Part shown: positions 1 through 64,000 of the stretch, piece after piece
How positions within the stretch are numbered: position 1 is the first letter of the stretch
How the letters are laid out: each line of letters begins with the position of its first letter
Assembly (NCBI GenBank): GCA_002633005.1
Contig: NMRA01000052.1
Location: forward strand, 857,235 to 921,234
DNA: 64,000 nucleotides
Direction of reading: 5' to 3'
Origin: Phoronis australis
Taxonomy: Eukaryota; Animalia; Phoronida
Notes under the pieces: generated by a model
Seen by the model: only the letters and a program-made list of their open reading frames with translations
What the model was told of the DNA's origin: nothing
Database searches by the model: none
Program-made: the position numbers and the translations under genes

Positions 1-1375
1 ACTTGTTGTCAATGCTATTTTACTGAAAGCACCATGGAAATTATCCTGATTTTGAATTAAAATGCATCTATTAGGTAAAATATTGAAACTCAAAATATGC
101 GTCGTTATTGCCTGTGATCCTTTTTCTAATTAAAAATTTCCTTCTTGAGACCATAAAACGAAATGAAAGGTGGGGAAAAGCCATACCGAATACAAAAAGA
201 TTGATAAATCATAAATGTTTCATCAATATCTAATAAATTACAAACACGAGTAATACCTTTTTTAAACCACTGACTATAAAATGTTACATGGTTACTATTA
301 TACCAGATTGGAAGGTAAGGAAAGTCATCAGCATACAAACGCATATTCTGTGCTACATAATAAAAAATAATTGCAGGCGGTCTGGTACACGTTGTACCAG
401 ATGTGCGCAGGCCGCGCATGTGGGCCCATTGCACTGATCACCTGCAAATATTTTTGTGCTTTATTAATATATAGCTAAAACCGAGCTGAGGAGCTAGAAA
501 CCGGACTAAAGGGTCTAGCAGTGTGGCCCAGTAGGACTCGAACCCACGACCTCGAGTAAAGAAGGCGGGCACCATCACGCTAGGCCACACCGCCTCCTTC
601 TGTGCTACATAAGTAAAGACCTCGATATCAGATCAAAATACACTCTTAATGTCTTTTGCATAAGTGCTATAAAATGTATCTCCAAAAAGTAAAGAGTCAC
701 ACGTTCTCAACGAATCATGCCGCAACAACAGATGTTTCCAAGAACCATCAATCTTCTAATTCAAGATAATTTTAGTGATTTCAAAAAAGACCCAATCTGC
801 ATCATTTCGCAACCACCCTGCAAGAAATTCTGAACCATTTCGTTCCTTTTAATTTTATCAGGTTTACCCGCCAAATAAATTTGAAAAACGTAAATTCTAA
901 TTGACGAACTTCTCTTGATAGTGATGGCAGACCCATAAAAAGATTAATTGATTTTGGTAAGAGCAGTGACTTTATGACGCGAGTTGTTAATGGTCTTCTC
1001 GAGCAGTTCGCCAAGTCTTTTTGAATTTCCGAGTGTAATTTAACCCAGGAATCTCGAATAGATTGACGCTGGAGTTTATTCCCAAAAACGTAAATTGACC
1101 TAAAGGCCATGAGAGACTAAGCTCTGGACATAAACTAGTGTTACTCAATTTCCAATCAACAATCCATGAGTTTTGTCAACATTAGGTTTCAGTCTCAAAA
1201 ATTGGTCCAAGAGATCCAAAACCTGCTTTGGTGACTTGTTGGAAACATCAATTGCTAACAAATTATCATCAGCGAATTGCAAAATTCGAATGACGACAGT
1301 TGTAATCGATGAACAAAATATCGTTTTTAGATCCAAATTTGCAAATTTCATACTGTTGTGCGTTTGGTGGAACAT
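1..1375 (-). mobile_element. Decayed L1/Tx1-type non-LTR retrotransposon ORF2 fragment (RT C-terminal part and downstream region)
   Basis: Frameshifted minus-strand peptides: 'ILQFADDNLL...LKPNVDKT' (RT YADD motif), 'TRVIKSLLLPKSINLFMGLP...FFKFIW' and 'PIWYNSN...FYSQWFKKGITRVCNLLD', all typical of L1/Tx1 ORF2. Interrupted by a SINE. Confidence 0.8.
361..597 (-). mobile_element. tRNA-derived SINE inserted in the L1 remnant
   Basis: On the - strand: A-box-like TGGCCTAGCGTG, B-box GGTTCGAGTCC and an AT-rich tail. Flanked by a perfect 15-bp TSD ttctgtgctacataa (346-360 and 598-612). Related copies at 28769-29003 and ~49590-49840. Confidence 0.85.
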
Positions 1376-1615
1376 TCGATCACTGTACCAAAAAATTCAC
1401 TGACCCTTTATGCCGTTGTGACAGTTCAGGCCGTTGTGACATACGCAAAAATGTAGCAATTTGAGCCGAAAATGCACTACCGAAATTCGCCCAAGTGAGG
1501 AACTGTGACAACTCGCGGGCAGTTGCGGTAGTTTGTTCCTGCACAAGACACATCTATGCGTTTCCCATCTGTTCCTGTTGTCTACACAGTCTTTATAAAT
1601 CACGGCTCCTTTCAG

Positions 1616-3620
1616 AGGTATTCTGCACGAAGCCTCAAATTTTAAACGGGCAGTGGGAAGTAATAACGAGCAGTACTGCACCAACCGGTAGACCAGTTGA
1701 TAGACCAGCCAATGTAACCGGGAGACCAACTCAAGCTACAGACAGAGCATTACCATCTGTTGAATCCGTGAGTACAACTGGAAGCAGAATGGGCGAAAAG
1801 GTTACATCAGTTCAACCTTCGGGCAGTGAAAGATCACGTACTGAATCAATGACAACTCAGTCTTCAGTCCGTGCAAGATCACCTGCTCAATCAATGAGAA
1901 CAATTGCGATTACGTCAGGTCAACCTTCGGGCAGTGAAAGATCACGTACTGAACCAATGGCAACTCAGTCTTCAGTCCGTGCAAGATCACCTGCTCAATC
2001 AATGAGAACAATTGCGATTACGTCAGGTCAAGCTTCGGGCAGTGAAACATTACCTACTGAACCAATGGCAACTCAGTCTTCAGTCCGTGCAAGATCACCT
2101 GCTCAATCGATGAGAACAATTGCGATTACGTCAGGTCAGGCTTCGGGCAGTGAAACATCACCTACTGAACCAATGGCAACTCAGTCTTCAGTCCGTGCAA
2201 GATCACCTGCTCAATCAATGAGAACAATTGCGATTACGTCAGTTCAACCTTCGGGCAGTGAAACATCACCTACTGAACCAATGACAACTCAGTCTTCAGT
2301 CCGTGCAAGATCACCTGCTCAATCAATGAGAACAATTGCGATTACGTCAGTTCAACCTTCGGGCAGTGAAACATCACCTTCTGAACCAATGACAACTCAG
2401 TCTTCAGTCCGTGAAAGATCACCTGCTCAATCAATGAGAACAATTGCGATTACGTCAGTTCAACCTTCGGGCAGTGAAACATNNNNNNNNNNNNNNNNNN
2501 NNNNNNNNNNNNNNNNNNNNNNNNNNNNNNNNNNNNNNNNNNNNNNNNNNNNNNNNNNNNNNNNNNNNNNNNNNNNNNNNNNNNNNNNNNNNNNNNNNNN
2601 NNNNNNNNNNNNNNNNNNNNNNNNNNNNNNNNNNNNNNNNNNNNNNNNNNNNNNNNNNNNNNNNNNNAACATCACCTGCTCAATCAATGAGAAGAACTGT
2701 GATTGTGTCAGGTCAACCTTTGGGCAGTGAAACATCACCTACTGAACCAATGACAACTCAGTCTTCAGGCCGATTAACATCACCTGCTCAATCAATGAGA
2801 AGAACTGTGATTGTGTCAGGTCAACCTTTGGGCAGTGAAACATCACCTACTGAACCAATGACAACTCAGTCTTCAGGCCGATTAACATCACCTGCTCAAT
2901 CAATGAGAAGAACTGTGATTGTGTCAGGTCAACCTTTGGGCAGTGAAACATCACCTACTGAACCAATGACAACTCAGTCTTCAGGCCGATTAACATCACC
3001 TGCTCAATCAATGAGAAGAACTGTGATTGTGTCAGGTCAACCTTTGGGCAGTGAAACATCACCTACTGAACCAATGACAACTCAGTCTTCAGGCCGATTA
3101 ACATCACCTGCTCAATCAATGAGAAGAACTGTGATTGTGTCAGGTCAACCTTTGGGCAGTGAAACATCACCTACTGAACCAATGACAACTCAGTCTTCAG
3201 GCCGATTAACATCACCTGCTCAATCAATGAGAAGAACTGTGATTGTGTCAGGTCAACCTTTGGGCAGTGAAACATCACCTACTGAACCAATGACAACTCA
3301 GTCTTCAGGCCGTGCAACATCACCTGCTCAATCAATGAGAAGAACTGTGATTGTGTCAGGTCAACCTTCAAGCAGTAACACAACACATGCAGTGGGTGTA
3401 ACAACAACAACCGCTCACGCTACCTCTATGACAACAACGTCAAACGGCACCAAAAACTTGACAACCTTTTTCAGAGTGTTGGGTCCCAACGAAACGAGGT
3501 TCACGGTCGGAGAAGAACTTCGCGCGGTGTGCACATCTGGTTATAGCCTCAGCGGCGCAGTTGCAACTTCCACGTGTGGTGCGGACGGTCAGTGGTCTAA
3601 CTTAAACCAACTCGTGTGCA
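1616..3620 (+). CDS. Large exon: CCP/sushi domain interrupted by Ser/Thr/Pro-rich tandem repeats
   Basis: Acceptor ctcctttcag at 1606-1615 and donor gtaagt at 3621. Starts 'EVFCTKPQILNGQWEV' and ends 'FTVGEELRAVCTSGYSLSGAVATSTCGADGQWSNLNQLVC'. The apparent frame change falls in the N gap. Confidence 0.85.
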
Positions 3621-6600
3621 GTAAGTACCATTGCGTTTATTATTGATCGTCAGTTGACGCATCTCATCCCGTTGAAGGCGCATTTCACGATATTTGGCTC
3701 GTGGGATTCGAAATGTGGCATTCATACTGAGCTTTTGTCAAAAAGTTATGTAACCCCCTGTCGTTACAAAGGTGGTCGTATCTTGTTCCCTACTCAGTTC
3801 AGATGTGATCTCTGAGATCAGGAAGAGGTGACAGTTCGTTATGATATCTTCAGACACGTTCACAAGGTGAGACTGAGATTTGTGAACTTGGTCTGAAGCA
3901 ACGACAAGCTGCCAGTTCTGCCCAGAAATCGCCCCTGATTTGATTAAGGAACAACTTGGGGTCACGTAGAGGACTTTTCATATTGGCGCTCTTTAGATCA
4001 ATGAGAGCACGAATGTGACTTCCGCTTGATTCCGATTTGGATTGGATGGACAGAAATTCAATAACTACATAGTGATTCATTAATTTAAAACCTGGGAAAT
4101 AAGTTTTATTGCCAGTCCCACCCGGCCAGCCGTGCGCCATTATTTGAATAGTTTATGAGCTCACTAGTTTGTTTAGCTTTTTGACTCCGGCTGGTGTCGA
4201 AATTCGGCCGCAGTCGCAGCCACTGGCTGTCAGCTGTCTCGGTTTTTTCTTCGCTCTGTGCCTTGTATGGAACATGAGATGTCCTTCTTCATCTATTGAC
4301 GTTTTTAATGTTTTTCTACTGGCATTATAATAGCAGGAAAGGCGTGAAAACGGTGGTTATACCACTAGGTTGAAACGTCACATCCGCATTGTTTGGAATC
4401 TGGAGGTTCATGGCTCTGATGGCCTATCCACAAAAGACCTGGGTAGAGTTCAAACGCTAGGATCTTGCTAAAAAGCAAGACTTCGCGAGATCACGCGAGA
4501 TATTGCCGTGTATTTTCAACGAGAACACGTGATTTTGGTTAGATTTTTCACGCTGCGAGATAGCTACTTAACTCTACCCTGGTCGCTGTACGGCACGGCT
4601 ATTTCGAAATTTAGCCGTTTCATAACGTTAAGGGACTTAAATCAGAACTTGTTTTTGACAGAATGCGAGGGTTTAATGCGGCTTTAAACTCAACAGAGAT
4701 TTTTAGTAAAGGCATCTATATGTGCGTGTTCTGGAGTTGCATTTTATCATGTTGTTTAACTTTTATCTCTCGGAGTTATGCTTTTGAAGGTACTTACGGA
4801 CGTGACATTGTATTTTTTGTAATAAATTCGTAAAACATAATGATTGGTTTTTGATAAATAAGCGGATAATAACGAATGTCTCGTCTGTTACTTTTTAAGT
4901 GGCAAAAGTTTTATTTTAAAGGGGGGTGGTTATGTTAATTTTGTACGCAATTTAGCAACTATTCGTTCAATGCCAGTAATTTAAAAGAGGAAGATGGTAA
5001 CGGGTGTGACCTTGAGTAACTGACATGACACTCTCCAAGTTGCCATTTAGCTCAAGACTTAATTGGTTATTTTCGTGAACACATAAAGTTATTATTCAAT
5101 GTGGATTTGACTAAAACAAATATAACGTACTTAACGAATAGTTTGCTTTATTCTGACATAAGAACGTTTTTGGAGTAATAAACAACATTATTGGACTGAA
5201 AATCCAGATTTCATAGACGGCAAAACGTTGAATTATATAAAATTAAAATGCTATTCTCTACCATCCACTTTGAAAATGAATCTTTAAAGTGGCGTTAAAA
5301 CCGTGTTCAGTCGAAGAAACTAACTTTGGGTTTAGACCAGTTACTGCTACAAAATTGGTCTCAACTTTTTCCTTAATCAGATGGCTAGTGAGTTTTGGTC
5401 TTACCAAGAACTGGCCATTAATTCCTCGAGACCATGCTCGGAAAGTAATATGAGATGCCCCCATAGACTATAGTATATTGACCGTCAACTCCGTATACTT
5501 TCAGTGAACGAAATCTGTGCTCTTACGTAAGCAATGACGTCATATTCACTAGCGACACTTGGCCAAATTACCTGGTATTATTTCCGGCAAGTACGTCGTC
5601 TGCTAATCATGGTCGGCTGTTGTGGCAGCGCACTCACTGGTCACAATACACTAACCGGAAACTGGGACAGATAATTTAGGAGAGTGGCGCCTCCTCTAGG
5701 ATATTACGTGAATGTGTTATCTATAATCTATGATGCCATGAGAAGTCGTCATGTAGAGTTTGGTTGCAATCCCATAGTGTTCTTTTCAAGTTAGCCCATA
5801 AATCAATTATGTTTTGAATCAGTTTGAGACCAATTTCATAAGTGACGACTACACACTTCTCTGCTTCTTGTGCAAGTTCACGGTGTGAGTACCTGTACTA
5901 CGTGTTTGGACTGGTCATGAGGAATACGGCGTCGTCATGGGCAAAATCGGCAAAAATTCCCCGACTAGGCGCACTTTATGAGATCGTTCACCTCGTTATA
6001 TGTGACTTTTTGCAATGAAACTGTTTGCATACACTCAGTCGAAGAGTATTCATTGAATGTGACCTTAATTACTTTAATAAGGTCCCTATACTGACTATGC
6101 TCAAGACTGATTTCACTGATTGTTTACTCAAAGATAAACTTCGAGTGTCATTTTTTACATTTGTTCTTGTTTGTCTAAACTTTTGTGTTTGAGTACCACC
6201 ATATAACCATAGACAACGCGCAAGAGAAGTATAGTTGATATTTGTAATTTGTAATTTAAGTTATGTAGCATTTTATGACACCTACTCTCAAAATATCTGT
6301 ACGGACTCGTCATACTCGAGTTTCGCGTGACTGTCCTAACTCGTGAGCAACTGCACGGTTTCGCATTGAGCCGGTGGTGCTTTCAACTTATTGTTATCGT
6401 CTAATTATGCATGAGTACCTGCAGAAAGTAACACATTCCTACACATATAAACCAGTATCTTGATAGTAAAACATGTCAAATGACTCTGCAATCGGATTCC
6501 CGACCAAAAACTTGGTGTCCGACTTACTGTACAGACTATATCTCCAAGAAATAACTGAGATTTGTTGGTTTCTACGCCAGAAACCATGTAACTTCCCTAG

Positions 6601-9600
6601 TGCTAAATTTCAAAGATTAGCCGACTGTTGTAGCTAATCTCTCAGTTTCTCTACATTCTCATTGTTGTCCGTCTTTCAAATGTGGTTCATCTTCGTAGTC
6701 GAACAAGTCAATGTCTCCACCAGACATGTCCACTTTTGAGTGTAGTGAGGCAATTGCTTAACGTTTGGCACAGCGAAGTTTATTTTCGATTGTAATGGGT
6801 CTCCGCCAGTTTTTATTCCGATATGCTTGAACGCTCACCGATGAATATCGAAATTTTTCCATGGAAAGGTTTGTATCCGATCCGCCAAAACTTTACAATG
6901 TCGTTTGAATACCTCATTGTTACGGTGCTGTGGAGGGTAACAATTCTGCCACATCTTAATACACATGGTAAAAACGCTATATTGTCTAAGGAGAACGTGT
7001 CATCTGCTATCATCTTATTAAACTTAACAAGGTGTCTGACTTCCTTATTCTTTTCAAATCATCAATCACGTGTGGTGTGACATCACATATTTCTTTTATT
7101 GCACTGTATTCTCGTGCTAAATCTGTCTCTATATCCCTTTCGTACTCTTTTCGCTCGGTGCGTTCTTCATCTTTGCCTTCTCGCTCTACTTTCGACTTCT
7201 TCATGAATGGACTCTTGTAATCAAATCCTTTTTCTCATTTAGGTATCTTTTGATTGAGTTGGTTTCGCAGCCCTCCTCCAAAACAATGCTGGGAATGCAC
7301 CCATTTACTCTTAAACATTCCAAACCGCTGTCTTCATGCAATGTTAGATACCTAATCCTTAGTACTTGATCGCTATGATCTACGATGCCGTGGCCAATTA
7401 CTTCAGCAAAGTTGTCTGTGCCAACTCAGAAGTAACAGCACTTGAAGTTGGTTGATTGGAAAAAAAAATTAAAGTGGTTTTACATCGATTTCACTCTGTC
7501 CAAAATGGTGAATGACAATCGTTCTCCCTTTAATACACCATTTGCAAATACATCCAATCTTTCTCAAGGCATCTATCCGACCATACTCTATGAGAACTAT
7601 CGGTAATTATAAAGTTAAACGGTCTGTTGTGCTAAAAATTTGAATAAACCTTAACCAGCTCACATCGTACAGTTTTCTAAAATCTTCTCGTGACGAGCCG
7701 TATATTTGGCTCAGACGAGTCCGTACAGTCGTTTGCCCGACTGCCTAATTTACACTTTCCATATCTTTGTTAATCAAGCACACATTTAACTGAAACTTTT
7801 GAAGCACATGCACATCTTCGTAAAATGTTACTTACAATATGAAGTGTATTAAATCAACGACACATTGCATCATTTTATAACAAAATTTAACCGATATTCC
7901 TGATTTTTTTCACAGCACCACGGCTACCAAGTCCCACTGGGCCGTCACTGCTGGTCACACGTAGACTAACGTGAGAAGTTTTCACCGCCTGCCACGACTC
8001 TTAAGCTATGCAAAACAGTTTTTAATTACATATAGGACCATTTTCAACATTTTAAAGACACGTTTGTTCGACTGGTATTGTTTTTCTACATCAAATTGCT
8101 AATGACGACGCAGTAGCCTACTCCTCATGACCTGTCCAAAGACGTAGTACAGGTTCCCAAACCGTGAAGATGCTATGAAATTCGTCATTCTACTATATTA
8201 CCGAGCGTGTTTTAGAAGTGACTTCCGGTTTCACGAGTGCTGTGTACTCCATATATGAACGAGAGTATATGCATTCAAATGAGCTAGTTCAACGCACTCG
8301 TATGAACCCATTTTCAAAATGACACGTTTCGCTATGAAACCATTTGTAGGATCTGAGCGTGTTCTAAGCTCTTTGCGTAACCGTGTACCATCAACGATTA
8401 ACGGATTGACGAGTGCATTACACTCACTGACATGAACGAGAACAAAGCAGTCGTACAATGCACTCGTATAAACGTGCGCAATGCACATTCTCAAAAGAAT
8501 ACGTTGGCGTTCCATACCGCTAGGGTGGTGCATTCCACTTTTCAGTCTGTCCTGCAACCTTTGGAGCCCGACCAACAAACTGACTAAGTTCATCTTTGAG
8601 TTAAGTCTAAGATTTGACTCAACTTCCAAACTTTGAAACTTTCACACACGGTAAGTTAGCCAAAATAAAAACAAAACACCTCAGTGCCAAAAAATTCAAA
8701 TTTCTTTCTTAGATTGGACTTGAGACAAACTTAAGTTTTATCTTAAAACTGAAAAAATTAAAGATTTGACTTAACTCGGAAGCGCTCTTTAGTTTGGGGA
8801 GATAGTTTCCAGGTGACATCAGGGAGCTGATCGATGCATTTCAATCAATTGACAGAAATATGCAACAGAATTAAGCCGTTAGTAGTCAATTTTGTAACAT
8901 CTGGGCCCAGTTGCATAAAAGTTATACGCCGTATATCAACAATGACGTCGCATAATCACGCGTCACGTTGCTATTGTTGAACAATGCAATTGACGTCATG
9001 CAACAAGCAAACTTATCCAGCGGATAACTTTTGGAGCTTTGTGCAACTCAGCCCTGGTAGCACAAGAGTCATTCAATTGTCTGGCGGATCCGACTAGTGC
9101 CGCACCCTCTCCTGGCTATTATATTTTTCGACATTGTTCGTCCGTTATTGTCAAATTGACTGAACAAGTTTTTTCAAAACTTTAGTGTTAGTGGCAGAAG
9201 TGTGCTGTCACTGGTCGATTTTTGGACAGATTCAAATACCCCATAGCGATTATTTTAGTTTCCGACGACATTTTTCGGAAATTTACTGTTATAAAAGTGT
9301 TTTTTGTGTGGTTGAGTAACGTAAACTGAATTTCGGTCAGTGAGTGAGGAGATGTTCTATTGAATGTTATTTTGCCCCTTTTCACTACTGAGCAATGTAA
9401 CTTACCGGAGTATTCAAGAATATTCCAGTAAGTACTTGAACAGGTGTTTTTAAAGAAAACACTGTTGATGACCAAATGTACCCTCTTCACGACTTTTTTC
9501 AGGGAGACTTTCTACCGCTACCTCTGCAATTCCTGGTGGAGGACCTAAACCCGCCACGTCAACCATGCCATCTCCCCCATCAAACGCGCCATCGATGACG

Positions 9601-12600
9601 GCGAGAAAAACAGCAAGTCCATCAACGGCGACACCACGACCGCCTCCACAGGCGACACAAACAAGGAGACCAAGACCCCCACAAAGAACAACATCACAAG
9701 CAACTGGTGCGGTTATGTAAGTTATTTGGTATGGTTTCGGTGCACTTTGCTGTATTGTGTCCTGCTGTCAAGTGATTTGGGCTGGGGAATGCTGCATGTT
9801 ACTGGTGGCAATGGGCAGTGACTTGGGGATAGTAAGGCTGAACTGGGTAACATCCAAGGACAGTCACGTGGTGTTAACCTCTCAAAGACGCCGCCATTGC
9901 TTATTCGGACCTTGTGAAGTTAGGCGATGCGGAGTAGCATGACCCATGAAGTTAGGACAGTGATGGAAAGGAGCATTCTAGACGATTCTGGCATCTTAGC
10001 GTGGATTAATGTAGTCTGTAACAGTCTAGAGCCTAGTATATGTTTCTGTAATGATTGGGTAGATTCCGGAAACTTGTATAATGTGCTTGCATTGGTGAAA
10101 AGTTTCGGAATATTATAAGAGACTTTAAATACCCAGGTATAGGTTACTTCATGAGCGTATCCACGGCAGCTAGTGGGAGGGGCCGGGCTCGGTGGAGCTC
10201 GAACGAGCCCCCTCATTTGGCGCAGTGGGCAAAAAGGTCCGCCTTAGAGAAACAAAACTCCGAAAAAAGTCGGAAACGAGACAAAAGTCGACTAACAGGC
10301 AGGAGCTACCAAAGTTTGGCGAATGCACAAGTCATCGCTCAGAACCGTCCCGTGAACCTTAGTACAAAGATCCACATTATCAAAAATTCGAATTCCCCTG
10401 TTTTTTAAGCTGGGTGCGCGCATGTACTTGAGTTAGTTACAAGAGTTACAATTGAGTGTGAGGAGGACCAGCAGGAGTTACTGCGATAACCATAGACCCA
10501 ACTACCGAGAGCACTGAGGTTATTGAATTAACGAGTGTAAAAACTGCTGGACGTGTCTCAAAAGTTCATTAAAAGTCAAGGCTTCGCAGCACTGGTTGGA
10601 GCATAAACAGACGTTACGTCGAACGTTTGTGAACGCACGTTCGAGATTAATAAAGTCGAACCAGTCTTCAGCCTATAGTCGTGCCGAAAGCAAGCACCGG
10701 TCGGTAACAACCTGCGGCCACCCATCGACTGGGAAGAACGTGACATACGTATAGTTATCCTACTTACATAGGAATACTACTGTCATGTCCAGTCGAGAAT
10801 TCTTTCACTCTGTTGGGAATGTCCCAACGAGATCAGATGAAAGAAATTCGAGATATGTTATCACAATAGTGTTTATATATGTGGGATATCTTATTTATCC
10901 CATATATTTATGAACTCATTTGCATCGCGACGATATCTTGTTGCCATGTGCTTTGACCTGTTGCTATAATGACGTCATATGTATGCCAAGTGTACCCACG
11001 CCGGTTAAGCGACAAGATTATTTGTGATGTTGAACAACTATTAAAGTTTTATTTCGTATTAACGTTACAAGAATTTTCAGTACGTGAAATATACTAGTTA
11101 AAACAATGGACCATTCAATAGTATTAAAGTTCATCGGAATGAACTTAAAAACAATTCATTCGGGGAATATAAAAATTGAAACAAAATCAAATGAACAGTT
11201 GTGCAGCAGTGTGTCGTTTTAGAACGATGAATTTCTTAGTTTTCTAGGTCTATTTTGGTGTCTTAGCTTCAGGAATGGAAATAGTATTAGAAATATTTCT
11301 CTCGTGTTGATCGTAGCATTGGAATGTAACGCTTGAAAAATGCTGATTCACAAAAACTTGAGGTAAAACTGCTTTTTCTGGAACGACGCATTGAATCAAT
11401 CTTTTAGGGACCCTAAATGAATGAGCCCAGACAAATTTACTGTCGTATGGGCGAATTTACTCCACCACGAGAATGCACACCAACCGTAAAATTCGGTCTC
11501 TACCACTGGATACGGATTGACTCTACTTTCTCGTATTCCACGGCATATTACCACGGCGTGTTAAATGGCTGTTTTATCACATGTAGGATACATGCATGTA
11601 TGGAACGAGAATGAGCTAGAACTTTTTAAAAACGTATCGCTCTGTTTTATTTGACGCTTTGATGTCGCAAGGGTGCCAAAAACTAGAATATTGTGTGGAA
11701 TTTGCCGATTTAATCGGTTCTTGTGCTTACAGCAACTGTACGTCACAAAAGCGTTCCTCAGATTAAATGAAGCTGTGTAGTGATGCATATTTCAACATCA
11801 ACACATAAAATTGTCTCTTTTCTCTCATTTTCTGTAACTTTTCTGAGACAAATGTTTCTCTTCGAGATAACCTTGGTGAACTTTGTTGAAATAAGCGTGT
11901 GTATCAGAATGCAGCTTAGTGAATATGATAAAAAACGACCAAATGACGTCGTTGTTGAGTTGTTCACTGGACCTGTGTTAACGTGGAACCTGTATGCGAA
12001 ATAAATCGTCCACCAATAGCGGCGATACGATAAAGCGTATTTCATTGTCACTATATTGGAAAATAAGCAAATATCTTGTTTTACAGCCCAGGTTCTAACA
12101 AGTTGAGAATGACATTGCTAAATGGCAAGACAAATAAAGAAATTGGAACTTGCAGCCAATACAGTCCAGCAAAACTTCAGATCAAGTTCACTAAAACGGA
12201 AAGTAAGTACTGACGCATGCCCAGTAAGAGTCGTTGTTTGTGCCGGAGCTGGGAAGGGACAGAATCCGAAGCATCTCTGAATTTTACTCTCTCGTGTTCT
12301 TCCGACTTCAGCATCAGCCAAATACTTTGAAGTGTATTTTATTCTACAAATACATCCGGAAACCGGTCATTAGATCTATTGAGATATTTTAAATACTAAA
12401 TCGTTACCTGTATGCAAATTTATAATCGTGAAAATAGAATGTCGGGTAATATTTCTAACGTATAATTTAATTTAAACCTTGTTGCATTCTTGACTTTTTT
12501 TAGATTTCCGAGGTATTTTTGTTGAAGAATGCAGTGTATCTCCGTCTAGGGAGAGTGGAACATCGACGAACATCCATACGAACAGGTTTGTTGCAATGTT

Positions 12601-15600
12601 GACCTACATCATGTTGACCTACATCATGTTGACCTACATCAGTCGACACTAACATAATAGTCGTTGACAATGCTAGGTATGTTATTTTCCCTGTGATACA
12701 GTTTCCTACATTGTCGTATTGGGTTGTGTTCCCTGCTTCTTTCTTATGTTTTATATAATGCCACAACCTTGGTAGCGGTTACCTTTTATCACGTAAATGT
12801 TGGTGAGCAAAAACGTTCGACTGTCGATTACAGCATTCATTCGATGAATGCTAACCAATTGACCTGTCGCCAGGATTTTGAGTGACTGCTTAACTGACCA
12901 ATTAGAATGCAGCATTCTTGACACACCTTCGTTTCCATGCCACCATTTTACCCGACAAACAACGCGTGACCGGGTAAAATTTATTGTTTGTTTGTCGACA
13001 TGTCGCAAAGGGGCGGAGCTTGCGATGGGTCAATTGAGTCAAACTCGTGCGTTGTGGAAAGCGCTTCGTAACGCATCCCGAAATTTCACCATTTGGCGAC
13101 GCGGTAGCCTGAACGCTTTGATTTTTGGCGATTGCTTTTTGAGGTAAATCGCCAACAAAATCAAGATGGCGGACGAGTAAGTTGAGTACCATTATGAAAA
13201 CTCCTCACCGGTCGACATCGGGCAACTCGACCGGTTTGCTTACCTCGAAATCTGCCGGAATTGATCACTATTGTCGTTAATTAATTACATCGCCTGATCT
13301 GGGCTGTTGATGTTATCGTTCTTTAGATAACCAGACCCATCATAAACACACTTGGGCGAGACAATGGAGTTTTGAAAGTTTTGTTTTGAAAGTTTTTCAN
13401 NNNNNNNNNNNNNNNNNNNNNNNNNNNNNNNNNNNNNNNNNNNNNNNNNNNNNNNNNNNNNNNNNNNNNNNNNNNNNNNNNNNNNNNNNNNNNTGTCGCC
13501 AGGATTTTGAGTGACTGCTTAACTGACCAATTAGAATGCAGCATTCTTGACACACCTTCGTTTCCATGCCGCCATTTTACCCGACAAACAACGCGTGACC
13601 GGGTAAAATTTATTGTTTGTTTGTCGACATGTCGCAAAGGGGCGGAGCTTGCGATGGGTCAATTGAGTCAAACTCGTGCATTGTGGAAAGCGCTTCGTAA
13701 CGCATCCCGAAATTTCACCATTTGGCGACGCGGTAGCCTGAACGCTTTGATTTTTGGCGATTGCTTTTTGAGGTAAATCGCCAACAAAATCAAGATGGCG
13801 GACGAGTAAGTATTTTGTTTCAGCCTGTATACTTTATTGAGATTTCAAATTTTTTTTTAAGTAGTCTCCGACAGTCCGTAAAATGCGCTCCATGTCATTG
13901 TAGTGTAAATCTTGGGGCGGTGCTTGTGCACTTGCCTCATGAGCAAAGAAATGTCGAATAATGAGGAATTCTGTTAAGTTTGTTGAGTACCATTATGAAA
14001 ACTCCTCACCGGTCGACATCGGGCAACTCGACCGGTTTGCTTACCTCGAAATCTGCCGGAATTGATCACTATTGTCGTTAATTAATTACATCGCCTGATC
14101 TGGGCTGTTGATGTTATCGTTCTTTAGATAACCAGACCCATCATAAACACACTTGGGCGAGACAATGGAGTTTTGAAAGTTTTGTTTTGAAAGTTTTTCA
14201 GTAGCATATTTTTAAGAGTTCGTGAAAGTACACATGACTGGGTTTTTAAATTTTTGAAAAATTGGACGAGAAATGTGACTTTTACAACCTAAAACGTTTG
14301 TATAACGCTTGCATTATGTTTCTCATTAATTCTACTGGATGTGCAACATTATTGGACCAATTACCAAAAAGGCAGCAGTTGGATTTTGAGGCAAAGATAA
14401 GTGTCATCCTACAATTCATTGCATGATTAGCAAAATGTTCTAGGAGTGAGGCAAAATCATCTTGGCATTCGCCATATTGAATTTTTGAAAAGCGCGTGTA
14501 GAAAGCCGATCGTTCAATAGCGGCATCTATATCGTGGGACATTCAGGTGAAAGGGTCGCCTGTAATTTTGCTCGTAATTACGACGTAGACTTCGCTCGTT
14601 TTCACGACAATATTTGTTCGTCCATAATTACACTCGTAATCGTTATATCCAATGACAAACTGATTTTTAGGTCACGTGAGCTCCGAAGCAGATGTACGCT
14701 TGGTATTTTATGCTCCTGTTTTTTGCTTGTAATTTTACGCTTGAAAATTTATCCTCGCATTTTTGTGCATGTTGTCAGGTATTTAGAAGGTAAAATCTTA
14801 GGTGTAAAGTATATAAGTGTAAAAGATTGAAAAATATCGAAGACCGACTGATATTTTTGACTTGCTGCCCTAGCCATCCCAGGTATTTGAACATTGTCCG
14901 TTTTAGTACACAGACATCGGTGACCTTAAGTCGTGAATATAAGCATAATAAGCAGCTGATTTTCATACTACCCGATATCCGTTAGCAACTGCTCATGTGA
15001 TGTCATGTACATATATCAGCCTTCGTAAATATACGTGTTTTGCCAATCTTAATCATTGTTTGTCTCCGTAAGCAGAGTTTTTAAGCGGTCGCTGATATCG
15101 CCAGCCATTTTGAATGAGCCCCTAAAGTCGTTACCGTTTCGTTTAGACGGAAATGCACGAAGTATGACCACACAAATCAACTACAGTGCTTACAGTTACT
15201 CTAGACGACATCAAAACGCATTGCATTGTTTATTAATTCAGTTTCAATTGAAAAAAAAATGTTATATGTTTTGCACCCACTTTTGGTGTGCACAGACGTT
15301 TTCAACGAGGTTGTTCAAGTAAAACGCTGAGAACCCAGCATCGATTATCTCTCTGTATTTTACAGCCTTGGTACAAAGCTGTATATAAATATACAGCTTT
15401 GCACCGATGTGGGTAAAAAAGTCGTAAGATAAAATCTGACACAAAATTAGTGTCATTAAAAACTACAGTCTTCCTTGAGTAAACAAAATTATTTAACAGT
15501 GTTGGAAAAATGGCGTTCTGCCGTCATTCTGCTGCTAAAGTTGTGGAGCGATCTTTGGCGACGGCTTTCGGCGCCATTGGCCAGTTTCTTTTTTCGCCGA

Positions 15601-18600
15601 TTCTTCGATGAATATTTTCGTAAATATATCCTGAAAATGCACAAAAAAGTGGATTAGTGAAATCTGCTGTTTTTAAGATACATTTGAAAAAAGATGCTAC
15701 TCACTCACTGTTTATTATCATATTGTGAATACCAACACGTCCGGGTATTCGTTTGACGTTCGTAAGCAGACGAACGCTGGAAACTTCAACGCCAGACGTC
15801 GCGGGACCGTACAGAAGAGGAAAGAAGCTCGTTCACGACTTTAGGGCACTCACGACTTTAAGACCTCTGATGATATTAAAGTGGAAAAATGCACATTTAG
15901 CAGGTCTGACAATGTTTTAATTTTATTTGTTGAAATTATTATATTTTTTAATATCTAGGCGAAGTTTCATTCTCTTACTATTAGCAGTGCGTGCAGACGA
16001 TATTAGACATTGCAAAAACATAAGTTCAAAACCGTTTTCAATGGTTAGTATTGAACAATTTCTAAATGTTCATGGCAAATCACTCATTCTTTATTAAATA
16101 CATTTGAGTAACAAACAATTTGGACAAAAATATCAACTGAGTATTAGTTTAATGGCTGGTGGTCTCGTAGACTGGTATGAGCTAACGGCCCGCGGCGTGG
16201 GTGCAAGCAAAATATGAAAGTCAACCGACACTCACCTGCCGTTACACCCGTTTAAGTGCAAAACAATCTAATAAACGTCATTTTTTGCATAATTCTCCGC
16301 CTTTTGTAATAAAGAAAAGTCTGCGTTTTGAAAACAGTACGCTCGTGATACGCGCACGCGCTATTTCCCTCGCGAGGCTATTTTCTTTGTAGCATCTCTC
16401 GGGCGCATGGGGCAATGACGACAGCTTCGCAAGCCAAATTTGTTGTCAGAAATTTGGTTTGCTATTATTAAAATACTATAAACTTGTAACGAAATGAAAT
16501 CAGTTCCGGTAATATGCTGTGACATGTACACAACCTCGTTGAAGAAGAACAGTTGATCGTAGAATCGGGGAAAAAAGAAACTGGCCAATAGGTGACGTAA
16601 TACTTCTTGGCGCTGAAAGTCGACGCAAAAGATCGCTCCACAACTTTAGGAGCGAAATATTTGTAGAACGCCAATTTTCCAACACCTGAAAATAACTTAG
16701 TTTACTCACGGAAGAGTGTAGGTTTTAATGCTACTAATTTTGTGTCAGATTTTACTTGGTCTATTTTTACCCACATCGACGCAAAGCTGTATATTTAGTA
16801 TATAGCTTTGCACCAAGGCTGCGTATTTTTTCATTAACGCTTGTATTTTAGATATCAAAATTGTTCTTTTGGCACCTTATGCCTTAAAACACAAATTTAT
16901 AATTCAGCAAACTGGAAAATATGATTAACCTCGGCAAAACATGGACGTGACGTCGTGCAACGAAATTGCAAAAGAATTTCGATTAATTTAATTAGCAGTG
17001 GGTTTTCAGAAACCCATGTAATTTTCATATTTTTGCAAAAAGTACCAGTCCTCTGCTTAGGCGGCTGTAACTAATTCAGTGACCCCACTTTGTTTAGCAA
17101 AGACTAAAATACCAATATCAAATTAAACTAAAACCGTGTCAAATTGCCTACAACACCATTGTCAATCTCGTGGCACGTAAGCGGAAATTGTTTTTATGGG
17201 CACACTGTAAAAAATACGCCATTACTCAAACACCACAATGAAAGCACCACCCCTGAAGATCAAACTTTGCTGACCGGATAGCTGAGGACCATACGACTCT
17301 CAAGCGTGATGACGGCACGCAATTGCTTTTTGAGATAATTTGTTCTTTGAAGGTCTACACAACTGCCGCGATAATTCATTTTTGCTACCTAATGAATCTC
17401 AAACTGTCACCGACAATTTCAGAATTGTGACACATTTTTTAATTGCGATAGTTTGTGTCTAGCGAGGCCTATTCCAAGAAAATGACGGATTTAGGTTACT
17501 TAATCTTTAACTCGTTAGTTCCGTTCCAAGAAATCTATCTTAAGTTTCTCTTAAATTTCAAGCTTAAACTACCACTTGAACGATTATTTAAGTCAGTTTG
17601 ATGCCACAATATGTTGAGTTAATTGTTTTATTAAATTTCGCAGTGCACATTATAGCCATTGTACTTTTAATGCATAATCTTTTTAAAGATATTAAAATAT
17701 TTGAAATGCTCGGTCATCTCCCGTGCTGGTGTCGGCTTGTGACGCAAAATTATAACATGTTCTAAGGACCGAGTCGGATCGAAACAACGACTCACAAAAT
17801 AAAATTGCTTTAAAAATCTAAGCAACCAATCTTAGCGTCAATTACGATACGGTTTACATTTTTAGTATCGTGTTAATGGATTTTATACGTTCTAAGAACG
17901 CCCCTCGGGCGATAATTCTCCAAAATCCACGAGGGCTCTAGACAACGGGGGATAACGACTTCGCCATGTAATAATCTATATATATTCAGACCCAAGACAA
18001 TTAGTCTCGTGAAAAAGCACGGTCACGCTGGTATTCGCGAGAAATTACCATGCATCATTCCAGCGCCATCGGTAAAATGCCGGCAACGAAAGCCTCTATG
18101 TTTGGAGCAACTATGGCTGTAAATTGGTTCTTAGTAGAGATTAGTCGATTCCAATCTCCTCTGGCTCTCAGTTCGTGGTAAAATGATGTCTTTTAACTAC
18201 GGATTGAAGACTAGCCCTACCAAGTTGGCACACAATGATCACCTCCTCAATAAAATGTAATGCAGATGGCTCTCGGTAACGGCAGATTTGTGTTCCCCTA
18301 CACCACAGTGGTGTTAGTTCTCAGTAAATACGCAGCACTGACGCATTTTTAGAGAGAAAGTAAATTACTAACAAGCAAATCAGCGCATTAAGATTCCAAC
18401 TAAGGAAATCAATACACTTATTAAGTGACTTAATTTTTGTGCTTAGCAGTCAGAACGAGACTATTTGATTACGCACGACAAATGAATGACAAAATGAACT
18501 TTTTAAAATCAGTTGCTTAGATCAGCCTCCAAAATCATCAAATGTGTACTTTGTGTGCTTGGTATAAAAAACATGTCGAATTGAGTATTTCACCAATGTG

Positions 18601-21011
18601 TGTTGAATAACGAATATATTGGGGATGTGAGTTTAACTGCTTTGGAAAATAAAAGAATTTTAACTGGTTAGCTTTTTTAAGTTCATTTCTACGGCTTTAC
18701 GTTCATTTTATCTTTTTAACAGTTTGCTGTGGGAAATTCAAAAATGAAATATACTCACACTGAGACGCTTGTTTATTAGATGTTCATCTTTGCGAAGCAC
18801 CGTTTAGGCAAAGATTCTCGTAATAACAACAGAGAATCTGTTGTATAGCCTATAAAAGGGTGTTGAAAAGGTGATTAAGTGCTAAGTGTTGATTAAATTC
18901 AGAGTAGTCTTTCTAAATCAGTTTTTAACCTTAGCTCTTACACGTAGACGTTCATATAGACTGTCTCTTGGTCTGTGCATCAGTATTAAGGAAAATGCAT
19001 TAATAATCAAAAGGATTGCCGTTTATTTTATACTTTTATACTGATAGCACGTGCATATTTTTGTTTCGAACCCCCTTTCTCCCAGTCTGCTCGTATCAAC
19101 CTTTTATTTGTCCGTCCTCATCGCATTTTTCTTTAATATTCCATTCATGTCAGGTGCTTTAAAACACGAAGCAATGTTGAAAGCCTAAGTCTAAAGGAAC
19201 TGCAAGAGGTAGGAGAGTCGCTCGCCAACTTACTCGAAAGTTTTGGCGGCAGTAAAATGGGATTCAAAATGCAGGCAGACGACTCTGACAGTTTCGTTGT
19301 GGTGTCGCCGTCCTTTCCGTGCGTCGGCATTGACAATCAACCAGACCTAAACGTGCAGTGTGATGTCGGCTTTTGTGACGAGAGCAACATGAAGTACTGC
19401 AACGCTTTGGTAAGTGCAGTGCAGCCCTACTCAGGAGTTAATTCAACTGCCGGTGTTCTGTCCTCGGATGCAGGGGTCTGGTTGTCAAAAATGTGCCCTT
19501 TGTATTTCCTTCGACGCTGAGATGAATAGCGTCTAGCTTCTTTGGCAAGGAACCCAGTTATAAATAAAGCTGTCGAAAAGTGAATAACGTTGATTGCGCC
19601 TGCGTATAGAGGGACAACATTGATGCTTCTTCGTGTAACATGGACTCCAAAATATAAAGTCAGATTTTACACTGAACATGCTCGTACTACTTATGTGGTG
19701 TCACACTTCCTGAGACAGGTCTCCCACACAGTGAAGTGTTATGTCACGGACTGTTCATTAGTTGTAACTGCAAACAAACGCTCAAATGAATGCTTCTGCG
19801 CACACTTTTGAAAAAGGCGACACATGTTACTAAAATGGTCGTACTGGCCACAGACCGTATGTTATAGTCTATGGTACGTGCAAGCAACACGTCGAGGAAC
19901 AAATGGAAAATTGTTTTGTCTGTACCATAATTTTGCACTGCCAACCGTTCGTGGCCCTCACGGACTAATACAGAGTAAACATTCTTCTTCCGTCACGCCT
20001 CTCTCACAATAGGGACTCCATTCTCTTCAGAGCTTTACAATAGGGTAAAATTTGCCCGCATGAAAATGCGCAGCTAGTGCTGTTCGCAAATTCATCATTG
20101 TTGGTTCTGCGTTTTTAGAACCAGTGCGGAGTGGAGGGAACGTTACCCGCAGGAAGACGAACTGTGACAATGGATTACAAAGCAAAATATACTGAAGGTG
20201 GTGAAGGTACGCAGGGAGGGCTAAGTATTTTGCACAACACTGTGATTGAAAAGTTTTTGTACATCACATTGCAATCAAGAAGACATTCGTAAAAGTAACA
20301 TAATGTAACTTATTAGTAAGTGTTTTGATCTTCGCTTAGGCATGTGACAGAGAAAGTAAACACGTCCAGCGTCATCGACCGGCTGGGACTGTTCTCTTGT
20401 TATGCGGGAGAATGAAACACTCCCGTTGAAGCTGCACGTCCTTCATCTAAATGTAAAACCAAGAATTGTTCTAATAAAACCTGTGAAAGTGGGCATTCCT
20501 TGTTGTAATAGTATCGGTTTCAACATTCAATTGTGTGCGACAATTTGCGATTAAAATGGACAAGTCAAACTCCGGGGTTCATTTCATGAAAAGTGCTTTA
20601 GATTTATATCTGAAATTTCATCTTCCGCTCCAAACAATCTTTTTTGAAAAATAAAATAATCATATCTCACCCCAGCAAAAGTACAGCCGTCTGTTGAAAT
20701 ATGCCCATGTAATTGCTGGTTGCTCAGATTATTTCCACACAATTTCTAAGCCGCGATGTCGTGACACTGACGTAGCATGACAACGTGCTAGAAAGTGAAA
20801 GTCAAATTCGTTCTTGTTTTGTGAATGAAATGTGTGTACTATTAAAACTCAGCCAAATATAAATTCCATATTGTATTGACATTTCATGACTTAGAAATAT
20901 TGTTCATATTTTACAGACAAAAAGGGCGGTGGCTCAACAGCTGCATGTGTACATTCGAGTCTGCCAACTTTAGTTATTACCTCACTGCTTATTGTTGCTG
21001 TAAACAATTAA
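1616..21011 (+). CDS. 5'-partial multi-exon gene: sushi/CCP (with internal mucin repeats) + S/T/P linker + ZP-C-like domain + GPI-signal-like C-terminus
   Basis: Phase-consistent exons 1616-3620 (phases 1/1), 9503-9716 (1/2), 12087-12202 (2/1), 12504-12585 (1/2), 19154-19409 (2/0), 20119-20206 (0/1), 20917-21011 (1/stop TAA), all GT-AG. The joined peptide includes 'LRMTLLNG...FRGIFVEECSVSP...TNRC...LNVQCDVGFCDESNMKYCNALNQC' (ZP-C cysteine pattern) and ends 'GGGSTAACVHSSLPTLVITSLLIVAVNN*'. The signal-peptide exon was not found in the window. Confidence 0.8.
1813..3370 (+). repeat. Coding tandem repeat, 108-bp (36-aa) unit, at least 12 copies, spanning an assembly gap
   Basis: 'caacc'-type unit starts at 1813, 1921, 2029, 2137, 2245, 2353, 2461 and at 2714, 2822, 2930, 3038, 3146, 3254, 3362. 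N gap at 2483-2667. Confidence 0.97.
4438..4582. mobile_element. Short MITE (about 145 bp), dispersed family
   Basis: Terminal inverted repeats cctgggtagagtt...aactctaccctgg. The internal 'gctaaaaagca...gtgattttgg' sequence recurs at ~33241-33385 and 51685-51826. Confidence 0.7.
5462..5732. mobile_element. Probable MITE
   Basis: Inverted termini catagactatag...ctataatctatg. Confidence 0.45.
5828..8186 (-). mobile_element. TIR DNA transposon remnant (~2.3 kb) with a decayed ORF including a YqaJ-like nuclease N-terminus
   Basis: Inverted repeats 5877-5938 vs 8102-8168 (ttcacggt..acctgtactacgt.tttggac.ggtcatgagga), plus inner IRs near 6297-6311 and 7714-7727. Frameshifted - strand peptides: 'NIAF...TMRYSNDIVKFWRIGYKPFHGK', 'SKINFAVP', 'GDIDLFDYEDEPHL', 'SRTPSFWSGIRLQSHLT'. 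Confidence 0.7.
8901..9057. mobile_element. Short palindromic MITE
   Basis: Termini ctgggcccagttgcataaaagtta...taactttt...tgcaactcagccctgg are inverted. Confidence 0.6.
10150..10424 (+). mobile_element. MITE with CATGCGCGCACCCA-type TIRs and 5-bp TSD
   Basis: catgagcgtatcca...tgggtgcgcgcatg flanked by tactt/tactt. Internal sequence is shared with 21766-22002 and 41854-42122. Confidence 0.8.
12596..12640. repeat. 15-bp tandem repeat x3 (atgttgacctacatc)
   Basis: Directly visible at the start of an intron. Confidence 0.9.
12865..14200. repeat. Near-identical direct duplication flanking an N gap (probable haplotype/assembly duplication)
   Basis: 12865-13399 matches 13494-14200 apart from two substitutions seen and a 172-bp extra segment (13810-13981). 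Both copies abut the gap 13400-13493. Confidence 0.85.
15363..16821. mobile_element. Non-autonomous DNA transposon with ~250-bp diverged terminal inverted repeats
   Basis: 15363-15610 (cagccttggtacaaagctgtata...) is the reverse complement of ~16555-16821 (...tatagctttgcaccaaggctg). TA on the left flank suggests a Tc1/mariner-like target. Confidence 0.75.
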
Positions 21012-21069
21012 ATGCAGATTTGGCGTCGAGTTCTCTCGCGTGACCTTATTGGTCGAACAGGGAGAGAGT

Positions 21070-22520
21070 GTCATCAAGTTTTACATTTCGTTCTAATTAG
21101 CCGAGTTTTATAAAGTAATATGACGGGAGTAAGCAACACACTGATCAAGATGAACAGCGTCCTGTCTCCATCAGTTGAGATAGAGCCTGTATGTTATGAC
21201 GTGTGTCCTTGAAGTTTTACGTTTTGTCCTAATTAGCCGAGTTTTGTAAAATAATATGAGTGGAGTAAGCAACACACTGATCAAGATGAACAGCGTTCTG
21301 TCTCCATCAGTTGAGATAGAGCCTGTATGTTATGACGTGTGACTTTTAAGTCTTAATTTTTGTTTCAATTGGGCGAGTCTTGTAAAGTAACATGAGTGGA
21401 GTAATGAACACTGTGATGAACGGTGTTCTGTCTCCGTCATCAGGTGAGATAGAACCTCGTGTGTTATGACGTGTGACTTTTAAGTCTTACATTTTGTTTC
21501 AATTAGCCGAGTCTTGTAAAGCAACATGAGTGCAGTAATTAACACAGTGATGAACGTTGTTCTGTCTCCGTCTGTCAGTTGAGATAGAACCTGCATGTTA
21601 TGACGTGTGTCCTTGAAGTTTTACGTTTTGTCCTAATTAGCCGAGTTTTGTAAAGTAATATGTGTAAGTAATATGAGTGGAGTAAGCAACACACTGATTA
21701 AGATGAACAGCATTCTGTCTCCGTCATTAGTTGAGATAGAATCTGTATGTTATGACGTGTGACTACATGCGCGCACCCAGGAAGGGCGTTCGAGCCCCCA
21801 CCCATTTGGCGAAGTGGGTAAGTAAAAAGGTCCGCCTCAGAGAAACAAAAAGTCCGAGAAAACGAGACAAAAGGCGCAGACGCACAGTTCACGGACCTGA
21901 AGGTGATACCCCGTTGTTTTAGTCCTCCCGCTTTTTTTAGCAAAAGGTCCACTTTGTCGGAGATTCGAGCCTCCCCCCATATAAAGGGTGGGTGCGCGCA
22001 TGGACTATTAAGTTTTGCGTTTTGTTCTTAAACAGTGGTTTTCTAAACGACATCAACTGAAGTGCAGTTAAGGATCACACTGAAATTAGTTACAGCAACC
22101 TTCATTCTCTACCAGTTGGGGTTGAGTTATGACGTGCGAATCACTTAATGGAACACAGTACTGTGGCACTTTACTGCAGATGAACTTTCAAACGTGGGGA
22201 GTTGAGGCTCTCACCGGGCTAACTTGTGTCCCTTTAATGAATTTTTGTTACCGATTGTTGAGACACGTGCTCTCTCATTAGGTTTTATATTGTATAATAA
22301 ATTATTTATGGATCACGCTGAACGTCAAACGTGTTTTCGCTCAGATATCAAGTGACGTTAAGACGCGTGCCTTGATAATGTGTTGGTCATCAAGTTTTGG
22401 ATTTTGTTCCTTAATACCAACTAGTTAATTAAAGATCACATTGACGCAGCAAACTGGGTACTGCTTAACAGTAGATTACTGGCTTTTACCCATCGTTAGA
22501 TAACATTCCATCTATGACGT
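21070..22520. repeat. Diverged ~135-bp tandem array just downstream of the ZP-like gene stop codon
   Basis: Unit 'aagttttac...aattagccgagt...gtaagcaacacactga...agttgagatagagcctgtatgttatgacgtgt' at about 21076, 21212, 21347, 21482 and 21616. A MITE interrupts it at 21766, and more decayed units follow to ~22520. Confidence 0.85.
21766..22002 (+). mobile_element. MITE with 14-bp TIRs and 5-bp TSD
   Basis: catgcgcgcaccca...tgggtgcgcgcatg flanked by gacta (21761-21765) and gacta (22003-22007). Confidence 0.9.
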
Positions 22521-24456
22521 GTCATTTGATTAGTGTACTTGATATCATAGAGCTCCAGGGCTGGAATACCAAATTCGATGTGACGCTGGTGGGATTGCGC
22601 CGCGCATGCGTGGTTTTTGTTTGGATTTGTTTGTTTCAGTGTTGGTTCGTGCTTTGGGATTTAAGAGTCACATTATTAGAAAGACCTTCAGCAGTTCTTG
22701 GTGGTGTATGATTATACCATAAACGAAAGATGAATAATTTTAACTTATCAGTAATTATTTCGCGTACCTGACTGGTTTAAAATATTTTTTTATTCTAAGA
22801 ACCAAAAGTGTCGCCAGAATACGAAATATAACAGAGTGTAATTGTAAAATAAAAAAGAAATGAACCAGTGAGGCTACATAAATGACTAATTAAATCAGAA
22901 GGGAGATCATTTCAATGATTCATGATTTTTACCCTCTTAAGACAAAAGATTTTAGAATATGGACCTCACACAGTTGTCGGGCATTCATCCGAAATTATAC
23001 GTCTTTATATATTAATTGGACCTTCGGTGCCACTTGATACAGTTACATCTTCAGTAGAAATTCAGGACATCTGAAAGTGCGATGGACTAATTATTCCAAC
23101 TACTTTAACCAAAATTTGCCGATAAAGGCTTTCTAATTGATAAAAAGCGATCAAACAACTTTTGTGAGGCTCTGATATATTCCTTGGGTACCTCATTACA
23201 CTGGTTCAGTAGCGTGCAGAGATTTGGTGATTTTTTACTAGATGACCCCTTCTCTACTCAAATGCATGGTTCCTAGTAATAAGAATAGTGAAAAGATGAA
23301 ACATAAAATAGAAACTTTTTATTTGAATTAACTACAAACCAGTCACAATTCCAAAATGTTTATCCATGGTGATTGGATTCCTAACGATGGGGATGCCCGG
23401 AGTCGTCGCCCCGTCACCTCCCCCCCCCCCCCNATTCTGGAAAATAACAATATTCACGACAAAAAGACAATGTTTTTTACGTAGTGGTCAACATTCGAGA
23501 ATGAAAAAACGAGATTACTGGATTGAAAAGTGGGACTTCTGGATAAAGAGGACGTCTGGGTCTATGCTAAAACGCATGGATGAAATGTTCGCCGCAACCG
23601 TGACACACAAAAGTCGGTAGAAGTTACTCTCGTTTTGTTATATCAGTCACAAAATTGGAGCTTCTGATCGGCAGTCATCGAAAATACTAGTATACATAGG
23701 TAACGTAATCGGTCAATTTTTTGCAAAACAAGTACTATTTTATCGAACGGGAGAGGTACCATTCAGAAGTCGAATGAGAAATTGCAGGTGCCGTAAAAGC
23801 CCATGAAACGTCCGTTTTTTCTTTTTACTGGAACGGGAAACATGGCTTTGTCGCTTGAGAAATTGCAATGAAGATGTACGTATGTAGATTTCGCCGTATG
23901 TCAAAAAGCGGGACATTTTGATGGTGTGGTGAGAGGTTTGGAAAAAATTCAAAAAGTGGGATAGTCATCCAAGAGCGGGACGATTGGCGAGTACAATGTG
24001 CGTTGTCAGCAACACAAAGTACTGGATTGGATTCTTTTACAAGATAAACTTTTCATGTTAATAAATATTATTAGGTGCTGCAGATAACACTCACTTCTCA
24101 GACATGGAATTAACAAGAAAGTATCTGCGGAACAGGTAATTCTCATATAGTTAAACAACATATCGCAACAACTATTTAAAGTAGGAAGATTTATTTTTCA
24201 TCATTGTCGTATGAACACAAAGCACTATTTTCTTGCAATAAACAATATTTGACAAAAATTGCGGGAGTGGTGTTTCGGTCCGCGGGTGTCTTGTTCGTTC
24301 CTGTTTTTCAAGGTCGGGGTTTGTGTTTTTCGAGCTGAGTAGCTGACGGTGCGGAAGTCTGTTTTCGACCCGGGGATTTCGGTTTTACATCGGGGTTCCA
24401 ATTTCAATGGACCACCTTGATTTTAGCGGTTGAAAGTTCGCTTAACGGTAACACAT

Positions 24457-25761
24457 AACTAGAAAGATTATTGTCATGGCGTGACAATAACGGACTCTGC
24501 GCGTGCGTATTACAGCAACCCGTTTACCAATATGAAAAGGAATTCTTTAAAATTGTAGGAGAAATTACTTACTAATTTTTTTGATGACCTTTCCACTAAT
24601 TGACCTCTTCCGGTGCATTATGAGCCCCGATGAGGGAGAAATTGTTAACTCGATTAAAAGTGTGGTTAATGCTAATAATCACAGATGTTTTACTTTAAGC
24701 ACTTCAGAATAAAAGATGAATGAAGCGGTCAAACTTTCAAAAGAAAAATGCACCTAATGACCCCATGGGTGCACCAAATGACCTGAAAATTTAGAATTCA
24801 AACTCAATCGCACTTAGTAAACAGATACGTAATTCTGAAGTCTATAGCTCAAAATTTTACTTTGCACTCAATGACCTTTGACCTATTTTTCTGATTGGTT
24901 AGGCCTATTGCAAAGTAAAGTAAGGTATTCAATTGGCATGTTGACTTACACCAGCTTTCTGAAATTGAAAAGAGTTCCTTGAAGAACGTAAGACATATAA
25001 CATTTTGAACGTTACATGACCTTTGCACTAATTGACCTTATCCGGTGCATTTTAAGCATCTTTAGGAGAATTATTGCAAAGCCCATGGAAAATGTGTTTA
25101 ACGCTGAGAATTACAGTTGTCTAACGGATGACACATCAGAATACTTGCTGATTGAAAAGGTCAAATTTTCAGAAGAAAAGTGCACCTAATGACCCCATGT
25201 TTGCACTAAATGACCTGAAACTTTGGATTCCGATTTGATTTACCTGTGGCAATCAGACCTGTCAATTTGAAGTGTCTAGCTCAAAATTTTAGTTTGCACC
25301 TAATGACCTTTGACCTATTTCACCTGATTGGATGACCCGATTACTTAGAAAAGTAATTTTTTAAATTGCCTTATTGACTTATACCTGTGCACCGAATTTG
25401 AAAAGAATAGCTTTAAAAATGAAGAGTAGCATTTTAAAAATTACATGACCTTTGCACCAAATGACCTCTTCCGGTGCAATATGGAATATGATTATATAAC
25501 CAATCAAAATTTATATACTGTCAAAAGTCATATGCTGAATTTAAAGACCGTACCTGCACCCAATTTGGAGTTATTAAGCCTCAAAGTTGGTCGGAAGAAG
25601 AATAAGAAGAAGAATAAAATTGAAGAAAACCCAGGGACAACAGTACTCTGCGCTTACACGCGCAGAGTAACAAGAAGAATACGAAGAATAAGAATAAGAA
25701 TAAGAATAAAATTGAAGAAAACCCAGGAACAACAGTACTCTGCGCTTACACGCGCAGAGTA
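24457..25761. mobile_element. Helentron-associated (HINE/DINE-like) element with internal ~430-bp tandem cores
   Basis: Starts aactagaa, has sub-terminal actctgcgc at ~24494, and core repeats 'atgacctt..gcac..a.tgacct.ttccggtgca' at ~24584, 25016 and 25445. An (AAGAAT)n microsatellite precedes the terminal hairpin actctgcgc-ttacac-gcgcagagt, which is present twice. Confidence 0.7.
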
Positions 25762-26492
25762 AAAAAGCACCAGTTACGTGACCCAAATCTACTACGCCTC
25801 AGCGTGGAAAGTTTTAGTTACGGCCGCCATGAACGGTTGGACTGTGCATAGGCTTTCATGTTGACGCAATTTCAGGATTTTTGTTGGGAGGCGAATGCTC
25901 GGCTGACGAATCTTCCGGGTTTGACGTTAATTTCCTTTACATTTCTTCGAAATGCTCTCTTTTGGACAGAAAGAAAACTTGCCATTGACTAAAATTCTCC
26001 TTTTGTTCGTTAATTATTTTCGAAATTCCAAAATAGTCAAGTTGCAGATCGGAAGTCTTCGAAAGCGCTCAAGAATAACCTAATGAGATGTTATTCAACT
26101 CAATTTTGGTACAAAATCCATTAGCAATTTGAACGTGACTCGATTGCCGTATTCTTCACTCGAGACCCAATATTTACCTTGTGCATTGATCAGCACGTGA
26201 ACTAGAAGCAGAAGACTGTCTTACCATCAGTTCACCGTCACATGTTGGACAGATTTCCACTCTTGTATTGGCCATTCTCTCAGTCCTTACAAAGAATTAC
26301 ACAACGCGTATGGGATAAAACGACTACATCATTAAATACAGACGTGAAGATTCCAGCCGTTGAAATTACTATATCTCGTAAGAACTTATTAATTTAAACG
26401 TTTGATGGAACTGTGCTCAACCGTCATCTTTGGTCTCCAACTGTCCTTCCTTTAACCAAGACCATCTCTAGTAAGCAGGACAACAGAGTTGA

Positions 26493-28700
26493 TCAGGCTC
26501 TGTCTGACGGTTGTTGATGGTATTGTTGCTGGTGCTTCAACCAAATCCAACAAGATGCCCGTTCAGCTTCAATGGCCACGTCGCGTAGAAAAGCCTTCTT
26601 TCCTGTCACAGTGACGCCTAGAGATCTCGCCACAGTAGCGACTGAACTGGCCGGAAAACCCCGGCAGCCAACATTCACAGAAAAATTCCAACACCTCCAG
26701 CCGTTTACGAGGCAGTCATTCTTCAGGTCTGCATACTTCCGATTCTTCCGCTCCTGTGCCTCTTCCACCCCACGGAATGGCGAGTTCCATCAGGATCACC
26801 TGGTGGAAACTGCCCAAGTAAATGATCAAATCAGGGCCTGGGTAGCCTGGACAAAGTACTGTGGGAAGGATGACTGGTAACTGGCGAGATCATCCCACAC
26901 TTTCCAGTCGGTGGCTGTGTGTAGGATGCCTTTCGTGCTGGGGTCTTTCTCTTACTTGCCTCATCACCACTTCTGAAACCAATGAATTCAATCCGGTGGC
27001 TTCGCTACCTTTGTTTGTACTTGACTTCGTCAACCGACACCCTTGCGAAAACTTTCAGTTCCTGGCTGTGTCAGTAGGTGTACCTTCGTGATGCCAAAGA
27101 TGCGCTGCAAGATGATAGAGTGTGTTCTAAAGTACATCTGCGTCCACACTGAATACTGCTCGGCTTGTCAGTATGGCCCCAAATAGCGAGGTTTCTGGGT
27201 GTAGAAAGTGCATCATAAACATATCTGATGAGGAATTTTGCTTTCAGAGGAGACATCTTCCACAATCAGCCCACTTGATTTCCCTTTGCAAGACTTTGTC
27301 CCAATTTGCCAATGCCCCCTTCTGGGCCCTCTGGACTGCTTGGACATACCTTTCTTTGTTCTCTGACAATCTAACTTCCCTGATTATTCTATCTCTGTCT
27401 GGGTCTTAAGATCTTTTGCTTGCTGGCTTCCCGGTCTTGTAGCACAGTCCTTGCCTACCGTGGCAAGCTGTTCCTATTAATTGCTCTTGTCTCAGCTTAC
27501 TCTCTGCTTCGCTGTTCGCCGACGTGGTGGACCAATTTCTGACTTCATCTAGCTTCAGACCTTTCCTCTCAAACTGGGCTCTCTTCATCAAGATGTTCAT
27601 TACCATAATAAACAGGATCACTGAAACGGTGCAGCCTATCATAATTCCTTTATCTAGGTGTTGCATTCCGGAGTGAAGTGCCGACCGTAAAACGCATCAC
27701 GCAGGAGTTGCGGTACGACTTTACTATACTCTTGACTTTCTCGGGAATGTGGTAGATGCCCATGGCACGATAAACTAACACATGTGGTACCGAACCGTAC
27801 GCATTTGCCATGTCGAGCCACACCATAGAAGTTTCTTCTTGCCTTTCCTCGCTCGATGTATGAGTTCACTTGTCACGGAATTATGCTCCAGGCATCCTGA
27901 AAAGCCTGGTATCCTGCCTTTCTATGAGGACGTGTAAATATACCTATTCAGTAATTCTGCCGGATATGATGGCTAAGTAGACCTTTCGCTCCACGTTGAG
28001 CTGAGAAATGGGTCGAAACTGGTTAATCTGCTTCAAGGCCTCTTCTTTCGGAGGAACTCCTTCAGCTTGCCCTCACTTTGCTGGAACTACGTCTTTCCTA
28101 CGGAGAATCTTAAACAGCTTCCAGAGTCTTTCTCGCAACTTGGGTCACTTCTTACAGACCTTGTAGGAAATTCCGCTTGGACCAGGCGCTGAACTCGATT
28201 GGGCTTTCTTCACAGTGCTGTCAACTTCTTAATGTCCCCCAAATCGAAATCTTCATATGGCAAATCTTCATCTGGCAAATCTTCAGCCTCTAGACCTGGA
28301 AAATCGTCAAGGGGAGTATATTTCAACTCATCGCTGTGTACTTTGGCGAAGTGATCCTCCAAGTCTCTCTGGTTTCAGGTAAGTGTTCTTGCTCTTGCCT
28401 AAAAGCCGTGAAGCGTACTGGTAGGGATAATTCTAATGAATTTTTCCCTCTGCTTTGACCGTTTCTTCCTATTTTGAGCACCTCATTTTGCCTTGGGGAG
28501 GGACAATAATAGCGTGCGGGCCTCAGATGTCAGGTGAGAAACAATTCTTATCATAGCCTCCATCTTCGTCTCTGCTGAACCACGAAGAGTGGCACGTAAG
28601 ACACTATCCAGGTCATCGTCAAAGGCTGACCACGCCTTCTTATCTGCTGCTGATGGCCACTTGATTCGATCCTTCTTTGCAGTATCTGGTGGACCTGCTG
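26493..28700 (-). mobile_element. Decayed Hero-like (RLE-type) non-LTR retrotransposon
   Basis: - strand fragments: RT 'QHLDKGIMIGCTVSVILFIMVMN', zinc-knuckle region 'KFLIRYVYDALSTPRNLAIWG...CGRRCTLEHTLSSC' and restriction-like endonuclease 'EEAQERKNRKYADL...GWRC...VNVGCRGF'. Many stops and frameshifts. Confidence 0.85.
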
Positions 28701-28768
28701 AACTGACTGAGACTCTAATAATCTAAAATAATCGTTGAGATTAAGTATACAAGAGGTCCAGAAACATT

Positions 28769-29003
28769 AAAAAAATAATTGTAAGCGATCTGGCACACCT
28801 TGTACCAGACTTGCGCAGGTCGCTCAGGTGGGCCTACGGCAATGATTACGTGTTACCATTTTTGTGCTTTATTAATATATAGGTAAAATCGAACTGTAGA
28901 GCTGACTCAAGGGTCTAGCAGTGTGCCCAAGTTTAACTCAAACCCAGGAACTTGAGTAAAGAAAGCACCGTTCACCTATCACACTAGGCCACACTGGCTC
29001 CTC
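28769..29003 (-). mobile_element. tRNA-derived SINE (same family as 361-597)
   Basis: Colinear similarity to 361-597. 12-bp TSD tccagaaacatt at 28757-28768 and 29004-29015. Confidence 0.85.
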
Positions 29004-30437
29004 TCCAGAAACATTGGTCACGTGACATGTCTACCAGACGTACTGAGTAACAATGAGCACACTAAAAATCGTTGACTGTAAACGTTTCCTCACCAAAGTA
29101 CGCCATCATTATTCTTGTACAAAGTGTTTGAGTTTGCCAACTACAAAAAGCTGAAACAACGCAACGAAGGCATTTCGTACAAGATGCAAAAAACTACCAA
29201 TGAGAAAAGTTTTATTTGCAGAAAAATGTGAGGAAACTTAGAACCAGAGTCTAATCGTTTTACTCGAAATCGAACACGAAAATATTTTTGGCACTTTCTA
29301 CTCTACTTTTGTGCGAACACGTACAAGATAGCTGGCTTTTAGTGTGTGCTCGACTACATTATGGTTCTGCATATGAGTTTCATGAGTTCAGGTTTGCACT
29401 TGATGATTCATATAAGAACTAGAAATTTCCAATTCAGACTCGAACTTTTAGCCTTGATGCTGGGGTCATCAACTGGGGTCATCAAGTGCAATCTTGGCAG
29501 TTGTCCACGTAAGCTAGTATTCACTCAAGCCTAAAACAATACTTAGACACTTACTTGATTTCGCACAAAGGTAGAACAGAAAATTTCGAAAATAATTTTA
29601 ACTTCGATTTCCAACAAAAAGTTTAACCTGAATATAACGATATCTCCAATGACATCCAGGTTAAATATCGGACTACACAGGAGGTCTCTGGCTGGCAGGC
29701 TTGCAAACTTATCTTTATTCGCAATTAGTCGAAAAGGTTTACATCCAAATTTGAAGTAAGTTGTTCTATTTAACCGCTGTCACGGTAATCTATCTAGAAT
29801 TTCTTTTTAAAAAGGTTATGATAATGGCAGGAAGATTTTGTGGACAACTTGGACTACAAGGTTTGTTTAAATATGTCAAGTGATAGATATTAGAGAGACA
29901 TTTTTTTGTCAAAGACTTGTCCTTGGGCCACCCAAACATACTCAAACAGTTTCCAATACTCGTATGTTTTGAACAGCCTACTGAGATCCAAATTCGTTGT
30001 TGTATCTAGGAATCACGTCGGAAAATATCGCATTCACGGATACTTACTAACTTTCTGCCGTCGGGGTTGCAGCCCACAGAACAGCAGAAAAATTAACGTA
30101 CACCAGCAAATAACACGAGAAACTCCAATGGCGCGAGAATGATGCCAGAGAACGTGCTTGACGAATGTTACATCGTTTTAAGTAAATAGCGAGATATTCA
30201 AATGCCGCTGTGTAGTCCTGTTAATTGCAGGTATACGTTACGTAATTTAAGATGAATTTACGGTGGTTGCTTCGTGGAACGGGCTCATCTGGATAAAAAA
30301 TTGGCAATATGCCACAAATTTTCCCGTATTACCCGAAGCCTGAGCGTACCACGCCATTCTATCAATTTTTTTTAGTTACGTTTCGAATTAATACTGACAG
30401 GTGCGGATTTAGCAATTTTTAGTTGGGAGCAGGAAAC

Positions 30438-30680
30438 CTGTGGTCCGTTCCAAGAAAACTGATTTAACTAAAGACAAATCTTAAATTTCAGGCAATTTTA
30501 AGTCAATTAAAACTTAAATTTGTCTCAAGTCCGCTTCAAGTATGAGATCTTAAATTTGACTTAAGTTTTTGACTCGCGTTTTGTCTTACCGGATATGGAA
30601 GATTGACAATTTGGACGTTGAGACAAATCTTAGACTTAAGTAAAAATAATCTCAGGTCAGTTCCTTGGAACAGGCTCCTG
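30438..30680. mobile_element. Palindromic MITE-like repeat
   Basis: Inverted ends gttccaagaaaactga...tcagttccttggaac. Internal ttaag/cttaa-rich sequence resembles ~8580-8780 and ~17470-17600. Confidence 0.5.
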
Positions 30681-33600
30681 AACTGTATTGTATATTACGA
30701 AAGCCACTATGAGAAAGACGTTTTGGGTGACGTATGTTTAAGGTAACTGCATATCTTCGTTACTAATGAACACATTGCAATATACCATTTTAAATACTAA
30801 TTTTGATCAGGTAGTGAAATTGCTTCTTTTTGAAAAGCGTGTCACGTACGGAGGTTTATTGTCACGTTATTTTTGTCTAAAATCACGCAAAGCGACGTGA
30901 CTTTCGCAGACGTGAAAATGTTTGCACCCGCATTGACATTAGACAATTTTGTTTCCGTATTTTGTAAGGTAAAAAGCATCTCCGACTTCATTTCTACTCC
31001 TTTTAGTCCTCTCGAAAATAATGGTTTTAAGTGCTGAAAAAGGTGGACTAACTGCATGTTCTCCTTCTCAGGCGGTTATTGAAAAGGGAAAATGGGGTGA
31101 CGGAAGGGTACACAGGGTTTTAGGACTATCACGAATATCTGTTCGTTGAACGATGTAGTTGAGTGACCCCTATTCCGTCGAGATATCCTGGATTAATCCG
31201 ATAGAAGAAAATTGGTATTTAAAAAGGTCATTGAAAAAACGACTACAGGTGGCAGTTGCGTTGAAGCGATTGTACGTGTGAAGATTCTCCTTAAGCCATC
31301 AAACAAGCAAACGTCTAGTAACTTATTTCGATTCACAAAGAATAAACATATGACACGCCTTCCATCACAAAATCAACCTTTGATTTACATTCCCGTTACG
31401 AAATTGGTCGGAAGAGATTCAGGGATTCGAAAATACTCGTTATTTTTCGGTACTAGGCGTCAGGTGCCACGGCGTGTCATTGTACTCGAAAAGCATTGTT
31501 TCACGGAATAACACACTTTCATTCCCTTGCAAATCCAGAAATCATTTTTCAGCCGAGTAAAAATGCAAGCCGAAGCCAATTTTGTAACGGTAAGTGGTCT
31601 AAAAGCAGTGGCGGATCTAGGATATCACAAAGGGGGTCACCATTTTGTCTGTAAACATTTGCTCAAAGCACGATTGTAGATGCGCATAGCACCGAATGAG
31701 GGGAACCCCCCTCCCGCCCAGGAAATTTTTCTGTTTTTTCCTCTAAAAATCAAGCATTTTCCTTGATTCCCGAAGTATTATCCAAGAAAATAAGGCAAAA
31801 AAACACGGAGAAAGTGTCAAACAGGAAACATTGCAAGTACCACAGACTCGAACTCGCGACCTGCACCACCACGATTTAACTCCTACTTAGATACTAAGAG
31901 ACCTACTTGTTTATGGTCCACAGCGTTTGCGCGCGAAACCTCCTTCTTTTTGTAATGCTTATTACATGTTTCATATTTTGTGCAATCAGTTCGTAACAAA
32001 TTTGTTGTATTTAAAATAGTCTTCAATTGCCCAAAAGACCAAATCCGTTTTTTGTCTTGGCAATAATGACGCGAGTGCTTTGGAAATCGTCTTAAGTTAA
32101 GGTTTGGCAAAGAGAGAATTATTAGTTCCTGAGTGATTCACTAAGGCTTCGATTAAAATTGACATCATACCAGCAGCTTCCGTTTTTTCATCGTTTTTTC
32201 AGCGCCACTGCCGGTCGCCTGGGATATCGCGATAGAGCCTATAGTTCCGTTACGATTTCGCCGTGTTCCGAATTTGACACTAAAACACTAAAACTGCACG
32301 CATTCAAAACTTGTTTCAGCCGTATAATTTTAATTACCGGGGTTAATTAATAAACTCAACATTTCCCTAGGCTCTTGCTGTTTTATTTTTTTTTCGGTAG
32401 CCCCTAAATCCTCCTATGAAAAGAAAAGCTCGCTTCTTGGACGGAAAGCAGGTTAAAGACGCTTTAGTGTAATGCAATGAAAATGTGTGTATTTTGTAGG
32501 AAACGCTTTTATCACCAGCACATTGATTTTCAAGTCTCGATGTATCCACTTAGCCAAGACTGGCATGGCCACTCTGGCCTCCCTCTAAATTGACCCGCCA
32601 CCTGACTGAGATAAAATGAATCACGGAAATACTCTTGTTATAACAATAATCTGTATTTTTCACATAAAATTGTCAACACAAAAATACAAACATATTACCT
32701 GGTACGGAAAAATAATCCCTTGTAAAGACCGAGATATTTCAAATTATTTGTAATGAACGTGGTAAACATCTAAAAGCAGACAATAGAAGTCCAGTAAAAA
32801 CAATACGAAGTAATCCCTAAATAGCCAGTTTGTATAGGAGAAAGGGTAACCGCACCTCATAGCTCTACAGTATATAGCTGCTTCGCTTGTTTCACCGTAT
32901 ATGTGCGTATTTCAGCTCACCCACCTATATTTGAAGCTGCGTCATTTGAGTAAAATCAAGTTTGAAAGTAATGCCCCAGATATAGGAACATCCCAGTTAT
33001 TGTTAAACATTGTATAGCTATTTGGAAAGTGGAATCTAGGGAATTACCTTGCCACCTCCATGAAAAATTTAGTTAGTTTGCAATGTGATACTTCAAACAT
33101 TTTTACAACTGATAACTGTTGACATTTTACACTTTTATTGGGAAGGTTAATAAAACGGCTTAAGTCAATCAAACAGTTCTTTAATTTGCTTCTAAACACT
33201 ATACATTTTTCAAGCCTGTTTCATTAAAAGTATACCAAACCCGCCCCCTGTTCAGTAACACTAGGACCTCGCTAAAAAGCAGGACTTCGGGAGAATACTT
33301 GAGATATTGCCATCTATTTTAAGTGAGAACACGTGACTTTAGCCAGATTTTAGCCAGGTCCTAGCGTTACTGAACGAACGCCCGGTTTTGTCGTATTAAC
33401 AGATACTAAAAACGACTTTCCCATCCAGTCCCCTGAAACAAAATAAAGCTCTGCAAACTTCGACAATCCTCAAAACTTTGGAGGAAATTTGAAAACTTCT
33501 TTCAAAGTCTGCCACAAGGGCAAGCATAACCTACGCTTTTATTAGCGAATTACACGGCAACCTGTGTGGGAAAAGACCACGCACCAAGGACCGTAATATC

Positions 33601-35293
33601 TAATTTGTGAGATAAGGAATATGAGATTTTAGTTGATTTCTTTTTTTATCGTCCAAGATTGACGCCAATAAAGGATTAGCTGGTGACAGAACGAGAATTG
33701 GTTGAAATCATCAAAACCGGTTAAGTATCCTACTAATAATGATCCAATATTCCATCCTTCTGTAACATGAAAACATGAAAACCAATTTTGCAACAGCAAG
33801 TCATGGAACAGAAAAGTTACCTGTTATTCCTACTAGAGACATTAAAGTTCACAAGTGAGAGAGAGACAGTGATCTTGTATAACAAGTAGGATGTTGTCAA
33901 AACAAGTCGAAGACAGGATTATGTGCATTTGTGGAGAACAACTGCACTGTGCCTGTATCCACAGTAAGGTGCGTTACTCGCTGCTCAAAGGACACTCACC
34001 TGTACATATAAGTGAATTTTATGTGAATGTGCTTATCCATGAAAAACTTCTGAATCAATAAACAATTTTCTATTTTGAATATAAGCGCATGAACCTACAC
34101 ACATGTACATACAGGAAGTTGTTTTCCAAAATTTAAAAGTGCTGCATATCTGTCTCTCACATTGGCTGAGAAAAATACATACGGGGTATTTTGAAATGGC
34201 CACAAACCATTTTTATTCAAAACATCTCTAGCACTTGCTTCACCTTATGTCCATTGTTAGCTCAGGCATTTCCATTTCTTTAAAACGAACGATGAAATGC
34301 AATTACAGATCCAAATTTTCAAATTAAAAAAGACCACAAGACAACAGTCTTCCAAGGAATTACATAGGTAACAAAAGCTGTTATGTTTAAAGTCACATAT
34401 AGTGCCATTTTTAAAAAACGTTGTTTGGCGTCCATGTTTTGGGGTCAGAGAACCTTTGTTTGGCTCAGTAATTCTGCAACATGTTGTCTCTATAATGACA
34501 CATGATGGCACAATGGAGTGACATTACAGAGGTGCTTCACTACCACTCACTTGATTTATTCCAGTTTGTAATTTTGGTTTGACCTAATTAGTGTGGCGCC
34601 AAGTGGAACTTCAAACCTCATTAAAAAATCAAATTGTTATAAATAAAATAAGTTGATGCAAACCTAGCCACATAGGCAATCAATGAACTACATTCACAGT
34701 GTTACTGTGTACATTCAAGGATGCTAACACGCCATCTCAAAAAAACATCTAAATGGGACTTCATAAACCAATCGCATGTTTTGAGGCCAACTTAGAAACC
34801 AACATGAAGGAAAGTTGGCAGTGATTTGAGGTGGTTGTTAACTTTCAAAAAAAAACAACTTTTGATTTAGACTACATAAAATTGGTATCAACTCAGTAAT
34901 TGTTTCTTAGTTGGTAAAATTAGCGATCATTTCTGCACTTGAAAGGAACTGACAGTTCATCATTGCTTGAGATCATGTGCTGTACAAGTGTACTTGTCAT
35001 GACGTGACATTTTATTTGCTTAGCATGGTTTCAAGTAATAACCAGCGACGGTTCTTTGCAAGACGAAAAACCAGCTTTCACCTGAATGAAGAAGAAGTTG
35101 AGAGCAATTTCACAACTATGGTACGTGGCCTGAATCAAGTTAGTTTACTAACAGAATACCGGTTTGTAATTCCTCTAACTGCGTTTGGTTGGTGGTTTAG
35201 GAAAATCTGTGAAGTTAGTTGATGACGTCAACGGTAAATGCTGCGAAGTTGCGACGGACAAACTCGGCAATTTCTATTGGGTGTCTGTCACGT

Positions 35294-36398
35294 CTAGTAG
35301 TAAAATACTCCAAAGGCTGCAGCCACGCAGAAAAGGGAGTCCTGCACATAAAGAAACACAACACTTAAAACAAGTGATATAAATTTTGCACTCTTGTGCA
35401 CACTTACGGTATGTTCCATATCATAACTCACATACCATTGCCTCTATTGTCAATAGGATTCTGCATGCACTTGCTTGTATTCAATGAGGATCAAGAAATA
35501 AGAATTGTTTCATTGAACATTAACTTACATTGAGATCAAAATTAGCTAATCTCATCGTGTCATCATTACCACATAATATCACACTCATAGGTTCTGATGC
35601 ACCTTGAGGTTTTCTGACATGTGTTTGTCACTCAAAAACTCCAATGCCACATCCCCACATCTCCAATTTTGAACAAAATCACGACAGTAAATTGGTTATT
35701 TTGGTAAAAAAGTTACCAAAATGATTATTTTTCTATCTTTCAAAAGACTGACTCTTGTGCTGCAAATATTCAAATTTTCACAAAGTTTTGTCTACATCCT
35801 AAACTATGCTAATAACAGATTAGAAATTATGGTTGAGAGATTTGACAACGATAAAATTACATTTTTGTCTGCCATACTGTGTGTTGAAGAATTATCACGT
35901 CCAATGAAAATTTTCTAGAATTCAGTGTATGCAGGCAACAGTTTGCTTAAATTGACATCTTTAATGCACAAAATTGGTTCAACAGCCAAAAATGCATATT
36001 TGTGATTATTGCTGAGTGGGATAAACTTCTTGAAGTTATTAGCTTTGACTGGAGCTATAAAACAACAAAATCCATTGTTTTTGTGATTTTATTGCAAATC
36101 AATACATTCTCTCGTAGTCTGCCAGCCATTGGCTGAAATCGAGGCTAGTGTCTTTACCAATTCAATATGTTCAAAATTTTGTGATTGCGGATGTGATTAA
36201 GCGCTGATGCCGATTTCAGAAAATAACTTTTCTCATCAGTAATGTCCCTCCCAAAGACTATTCGAAGGATTGCTACAAAATAGTCTGAAAACATCTCTTT
36301 AATATTACTCCTAGCTCACAAACATTTTAAGTCTAGTCTGCACGCCACCTATTGGCCCAAGATTTACATTTTTATATGTAAATGTGTATGTGTATGTG

Positions 36399-36430
<32 letters not shown>

Positions 36431-39400
36431 CATTACTCCTAGCATTACTTACATTCATGAAAATATCCTGTGCATAATTATCTGTGTCTGAATCCCAGAA
36501 ACAGCGACATCCCATTCTGTCAACAAGTAGCAATTAATTAGAAAGTTGGCAAAACAAGTAAGATCACGCAAAAAAAGCAAATTAAAAGTGCTGTTAAAGA
36601 GTGACATTTGACGTAGAACACGGTACAATATCCAAAAATAAAGGCAGTAAACATATTGTTCAAAATTCAACACTTCCTTGTCAACCAATAAATTATTTAT
36701 AGATAAAAAGATTTGGTATAACACAAGTTAACACTCAAATCTGCTCATAAAAATTGCTATTTCAGATTTCAAGACAAAAAAAATGAACAACCAAGATTTA
36801 GAGAAATGTCACACAATTCTTTAACCCATAAACCAACCTTAGACTAAAAAGGAGATGCAAAATTACAATTGTCACAGTTAGGGAAACAATTTATTTATAA
36901 TAGTAAATGTAGAGGAAAGAAACTGTTAGTTAGCATTTTTTTTAATTTTGCCTGTGATTACTACGGTAGGGAAAAATATATAGCCAGGAAAAACTAAAAA
37001 ATGTTAATGTTTTATGAGAAGAGGGGAAAGTTTGAAAATTCATTTATTAATTGATGACTGAGACACTGTGTGATTGTTTGTGCGAAGCTCTCCAAATCAG
37101 ACACAGATGGTTCTCAGGAAGAAAAAACGAGTTTATGATAATGGTGAATGTTCTGAGAATGGCATAATAGAAACCTTTTGACAATCCAGTTGACATCCTT
37201 CGAAAAATATTGCTTTAGATAGTACTTAATATCCCATCCCCTTGCATGAGAAACGCACATGGTTTGTTTACTGTACCTAATTACATATTCAAGATGGTGG
37301 GCAAAACCTTGGACTCGTGTGTTGAAATAATAATTACTTACTTAACCCCCTCTCCTCGCTGTTCTCCAATAACCACTTGGACGATGAATTTATACCTGTC
37401 ATAACCTAAAGCTGAAATGTAAAAATATTTATCTTAAATGCAAATTAGGATCAGCATATAATGTAATAAAATATACTGTTTCCCAGTTAATGTAGTAGCA
37501 CACATGATAAACAACAACATGAAATAAGCACAATTTTAATCACTCTGAAAAATGTTGTTTTCAAAAGACTAAAACCTTTGGTGAATCACAATTCAAACAA
37601 ACATCAAGTATCGTGTACACCCAACTGTATATTTCACATAATGCAACCTGGATGTTTAACGGTAATTGTGAAAAAATGTATTACTAAAAAATTGCATAAC
37701 TGGGTTTTACTGAACCAATTGGCTATTTCCTTGTGAACAAAAACACACAATTTTATGCTTATGGGCAATTTTTCTAGATTATGCTTTAGGGAGTGCAATC
37801 ATGACACCAAATAACCCTCCAGTGACCAGAAAATCATACTTTTGTTAAAGGGATATTCTCGACAAGAAAAATAACTTTGAAAACTCATAGTCATTAGTGC
37901 AAAGTTGAACTCACTAACTATGTAACAGTATTAGCACATTTTTAAATACATTTGGGATTTGGTTCAGCGATTTAAACACGATCTTCATTAATTTTAAACG
38001 AATGTCTGGCAGATAATGACAACAATAACCAATTTGCAGTAAAATCACAAAAACGTGACAAATTCCATTGTTTCATAGCTCTAGTAAAAGCAAATAGCTT
38101 CAAGTTTATCCTATTTAACAATAATCCGATAAATTAGGTTTTGTTGTCTTTTTAGCAACTATGATCCCTTCAATCAAAAAGGTACTCCACATTGCCAAAC
38201 ACGAATGAAATACTTATTCTGCAAACGTGTATGCACCTCTTACACCTATGCTGCATTTCTCAAAAATGCGAGTGAAAACTGATTTTTGGGCAGTGCCCTC
38301 TGTAGGTGATTTTATGATGACAACCACATAGTAAAAGTTCAAGCATACCTTTGAGTTTTTCTTTAATGTCATCTGATATCTGCTTGCAGAGGGATGTAGT
38401 TTCCTCTGCATCGTATGATTTACCAGTCAGCTGCTCTTGTAAGCAAAAATGAATCGTCTCTTTAACAATGGCTGGCCTGAATCTGAAACAGATGTTATTG
38501 CCAATATCTAACTTGAGATTAGGGTTACTGTAACTAGATTTTGCAGGAAGTCTCAACAAGACAAAAACGTGATTTTAAATTGTTGATGAAGGCAATGCAT
38601 GTGCTAGAATTCATGATAACATGTCAACGGAAACCTCTGGTATAGCTCGTCAGCAACAACAGTGGGAGTCCTTATTTTTCGCCGAGCCACTTAAGTTTAT
38701 TCACTAAGTCACTAAGTCACTTATTAGTTATTTTTAACACTATTAGAGCCAATATGTAAAACTAAAACCAGCTTGAGAATTTAATGCCCCCATCAAGATG
38801 GTGTAGAAGTCAAGTTTTGCCCACCCAATAAGCAACACTCAGATATTTGCAGTGTATTCAGCCATACTCTTCATACTCCCAATCTTTCATTACAGTGACA
38901 CAGAATTGAGCAACTGCAATACATTCCCTTCAAATTTCAAATACTTCATAGCTGAGGACCTTGAATAGGGGTGGGGACAGGCAACATGGTCACCCCTTAG
39001 GTAGGGCCATATTCTTCTCATTTGGAATATTCATCTGATTTAGTTTAGGATTGAAATATGTATATATTGAGCAATATGACAGGAAACACTTAACTGCCAA
39101 TAATTAGGCTGATTACAAATACATTAACAAACGCATGATTACATGCCTTTCAGTGCCTTTTCATCAATATGCAACTAGATCAAATGACCAAAACTAAGTT
39201 ATGAGTAAAAAACATGGCTGGCAACGGACAACTTTAACAAGTGGCCAAATAAATCGTGCTGATTATAGGATTGGAATTAACAAATTACCAGAATTATGTG
39301 GCTACACTTCCTTAGACATTTTAATAACAACTAACAGTGAACTGGAGTTCAGAGAAAATTTTCTTCAGCAAAGTTGTCACCATCTCCCAATGTCACTTTA

Positions 39401-40472
39401 CTTTTACCAAAAATCGAGCAAATATCACAGGTGCACAACATGAGCGAACTTTTTTGAAATCGGCATCAGAATTTACCTTGTATTAAAAATGAAAGACTGG
39501 TGTAAGAAAATGACGTTCATCAGATAATTTTTCTTTTAAAGCTGCATTTTGCCCTGTTTGGTTGGCTAAAAACAAAAAATTCCCTTTACTCTCATGAAAT
39601 CAGTCTCACATTCTTACTTACCATGACGACGGTTCACTACCATCAGCGACTTGAGAAAACCCTTCAGATCAGAATTTATTAAAGTTGGACAACCCTAAAA
39701 GTGTTCTTTTGAAAATGATGGATGTACGCATTGCCTGTGGCTTGATATGGCAGGGCCTTTGCCATCTTGAGGGGAAAGATGCATGCATAATGCTTTGCAA
39801 TTATTATTTCCTAGCCTTGAAGGAAATTTACCAAATATTGGATGGAAATTTTGGGGGCTGAGAGGAATTTCGTACGATTTTTCAATGTATTTTTCAAACA
39901 GAGAAGGGGTTGATATTCAGCACCAAAATCGAGGCATTGAGGGCTCTGGATGGTAACAGAAATATAATCCTATCATGGCACGGAATATCATGAGAGCAAT
40001 TTTTTGAAATTCAATTTAAATTTTTAGTCAACTAAACATTGAGAAATCCAGCTTTTACTTGGTGAAATGTAGAAGGTGTCATTAGCATTTTGGAGTTGCA
40101 AAAACTTACTCACTGTTGGGCGTGCTACTTTTGTCTTTGATTGAATGTACGTAGAGAAAGGACAACAAATCGAGTGGCCTAAAAAGTGACTTTTGCTTAA
40201 ATTGGCAACTTTTTGCCCACATCATTCTCTAGTTGTATTTTGATGCTACAAAGCTATTTAGAGACAGGTTACGTGCCTTGGTGACTCTTGATATCACAGG
40301 ATGTATTGCTTAGTCTGTTCATTCAATGCCTCAATGCCCAATGCCAATGCCATGCCAATGGCTGTCACTCTGGTGGGATATAAATTACTTACTTATTTTG
40401 AAAGTTTGGACGTATTATATACGTGTTGCTAGGAGTCTCTTCGTTTGGTTCTTCGACAGCTGTTTCCGACAT
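35294..40472 (-). CDS. DYNLT2B: Dynein light chain Tctex-type protein 2B (Tctex1 domain-containing protein 2), 131 aa, 5 exons
   Basis: Exons 40472-40393, 38482-38349, 37411-37342, 36516-36453, 35341-35294 (396 nt, phase-consistent). Protein MSETAVEEPNEETPSNTYIIRPNFQNKFRPAIVKETIH...YDRYKFIVQVVIGEQRGEGVKMGCRCFWDSDTDNYAQDIFMNDSLFCVAAAFGVFYY* matches TCTEX1D2 motifs. Confidence 0.95.
36375..36431. repeat. (TATATG)n-type microsatellite
   Basis: Directly visible in the last intron of DYNLT2B. Confidence 0.85.
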
Positions 40473-41439
40473 TTTAAATGCACTCAAGAACACATTAGAA
40501 CAAAAGCTGAGCCAAAATATGCAGAGAAATTATGCGTCGGCCTCCTTGACAACTATGTTCACTTCCGTTTTGCTCAACAGCGCCACCAGACGGGTAAATG
40601 TGCCAACGGATCGTGAGTGCCCCGCCGGGCGAGTCGGCCGCCGGGCAACAGTGGTACGAGTGCGGCTGGAGTAAAGTGAATGTAAACATGACATTAAAAT
40701 TTTTGCATGTTAAACGACGCATTCTTGGATCCGAGAAACTCCCTACCCACCGTGACGCCAGCCCGCATGTGGTTGTGGACTGTACTAGGCCTCAAGCCGG
40801 GCGGCCATGAGACGCCCGGCGCCCCGGCCAGCCGGCAGGCATGGCCGTAGGCCGCCGACACGGAGGAGCCGCGCACCCATGGACATGGGCTCCTGGGTCC
40901 TGACAATGGACTGTAACCAACGTCCAATACAACGTCACCGCGCAAGTAAAGCCTCCAATTCACTGATACGGACACCTCAGAAATCATCATCCCGAACCTG
41001 ACTCCGCCTGAGGCGCCTGCATATGTTGAGTGCACACCCAGCAGAATTAACCATGATATTATTGCAACATTAAACAAACATTTTAGGTTGTAAAAGTCAC
41101 ATTCCTTGTTCAATTTCCAAAATTCGAAAACCTCGTGAGCTTTACTATAGTGCCGGCACGAACTATATTCAAGTAGACCTATGCGGCTATGACTGAACTT
41201 CATTTGAAATGAAACTTTCAGTTGGCAACACGAAAATTTAAAAATACTGGCTTCGCCCCTAATGCCGGTGTTTTTGGCGGTCTCATTAGCTAGAGAAAGA
41301 TAACATCAGCAGCCTGAGGCGATTTAATTAATCACAACAGCATGATGTCTTTGATCTGAACCGGCCAATCCCAGATCCTGTGTGGTGCGCACTTAGTGAA
41401 ACCAGTCGAGTTGCCAAAAGCGCTGTCGTGACAATATGC

Positions 41440-42608
41440 ATGCCTAATTATTGGATTTTTAAATTTAATAAGTCAGTTTTGCGAATGCAAAAATATATTT
41501 TCCAGAGGCCTCTCTCTGACAAGCGGCCGGGGAAGGGAGACAACATTCGCTTTATTTTTTTTTGTCGAAACTATATATCACTTGAGAAACATTGATAACC
41601 TGACAGATGGGCCTAACATCAATTGCTGCGCATTTCCCGGCGTTCGAAAAAATATAGATATTTTCATATTTAGGGGCCCCGCCCTTGAAGAAGGGCATTG
41701 ATGATATTCAAGATGCCACCCCTTTGTTTTTATTGACAAATTCTAAAGGGGCCGCACACGGAGAGAGGGGCTTCATAATGTTGGGATCGGTTATCCACAT
41801 TTTGCTACTTTTTGTGAATATCACAAGAATAGTATCTCTTTTTAGATGGTTACCATGCGCGCATCCAGCCTAAAATATAAGGGGCTCGAATTTTTGAGAA
41901 TGTGGTGGACATTTTACTGCTAAAAAAACGGGGACTAAGAAAAAAAACGGGGTACTACGATCAAACCTATGAATTGAGCAATCCCGCCGAATTCCTGCCT
42001 TTTTGCCATTTTAGTAGACTTTTGTCTCCTTTTTCTCGAACTTTTTTTCTCTGAGGCGGACCTTTTTGCTCACTTCGCCGAATGGAGAGAGAGGCTCATG
42101 AGCCACCCTGGGTGCGTGCATGGTTATTATGATTTGTTTGTAAGGAATTTCCACATGTGGAAAACACTGCTGTCTAAATACTACTATTTCTTATGACCGC
42201 GTACATGTCGAAAGGGGGTACTCAAAGAATTCCCGCACTCATAAACAGTGATTTCAGCGTTTTTTTGTCAGTGGAGTACAAATTTACCTCGCGAATCGTT
42301 ATAGGCACATGTACCTCTGAAATGAGTAAAGATACACTTTAATACGAATGCCCCATGTTCCCCCAGTTACCCGTCAAAAATCTGCGGGCATGCTGGCGGA
42401 AATTGCTCATAACATTTCGTTTTCATAAACAAATTCGTTAGTTTCTATTTTATTTGTTTGTGTTTCTCAAGTGATATACAGTTTCGACAAAAAATATCAA
42501 GCGAATGTTGTCTCCGTTATCCCTTGCCAGAGAGAGTCCTCTAGAAAAATATATTATAGCATTCGCAAATCTGACTTATTTAATTTAAAAATTCAATAAA
42601 TTAGTACG
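41440..42608. mobile_element. Element bounded by ~150-bp inverted repeats, containing a nested MITE
   Basis: 41440-41591 (...aataagtcagttttgcgaatgc...tcacttgagaaaca) is the reverse complement of ~42460-42608. Confidence 0.65.
41854..42122 (-). mobile_element. MITE, CATGCGCGCACCCA family, reverse orientation
   Basis: catgcgcgcatcca...tgggtgcgtgcatg with gttac/gttat flanks (5-bp TSD, one mismatch). Confidence 0.8.
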
Positions 42609-45600
42609 CTCCGCAAGAGCTTCTCTTTACAAATTTTCTCGATTTTTCGAAACAATTAAGTGTACGAGTGTGAATGATTACGTGCACATTTTCAAGTGCG
42701 TTTAGACGACATGGGCTGCAAAAGTGGAGACCCTAACAATGTCCTGGCTAGGGTCTCAAAAAGTAAACCATCCACTTTTGTTAAACGCTGTCTCAGAATT
42801 TTCTCTCTTATCCGTACAGTCTTTCTTTTCTCTTTTGTCCCGGCCCACGCCTATGTCGGTTGCCACGGTTTAACCCTGACGCCTGAAAAGTTTTTTGGGT
42901 GCCCGTGCCCCCCACTTCCTACGGCCCTGAACTTTAATTACTGTGTACCACAGAAAGATAATACAGCTTGTCATAAAAAGATTTGGTCATTAACAAGATT
43001 ACCCGAGACAGGCAGACAGACTACCTTCGAAGTAAATACAGAATAAAAGTTCAATTTTACGAAGTGACCTCACTAACATGCATTTCCTCTCAATACTACA
43101 GTTGATGTAGCACAAAACGCGATAAACGTTTTTTTTCTCGTAGATTTTGAATTTCTGTTGATTTCAAAGCATTTTTCCTTTAGTTTCAAATTTCCAAAAA
43201 AAAAACTGTATGCTGCTCGTCACTTAGTCCATTTTCCTCCAAAAGGCAAAGCAGTCTCCTAATTTGACATGACAAGACACAGCACATTTACCTTAAAGGG
43301 AAAGGCAACCTTTGATGTGACCTAATCAATGGTGATTATGCACCCAGTTGAAAAATATTTACTGGGTAATTCTTTGAGCGCATATATATTGTTGGGGGCC
43401 GAGAATTTGCGAATTGTATCGAGATGAGAGTTCGTATTAAGCCTGTGTTTCAAAAATAGTGAATTGGACTATTTTGCCTAAAAATTCTTGCAATATTCAC
43501 AATGAATAACACTCATATTAGCATTCCCATGAAGAAGATTCGTATTTTTACCAGTTTTCGCGTTCCAGGCCTCTTTAAGTTGAACTTCTATCCCGAAAGT
43601 GCAAAAGTCCTCTGCCATCATGATAGCTAAATATCTGTCACCTTTCCGTCATGACAGCTAAAAGTCTGCCATGACTCACCATTCTAGACTCCAGCTAGTC
43701 TGATGAATTCTGGTAAGGTCATAAGCATACTTAAATGTCATGAATGGGAAACTCAGGTTATTTACAGGGGATATTATTGCACCCATGGTGTTCAAGTTCC
43801 TCACAATCAGTGAAAATACAATTCATTTTAAGTCTCCATTGCACTTTATATTTATTGCAAGACATATGATTGAATACATAAATAAATTATAATTTTCAAG
43901 AAAATTTTTCAAAAACTTGCCCACCTTGGTAAAGCCAATAAAACAGTTCTGAAAAATCTCTCTTAACATGCCAGGGAAAATAAACCAGTCACGGTGACAT
44001 AAATTTTATGTCATCAACAATGTCAGCTGGCTAGTAAACACCGTAAATATTCTATGACTTCAATATTACCTCACGATATGCAAAAAAAAAAACAACTCGT
44101 AGAAGCACATTTCAAACACAGGCAAAAATATGCCAGATGCAAATTGCAGGACTGCCACTTGTTCACAAAGCAGTACATACAACATCCTCAGTGTCTATAA
44201 GAGCAAGCAAGTGCCGCTAAGCAAGGTTAAATTAGAGTGAAAAAAATCTACGTGAATGTCCAAAATTCCGAAAAAAGCTGCAGCCAGATGATATTTACCA
44301 CTTCAATTGAGTTGTGCTACACCACATTGATTGAATTCATATTTCTGTGATGATTACTAACTCATTGAAATTGTCTACAATCAGATTTAACATGACATGG
44401 GGATGTGCACTGTGCATGTGAATTAGTCACGAGCACAAGTTATATGTACTCAGCTGTTTTGGGAGGGGCAAATGATAGCTTTACCCTTAATTTTTCCTAC
44501 ATCGTCCCCCAAGTTTTTTTTTCTTGATTCTGCCAGCATTTTTTTACTATTTTCGTCCAAATCTAGGGGCCATTGATCCGCTGCCTTGCGCGCTTATGCT
44601 CATGAGATATAAAAACTTGTCATGAGAAAAGATCATAAAAATATTCACATTGAAACCCAATCAACTTTGCCAAACTGTTATTTAGGACAAAGGCACTTGT
44701 AAATGTTGAGAGAATATCCAGTCTCTGAATTAAACATAAACTGAAGTTGTATGTATTGTGTGCTAATTACATACAGTTAGAGGTTTCACTGATGTCTTTT
44801 GCAAACATGATTTCGAATGTCATCTTTCCCTCTTTTCGTGTTTTCATACATTGCGTTGAAGTTGGGTATCAATTTGCAACTACAGACTTCACAAACACCA
44901 AATTCAATAGGTGTTGGCGATTTCTAGAACACTCTATGATACCACTCTCAGAGTTACTGTATGAACTTGTCAGAAGGTCATTTTCAAACTGCATTTCATA
45001 ATGCATACGTACACAGCTTTACCGATTTCCTAATCCATTTTTCCATCTCTTTTAATTCATAATTGATCAAGTTTCAGTTTCCAAGATCATCTAAGAGCGT
45101 TTCATTCATTTTACAACTATTTTGCATCTCTTAGATCACTTTTTGATTATCCTTAATCATGACAAGTGATTACTCAATATGAATTCAAACACACAGTCTG
45201 CACAGAATCCTGCGCCGTATTTATAGAGATGTGTTACCGAGTACGCTATTTCAGACCAAAGAATCTCTGTTGGCATTAGAATACACTTTTGCAAAAGATC
45301 TACAGTAAGGTAAAAAAACAACACAGTATGTTAACACGATCAACAACACAGTATGTTAACACGATCAACAACACAGACCTTTTTACAGATCTCAAGCAGT
45401 CTTGTGTGGGCAGCATCTCACAGCAGAGATCTGAGGTTTACTGCCTTTTCAAATAGCAACTTTAAACAAAATCAATTTCAGTTTACTTTCTCACCAGCTA
45501 CCCAGTCAACTTTAACCGTTTACAGTCTAGTTCACAAGCTGCAGTTGGCCATATTAAAAATAAATTATCTGATAGCAATGAGCAATTACAGAGATCAAAC

Positions 45601-45770
45601 ACATAAACAGTCAATTCTTTTCTTCCAGACACCAATAGCGATTTATAGTGGTTTACTTGGCAATGGTCAGATATAACGTGCCCGTATTTTGGGAACCAGT
45701 TTGATGCCCGTTACTCGGTGAAGAAAACTGATTCTCAAAATTCGGGCACATTATATCAGACTATTGCCGT

Positions 45771-48700
45771 TTATTTATTGTCGGTAGTAGCTGAGGCACA
45801 AATTCCCGCGCAACAGATGCAGCAGCACAGAGTCGAGATGAGGATGTACATGGACGTGGTAATCCAGAACGCGAACAAGTAGAGTGTCGGGTGACAGTAA
45901 CACGACGAAAGGGGATCATCGTAGCAGACCTCACCGTACACTCTGTAGATCCATACATTCCCTGGAGAAAATGACAGCAAAAAATACCATGAGCAGTAAA
46001 ACAAACACAGATCGGATTAGATACAAAACTTACTTTAAAAATTCCTCAATTTGGGACGAATTCAAAGTAAAAATTTTTTCAAAGGTGAATGCCTTTTTGG
46101 GAAAATGGATAAACTTTTATAGTGACGGAGGGAACGTTTTAAGTACACTTACACTCAAATCACACAAAGTCATTTCTTCGTTGATGCAGGTCACCACAGT
46201 TTACTTGGAGGTCACACATTATCCAGTCTTGTGGCGACCACGGATGCATTATTTTGTTGTAGTTCAAATTTGAATTCAGGATCAATTAAAGAATTTTTAC
46301 CACATTGTAATCTCTACAGGATCTCTATATGAGGGGAAGTTTCCTCACTGTGGCAGAAAGAACTTGAGTATTACCATGGATTGCAAACTTGACTGTTTTT
46401 AAAATGTTTTTGTGTTGATATTTCAGCAAACTAGGTATTGATATGAGACACCTTTCGTAACCCATTAGGTACCATTCAACTGGACTGTTAAAAGCAAGAA
46501 ATTTCCAACATCAAGATCTGATCTAGTATCATCATTTAAACTTGACAAACAAGCCTATTGTGTTGGTACACAATGCTGTGGCAGTAAGCTGGGTCAGAGT
46601 CTGTAGTCAAATAAAAGAATCCGCAGGTGACAGTTAAAGTCTAATTTGTCTGAAAGTCAACCGTTTTCTCCATTCAAAATTTTTTGTTTATACTACTTCA
46701 TACAAAACACTTTCTTCATATATTTGTTGAAAGTCGTTTGGAAATAGTATTTTTAAATATCGGTTAGCGCCGTTTACAACATAATTGCTGGATTACGTGA
46801 CACTATCAGATGAAGGCAGACAATGAGAGAGCTGAACTATGAAAACATTGGTTTGCCATCTTTCTTCTTGTGCTATCAATATCAAACTGATAATGACACA
46901 GCTGTATCCCCTGACTAGCCAATCAGTGAAATCAGGATACTCATCCCACAGCGTGGGTGCGCAACGCGACCGTTCTTCAAATCTTGGGTATTGATATTAG
47001 TCTACCATTTCAAGCACCTGGAGCAAAATGTTCATTTTTCTTTTCATTTCACTCAATTCTTTCCACTGGAATCAGACTTCCGCTAAGCTCAGAAACACAT
47101 GACCAGTTACATAAAAATGTTTTAGTTCATGTTTTGGGGTGGTATATTTCTTAAAACTTTTTAATGCAGCCAATTTGTTTGTGCAATTTTACACAAATAT
47201 ATATCATGGAGAGAATGTAATTTGCTGATTGATTCTATACGTCAGTAATCACCATCTCAAACTATAGACATATTGTAGTCCGAGATCATTGATAACCTAA
47301 TTGGCGCAGTGCCAAGCTTTGGAAATCAAGGAGAATCTATTATACTCACCGGCAATGAACCAGGCTAAGAGAAAACAGTTGAGCAAGGCATCCACTGGAT
47401 TGGTCTTTGCATTCTCGTCCTGTTGGTCCTCTCGATGATGCTTGATTCGCTGTCCAATATTGATGATGTTCTTGATGACGCCAAACACGCCCCCCACAAT
47501 CAGATAAATCGGTATGTACCTTTCAATACGGCACTGGTGTACGAAGTACGAGCCTAAGCAATTAAAACAACTTTAAAACATTAGCGACGTAGAACGTTGA
47601 AATGCGCCCACAATTGCACCGTATACGGTATCCTTCTAGGGTTGTTTATTGGTACCATAAAGTAGCCAGTAGAGGGCATATATGTAGTATGTTGTACTTT
47701 GAAAAATGGAAAGGCATCTGAAAACAAAGAATTAGCATCACCTCATCAACAGACACCTGTATGCCAAATTTTATGAAAATACGTTGAGGACCTTTGAAGA
47801 TACAGAGATAAATGAAAAAAAATAAAATTGCCACTAGGTAGCACACCAGTAGTCAGCTAGGTCGGAACGTCATCGTCATCTGTTGTCAACATCAAATAAA
47901 TACACTTACTAAATTTGGTAAAGATCCTTCGAACGGTTTAAAAGATACAGCCATAGGCGCAAAAAAAACTGCCACTAGGAGACGCCACAGTAGTCGAAAT
48001 CGGCGGAAAATCATCATCAGCCGTCCACTTCATAGTAAGAGCATACGTGCCAACTTTCACAATCATCCATTGAGCAGTTTGGTTGATAGAGGTGTGGATG
48101 CAAAAAAACAGACTCAAAAACAGTAAAAATGGCCACCAGGTGGCGCAAACTACGTTGAATCCATCCCAAAACTAATGTATGGCTTCACCTCACTAATAGG
48201 TGCCTATATACCAAATTTTATGAAAATCCCTTCAGGACTTTTGAAGATACAGAGGTAAACGTAAAAAACTAAAATTGCCAATAGGGGGCACACCGGTAGT
48301 CAGATCCGTCTAAAAGTTCGCTCATGCCGTCCCATCCACGACAGGAACACATGTGTAAAATTTCATGACCATATGTCAAGGCGTTTTGGAGATAGAGCAG
48401 CGGACGCCGGACAGACGGACGGACGGAGATGACGGCATAATGCGTCCACATAGAAATATGTGGGCGCATAATGACAATTTGGTATCGTCATGAAAAACTA
48501 TGTGAACTGGTATGTGAAACTATACATAAACAACATTACAATACAACATTTCGATCTTTAACTACTTAACTTACGCGGCATTCATTTGCAACACCGCCCC
48601 TTCAATTCAAATAAAAGATGAAAACTCACTGGCATTGTTTTGGAAGATCAAAAACAGCTGTCAAGAGAGTTGGGGACATGGTTTGCAGCAGCTTCAAGAG

Positions 48701-51700
48701 AACGAAATTTAAGTCTCTGCAGAAATGCCCTACGCGAATTGTTAAATGACTTTACTGGGGATACAAATGTGGTTCATGGTAGTATTTGTTTATGGGCACA
48801 GACTATTAGAAAAAATGGACAAATGATCGGCGTATTTTTGATGATATAATTATTAGAGCGTTAACGTAAATTTGTGTCACCTTGAAAAGCATTGTTTTTC
48901 AAACATTATTTCACCCAACACAATCACAAACATTTTAAGTCTGGTCTACACACCACCTGTTGGCCACATCAAGTGACCTAATGAAAAATGTGGCCAATAG
49001 GTGGCGTGCAGACCAGACTTAACATTCTGTGATCTATATTTCCACACCCGTTTAGGAATTACATATATGTTACCAGTAACAGTAAATGACAACCAAACAA
49101 AGTAGTTCATTGAAAAGTCACTGATAACACCGCAGCAAAGTCTGATGATGAGCTATGAGGTGAAGCGATAACAAGACAAAAACATAACGAAACATCCAGG
49201 GAAGATTAGGGATTACAGAAAATACGGAATGTCTTACCTATGGTCATCATCGACACTGGAATAGCCATTATCATCCCAACACATATGGTACACCCCACTA
49301 CAAACAGACATAACAGATTAATGAAACCTGCACTTTTGTGGCAAACGTAAAATGAAACTTCCATTTTAGCTGGCTTACAACTGTTTGCCATTACCTGAAT
49401 TTTTTTCAGTTCAAGTAATTTTACACATTAGACAATGAAAAAAATTTTTGAACAGCAACCGGGCTTCGTTCCACAGACCTAAGACATTAGCGAAGCACTT
49501 GTGGCAGGAAATAGTGAGTTCTAACCCATAATGCAATATTCACATCTCACCAACCAATCACTTCAGGGATTGGGGTACGCCAATATGGAGATGAGGCAGT
49601 GAGGCCTAGTGGGTTGAGTGTCCGACTCCTGTTTGCACAGCCATGGGCTCAGATCACGGTGGACGCCACAGCTAGAACCTTATATCATCTGAAGCTCCTC
49701 AGTTGAGTTTTAATTTGTGTGTATATGTGTTTTTTATAGATATTAACACAAAAACAGTTTCAGGTGTCTAGCACAGTGGGCTTGGCTGAACGGCCTGCGC
49801 ACGTCTGAAAGGTATCGGACTAGCTGTACTAGTTTTTATTCTTATAGCACAATCTCAAGCAGTCAAGGAACCCTCGTCTTTCACTCACGTCATTCTGTCA
49901 AGTCTTGCATGAACTGTTTTGACAAAGTTTATTACATCAACCAAGTGCAGGAACAGGAATGCAATAATCAGAAAAAAAAAAACAAAACAAAACAATGACT
50001 TTCTCTATAAACAGTCGGGTATCAATTTACAATAGTCAACAATTTTCTCCAGGTTGTGACACCCACCCATTTCAAGCAGGAATAATTGAAAATTGGGTTT
50101 AGCATCTTACAACTGTAGCCCACAACAATGACCATTAAATTACGAAACAGCTTTCAGTCTTCTGGCTGTGTCTCCAAACAGGGCAGTAGACACGCTCAAC
50201 TAAAGAGGTGCATTATTCTTGCGTGATCTTGCTTTTTGCAACTTCCTTGCATTTACAGAACGCGTCCCCAGACAACTTTTGGGACAATATAATACTTTTT
50301 TGTAGCAGACAGTGTGAACCTGTCTAAAACAACCACTACCTAATGGCCTTCGATATTAGGAACACATAAAAACATTAATTCCTTCTATTGTTTTCTATCA
50401 CAGCAAATCTTATTTTGAGCAAACGGAAGCGATGATGTTCACGGTAACTTTTTGCTTGAACCATCATATTATAGTGTCCCAGACATTGACCAGAGCACAA
50501 AGGCCTTTACAGATCCTCTATACTACGTCAAGAATGGAAAACAATACGAAAAACACTTGAAACTATAGAACTTGACATTTTTAACGATAGAGAGGGATGT
50601 CATAAGTGCAAAGGACTACAGGAAGTCGTTCAGTGCATTTCCAAGCAATAGGAGACAACCAAAAGTATACTGCACAAACCTTTACTCAGAAATACACAAG
50701 CATTAAATTTCCATGCCTGCAAAAGGACTAATGCGAGCTGTGGAAGACTTAATTCCCAAGATTCCTTGTTCCATAGATGCATTTCAAGAACCGTAAAAAG
50801 GATCGTAAAAACAAAACAAAGTCAGACTTACATGTACCAAGAACGAGTATGATGAGCTTCTTGAAAAATTCTGCAAGACTGCTAGATTGCCGCCTGGTTT
50901 CTTGTAGCTGCCCGAATACAGACTCGTAAGAAGGTGGTGGACCTAGGCAAAAGATAAACTATAGGCAATCATTCAAGAAAAATGAACAAAATGTAATCTA
51001 AAATCAATGACCCATCACTTGTACCAAACTATTGTTAAGACTACATATTTCTACTGTGAACTTTAAAGTGAAGGAAATCTAAACTGAACAACTGCAAGTA
51101 GGAATTCCACCTTATCTGGACTTGCAAATCTTAATCAAAATAACACATAAGCCCTGAGTACCCATTACAAATTTTGCATGCAGATAATTATTCACCGCAA
51201 CAGTATTCGATTTATACCAAATCTAAAGCTACCAGCATTATGTAGATTTGACTTGGACATTGAGGGACCAATAAATCTACATTACAAAACTTTACGAGAA
51301 GGCAAGGTCCTGTGGAAAGTAGATATGGAATTCCGGGTCGGAAACACCTATCAGGTTCCAAGCCCGTTGTATCGGACTCCAGGTCCTGTATTCTTGTTAG
51401 CCTACCCCTAGGACCACAAGAAGCAACGACTACCAAATCTGATTCAACTGACTTGTCATTTTTCGAAATGATTGGTGGAGGATTTTCTTAGTCGCCGCAG
51501 ACAGAGAGTGGCAGGGTCCCGGTGTCCTTGTCGGCATTCATCTTAATCTCCGGACACCATGGAGTCCAGGGTGTTGTACCTCAGACGGTACAGGGTGTGA
51601 ATTAACAAGACCACAAGTACACAGACCAGTGGATGAGCAAGCAAAATTGGGTCGCCGCAAGTTAAATCTTTTTTAGGTTTACATCTGGGGTAAAGCTCGT

Positions 51701-54700
51701 AACGCTAGAACTTCGCTAAAAAGCAAGAATTCATGAAATTACGTGATGTATTGAGTTTTTTAATTGAAAGCGTGATTTTGGCTACATTTTTGTATTTCCC
51801 AAGACAGCTACTGAACTCTACCCTAGTCTGCGACTAGGGGCACAAGGGTGAGAATCTCACGAACACGCGAGACTGAAGACGTCGAGACGTTTGGTGAGGC
51901 ATTGCAAACGAAGCACACGATCACGCTATCTTCTTTAGCGAGATTCTTGAATCTGTGATGCTTATCAGAGAGCAACAAACAAATTGTAAGGGTAGTGAAC
52001 CGTGGTTACGTGGATGTACATTAGTTTTTGATATGTGTTATAGCACACCGGCGCTTACACAACATAGGACAGGGATGCAATGTCTCTGTAACAATTGCGT
52101 GTGCGCCGCGCCCCTTTCTGAGTGCTGGGCCTTGCACTACGTTTGATTTTTAACCAGCTTTACTTTGGCTCCGTCTCACTCGGCTGCTGCTGTTCACTAT
52201 CTACATTACTTTGAACGCGCGATATCCTACGGACAGACTTAGCTGTGGCCTATTGTGAATGGGGGCCTAAACAAAAAATATTTCTCATCACGTCAAGAAT
52301 AAAATCCGGACACGTCGTCGGGAGATTTTAGCCACTAACAAGGGCATTTGCAAAGGCCAGGACGTTTTAAAAATAAAAACGTTTTGTAAACACGCAAGTT
52401 GATGTCAGGCGCGCAAGTTCAATGCCACAGTCGGAAGTCGAACAACACGGTCTAATTAAACCAGAGCACATGTTACGCTACAACGAAAAACTGCAGCCTT
52501 CGGTGTATTTCCCATTTGTATTTTCATCAGAAATTTTCGTCATGCGGGACTCGGTGACTCTTTTCATAGCTAAAGCGCCAAACACAAGCTAAACGCAAGA
52601 CAATCGAGTAACGGTCATGACATCGTCAAGACAAGGTAAAAATTACAAAGCCCGTTACACCAATTCTCAGATTCAAGCCTTACTAGAGTAGTAATCATCC
52701 GTTGAACGCTTTAGTAACACGGGAGTTGCGTCGATCCCAAATTAGCGTTTCTAAAATTTTCCTTGTCTGAAAGTCGCGGGGCAAAAATCCGACGTTTATG
52801 ACACTGTCCGAAGTTCGAAGATTATTGAAAAACAGTTTTTGGACCTTGTACGAATTTCGTGGACTATGAAAAACTCATTTCGGAAATATTTATTCTTGGT
52901 CGAAAATGGCGGGCCGTCCGAAAATCACGCGACTTTACCGTATGTATCAACATACAAGCATGTGAGACTTACCAACAGTCTGGTTATATGTAGGTGGCGC
53001 AGTGTCGGTACCACCATAGTTCGTTGTGTAGGCTGGCGGTGGTTCATTAGGCTGTAAAAACAAACATATTATTCCCACTAGAGCTTTAGTCTAGAAGTAA
53101 CTAACATACCATAAATGTTTGACAAAGTCTGAGGGCTTAACTCCTGCAAAGAAACCAAGGAGAACTTTCCCAGTGTTCTCAAACCAAAAGGTTAAAAAAC
53201 CTGAGTCTTGACAGAATAGGCATAAAACATGTTATTCAAATGTTGACGGGTTATGGTAACCTTGCCCAACACAAACACATCACTGGGAATATGGCCGCCG
53301 GGAGGCCAGTGTGTCCCGGCTGAGTGTGGTACTGACTTTGAAATCCCTAAACACCAGTTCGAGTCCCCTGCACAGTTTTGATAGGTTAAGGAGCAAGCCA
53401 TTAGATGGCACCATTACATGCAGGCCTACAATATGGAAAGTCCGTTCATTTTCTTAAAGGAGATGGGGAGACTTGAAAACTTTCTTCACAAACAGCTTGT
53501 TGGTTGGTAACAGGGTTCTCGTGAGTTTCAGCTCAGGTGTGTGTGTACGGGGTCCAATGATGAAGCCTGCGCACGTTTGAAGCACCACATAAGACAACAC
53601 AGTGAAACCAACCCCATTGATTAGGAAAAGGTGCATTTATTATCTTTCAAATATTCACAAAATTACGTTCAGGAACAAAACCCTTAACTCCGGGACAAAG
53701 GCGAGTTCTATCGCTGTGTAATCTGGATGGCCCCATTATTCTTTGAACCTCGTATTTTGCACAACGACTTGCTTGGTTTTGAGAATTGCAACAGGTGGCA
53801 AAAGCGTAGTTGGTATGACCACATACGGTTGTCAAAAACAACTTAATTTCTATCTAAATTAAGACCTAAGAGCAATCTCACTGTGATCATGAAACAATCT
53901 TTTCTGAAATTTCGTCTTCTGTCTTAACTTAGCCTGAATTTTGATCTTAACTTAGACACTTTTTTGTTTTCAAGTCTCTTTTCATGTATCATGCGCCATA
54001 AGTACATTTGGAGGTGGCTCTAAAAGTAGGCCAGTGCAGGCCTGTCTTTGGAAAACACTCTGTGAGCTGTTTGCAAAAAGTTGCAGTACTGTCAAGACAG
54101 CATGCACTGGGATATATTAAATCAGGCACCTGTCTCATAAATTTGGCAAGATATTGTCAAGGCAATGAAGAGCAACGTGACGTTTTGATGTACTCATGTT
54201 CATTGCAATACACTTATCAGATGCATCAGGAAGTCCTGCCTGGATGCAGGCAGTACACTAGTCATGTCTCAAATACAATTCTAAAATTCAGGATGTTGCT
54301 ATTCATACTAAGTGCAACATCCCCTGGTGAGTAAATTGAAGTTTAATTATAGCATGAAACTTATAAGCACCATTTGCAATGTAGTCAAGATGCATATCAA
54401 TGCTTTTAACTGATAGTGGCAACCTGGTGTTAAATGGATACTAGATATTTCAGGTCGCCTACAACACAAATGGAGATTCAACTCAGTAAAATTTTAGCAA
54501 TATTTTACAGTCTTCATGCCATCAGCTTACCATTGTGGTGTACCAACCTATTTAAATGGCTGGGATGAAAAAGTCAGCATTGAAAAAATATCCAGGAATG
54601 AAAGAAATAACCATTCGTCTCAGTCAACTCTGTAAGTGTTATTCTTCCAACAAAATTTGAGATTGGAATCACTATCATCCTTTGTCACACTAAAACAGAA

Positions 54701-57643
54701 ACAACACAACATACAGATGCCACTAGGTAGCGCCACAGTGTTGGGACTCGTCCAAAAATTAATGTTAGCATTGGTTTTCCAATAAGAACACATTCACTAA
54801 TTTTCAAAATTATTATTCGAGTAGTAATGATGGATTGAGAAATGAGTACCAAAACAGACAGGAAAATGTTAAAAATGGCCCCTCAGTGGCACAGAATGTC
54901 GAGTCCATCCGAAAAAGAGAAGCCAGTGTTGCCTCCTTAATACACACCTATCTGCCAAATTTATGAAAATCTGCCCAGGAATTCCGAAGATCATACAGAA
55001 AAATATAAAAAATAACATTGCCTAAAGGGTCACAATGGTAGTTGAATCCTTCTGAAAGTCTCGAGGTCATAGCTTGTACCAAATTTTAGAAATAGGTAAT
55101 ATTGGTCATCCCAAATTTAGGAACTATGATCAATGACAAATGATCACTCATCTCGATGTTACACACTGCTAGGACGTATGAAAAGGCTGTTGGCAGCTCA
55201 TTTCAAAGATTTGATGAACTGACAAGTATATTTCCAGACTCAGTATAAAGCACAGTGACCTAAGAAATATAATGAAGGGCAATATATGGAATTAAGAAAA
55301 TTCAATTTGAGCTTGAATTTCTGTGTCCCAAATTTTAGAGACTGTCTCAAACTTAAGAATTTTTACCATAAGTGTATTTTTGCTTTGTCGGTGGTTAGTC
55401 GTTAGTGGCCAGTGCCTTTGCTGGACACTCAGTCATATAAATCTGTTATTTGTCACATGAAAATGAACTCGAGTTTCTCTCAGCAAGAGTGGGAATTTAA
55501 TTTTAGACTTACCAAGAATCTGTCAATGGTCAACCACATGTATTTTAGGATAGAATTTATCCGAAAATGCAAAATCATTTACATGGTCAAATTTAGTCAA
55601 ATTTAAATATTAATTACTTATAATAATAAAATTATCAACATGTCTCTAAGTATAGACTATAAAATTGATGGCAATAGTCACTTTTTGTTTCAGGTGTTGC
55701 ATATCAGTGGGAGGTGATCACTACAACTCGCGACAATTTAGTTAATTTCCACGTGAAAGCAAATGTATGTTGCCATAATAGTATTTAGGGGTGTGTTATT
55801 GTCTGCTAATGAATCTAGATTAGGGTAAAACTTGGATGTTCACTTTACTGACACGACTTTCTTGTGAATTCAAAAAGGTTTTCTCTTTAATGACAACCAT
55901 AGGTAATATTTCACTACATTTTTTGCCACTGGCAGAGAGGTATTAGGACAAGTTTGATAAGGCAAGTCGCCCCCTAGTGTTGCTCAGGCAGGTTGCACAA
56001 TAGAGGTTGTGACATACTGACAAAGGAATAAGCAGTGTAAAAGCATGTTATTTCTATGTTCTTCTGTTTGTTAACAGACTTTTGCCATTCAAACAATGAA
56101 AAATTTCAATTTTCAATGACAAGTATAACTTTTATTACTCTCGCCCATCTCTATTTTTCTAATTTTCAAACAAAAGAAGCCTCTCACAAAAGTTTAGGTG
56201 ATGTCGCAGAATGTGTTATTGTGTTTTTGCTTCATTCAGTTTAGTCATCGTATTACATCACCAGGCCTCCATGCAGCATATGTACTAATCTGGACGCCCT
56301 GGCAAGGACGCCCAATGTATCATTTGGACGCCCCATGTCAATCAGAATTTCTCCAGTTAGGACTCCCACATTGTAAGGCTCCTGTTAATGAGTAGCTTTG
56401 ATCTGTATAAAAGCTAGTTATGATGATATGATAAACTTTACTACAACAATTTGACTTAAGATCACCAAAAACATAGTGCACTCATTGTTCAACCAATATC
56501 TGCATTATTTGTTTGGTAAGCTACTTGGCTGTATTCGTAAATTTAGACGTAAAAGTTTTGGTCCACGCACTGTTTTTAGTAAAAAAGCTCACAACCGGGG
56601 AGCTGTTTTAGTAAACTTAGATGTAAAAACCTTGGTCTACGGATGTTTTTTAAAAACTTCACTGTGTGCGTGAGGGGGGGATTACTGGTGAAATGGGGTG
56701 GCGGGTGGGGGTAACGCGCCACTGGAATCATGGACGCCCTGGAATATTGGAAACCCCATTTTGGACACCCTATTTTCGAAATCCTGGATGAAGCCCTGTA
56801 CATCAGTTACTGCTGTTGTTTATCAACACTTTCTTAGAGTAGAGGATGAGTAATACTTCCTATTCCTAGAACTGTTTGTCAGCATAGTGCATCCTCATTT
56901 GTTTGTCTTATTTGATTGGTTAATTCGTGTTTCCCTATAGTCTCTATATATATTGCTTTCATTTGTATTTCATTTAGTAGCTTTAGTAGTTTTACCAGTT
57001 GTTTCTCCGCATTGAGAGTCGTTCTCCTCATGTAACGTTTGCAGTCTTCAACATACTACATTCAAGACTCATCTCTTGTTCTTGCCTACGGACTACCTCT
57101 GCGTACAATAGCCAAACCGCATTTTTCCCATACGCCACAGGTAAAGTGGTAAGTACCCATTCACTATTCAGTATTGTAATTCCAACCAATAAGAAGCATT
57201 CATAGTTGACGATTTGGGAAATTCGAGCAAAAGAGTCGAGTGTGTCACTTATGTATTTCATGAATTAGCACAATTTTTATTTTTCATTATATTTGACCAT
57301 CGTTGTGGAGTGGAATCCAGGTAATATTCGTAAGCAATTTTACAGATGGCTACCTTGTTGAAGTTGTTCTCTGAGTGATGGCTGTGATCAGTTCTTCTTT
57401 CACTTTTACTTTCTGGTTTACTTTTGTCGTTTTCAATGAATTCACAGAGTGGCACTCAGACTAGGAACCAATATTGGTTCCTAGACTCAGGTCAAGAAAT
57501 GATGTGAGCGAAGTCCCATACTGTCTCCATAGAGACACAGAGTACCATTAATTAAAGCTCTGTTTGCAAGTCCTGTTCTGGTACCTATTGCACTGAAATA
57601 TTACCTGAGGCTGCGGTGGTGCATTTTGCTTCTCAACGTCCAT
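45771..57643 (-). CDS. TMEM272-like four-pass membrane protein with N-terminal PPxY motifs, 6 coding exons
   Basis: Exons 57643-57605 (MDVEKQNAPPQPQ), 53051-52973, 50942-50832, 49297-49238, 47553-47350, 45961-45771, all phase-consistent. Family motifs: 'IPVSMMTIGSYFVHQCRIERYIPIYLIVGG', 'FLLAWFIAGNVWIY', 'YCHPTLYLFAFWITT'. The first-exon choice is less certain than the rest. Confidence 0.88.
47590..48471. mobile_element. Helentron-associated (HINE-like) element in a TMEM272-like intron
   Basis: Sub-terminal atgcgcccaca (~47603), ~150-bp diverged internal repeats, (ACGG)n microsatellite at ~48405-48428 and terminal hairpin atgcgtccacat-agaaat-atgtgggcgcat. A partial relative lies at ~54715-55090. 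Confidence 0.75.
48925..49031. mobile_element. Small palindromic MITE
   Basis: ttaagtctggtctacacaccacctgttggccaca...tgtggccaataggtggcgtgcagaccagacttaa forms an inverted pair. A half-copy lies at 36316-36358. Confidence 0.65.
49590..49840 (+). mobile_element. Diverged tRNA-derived SINE copy
   Basis: gaggcagtgaggcctagtggg...gctagaacc...ggcctgcgcacgtctg resembles the reverse complement of 361-597. Confidence 0.6.
56262..56798. mobile_element. hAT-like MITE with 8-bp TSD
   Basis: TIRs caggcctccatgcag / ctggatgaagccctg. Flanks tacatcac and tacatcag (8 bp, one mismatch). Internal repeated ggacgccc motifs. Confidence 0.65.
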
Positions 57644-58001
57644 TTCTTCGTGTTTGGGCTTATAAGTCTTTATCTAAACACCAGGTGGCAATAATCGCAA
57701 TCTTACCGGACAATAGTTGATCTTACCGACGAAAAGGCATCACATTCTACCAGTTTTATTCCCTTTTAAGAGCAGTCTCTTACTCGTCTAGAAATGTAAT
57801 TCAAACTGTTTATAATAATTCAGTATGAAGAGCATAATACTTTGTTGCTATATTATATTTAGTTCACCCTGTTATTGCCTACGCACAAACTTGGGTTTTC
57901 TACAGTGAATCACTTCCGAGTTTATATATTTTATCTTTGTTTTGATCGTTGATGCTACGCAGTGAAGTTTAAGTGAAAATTATGGTTACCGAATAAACGC
58001 C
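57644..58001. promoter_or_regulatory. Probable bidirectional promoter between the TMEM272-like gene and Apaf-1
   Basis: Divergent start codons at 57643 (-) and 58708 (+). A candidate non-coding Apaf-1 exon ends at a gtaagt donor (58002). ETS-type cacttccg at 57911. Confidence 0.5.
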
Positions 58002-58707
58002 GTAAGTGATGTAAAGCTGTTGTAAGCACCTGTTTTATTACTGTTTCGTTTATCTACGTCTCTAACTATGTGTTTGCCTGGCTAGATGACATAATCATTT
58101 TACAATACAACCTTGAGCCGAGGTTCAACGACCTCAGCTTCCTAAGTCAAGAGTGAAAGTTAACTGTGTAAGTAACTAAGCGAAATGCAGTAGTTGCCGT
58201 GTTATGTGTGGTCAGCATCCATTGATTTTATGTGAACCTTAAATAGTTAAACAAACTCTAAAATTTTCTCCATCATGTAAAATGAGTAGTGCCAGGTATA
58301 GCTGCTTTGTGCACTAATCTAATCAATTATTGTTCACAATTCAACATTTGAATTTGTATGAACTTATTATTAGTGCTTTATGAATGCCCACTGAACTAAA
58401 TCCTTTGACATTATGATCCAAAAAACAAGCTAAAACAAAACGTGATTCTAGTAAACAAGATATTATTTTTTATCTATCATAAACAATGTTTGATAAAACA
58501 TGGTTTAGAAGTCAACTTGTTTGAAAAACTGAGTTTCCAATTTTTTGATGTGTATAACCCTGTGACTGCATGGGTACCTTGTCTTGTATTATTTGAATTA
58601 AGAATATTAAAGTTGCTTTGTACTTTACATAATGCACAATTTTACTCAGGTTGTACTTGCGTGAGTTTCCACCTACATGTTGATATCCAGAGTGCTGCCG
58701 TTCGGTG

Positions 58708-61700
58708 ATGGACGAACAGTCAAGATTGAGTCTCCAGCTCAACAGGGTTCTGCTTGTTGAGTCTGTTGACGTAGACCTGGTCAAGGATTATCTTTTCCAG
58801 GAAGGAATACTGAGGAAGGATGATTTGGAACAACTGGATCACGAGGTTTGTTTACATCATTGGAGTATAGGGTAGTCGGTCCATAGATGTTCTGGCATGA
58901 GATTTGGGCTATCCTATGACAAGAAAATCCAGTGAATTATTATTAGATTTTCTCAACAAGGGAATTACACTTATACATTAATGTACACCAGGGCCACTAC
59001 CCCCTCTTCATGTCAAAAAATATCATGAGGTTTGGGTTCAGTGTTCTTCATTTCATTCATCAGACCTGTTTTGTGTGCCCACCCCCCCCCCCTCCCCCTC
59101 CCATCAAATACATTCATTCACACTGAACCTGACTACTCACAATTCCTTTAAATTACAGGTAGCACTTTACGAACAAAGAAATAATACCACTCTCAAAGAT
59201 TTAGATTGCACTTCAGCAAACACCCCAGCACAAACAACAAACAAGACACAAGTGAATGCACAAATCTTATTAACTTGAAACTACAGCTTATTCATGAATA
59301 CCCCATACAACGTCATAGGTCACACCCTACCTGACTAGAGACATACAGTATAATGCTGCCATCTGTTGATCTGTTACCAATATGCTCAACACTAGTTTAA
59401 AACTGGTGTCATCTTATTACTTAGATGAAAAGTGGTTTCTGGGATTTGGATGAACTGGCAATTATTGCTTGATACCATACTCAGCATATTAAAGGACTTA
59501 CTTGCCTTGACAAGTCAACTGGGAGAGCCTGGTCTGATCTCTAATTTGAGTAGGGAACAAGTTGAGACTAATTTCACAATGGTCAGTGGCTTGAATCAAA
59601 AATTATTTTTGACAATGGTAAGCTTATAACAGCTTTATTTGTCCTTTTCCTGAAAATGCCCTTGTCCTGGAATTCAGCAAAATTGCTAAAAAACTACACT
59701 ATTTCCGCTGCAAAGCTGTAAATCCCTCAATTACTTTATCAGTCTCACTTACATGCTTTTGTTTTGTCACATATTTTCCCGCGAGTCACTTTTTATACAT
59801 GTCGACTACTTTTCAAATTTGTTGTTTTAATGCCAGAAAACAGGTACTGGCCAGTGGGTCTCTGATTAGCTGGTTTAAAAACAATGCTGTAATACAGCCG
59901 GTAAAGTTGTTATTATTTCTAAAGCATGGCTGGTAATGCCTTGCTGCTTAGGGGGATGTCCCAAAAATAAACTTTTCTTGGCTTTAAGGTAAGAAAAGAA
60001 GGCCACGAAGTAGCTATGTCAATATCTTTGTCACTATCGTACACATTTTCTGAGGAAGGAAAAAAGTTAAGCCGTGCATTTGTGAATAGCGTATACTTGC
60101 CTGCCACCATTCTGTGGACATTGTTAAAAAATATGAGCAGAGCCGCAGAAATCACTCGCATTATATCCAGGCTCTCATTCACTCCCTCGCATACATTCAC
60201 TAGTAAGACGTTGTTTAGTGAAGAAATTTTAAACTTTATGAATATATAAATTCTGTCCTGCTGGTAAAGTTATTTCAGCTTTGTTGGGGAAATATAACTG
60301 ATATTGTTAATGCCCACTATAATCTGTGTTAACTTCACAACTAATTACTTTATTTGTATGTTTTCAGGCAGTTTCTAGTAAGAAGGTGGCCAAGATAATT
60401 GACATTCTACCATCGAGAGGTCCACAGGCATTTTCGATCTTTGTAGATGCTCTTAAACATGCTGACTACGAATTTCTTGTCAACAGCTTACAAAATGTCC
60501 AGTTGAATCCATCGAGGCAGAGAAGCCTGAGTCTGCCTGAAATACAGGTATTAAAGAACACTTTCATAACTTGTCTTCATTTGTGGAGTTGGAGCTTTAA
60601 TCGAATTCTTGCGTAAAGTTGGAAAGAGGTTTTTTATTCTCTTCTATATCTGTTAAAAGATAGTTCATTTTAGACATTTGGGAAAGATATTTGCTAAATG
60701 TTGTGTTATTTTCAATTGCTTAAAAATGTGGAGATTTGGTTTCATTGCTCTTGGAAGTGTAGAGTTGACCACTCACCAACTTATGGTGATTAGCTGCACC
60801 AAGTCTTGTGAGACGTCAAATCCTGGAAAGGAGAAACATTGTCAGCTACAAAAATATTAGTTGTTGTCTGAACAAGTAGAATTTTCCTCTGTTACTTTAC
60901 ATTTTAAACTTGTATTCTCCTTACTACTGTGTTGCAGGCTATTCTTTTGGACGGTGCTGTGCCGCCGAGGCCAAACGTGTTTATCAGTCGCGAGGATGTA
61001 CTAGTCAGGATCAAGAATGAGCTGGTAAAGATCAGGGACACGCCAGGCTGGGTCGTCATCCATGGCATGGGTGGTATTGGAAAGTCAGTGCTGGCTGCGG
61101 AGTCAGTGCGAGACATCCGCGTCCTGTCGCACTACTTTCCTGGTGGCGTGTTTTGGATCAGCATCGGTCAGGTGGACAGGCAGAAACTGCTCTTTAAGAT
61201 GCAGAATCTTTTGGCGCGGCTTGAGAAGAATGGCAAGAGTCCGCCGCACAATGTAGAGGAGGCTAGAGACAAGCTGCGCAGTGTCTTTGCACACGAATAC
61301 CCTCGCTCGTTGTTGATTCTTGATGATGTGTGGGACAGTGCAACCACGAAGGCATTTGATATACAATGCCGAGTTTTGGTGACAACACGCGATGCCAGTG
61401 TCACAGATCGTGTAAGAGGGCAAGTGTTCAAAATAGATGTGTCCGAAGGCTTTACACGTGAGCAGTCTCGGGAGATCCTATCGAACTGGACAGACATGGA
61501 CATCGACCAGCTGCCAAAGGAGGCGGAGACAATCTACTCCGAGGTGAAAGGTTCACCATTTGCCATATCAATGATTGGTGCATTGCTCAGAGACCACCCC
61601 CAGAGGTGGGAGTATTACACGAAGCTGCTGCGGAAACGGAAAGTCGGGCGGCTGCGAAAAGCCTCTTCTTACGAGTATGAGACATTAACGGAAGCTGTGA

Positions 61701-64000
61701 GCATGAGTATTAGCAACTTAGATGAAGAAACAAAAATGTACTACCAGGATTTTGCTGTATTCGAAGATGACGTTAAAATTCCTGCTCAGGTAATTATTGG
61801 TCTTATCATAACATTTGTTTATGACATAACAAGTTGAAATAGCATGCTGTCAAGCCATTCTTGGCAATTTTTGCATGGTGGAAAACTCACGAGAAGTCCA
61901 TGTGACTCATCCATTTCCAATGTGTAGATGTAATAAACAAGATTTTCCTGTTTATTGTCTTAAATGATGCTGTCATTTTTGGATGGACAAGTCATCTCAA
62001 TTAATATTACAAATTATACTAAACTCTAGCGTAAATATCATCGTACCAGACCAAAAAGTGCAACAGAGGCATTTTGTATTATGCTCTAAGGCCATTGTTG
62101 TTTTTTTGTCAGAACCATGAACCGATGCATTTGATCCATGTAAGAATATTGGTCCAGACATAAGATCAATCATGACACTTTATATTCAAGACCTTGTTAT
62201 CTTTCTGCATGCTACAGTGAACAATTACTCCTCTTTACATCATAGTAACTTTCACTGCCAAACAGAGTTTTGCACCAGATGTCCAGAAAACCAGTGTTCT
62301 GAACCTTTGCAGACTATATTGGCAAGCTGTTTTCTTTAACGTTTGTCATCTGCAGTTAGAGCGAGTGCATGCTTATAGACGAATAAGTGTCTAGAGGTTG
62401 CGGTAAAATCTAACCAATTGCGGACAAACGTAGATCTTGCCAGAAATACCCGGTATTTTTTTCATTTTCAAGGACTTCCAGCAGTGTTGTAAATGCCGCA
62501 GTTGTTCAAAACTGTGTTTAATGGTATCTGTGGAACAAAACTTGAACTTGAAATATCATTTAATTTTGTGCTACATGTTTCATTGAAAAAATAATAAAAA
62601 TAAATTTCATTTGTCAGACAGATAATGCCCCAAATTGATGAGGTTTTTGCATAATCAGATTTTTTACAGACTCATGTTCCTGCATGTCGTGCATGTTAAA
62701 TGTAATGTCTGTAAATAGAGAGTGTCTCATCTGTAGGCTATTCTTGTGCTTGTATTTACTGGTGTGTACTTGGCATATAATCAGGTATAATCTTTTCACT
62801 TGTATGTACTCATTTGTACTCAAATGTACTCATATGTACGCAATTTGATCCCTATAGCACTTCTATACTTCCTTGGCAATGATGTGTTATTTGTCGTTCT
62901 CATGATGTAGGTGTACTTGCATATACAGCTGCAAGTGGACTTCATCAGGCTTTTAGAGAATTCATACTTCACTGACAATGATGTATTTCCCAGGTGCTAT
63001 CAGTGCTTTGGGAAGAGGAGGTGGAGATGGTTGAAGACATAATGACTGATCTAGTCAACAAATCTCTGGCCTACTGTGAACCTACTGAAGCTGGTAGCCA
63101 TAGCAACTATGTCTACTACCTCCATGACCTGCAGTTAGACTTCCTAAAAGAGAATTGTTCTGATATTAAGGTATTAAGTTATTATGTTATCACTATTTGG
63201 GAATAATTACACATGTAGCTATGTTTGGTTGCTCTTTAAACACTTTTCAAAAATAGGGGTTTTGATGTAGAAAGTTTTCCACATGTTGTATTTTGTACAT
63301 ATATGTGCGAGAGAAATCGTTACGCTAACACACAGAAACTGACCAAAGCATGTTGTGTACAATCTAGATTTCTTTAACATTCGAGTGGACGTTGTCCTGA
63401 CACAATGACAAGGCTAAGAATCTTATGGCTCTTGTAATACCTAGTATATAACTCCTAGGCAAGATGCTTAACTTGTTGTGTATGATATACACAACAAGTT
63501 AAGCATTTATTTTCTTTAGTGACTGGTACTAATTCTTCATCATCATCAGCATTGTTTCCATAAATCATTTATAAATTGTCTGTATGTCTCACCTAATCAC
63601 AGCATCTTATGACACCTGATATCTTCCTCAATTTAAATATTTTGGTGTGGGTCACAATTTACTATAAAAATTACACTGTAATAGTTAATGTTCAGTGGTT
63701 GTAGTTTTGATGTTATAATTGATTTAGTTTTATGTAGTCAGCTATGCTGTAAATTTACAAACATTCACAGTGTAAAAATATCATTTATATGCATCTATTA
63801 GTTGTTCTCCGGAATAGGACGAAATAGATTTTTTTCTTCCAATGCTGATGCCCAGCATTGGTTTTCACCGAGGATTTTCATGTGAAATTCTGGTTGAAAG
63901 GATTGATAAAGAGAAAAATATATGTGCTTTTTCATTGTCTTTTAGGCATTGCACCAGAAACTAGTCACCACGTATCTCAAGTATTGCCATGGAGACTACG
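58708..64000 (+). CDS. APAF1: Apoptotic protease-activating factor 1 (CARD + NB-ARC), 3'-partial
   Basis: Exons 58708-58845, 60368-60547, 60938-61789, 62994-63170, 63946->64000, all phase 0. CARD 'MDEQSRLSLQLNRVLLVESVDVDLVKDYLFQEGIL...IIDILPSRGPQAFSIFVDAL'; Walker A GMGGIGKS; Walker B LLILDDVWD; sensor I VTTRD; GxP KGSP; winged-helix motif YYLHDLQLDFL. Confidence 0.95.
60938..61789 (+). CDS. APAF1: Apaf-1 NB-ARC exon (852 nt)
   Basis: Open 284 codons between the ttgcag acceptor and the gtaatt donor, carrying the P-loop and Walker B motifs. Confidence 0.95.

Follow-up and report, generated by a model that had tools for sequence, protein, structure and literature searches.

In the 64,000-nucleotide stretch of the Phoronis australis genome that was analysed here (the window), one exon encodes a sushi/CCP module whose first part lies at the exon start and whose remainder lies at the exon end, with a Pro/Thr/Ser-rich (PTS) tandem array in between. 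The evidence set out below supports that this is a real CCP which is split by the array in the loop following its N-G strand, as had been proposed for the place of the insertion. We hold it to be somewhat more probable than its opposite that the two halves close intramolecularly in the ER, in which case a looped mucin would be displayed on a cell-surface protein. The case consists of one gene in one genome, and its features are collected in Table 1.

Table 1. Features of the split-CCP gene, with positions counted from the first nucleotide of the window
Feature	Position	Strand	Basis
Single coding exon, phase 1-1, with split CCP and array	1616..3620	+	Stranded RNA reads
N-terminal CCP part (CysI 1624, Pro, N-G strand)	1618..1662	+	+13 bits on in-silico joining
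Non-repetitive PTS-rich start of insert, one N-glycan sequon at 1711	1663..1801	+	Translation; RNA depth 130-198, no donor used
108-nt (36-aa) PTS tandem array, 5' block, 6.3 copies, 96% matches	1802..2482	+	TRF
Assembly gap within array, 185 N; true length likely 40+108k nt	2483..2667		Repeat register
108-nt PTS tandem array, 3' block, 6.5 copies, 99% matches	2668..3368	+	TRF
Non-repetitive Thr-rich end of insert, four N-glycan sequons	3369..3493	+	Translation; RNA from 3375
C-terminal CCP part (CysII 3530, CysIII 3575, Trp, CysIV 3617)	3488..3619	+	Pfam PF00084, 37.1 bits
Next exon, 70-aa Pro/Thr/Ser-rich linker	9503..9716	+	RNA joints 3620-9503 and 9716-12087
Exon, start of Cys-containing globular (ZP-C-like) domain	12087..12202	+	RNA joint, loose ends at 12202
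Exon in ZP-C-like domain	12504..12585	+	Acceptor: 137 and 146 loose ends map to 12504; donor predicted by phase match
Predicted exon, second half of ZP-C-like domain	19154..19409	+	Splice consensus, open frame
Predicted exon, last Cys, dibasic site, EHP-like strand	20119..20206	+	Splice consensus, phase match only
Predicted last coding exon, small-residue stretch and hydrophobic tail to stop	20917..21011	+	Hydropathy

Stranded reads from four RNA runs carrying the same species label (X1 to X4) were employed, and two of the four (X1 and X2) support the exon. The acceptor (TTCAG/AG at 1615/1616) is defined by 136 (X1) and 124 (X2) spliced reads with the same upstream loose end, and the donor (TGCA/GTAAGT at 3620/3621) by 97 (X1) and 102 (X2) reads that join 3620 to 9503 across a GT..AG intron. 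The earlier note on this DNA had proposed one phase 1-1 exon with the first CCP half at its start and the rest at its end, and RNA now confirms both splice sites, 1616 as acceptor and 3620 as donor; a different acceptor had been named as a finding that would speak against this exon, and the reads of two runs instead confirm 1616. The exon upstream of 1616 lies beyond the window edge, and its last codons, known from read ends, encode a Lys-Arg pair six residues before CysI, which by its sequence is a possible candidate for a processing site.

On the exon itself, reads were mapped to 1616-1800 on the left and from 3375 onward on the right, so that the array interior (1801-3374) lies outside the mapped stretches. 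RNA depth over 1616-1800 is 130-198 in X1 and X2, with neither a joint nor a downstream loose end, and 159 (X1) and 120 (X2) reads continue unspliced beyond 1800 into the array. As no joint or downstream loose end is present and reads run past 1800, the reads of X1 and X2 show no use of any of the seven GT-type donors in this interval. From the right, the array is entered unspliced by 156 (X1) and 158 (X2) reads that span the boundary at 3375; the opposite end of this mapped stretch has next to no coverage, and the exon part to the right of 3375 has a depth of about 151-154, similar to that of the left side. An intron from a donor-like site at 1660 to an acceptor-like site at 3474, which would remove the array, was considered and rejected on the basis that no loose end or joint occurs in 1616-1800. 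Removal of the whole insert by splicing is ruled out, and because unspliced reads cover about 45 insert codons at its left end and about 40 at its right end, at least about 85 insert residues survive any internal splicing. Both sides of the array also share one on/off pattern across the runs, on in X1 and X2 and off in X3 and X4, and we infer that one continuous exon passes through the array interior and the N gap. X3 and X4 yielded zero reads on either side of the array or on the exons of this gene and were not counted against it; the gene is read in X1 and X2 and not in X3 of the same study, and therefore its expression is likely tissue- or stage-restricted.

Translation of the sequenced frame reveals Cys codons at 1624, 3530, 3575 and 3617 and no others, which bears out the earlier reading of these four cysteines in a sequenced interval otherwise free of them. 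The 3' half is recognised by the Pfam Sushi model PF00084 with 37.1 bits (cut-off 20.7) over model positions 15-56, and the 5' half alone has no Pfam match; profile positions 1-14 are exactly what the 3' half is missing, and the 5' segment provides them. A local CCP profile was built from 500 of the 673 canonical CCPs found in 150 multi-CCP homologues (150 of 1,042 listed). With this profile the 3' half scores 36.9 bits and the two halves joined in silico, that is with the insert deleted as the earlier note had suggested, score 50.0 bits. When the first 16 residues were shuffled, the mean best score was 40.1 bits and 0 of 200 shuffles reached the real value of 49.0 obtained on the same grid. 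When 115 acceptor-like starts in the window were joined to the 3' half as controls, the real start ranked first with 48.2 bits against 42.0 for the next one. The joined score of 50 bits also lies above the median of 46 for 3,096 full-length CCP hits, a set that includes the training set of the profile. The strict motif C-x-x-P-x-[ILV]-x-[NH]-G, which was chosen post hoc, has a single occurrence, at 1624, when all six frames of the window (127,996 codons) are read. The two halves thus display four cysteines in CCP order together with Pro, N-G, G-Y and Trp at consensus spacing, and the phase 1-1 exon typical of a CCP has RNA-supported ends and a presumably continuous interior. The module departs from a CCP in its size, as it is no compact domain of about 60 residues: between CysI and CysII lie at least 572 residues without a cysteine, against a median of 26.

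Structure prediction with the two halves as separate chains gave a weak signal of 0.35, compared with 0.03 for the best control; its runs agree in at least 94% of contacts, with a partner pLDDT of at least 62. The mark used for such predictions is reached by 51 of 78 solved pairs and 2 of 108 mismatched pairs (39 of 65 and 2 of 126 for eukaryotes), and at values of 0.60 or below it is reached by 5 of the 78 solved pairs and by all 4 of the mismatches that passed. The predicted docking may stem from resemblance to solved CCPs, and this type of analysis is blind to whether the halves pair in cis or in trans.

The insert shows the long, Cys-free, PTS-rich tandem repeats that characterise mucin domains, with a 36-aa unit in about 13 sequenced copies, and in its 549 sequenced residues S+T make up 36.4%, P+T+S 45.9%, and aromatic residues number 2. 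From this composition the insert is predicted to be probably O-glycosylated. In both the 5' and the 3' array block the coding frame is the sole stop-free frame of the + strand. Taken literally, the gap of 185 N shifts the frame by one between the two sides of the array, whereas the 108-nt register across the gap demands 40+108k nt, and with such a length the frame is restored. Under this register the insert measures 563, 599 or 635 residues, the 185-N estimate being closest to 599, in agreement with the mucin-like array of about 600 residues that had been reported inside the CCP; as the 3' units show 99% matches, the number of repeat copies is uncertain. The unit of the 3' block differs from the last full unit of the 5' block at 12 of the sites compared, and among the 20 variable sites of the array 3 fall at third codon positions, so there is no synonymous bias. 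With the 99% matches of the 3' block and this distribution of variable sites the array looks young, and intact CCP motifs could therefore be due to inertia and not to selection. The insertion seems to predate the array, to judge from its non-repetitive PTS flanks of about 45 and about 40 residues. N-glycan sequons had been described as clustered at both ends of the insert, which is correct for the 3' end (3377, 3443, 3455 and 3488) and not for the 5' end, where a single sequon is present (1711).

In order to see how unusual this separation is, the distance from CysI to CysII was determined in 1,700 CCPs whose CysI follows the CysIV of a previous module, in 150 proteins (150 of 1,042 listed). 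The median is 26 residues, the 99th percentile 39 and the maximum 215; the sample is skewed to multi-CCP proteins and small in comparison with the whole CCP family, and for this reason longer CCP inserts could exist. It had been stated that CCPs tolerate short insertions only, and this does not hold, as 9 of the 1,700 exceed 45 residues and 3 exceed 90, all of these three in SVEP1/polydom-like proteins. The longest is found in P0126 (KAG7158260.1; 215 residues with Ser/Gln-rich repeats, 2120-2336), followed by P0075, from a cluster with Eptatretus burgeri entries (118 residues, 913-1032), and P0058 (CAB3266742.1; 95 residues, 741-837), and the SVEP1/polydom-like P0035 and P0080 have 68 and 56 residues, respectively. 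The CCPs with 95-215 residues at this position retain all four cysteines, and the retention of the four cysteines around inserts of 100-200 residues in other animals supports the fold of a split CCP. The hypervariable CCP loop is thus an already known insertion-tolerant site, and the mucin-type array of about 600 residues is an extreme expansion at it. An R-x-x-R motif is also present in each of the three longest SVEP1-type inserts (P0126, P0075 and P0058), a hint that furin may nick a CCP that is held together by disulfides; the motif is absent from the Phoronis australis insert.

Downstream of the array exon, the next three splice junctions are shown by RNA, and the later ones are predicted from phase-matched sites that keep the frame open to a stop. 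The CCP is spliced to a PTS linker, and the long tandem CCP array with VWA, EGF and pentraxin that defines SVEP1/polydom is not what follows. In the linker exon, position 9564 carries T in place of C in all X1 and X2 reads. Eight cysteines in the 3' part have a ZP-C-like spacing by eye. Two CCP-ZP proteins from other invertebrates, P0085 (XP_071844775.1, Apostichopus japonicus) and P0078, served for a ZP-C shuffle test, in which 277 of 2,000 shuffles reached the real score against P0085 and 9 of 2,000 against P0078; on a two-sequence HMM ZP-C was not in the top five, with an hhalign probability of 0.4%. Single 3' exons obtained no Pfam, PDB, atlas or fold-search support for ZP-C: the exon at 19155-19409 gave a poor single-sequence fold (pLDDT 50.5) without a Foldseek match at E<=0.001, and a PDB sequence search with it was without match. 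None of the 150 segments of at least 40 aa on the + strand up to 27.7 kb matched Pfam. The predicted C-terminus reaches a hydropathy of 3.0 over 11 residues and has no cytoplasmic tail, and the small-residue stretch together with the hydrophobic tail looks like a GPI signal. The ZP-C-like and GPI-like assignments are weak, as they stand on predicted exons and the statistics are weak. Nematode CUTL-19 is a standalone ZP-C with a GPI signal, according to excerpts of PMC7456536. A 136-nt tandem array with 5 copies (21076-21763) begins 65 nt past the predicted stop and possibly belongs to the 3' UTR.

Several other elements were observed in the window. An Apaf-1-like gene has a large exon at 60908-61834 (+) with 144 bits for NB-ARC; this exon shows at most 54% identity to, and about equal distance from, the sampled hemichordate, echinoderm, cnidarian and vertebrate Apaf-1, and in a tree with 17 sequences chosen from 120 listed matches it falls in no supported clade. 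At about 26500-28700 (-) a decayed, stop-containing region resembles, by eye, the reverse transcriptase of a non-LTR retrotransposon. Near-identical duplications (318 nt at 99% and 219 nt at 100%) in 12865-13399 and 13494-14200 flank a 94-N gap (13400-13493) and are probably an assembly artefact. A short dispersed repeat is present twice, at 355-598 and 28764-29002, with 78% identity between the copies; by eye it contains a tRNA-like segment, and it is likely a SINE.

Searches for orthologues were carried out with several queries. The 3' half of the CCP returned 38 candidates, none at E<=0.001, and the exon 19155-19409 returned 24 candidates, none at E<=0.1. A representative search yielded multi-CCP proteins (150 of 1,042 listed) with no close orthologue among them, and two atlas searches gave low-recognition leads only. 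Homologues with a short or absent insert had been called for by the earlier note, and no orthologue was found in these searches.

For the intramolecular closure that we favour, the order of events in the secretory pathway is relevant. Disulfide formation takes place in the ER and precedes the assembly of mucin-type O-glycans in the Golgi, and consequently the insert would be a flexible chain while the CCP folds. In the ER the insert, still unglycosylated, would allow the CysI strand to meet its own C-terminal half, and the bonds CysI-CysIII and CysII-CysIV would form. A random-coil estimate for 545-800 residues places the effective concentration of the halves at 6.5e-5 to 1.2e-4 M, and a value of about 0.1 mM favours closure in cis. 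Later O-glycosylation in the Golgi would stiffen the loop into a hydrated brush that stands off the side of the chain, with a closed contour of roughly 150-215 nm, on a short-stalked and probably GPI-anchored protein. In this arrangement the mucin would give bulk without lengthening the backbone, and after a cut in the array both arms would still be attached to the CCP. Its likely origin would be the insertion of a PTS segment in the tolerant loop, followed by expansion of the 108-nt unit within the insert. As far as it lies in the window, the predicted mature chain contains an even number of cysteines (4 + 8), which was counted in favour of closure; the upstream part of the protein, 5' of 1616, could supply others. 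The structure had been called a 'lasso', a term for a threaded loop, and as there is no sign of threading, a plain covalent loop is the proper description and 'lasso' is the wrong word. A more far-reaching idea, which we put forward tentatively, treats the CCP as a clasp: its CysI strand would make a covalent ring of a bottle-brush mucin of 150-200 nm or, when exchanged between chains, would give head-to-tail disulfide polymers. If true, a split four-cysteine module would take the place of the VWD and cystine-knot domains of gel-forming mucins.

Swapping in trans as the actual state, in which each CCP would be completed by the CysI strand of a different chain, giving disulfide-linked dimers or head-to-tail polymers with linear mucin spacers, that is a cross-linker of a gel or coat, appears unlikely to us. 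In IL-2R alpha the sushi domains exchange their first 18 residues, a segment that roughly corresponds to the one split off here, although this swap occurs within one chain (PMC3894449, in excerpts). The halves are predicted, weakly, to dock as separate chains, and a long insert reduces the advantage of cis pairing; the effective concentration of about 0.1 mM in cis nevertheless probably exceeds the ER level of one nascent protein species. It is likewise improbable that a recent repeat expansion has destroyed the CCP and left a relic whose two parts have lost the ability to fold with each other, with a linear mucin stalk and with CysI and CysIII free or paired with upstream cysteines. The homogeneous array without synonymous bias is compatible with a relic, as are the lack of a Pfam match for the N half alone and the position of the upstream exons beyond the window, yet every consensus position is intact on both sides, the gene is well expressed, the flanks suggest an insertion that predates the array, and free thiols in secreted proteins usually cause ER retention. 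Very improbable is an assembly or splicing effect, in which the gap hides an intron, a cysteine or a second half-domain, or the array an intron, so that the insert would in reality be shorter or be part of two modules: the gap does sit among near-identical repeats, its literal length breaks the frame, reads were mapped only outside 1801-3374 and the loose ends are the best-supported ones listed, but the same 108-nt unit in a frame-restoring register is present on both sides of the gap, depth and run pattern agree between the sides, and the unspliced entry secures the insert residues counted above.

Among open-access full texts, no paper on a mucin array inside a CCP was found, and a clasp-type mucin topology was likewise not found. 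Since Pfam sees the 3' half only, split modules are recorded as 'mucin plus partial sushi', which amounts to an annotation blind spot for split CCP modules. If the halves close as we favour, this gene would be a natural test of how far the parts of a 60-residue disulfide module can be separated, with about 600 residues compared with 215 in the longest other case found. The mucin would then be a side loop and not a stalk, with altered brush geometry, shedding and protease sensitivity, and the arrangement would suggest how a small scaffold could be designed to carry large grafted glycosylated loops.

Among known systems, SVEP1/polydom-like CCPs have the same loop split by a long, Cys-free, low-complexity insert and also keep the four cysteines. 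Their inserts reach at most 215 residues among those listed, whereas here at least 572 residues, about 2.7 times the longest, are present; they contain 10-25% S+T compared with 36% in the regular 36-aa PTS array described here, and in SVEP1/polydom further CCPs follow whereas here the CCP is followed by a PTS linker. Proteins of the CD55/DAF type consist of CCPs, a Ser/Thr stalk and a GPI anchor, and these as well as the CCP-ZP proteins employ the same blocks (CCP, PTS stalk, membrane anchor) but carry the PTS segment between domains. In the CCP-ZP proteins Pfam detects ZP-C clearly, and in P0085 it finds ZP-N as well; in the present gene the stretch from the CCP to the ZP-C-like part contains no ZP-N. 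In filovirus GP the mucin-like domain lies inside the GP1-GP2 disulfide loop, which a furin cut opens; it is comparable as a looped-out O-glycosylated segment but differs in its fold and in being furin-cut. The integrin motif EDDMMEVPY of human CCP21 is presumably located in the same hypervariable loop as the array. That human CCP21 carries this motif is stated in excerpts of PMC10281526, and the excerpts of PMC13722417 contain nothing on the CCP21 loop. The Heligmosomoides TGM/HpARI/HpBARI CCPs have an insertion in the hypervariable loop between the first strands, and a solved structure keeps the CysI-III and CysII-IV bonds (excerpts of PMC9163516); the loop of TGM-D3 has 23 residues, is ordered and binds a receptor, whereas the insert described here has about 600 residues, is repetitive and presumably disordered. 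The insert domain in FnIII-2 of the insulin receptor (excerpts of PMC2577065) is also a disordered O-glycosylated segment that is looped out of a disulfide-pinned fold, but the fold is a different one, the loop is opened by furin, and six O-glycan sites are present without a tandem array. With IL-2R alpha, as far as the excerpts of PMC3894449 go, the split CCP shares that the first ~18 residues of a CCP form a detachable unit which completes a sequence-distant domain; the two CCPs that swap there are each complete, and they contain no mucin array.
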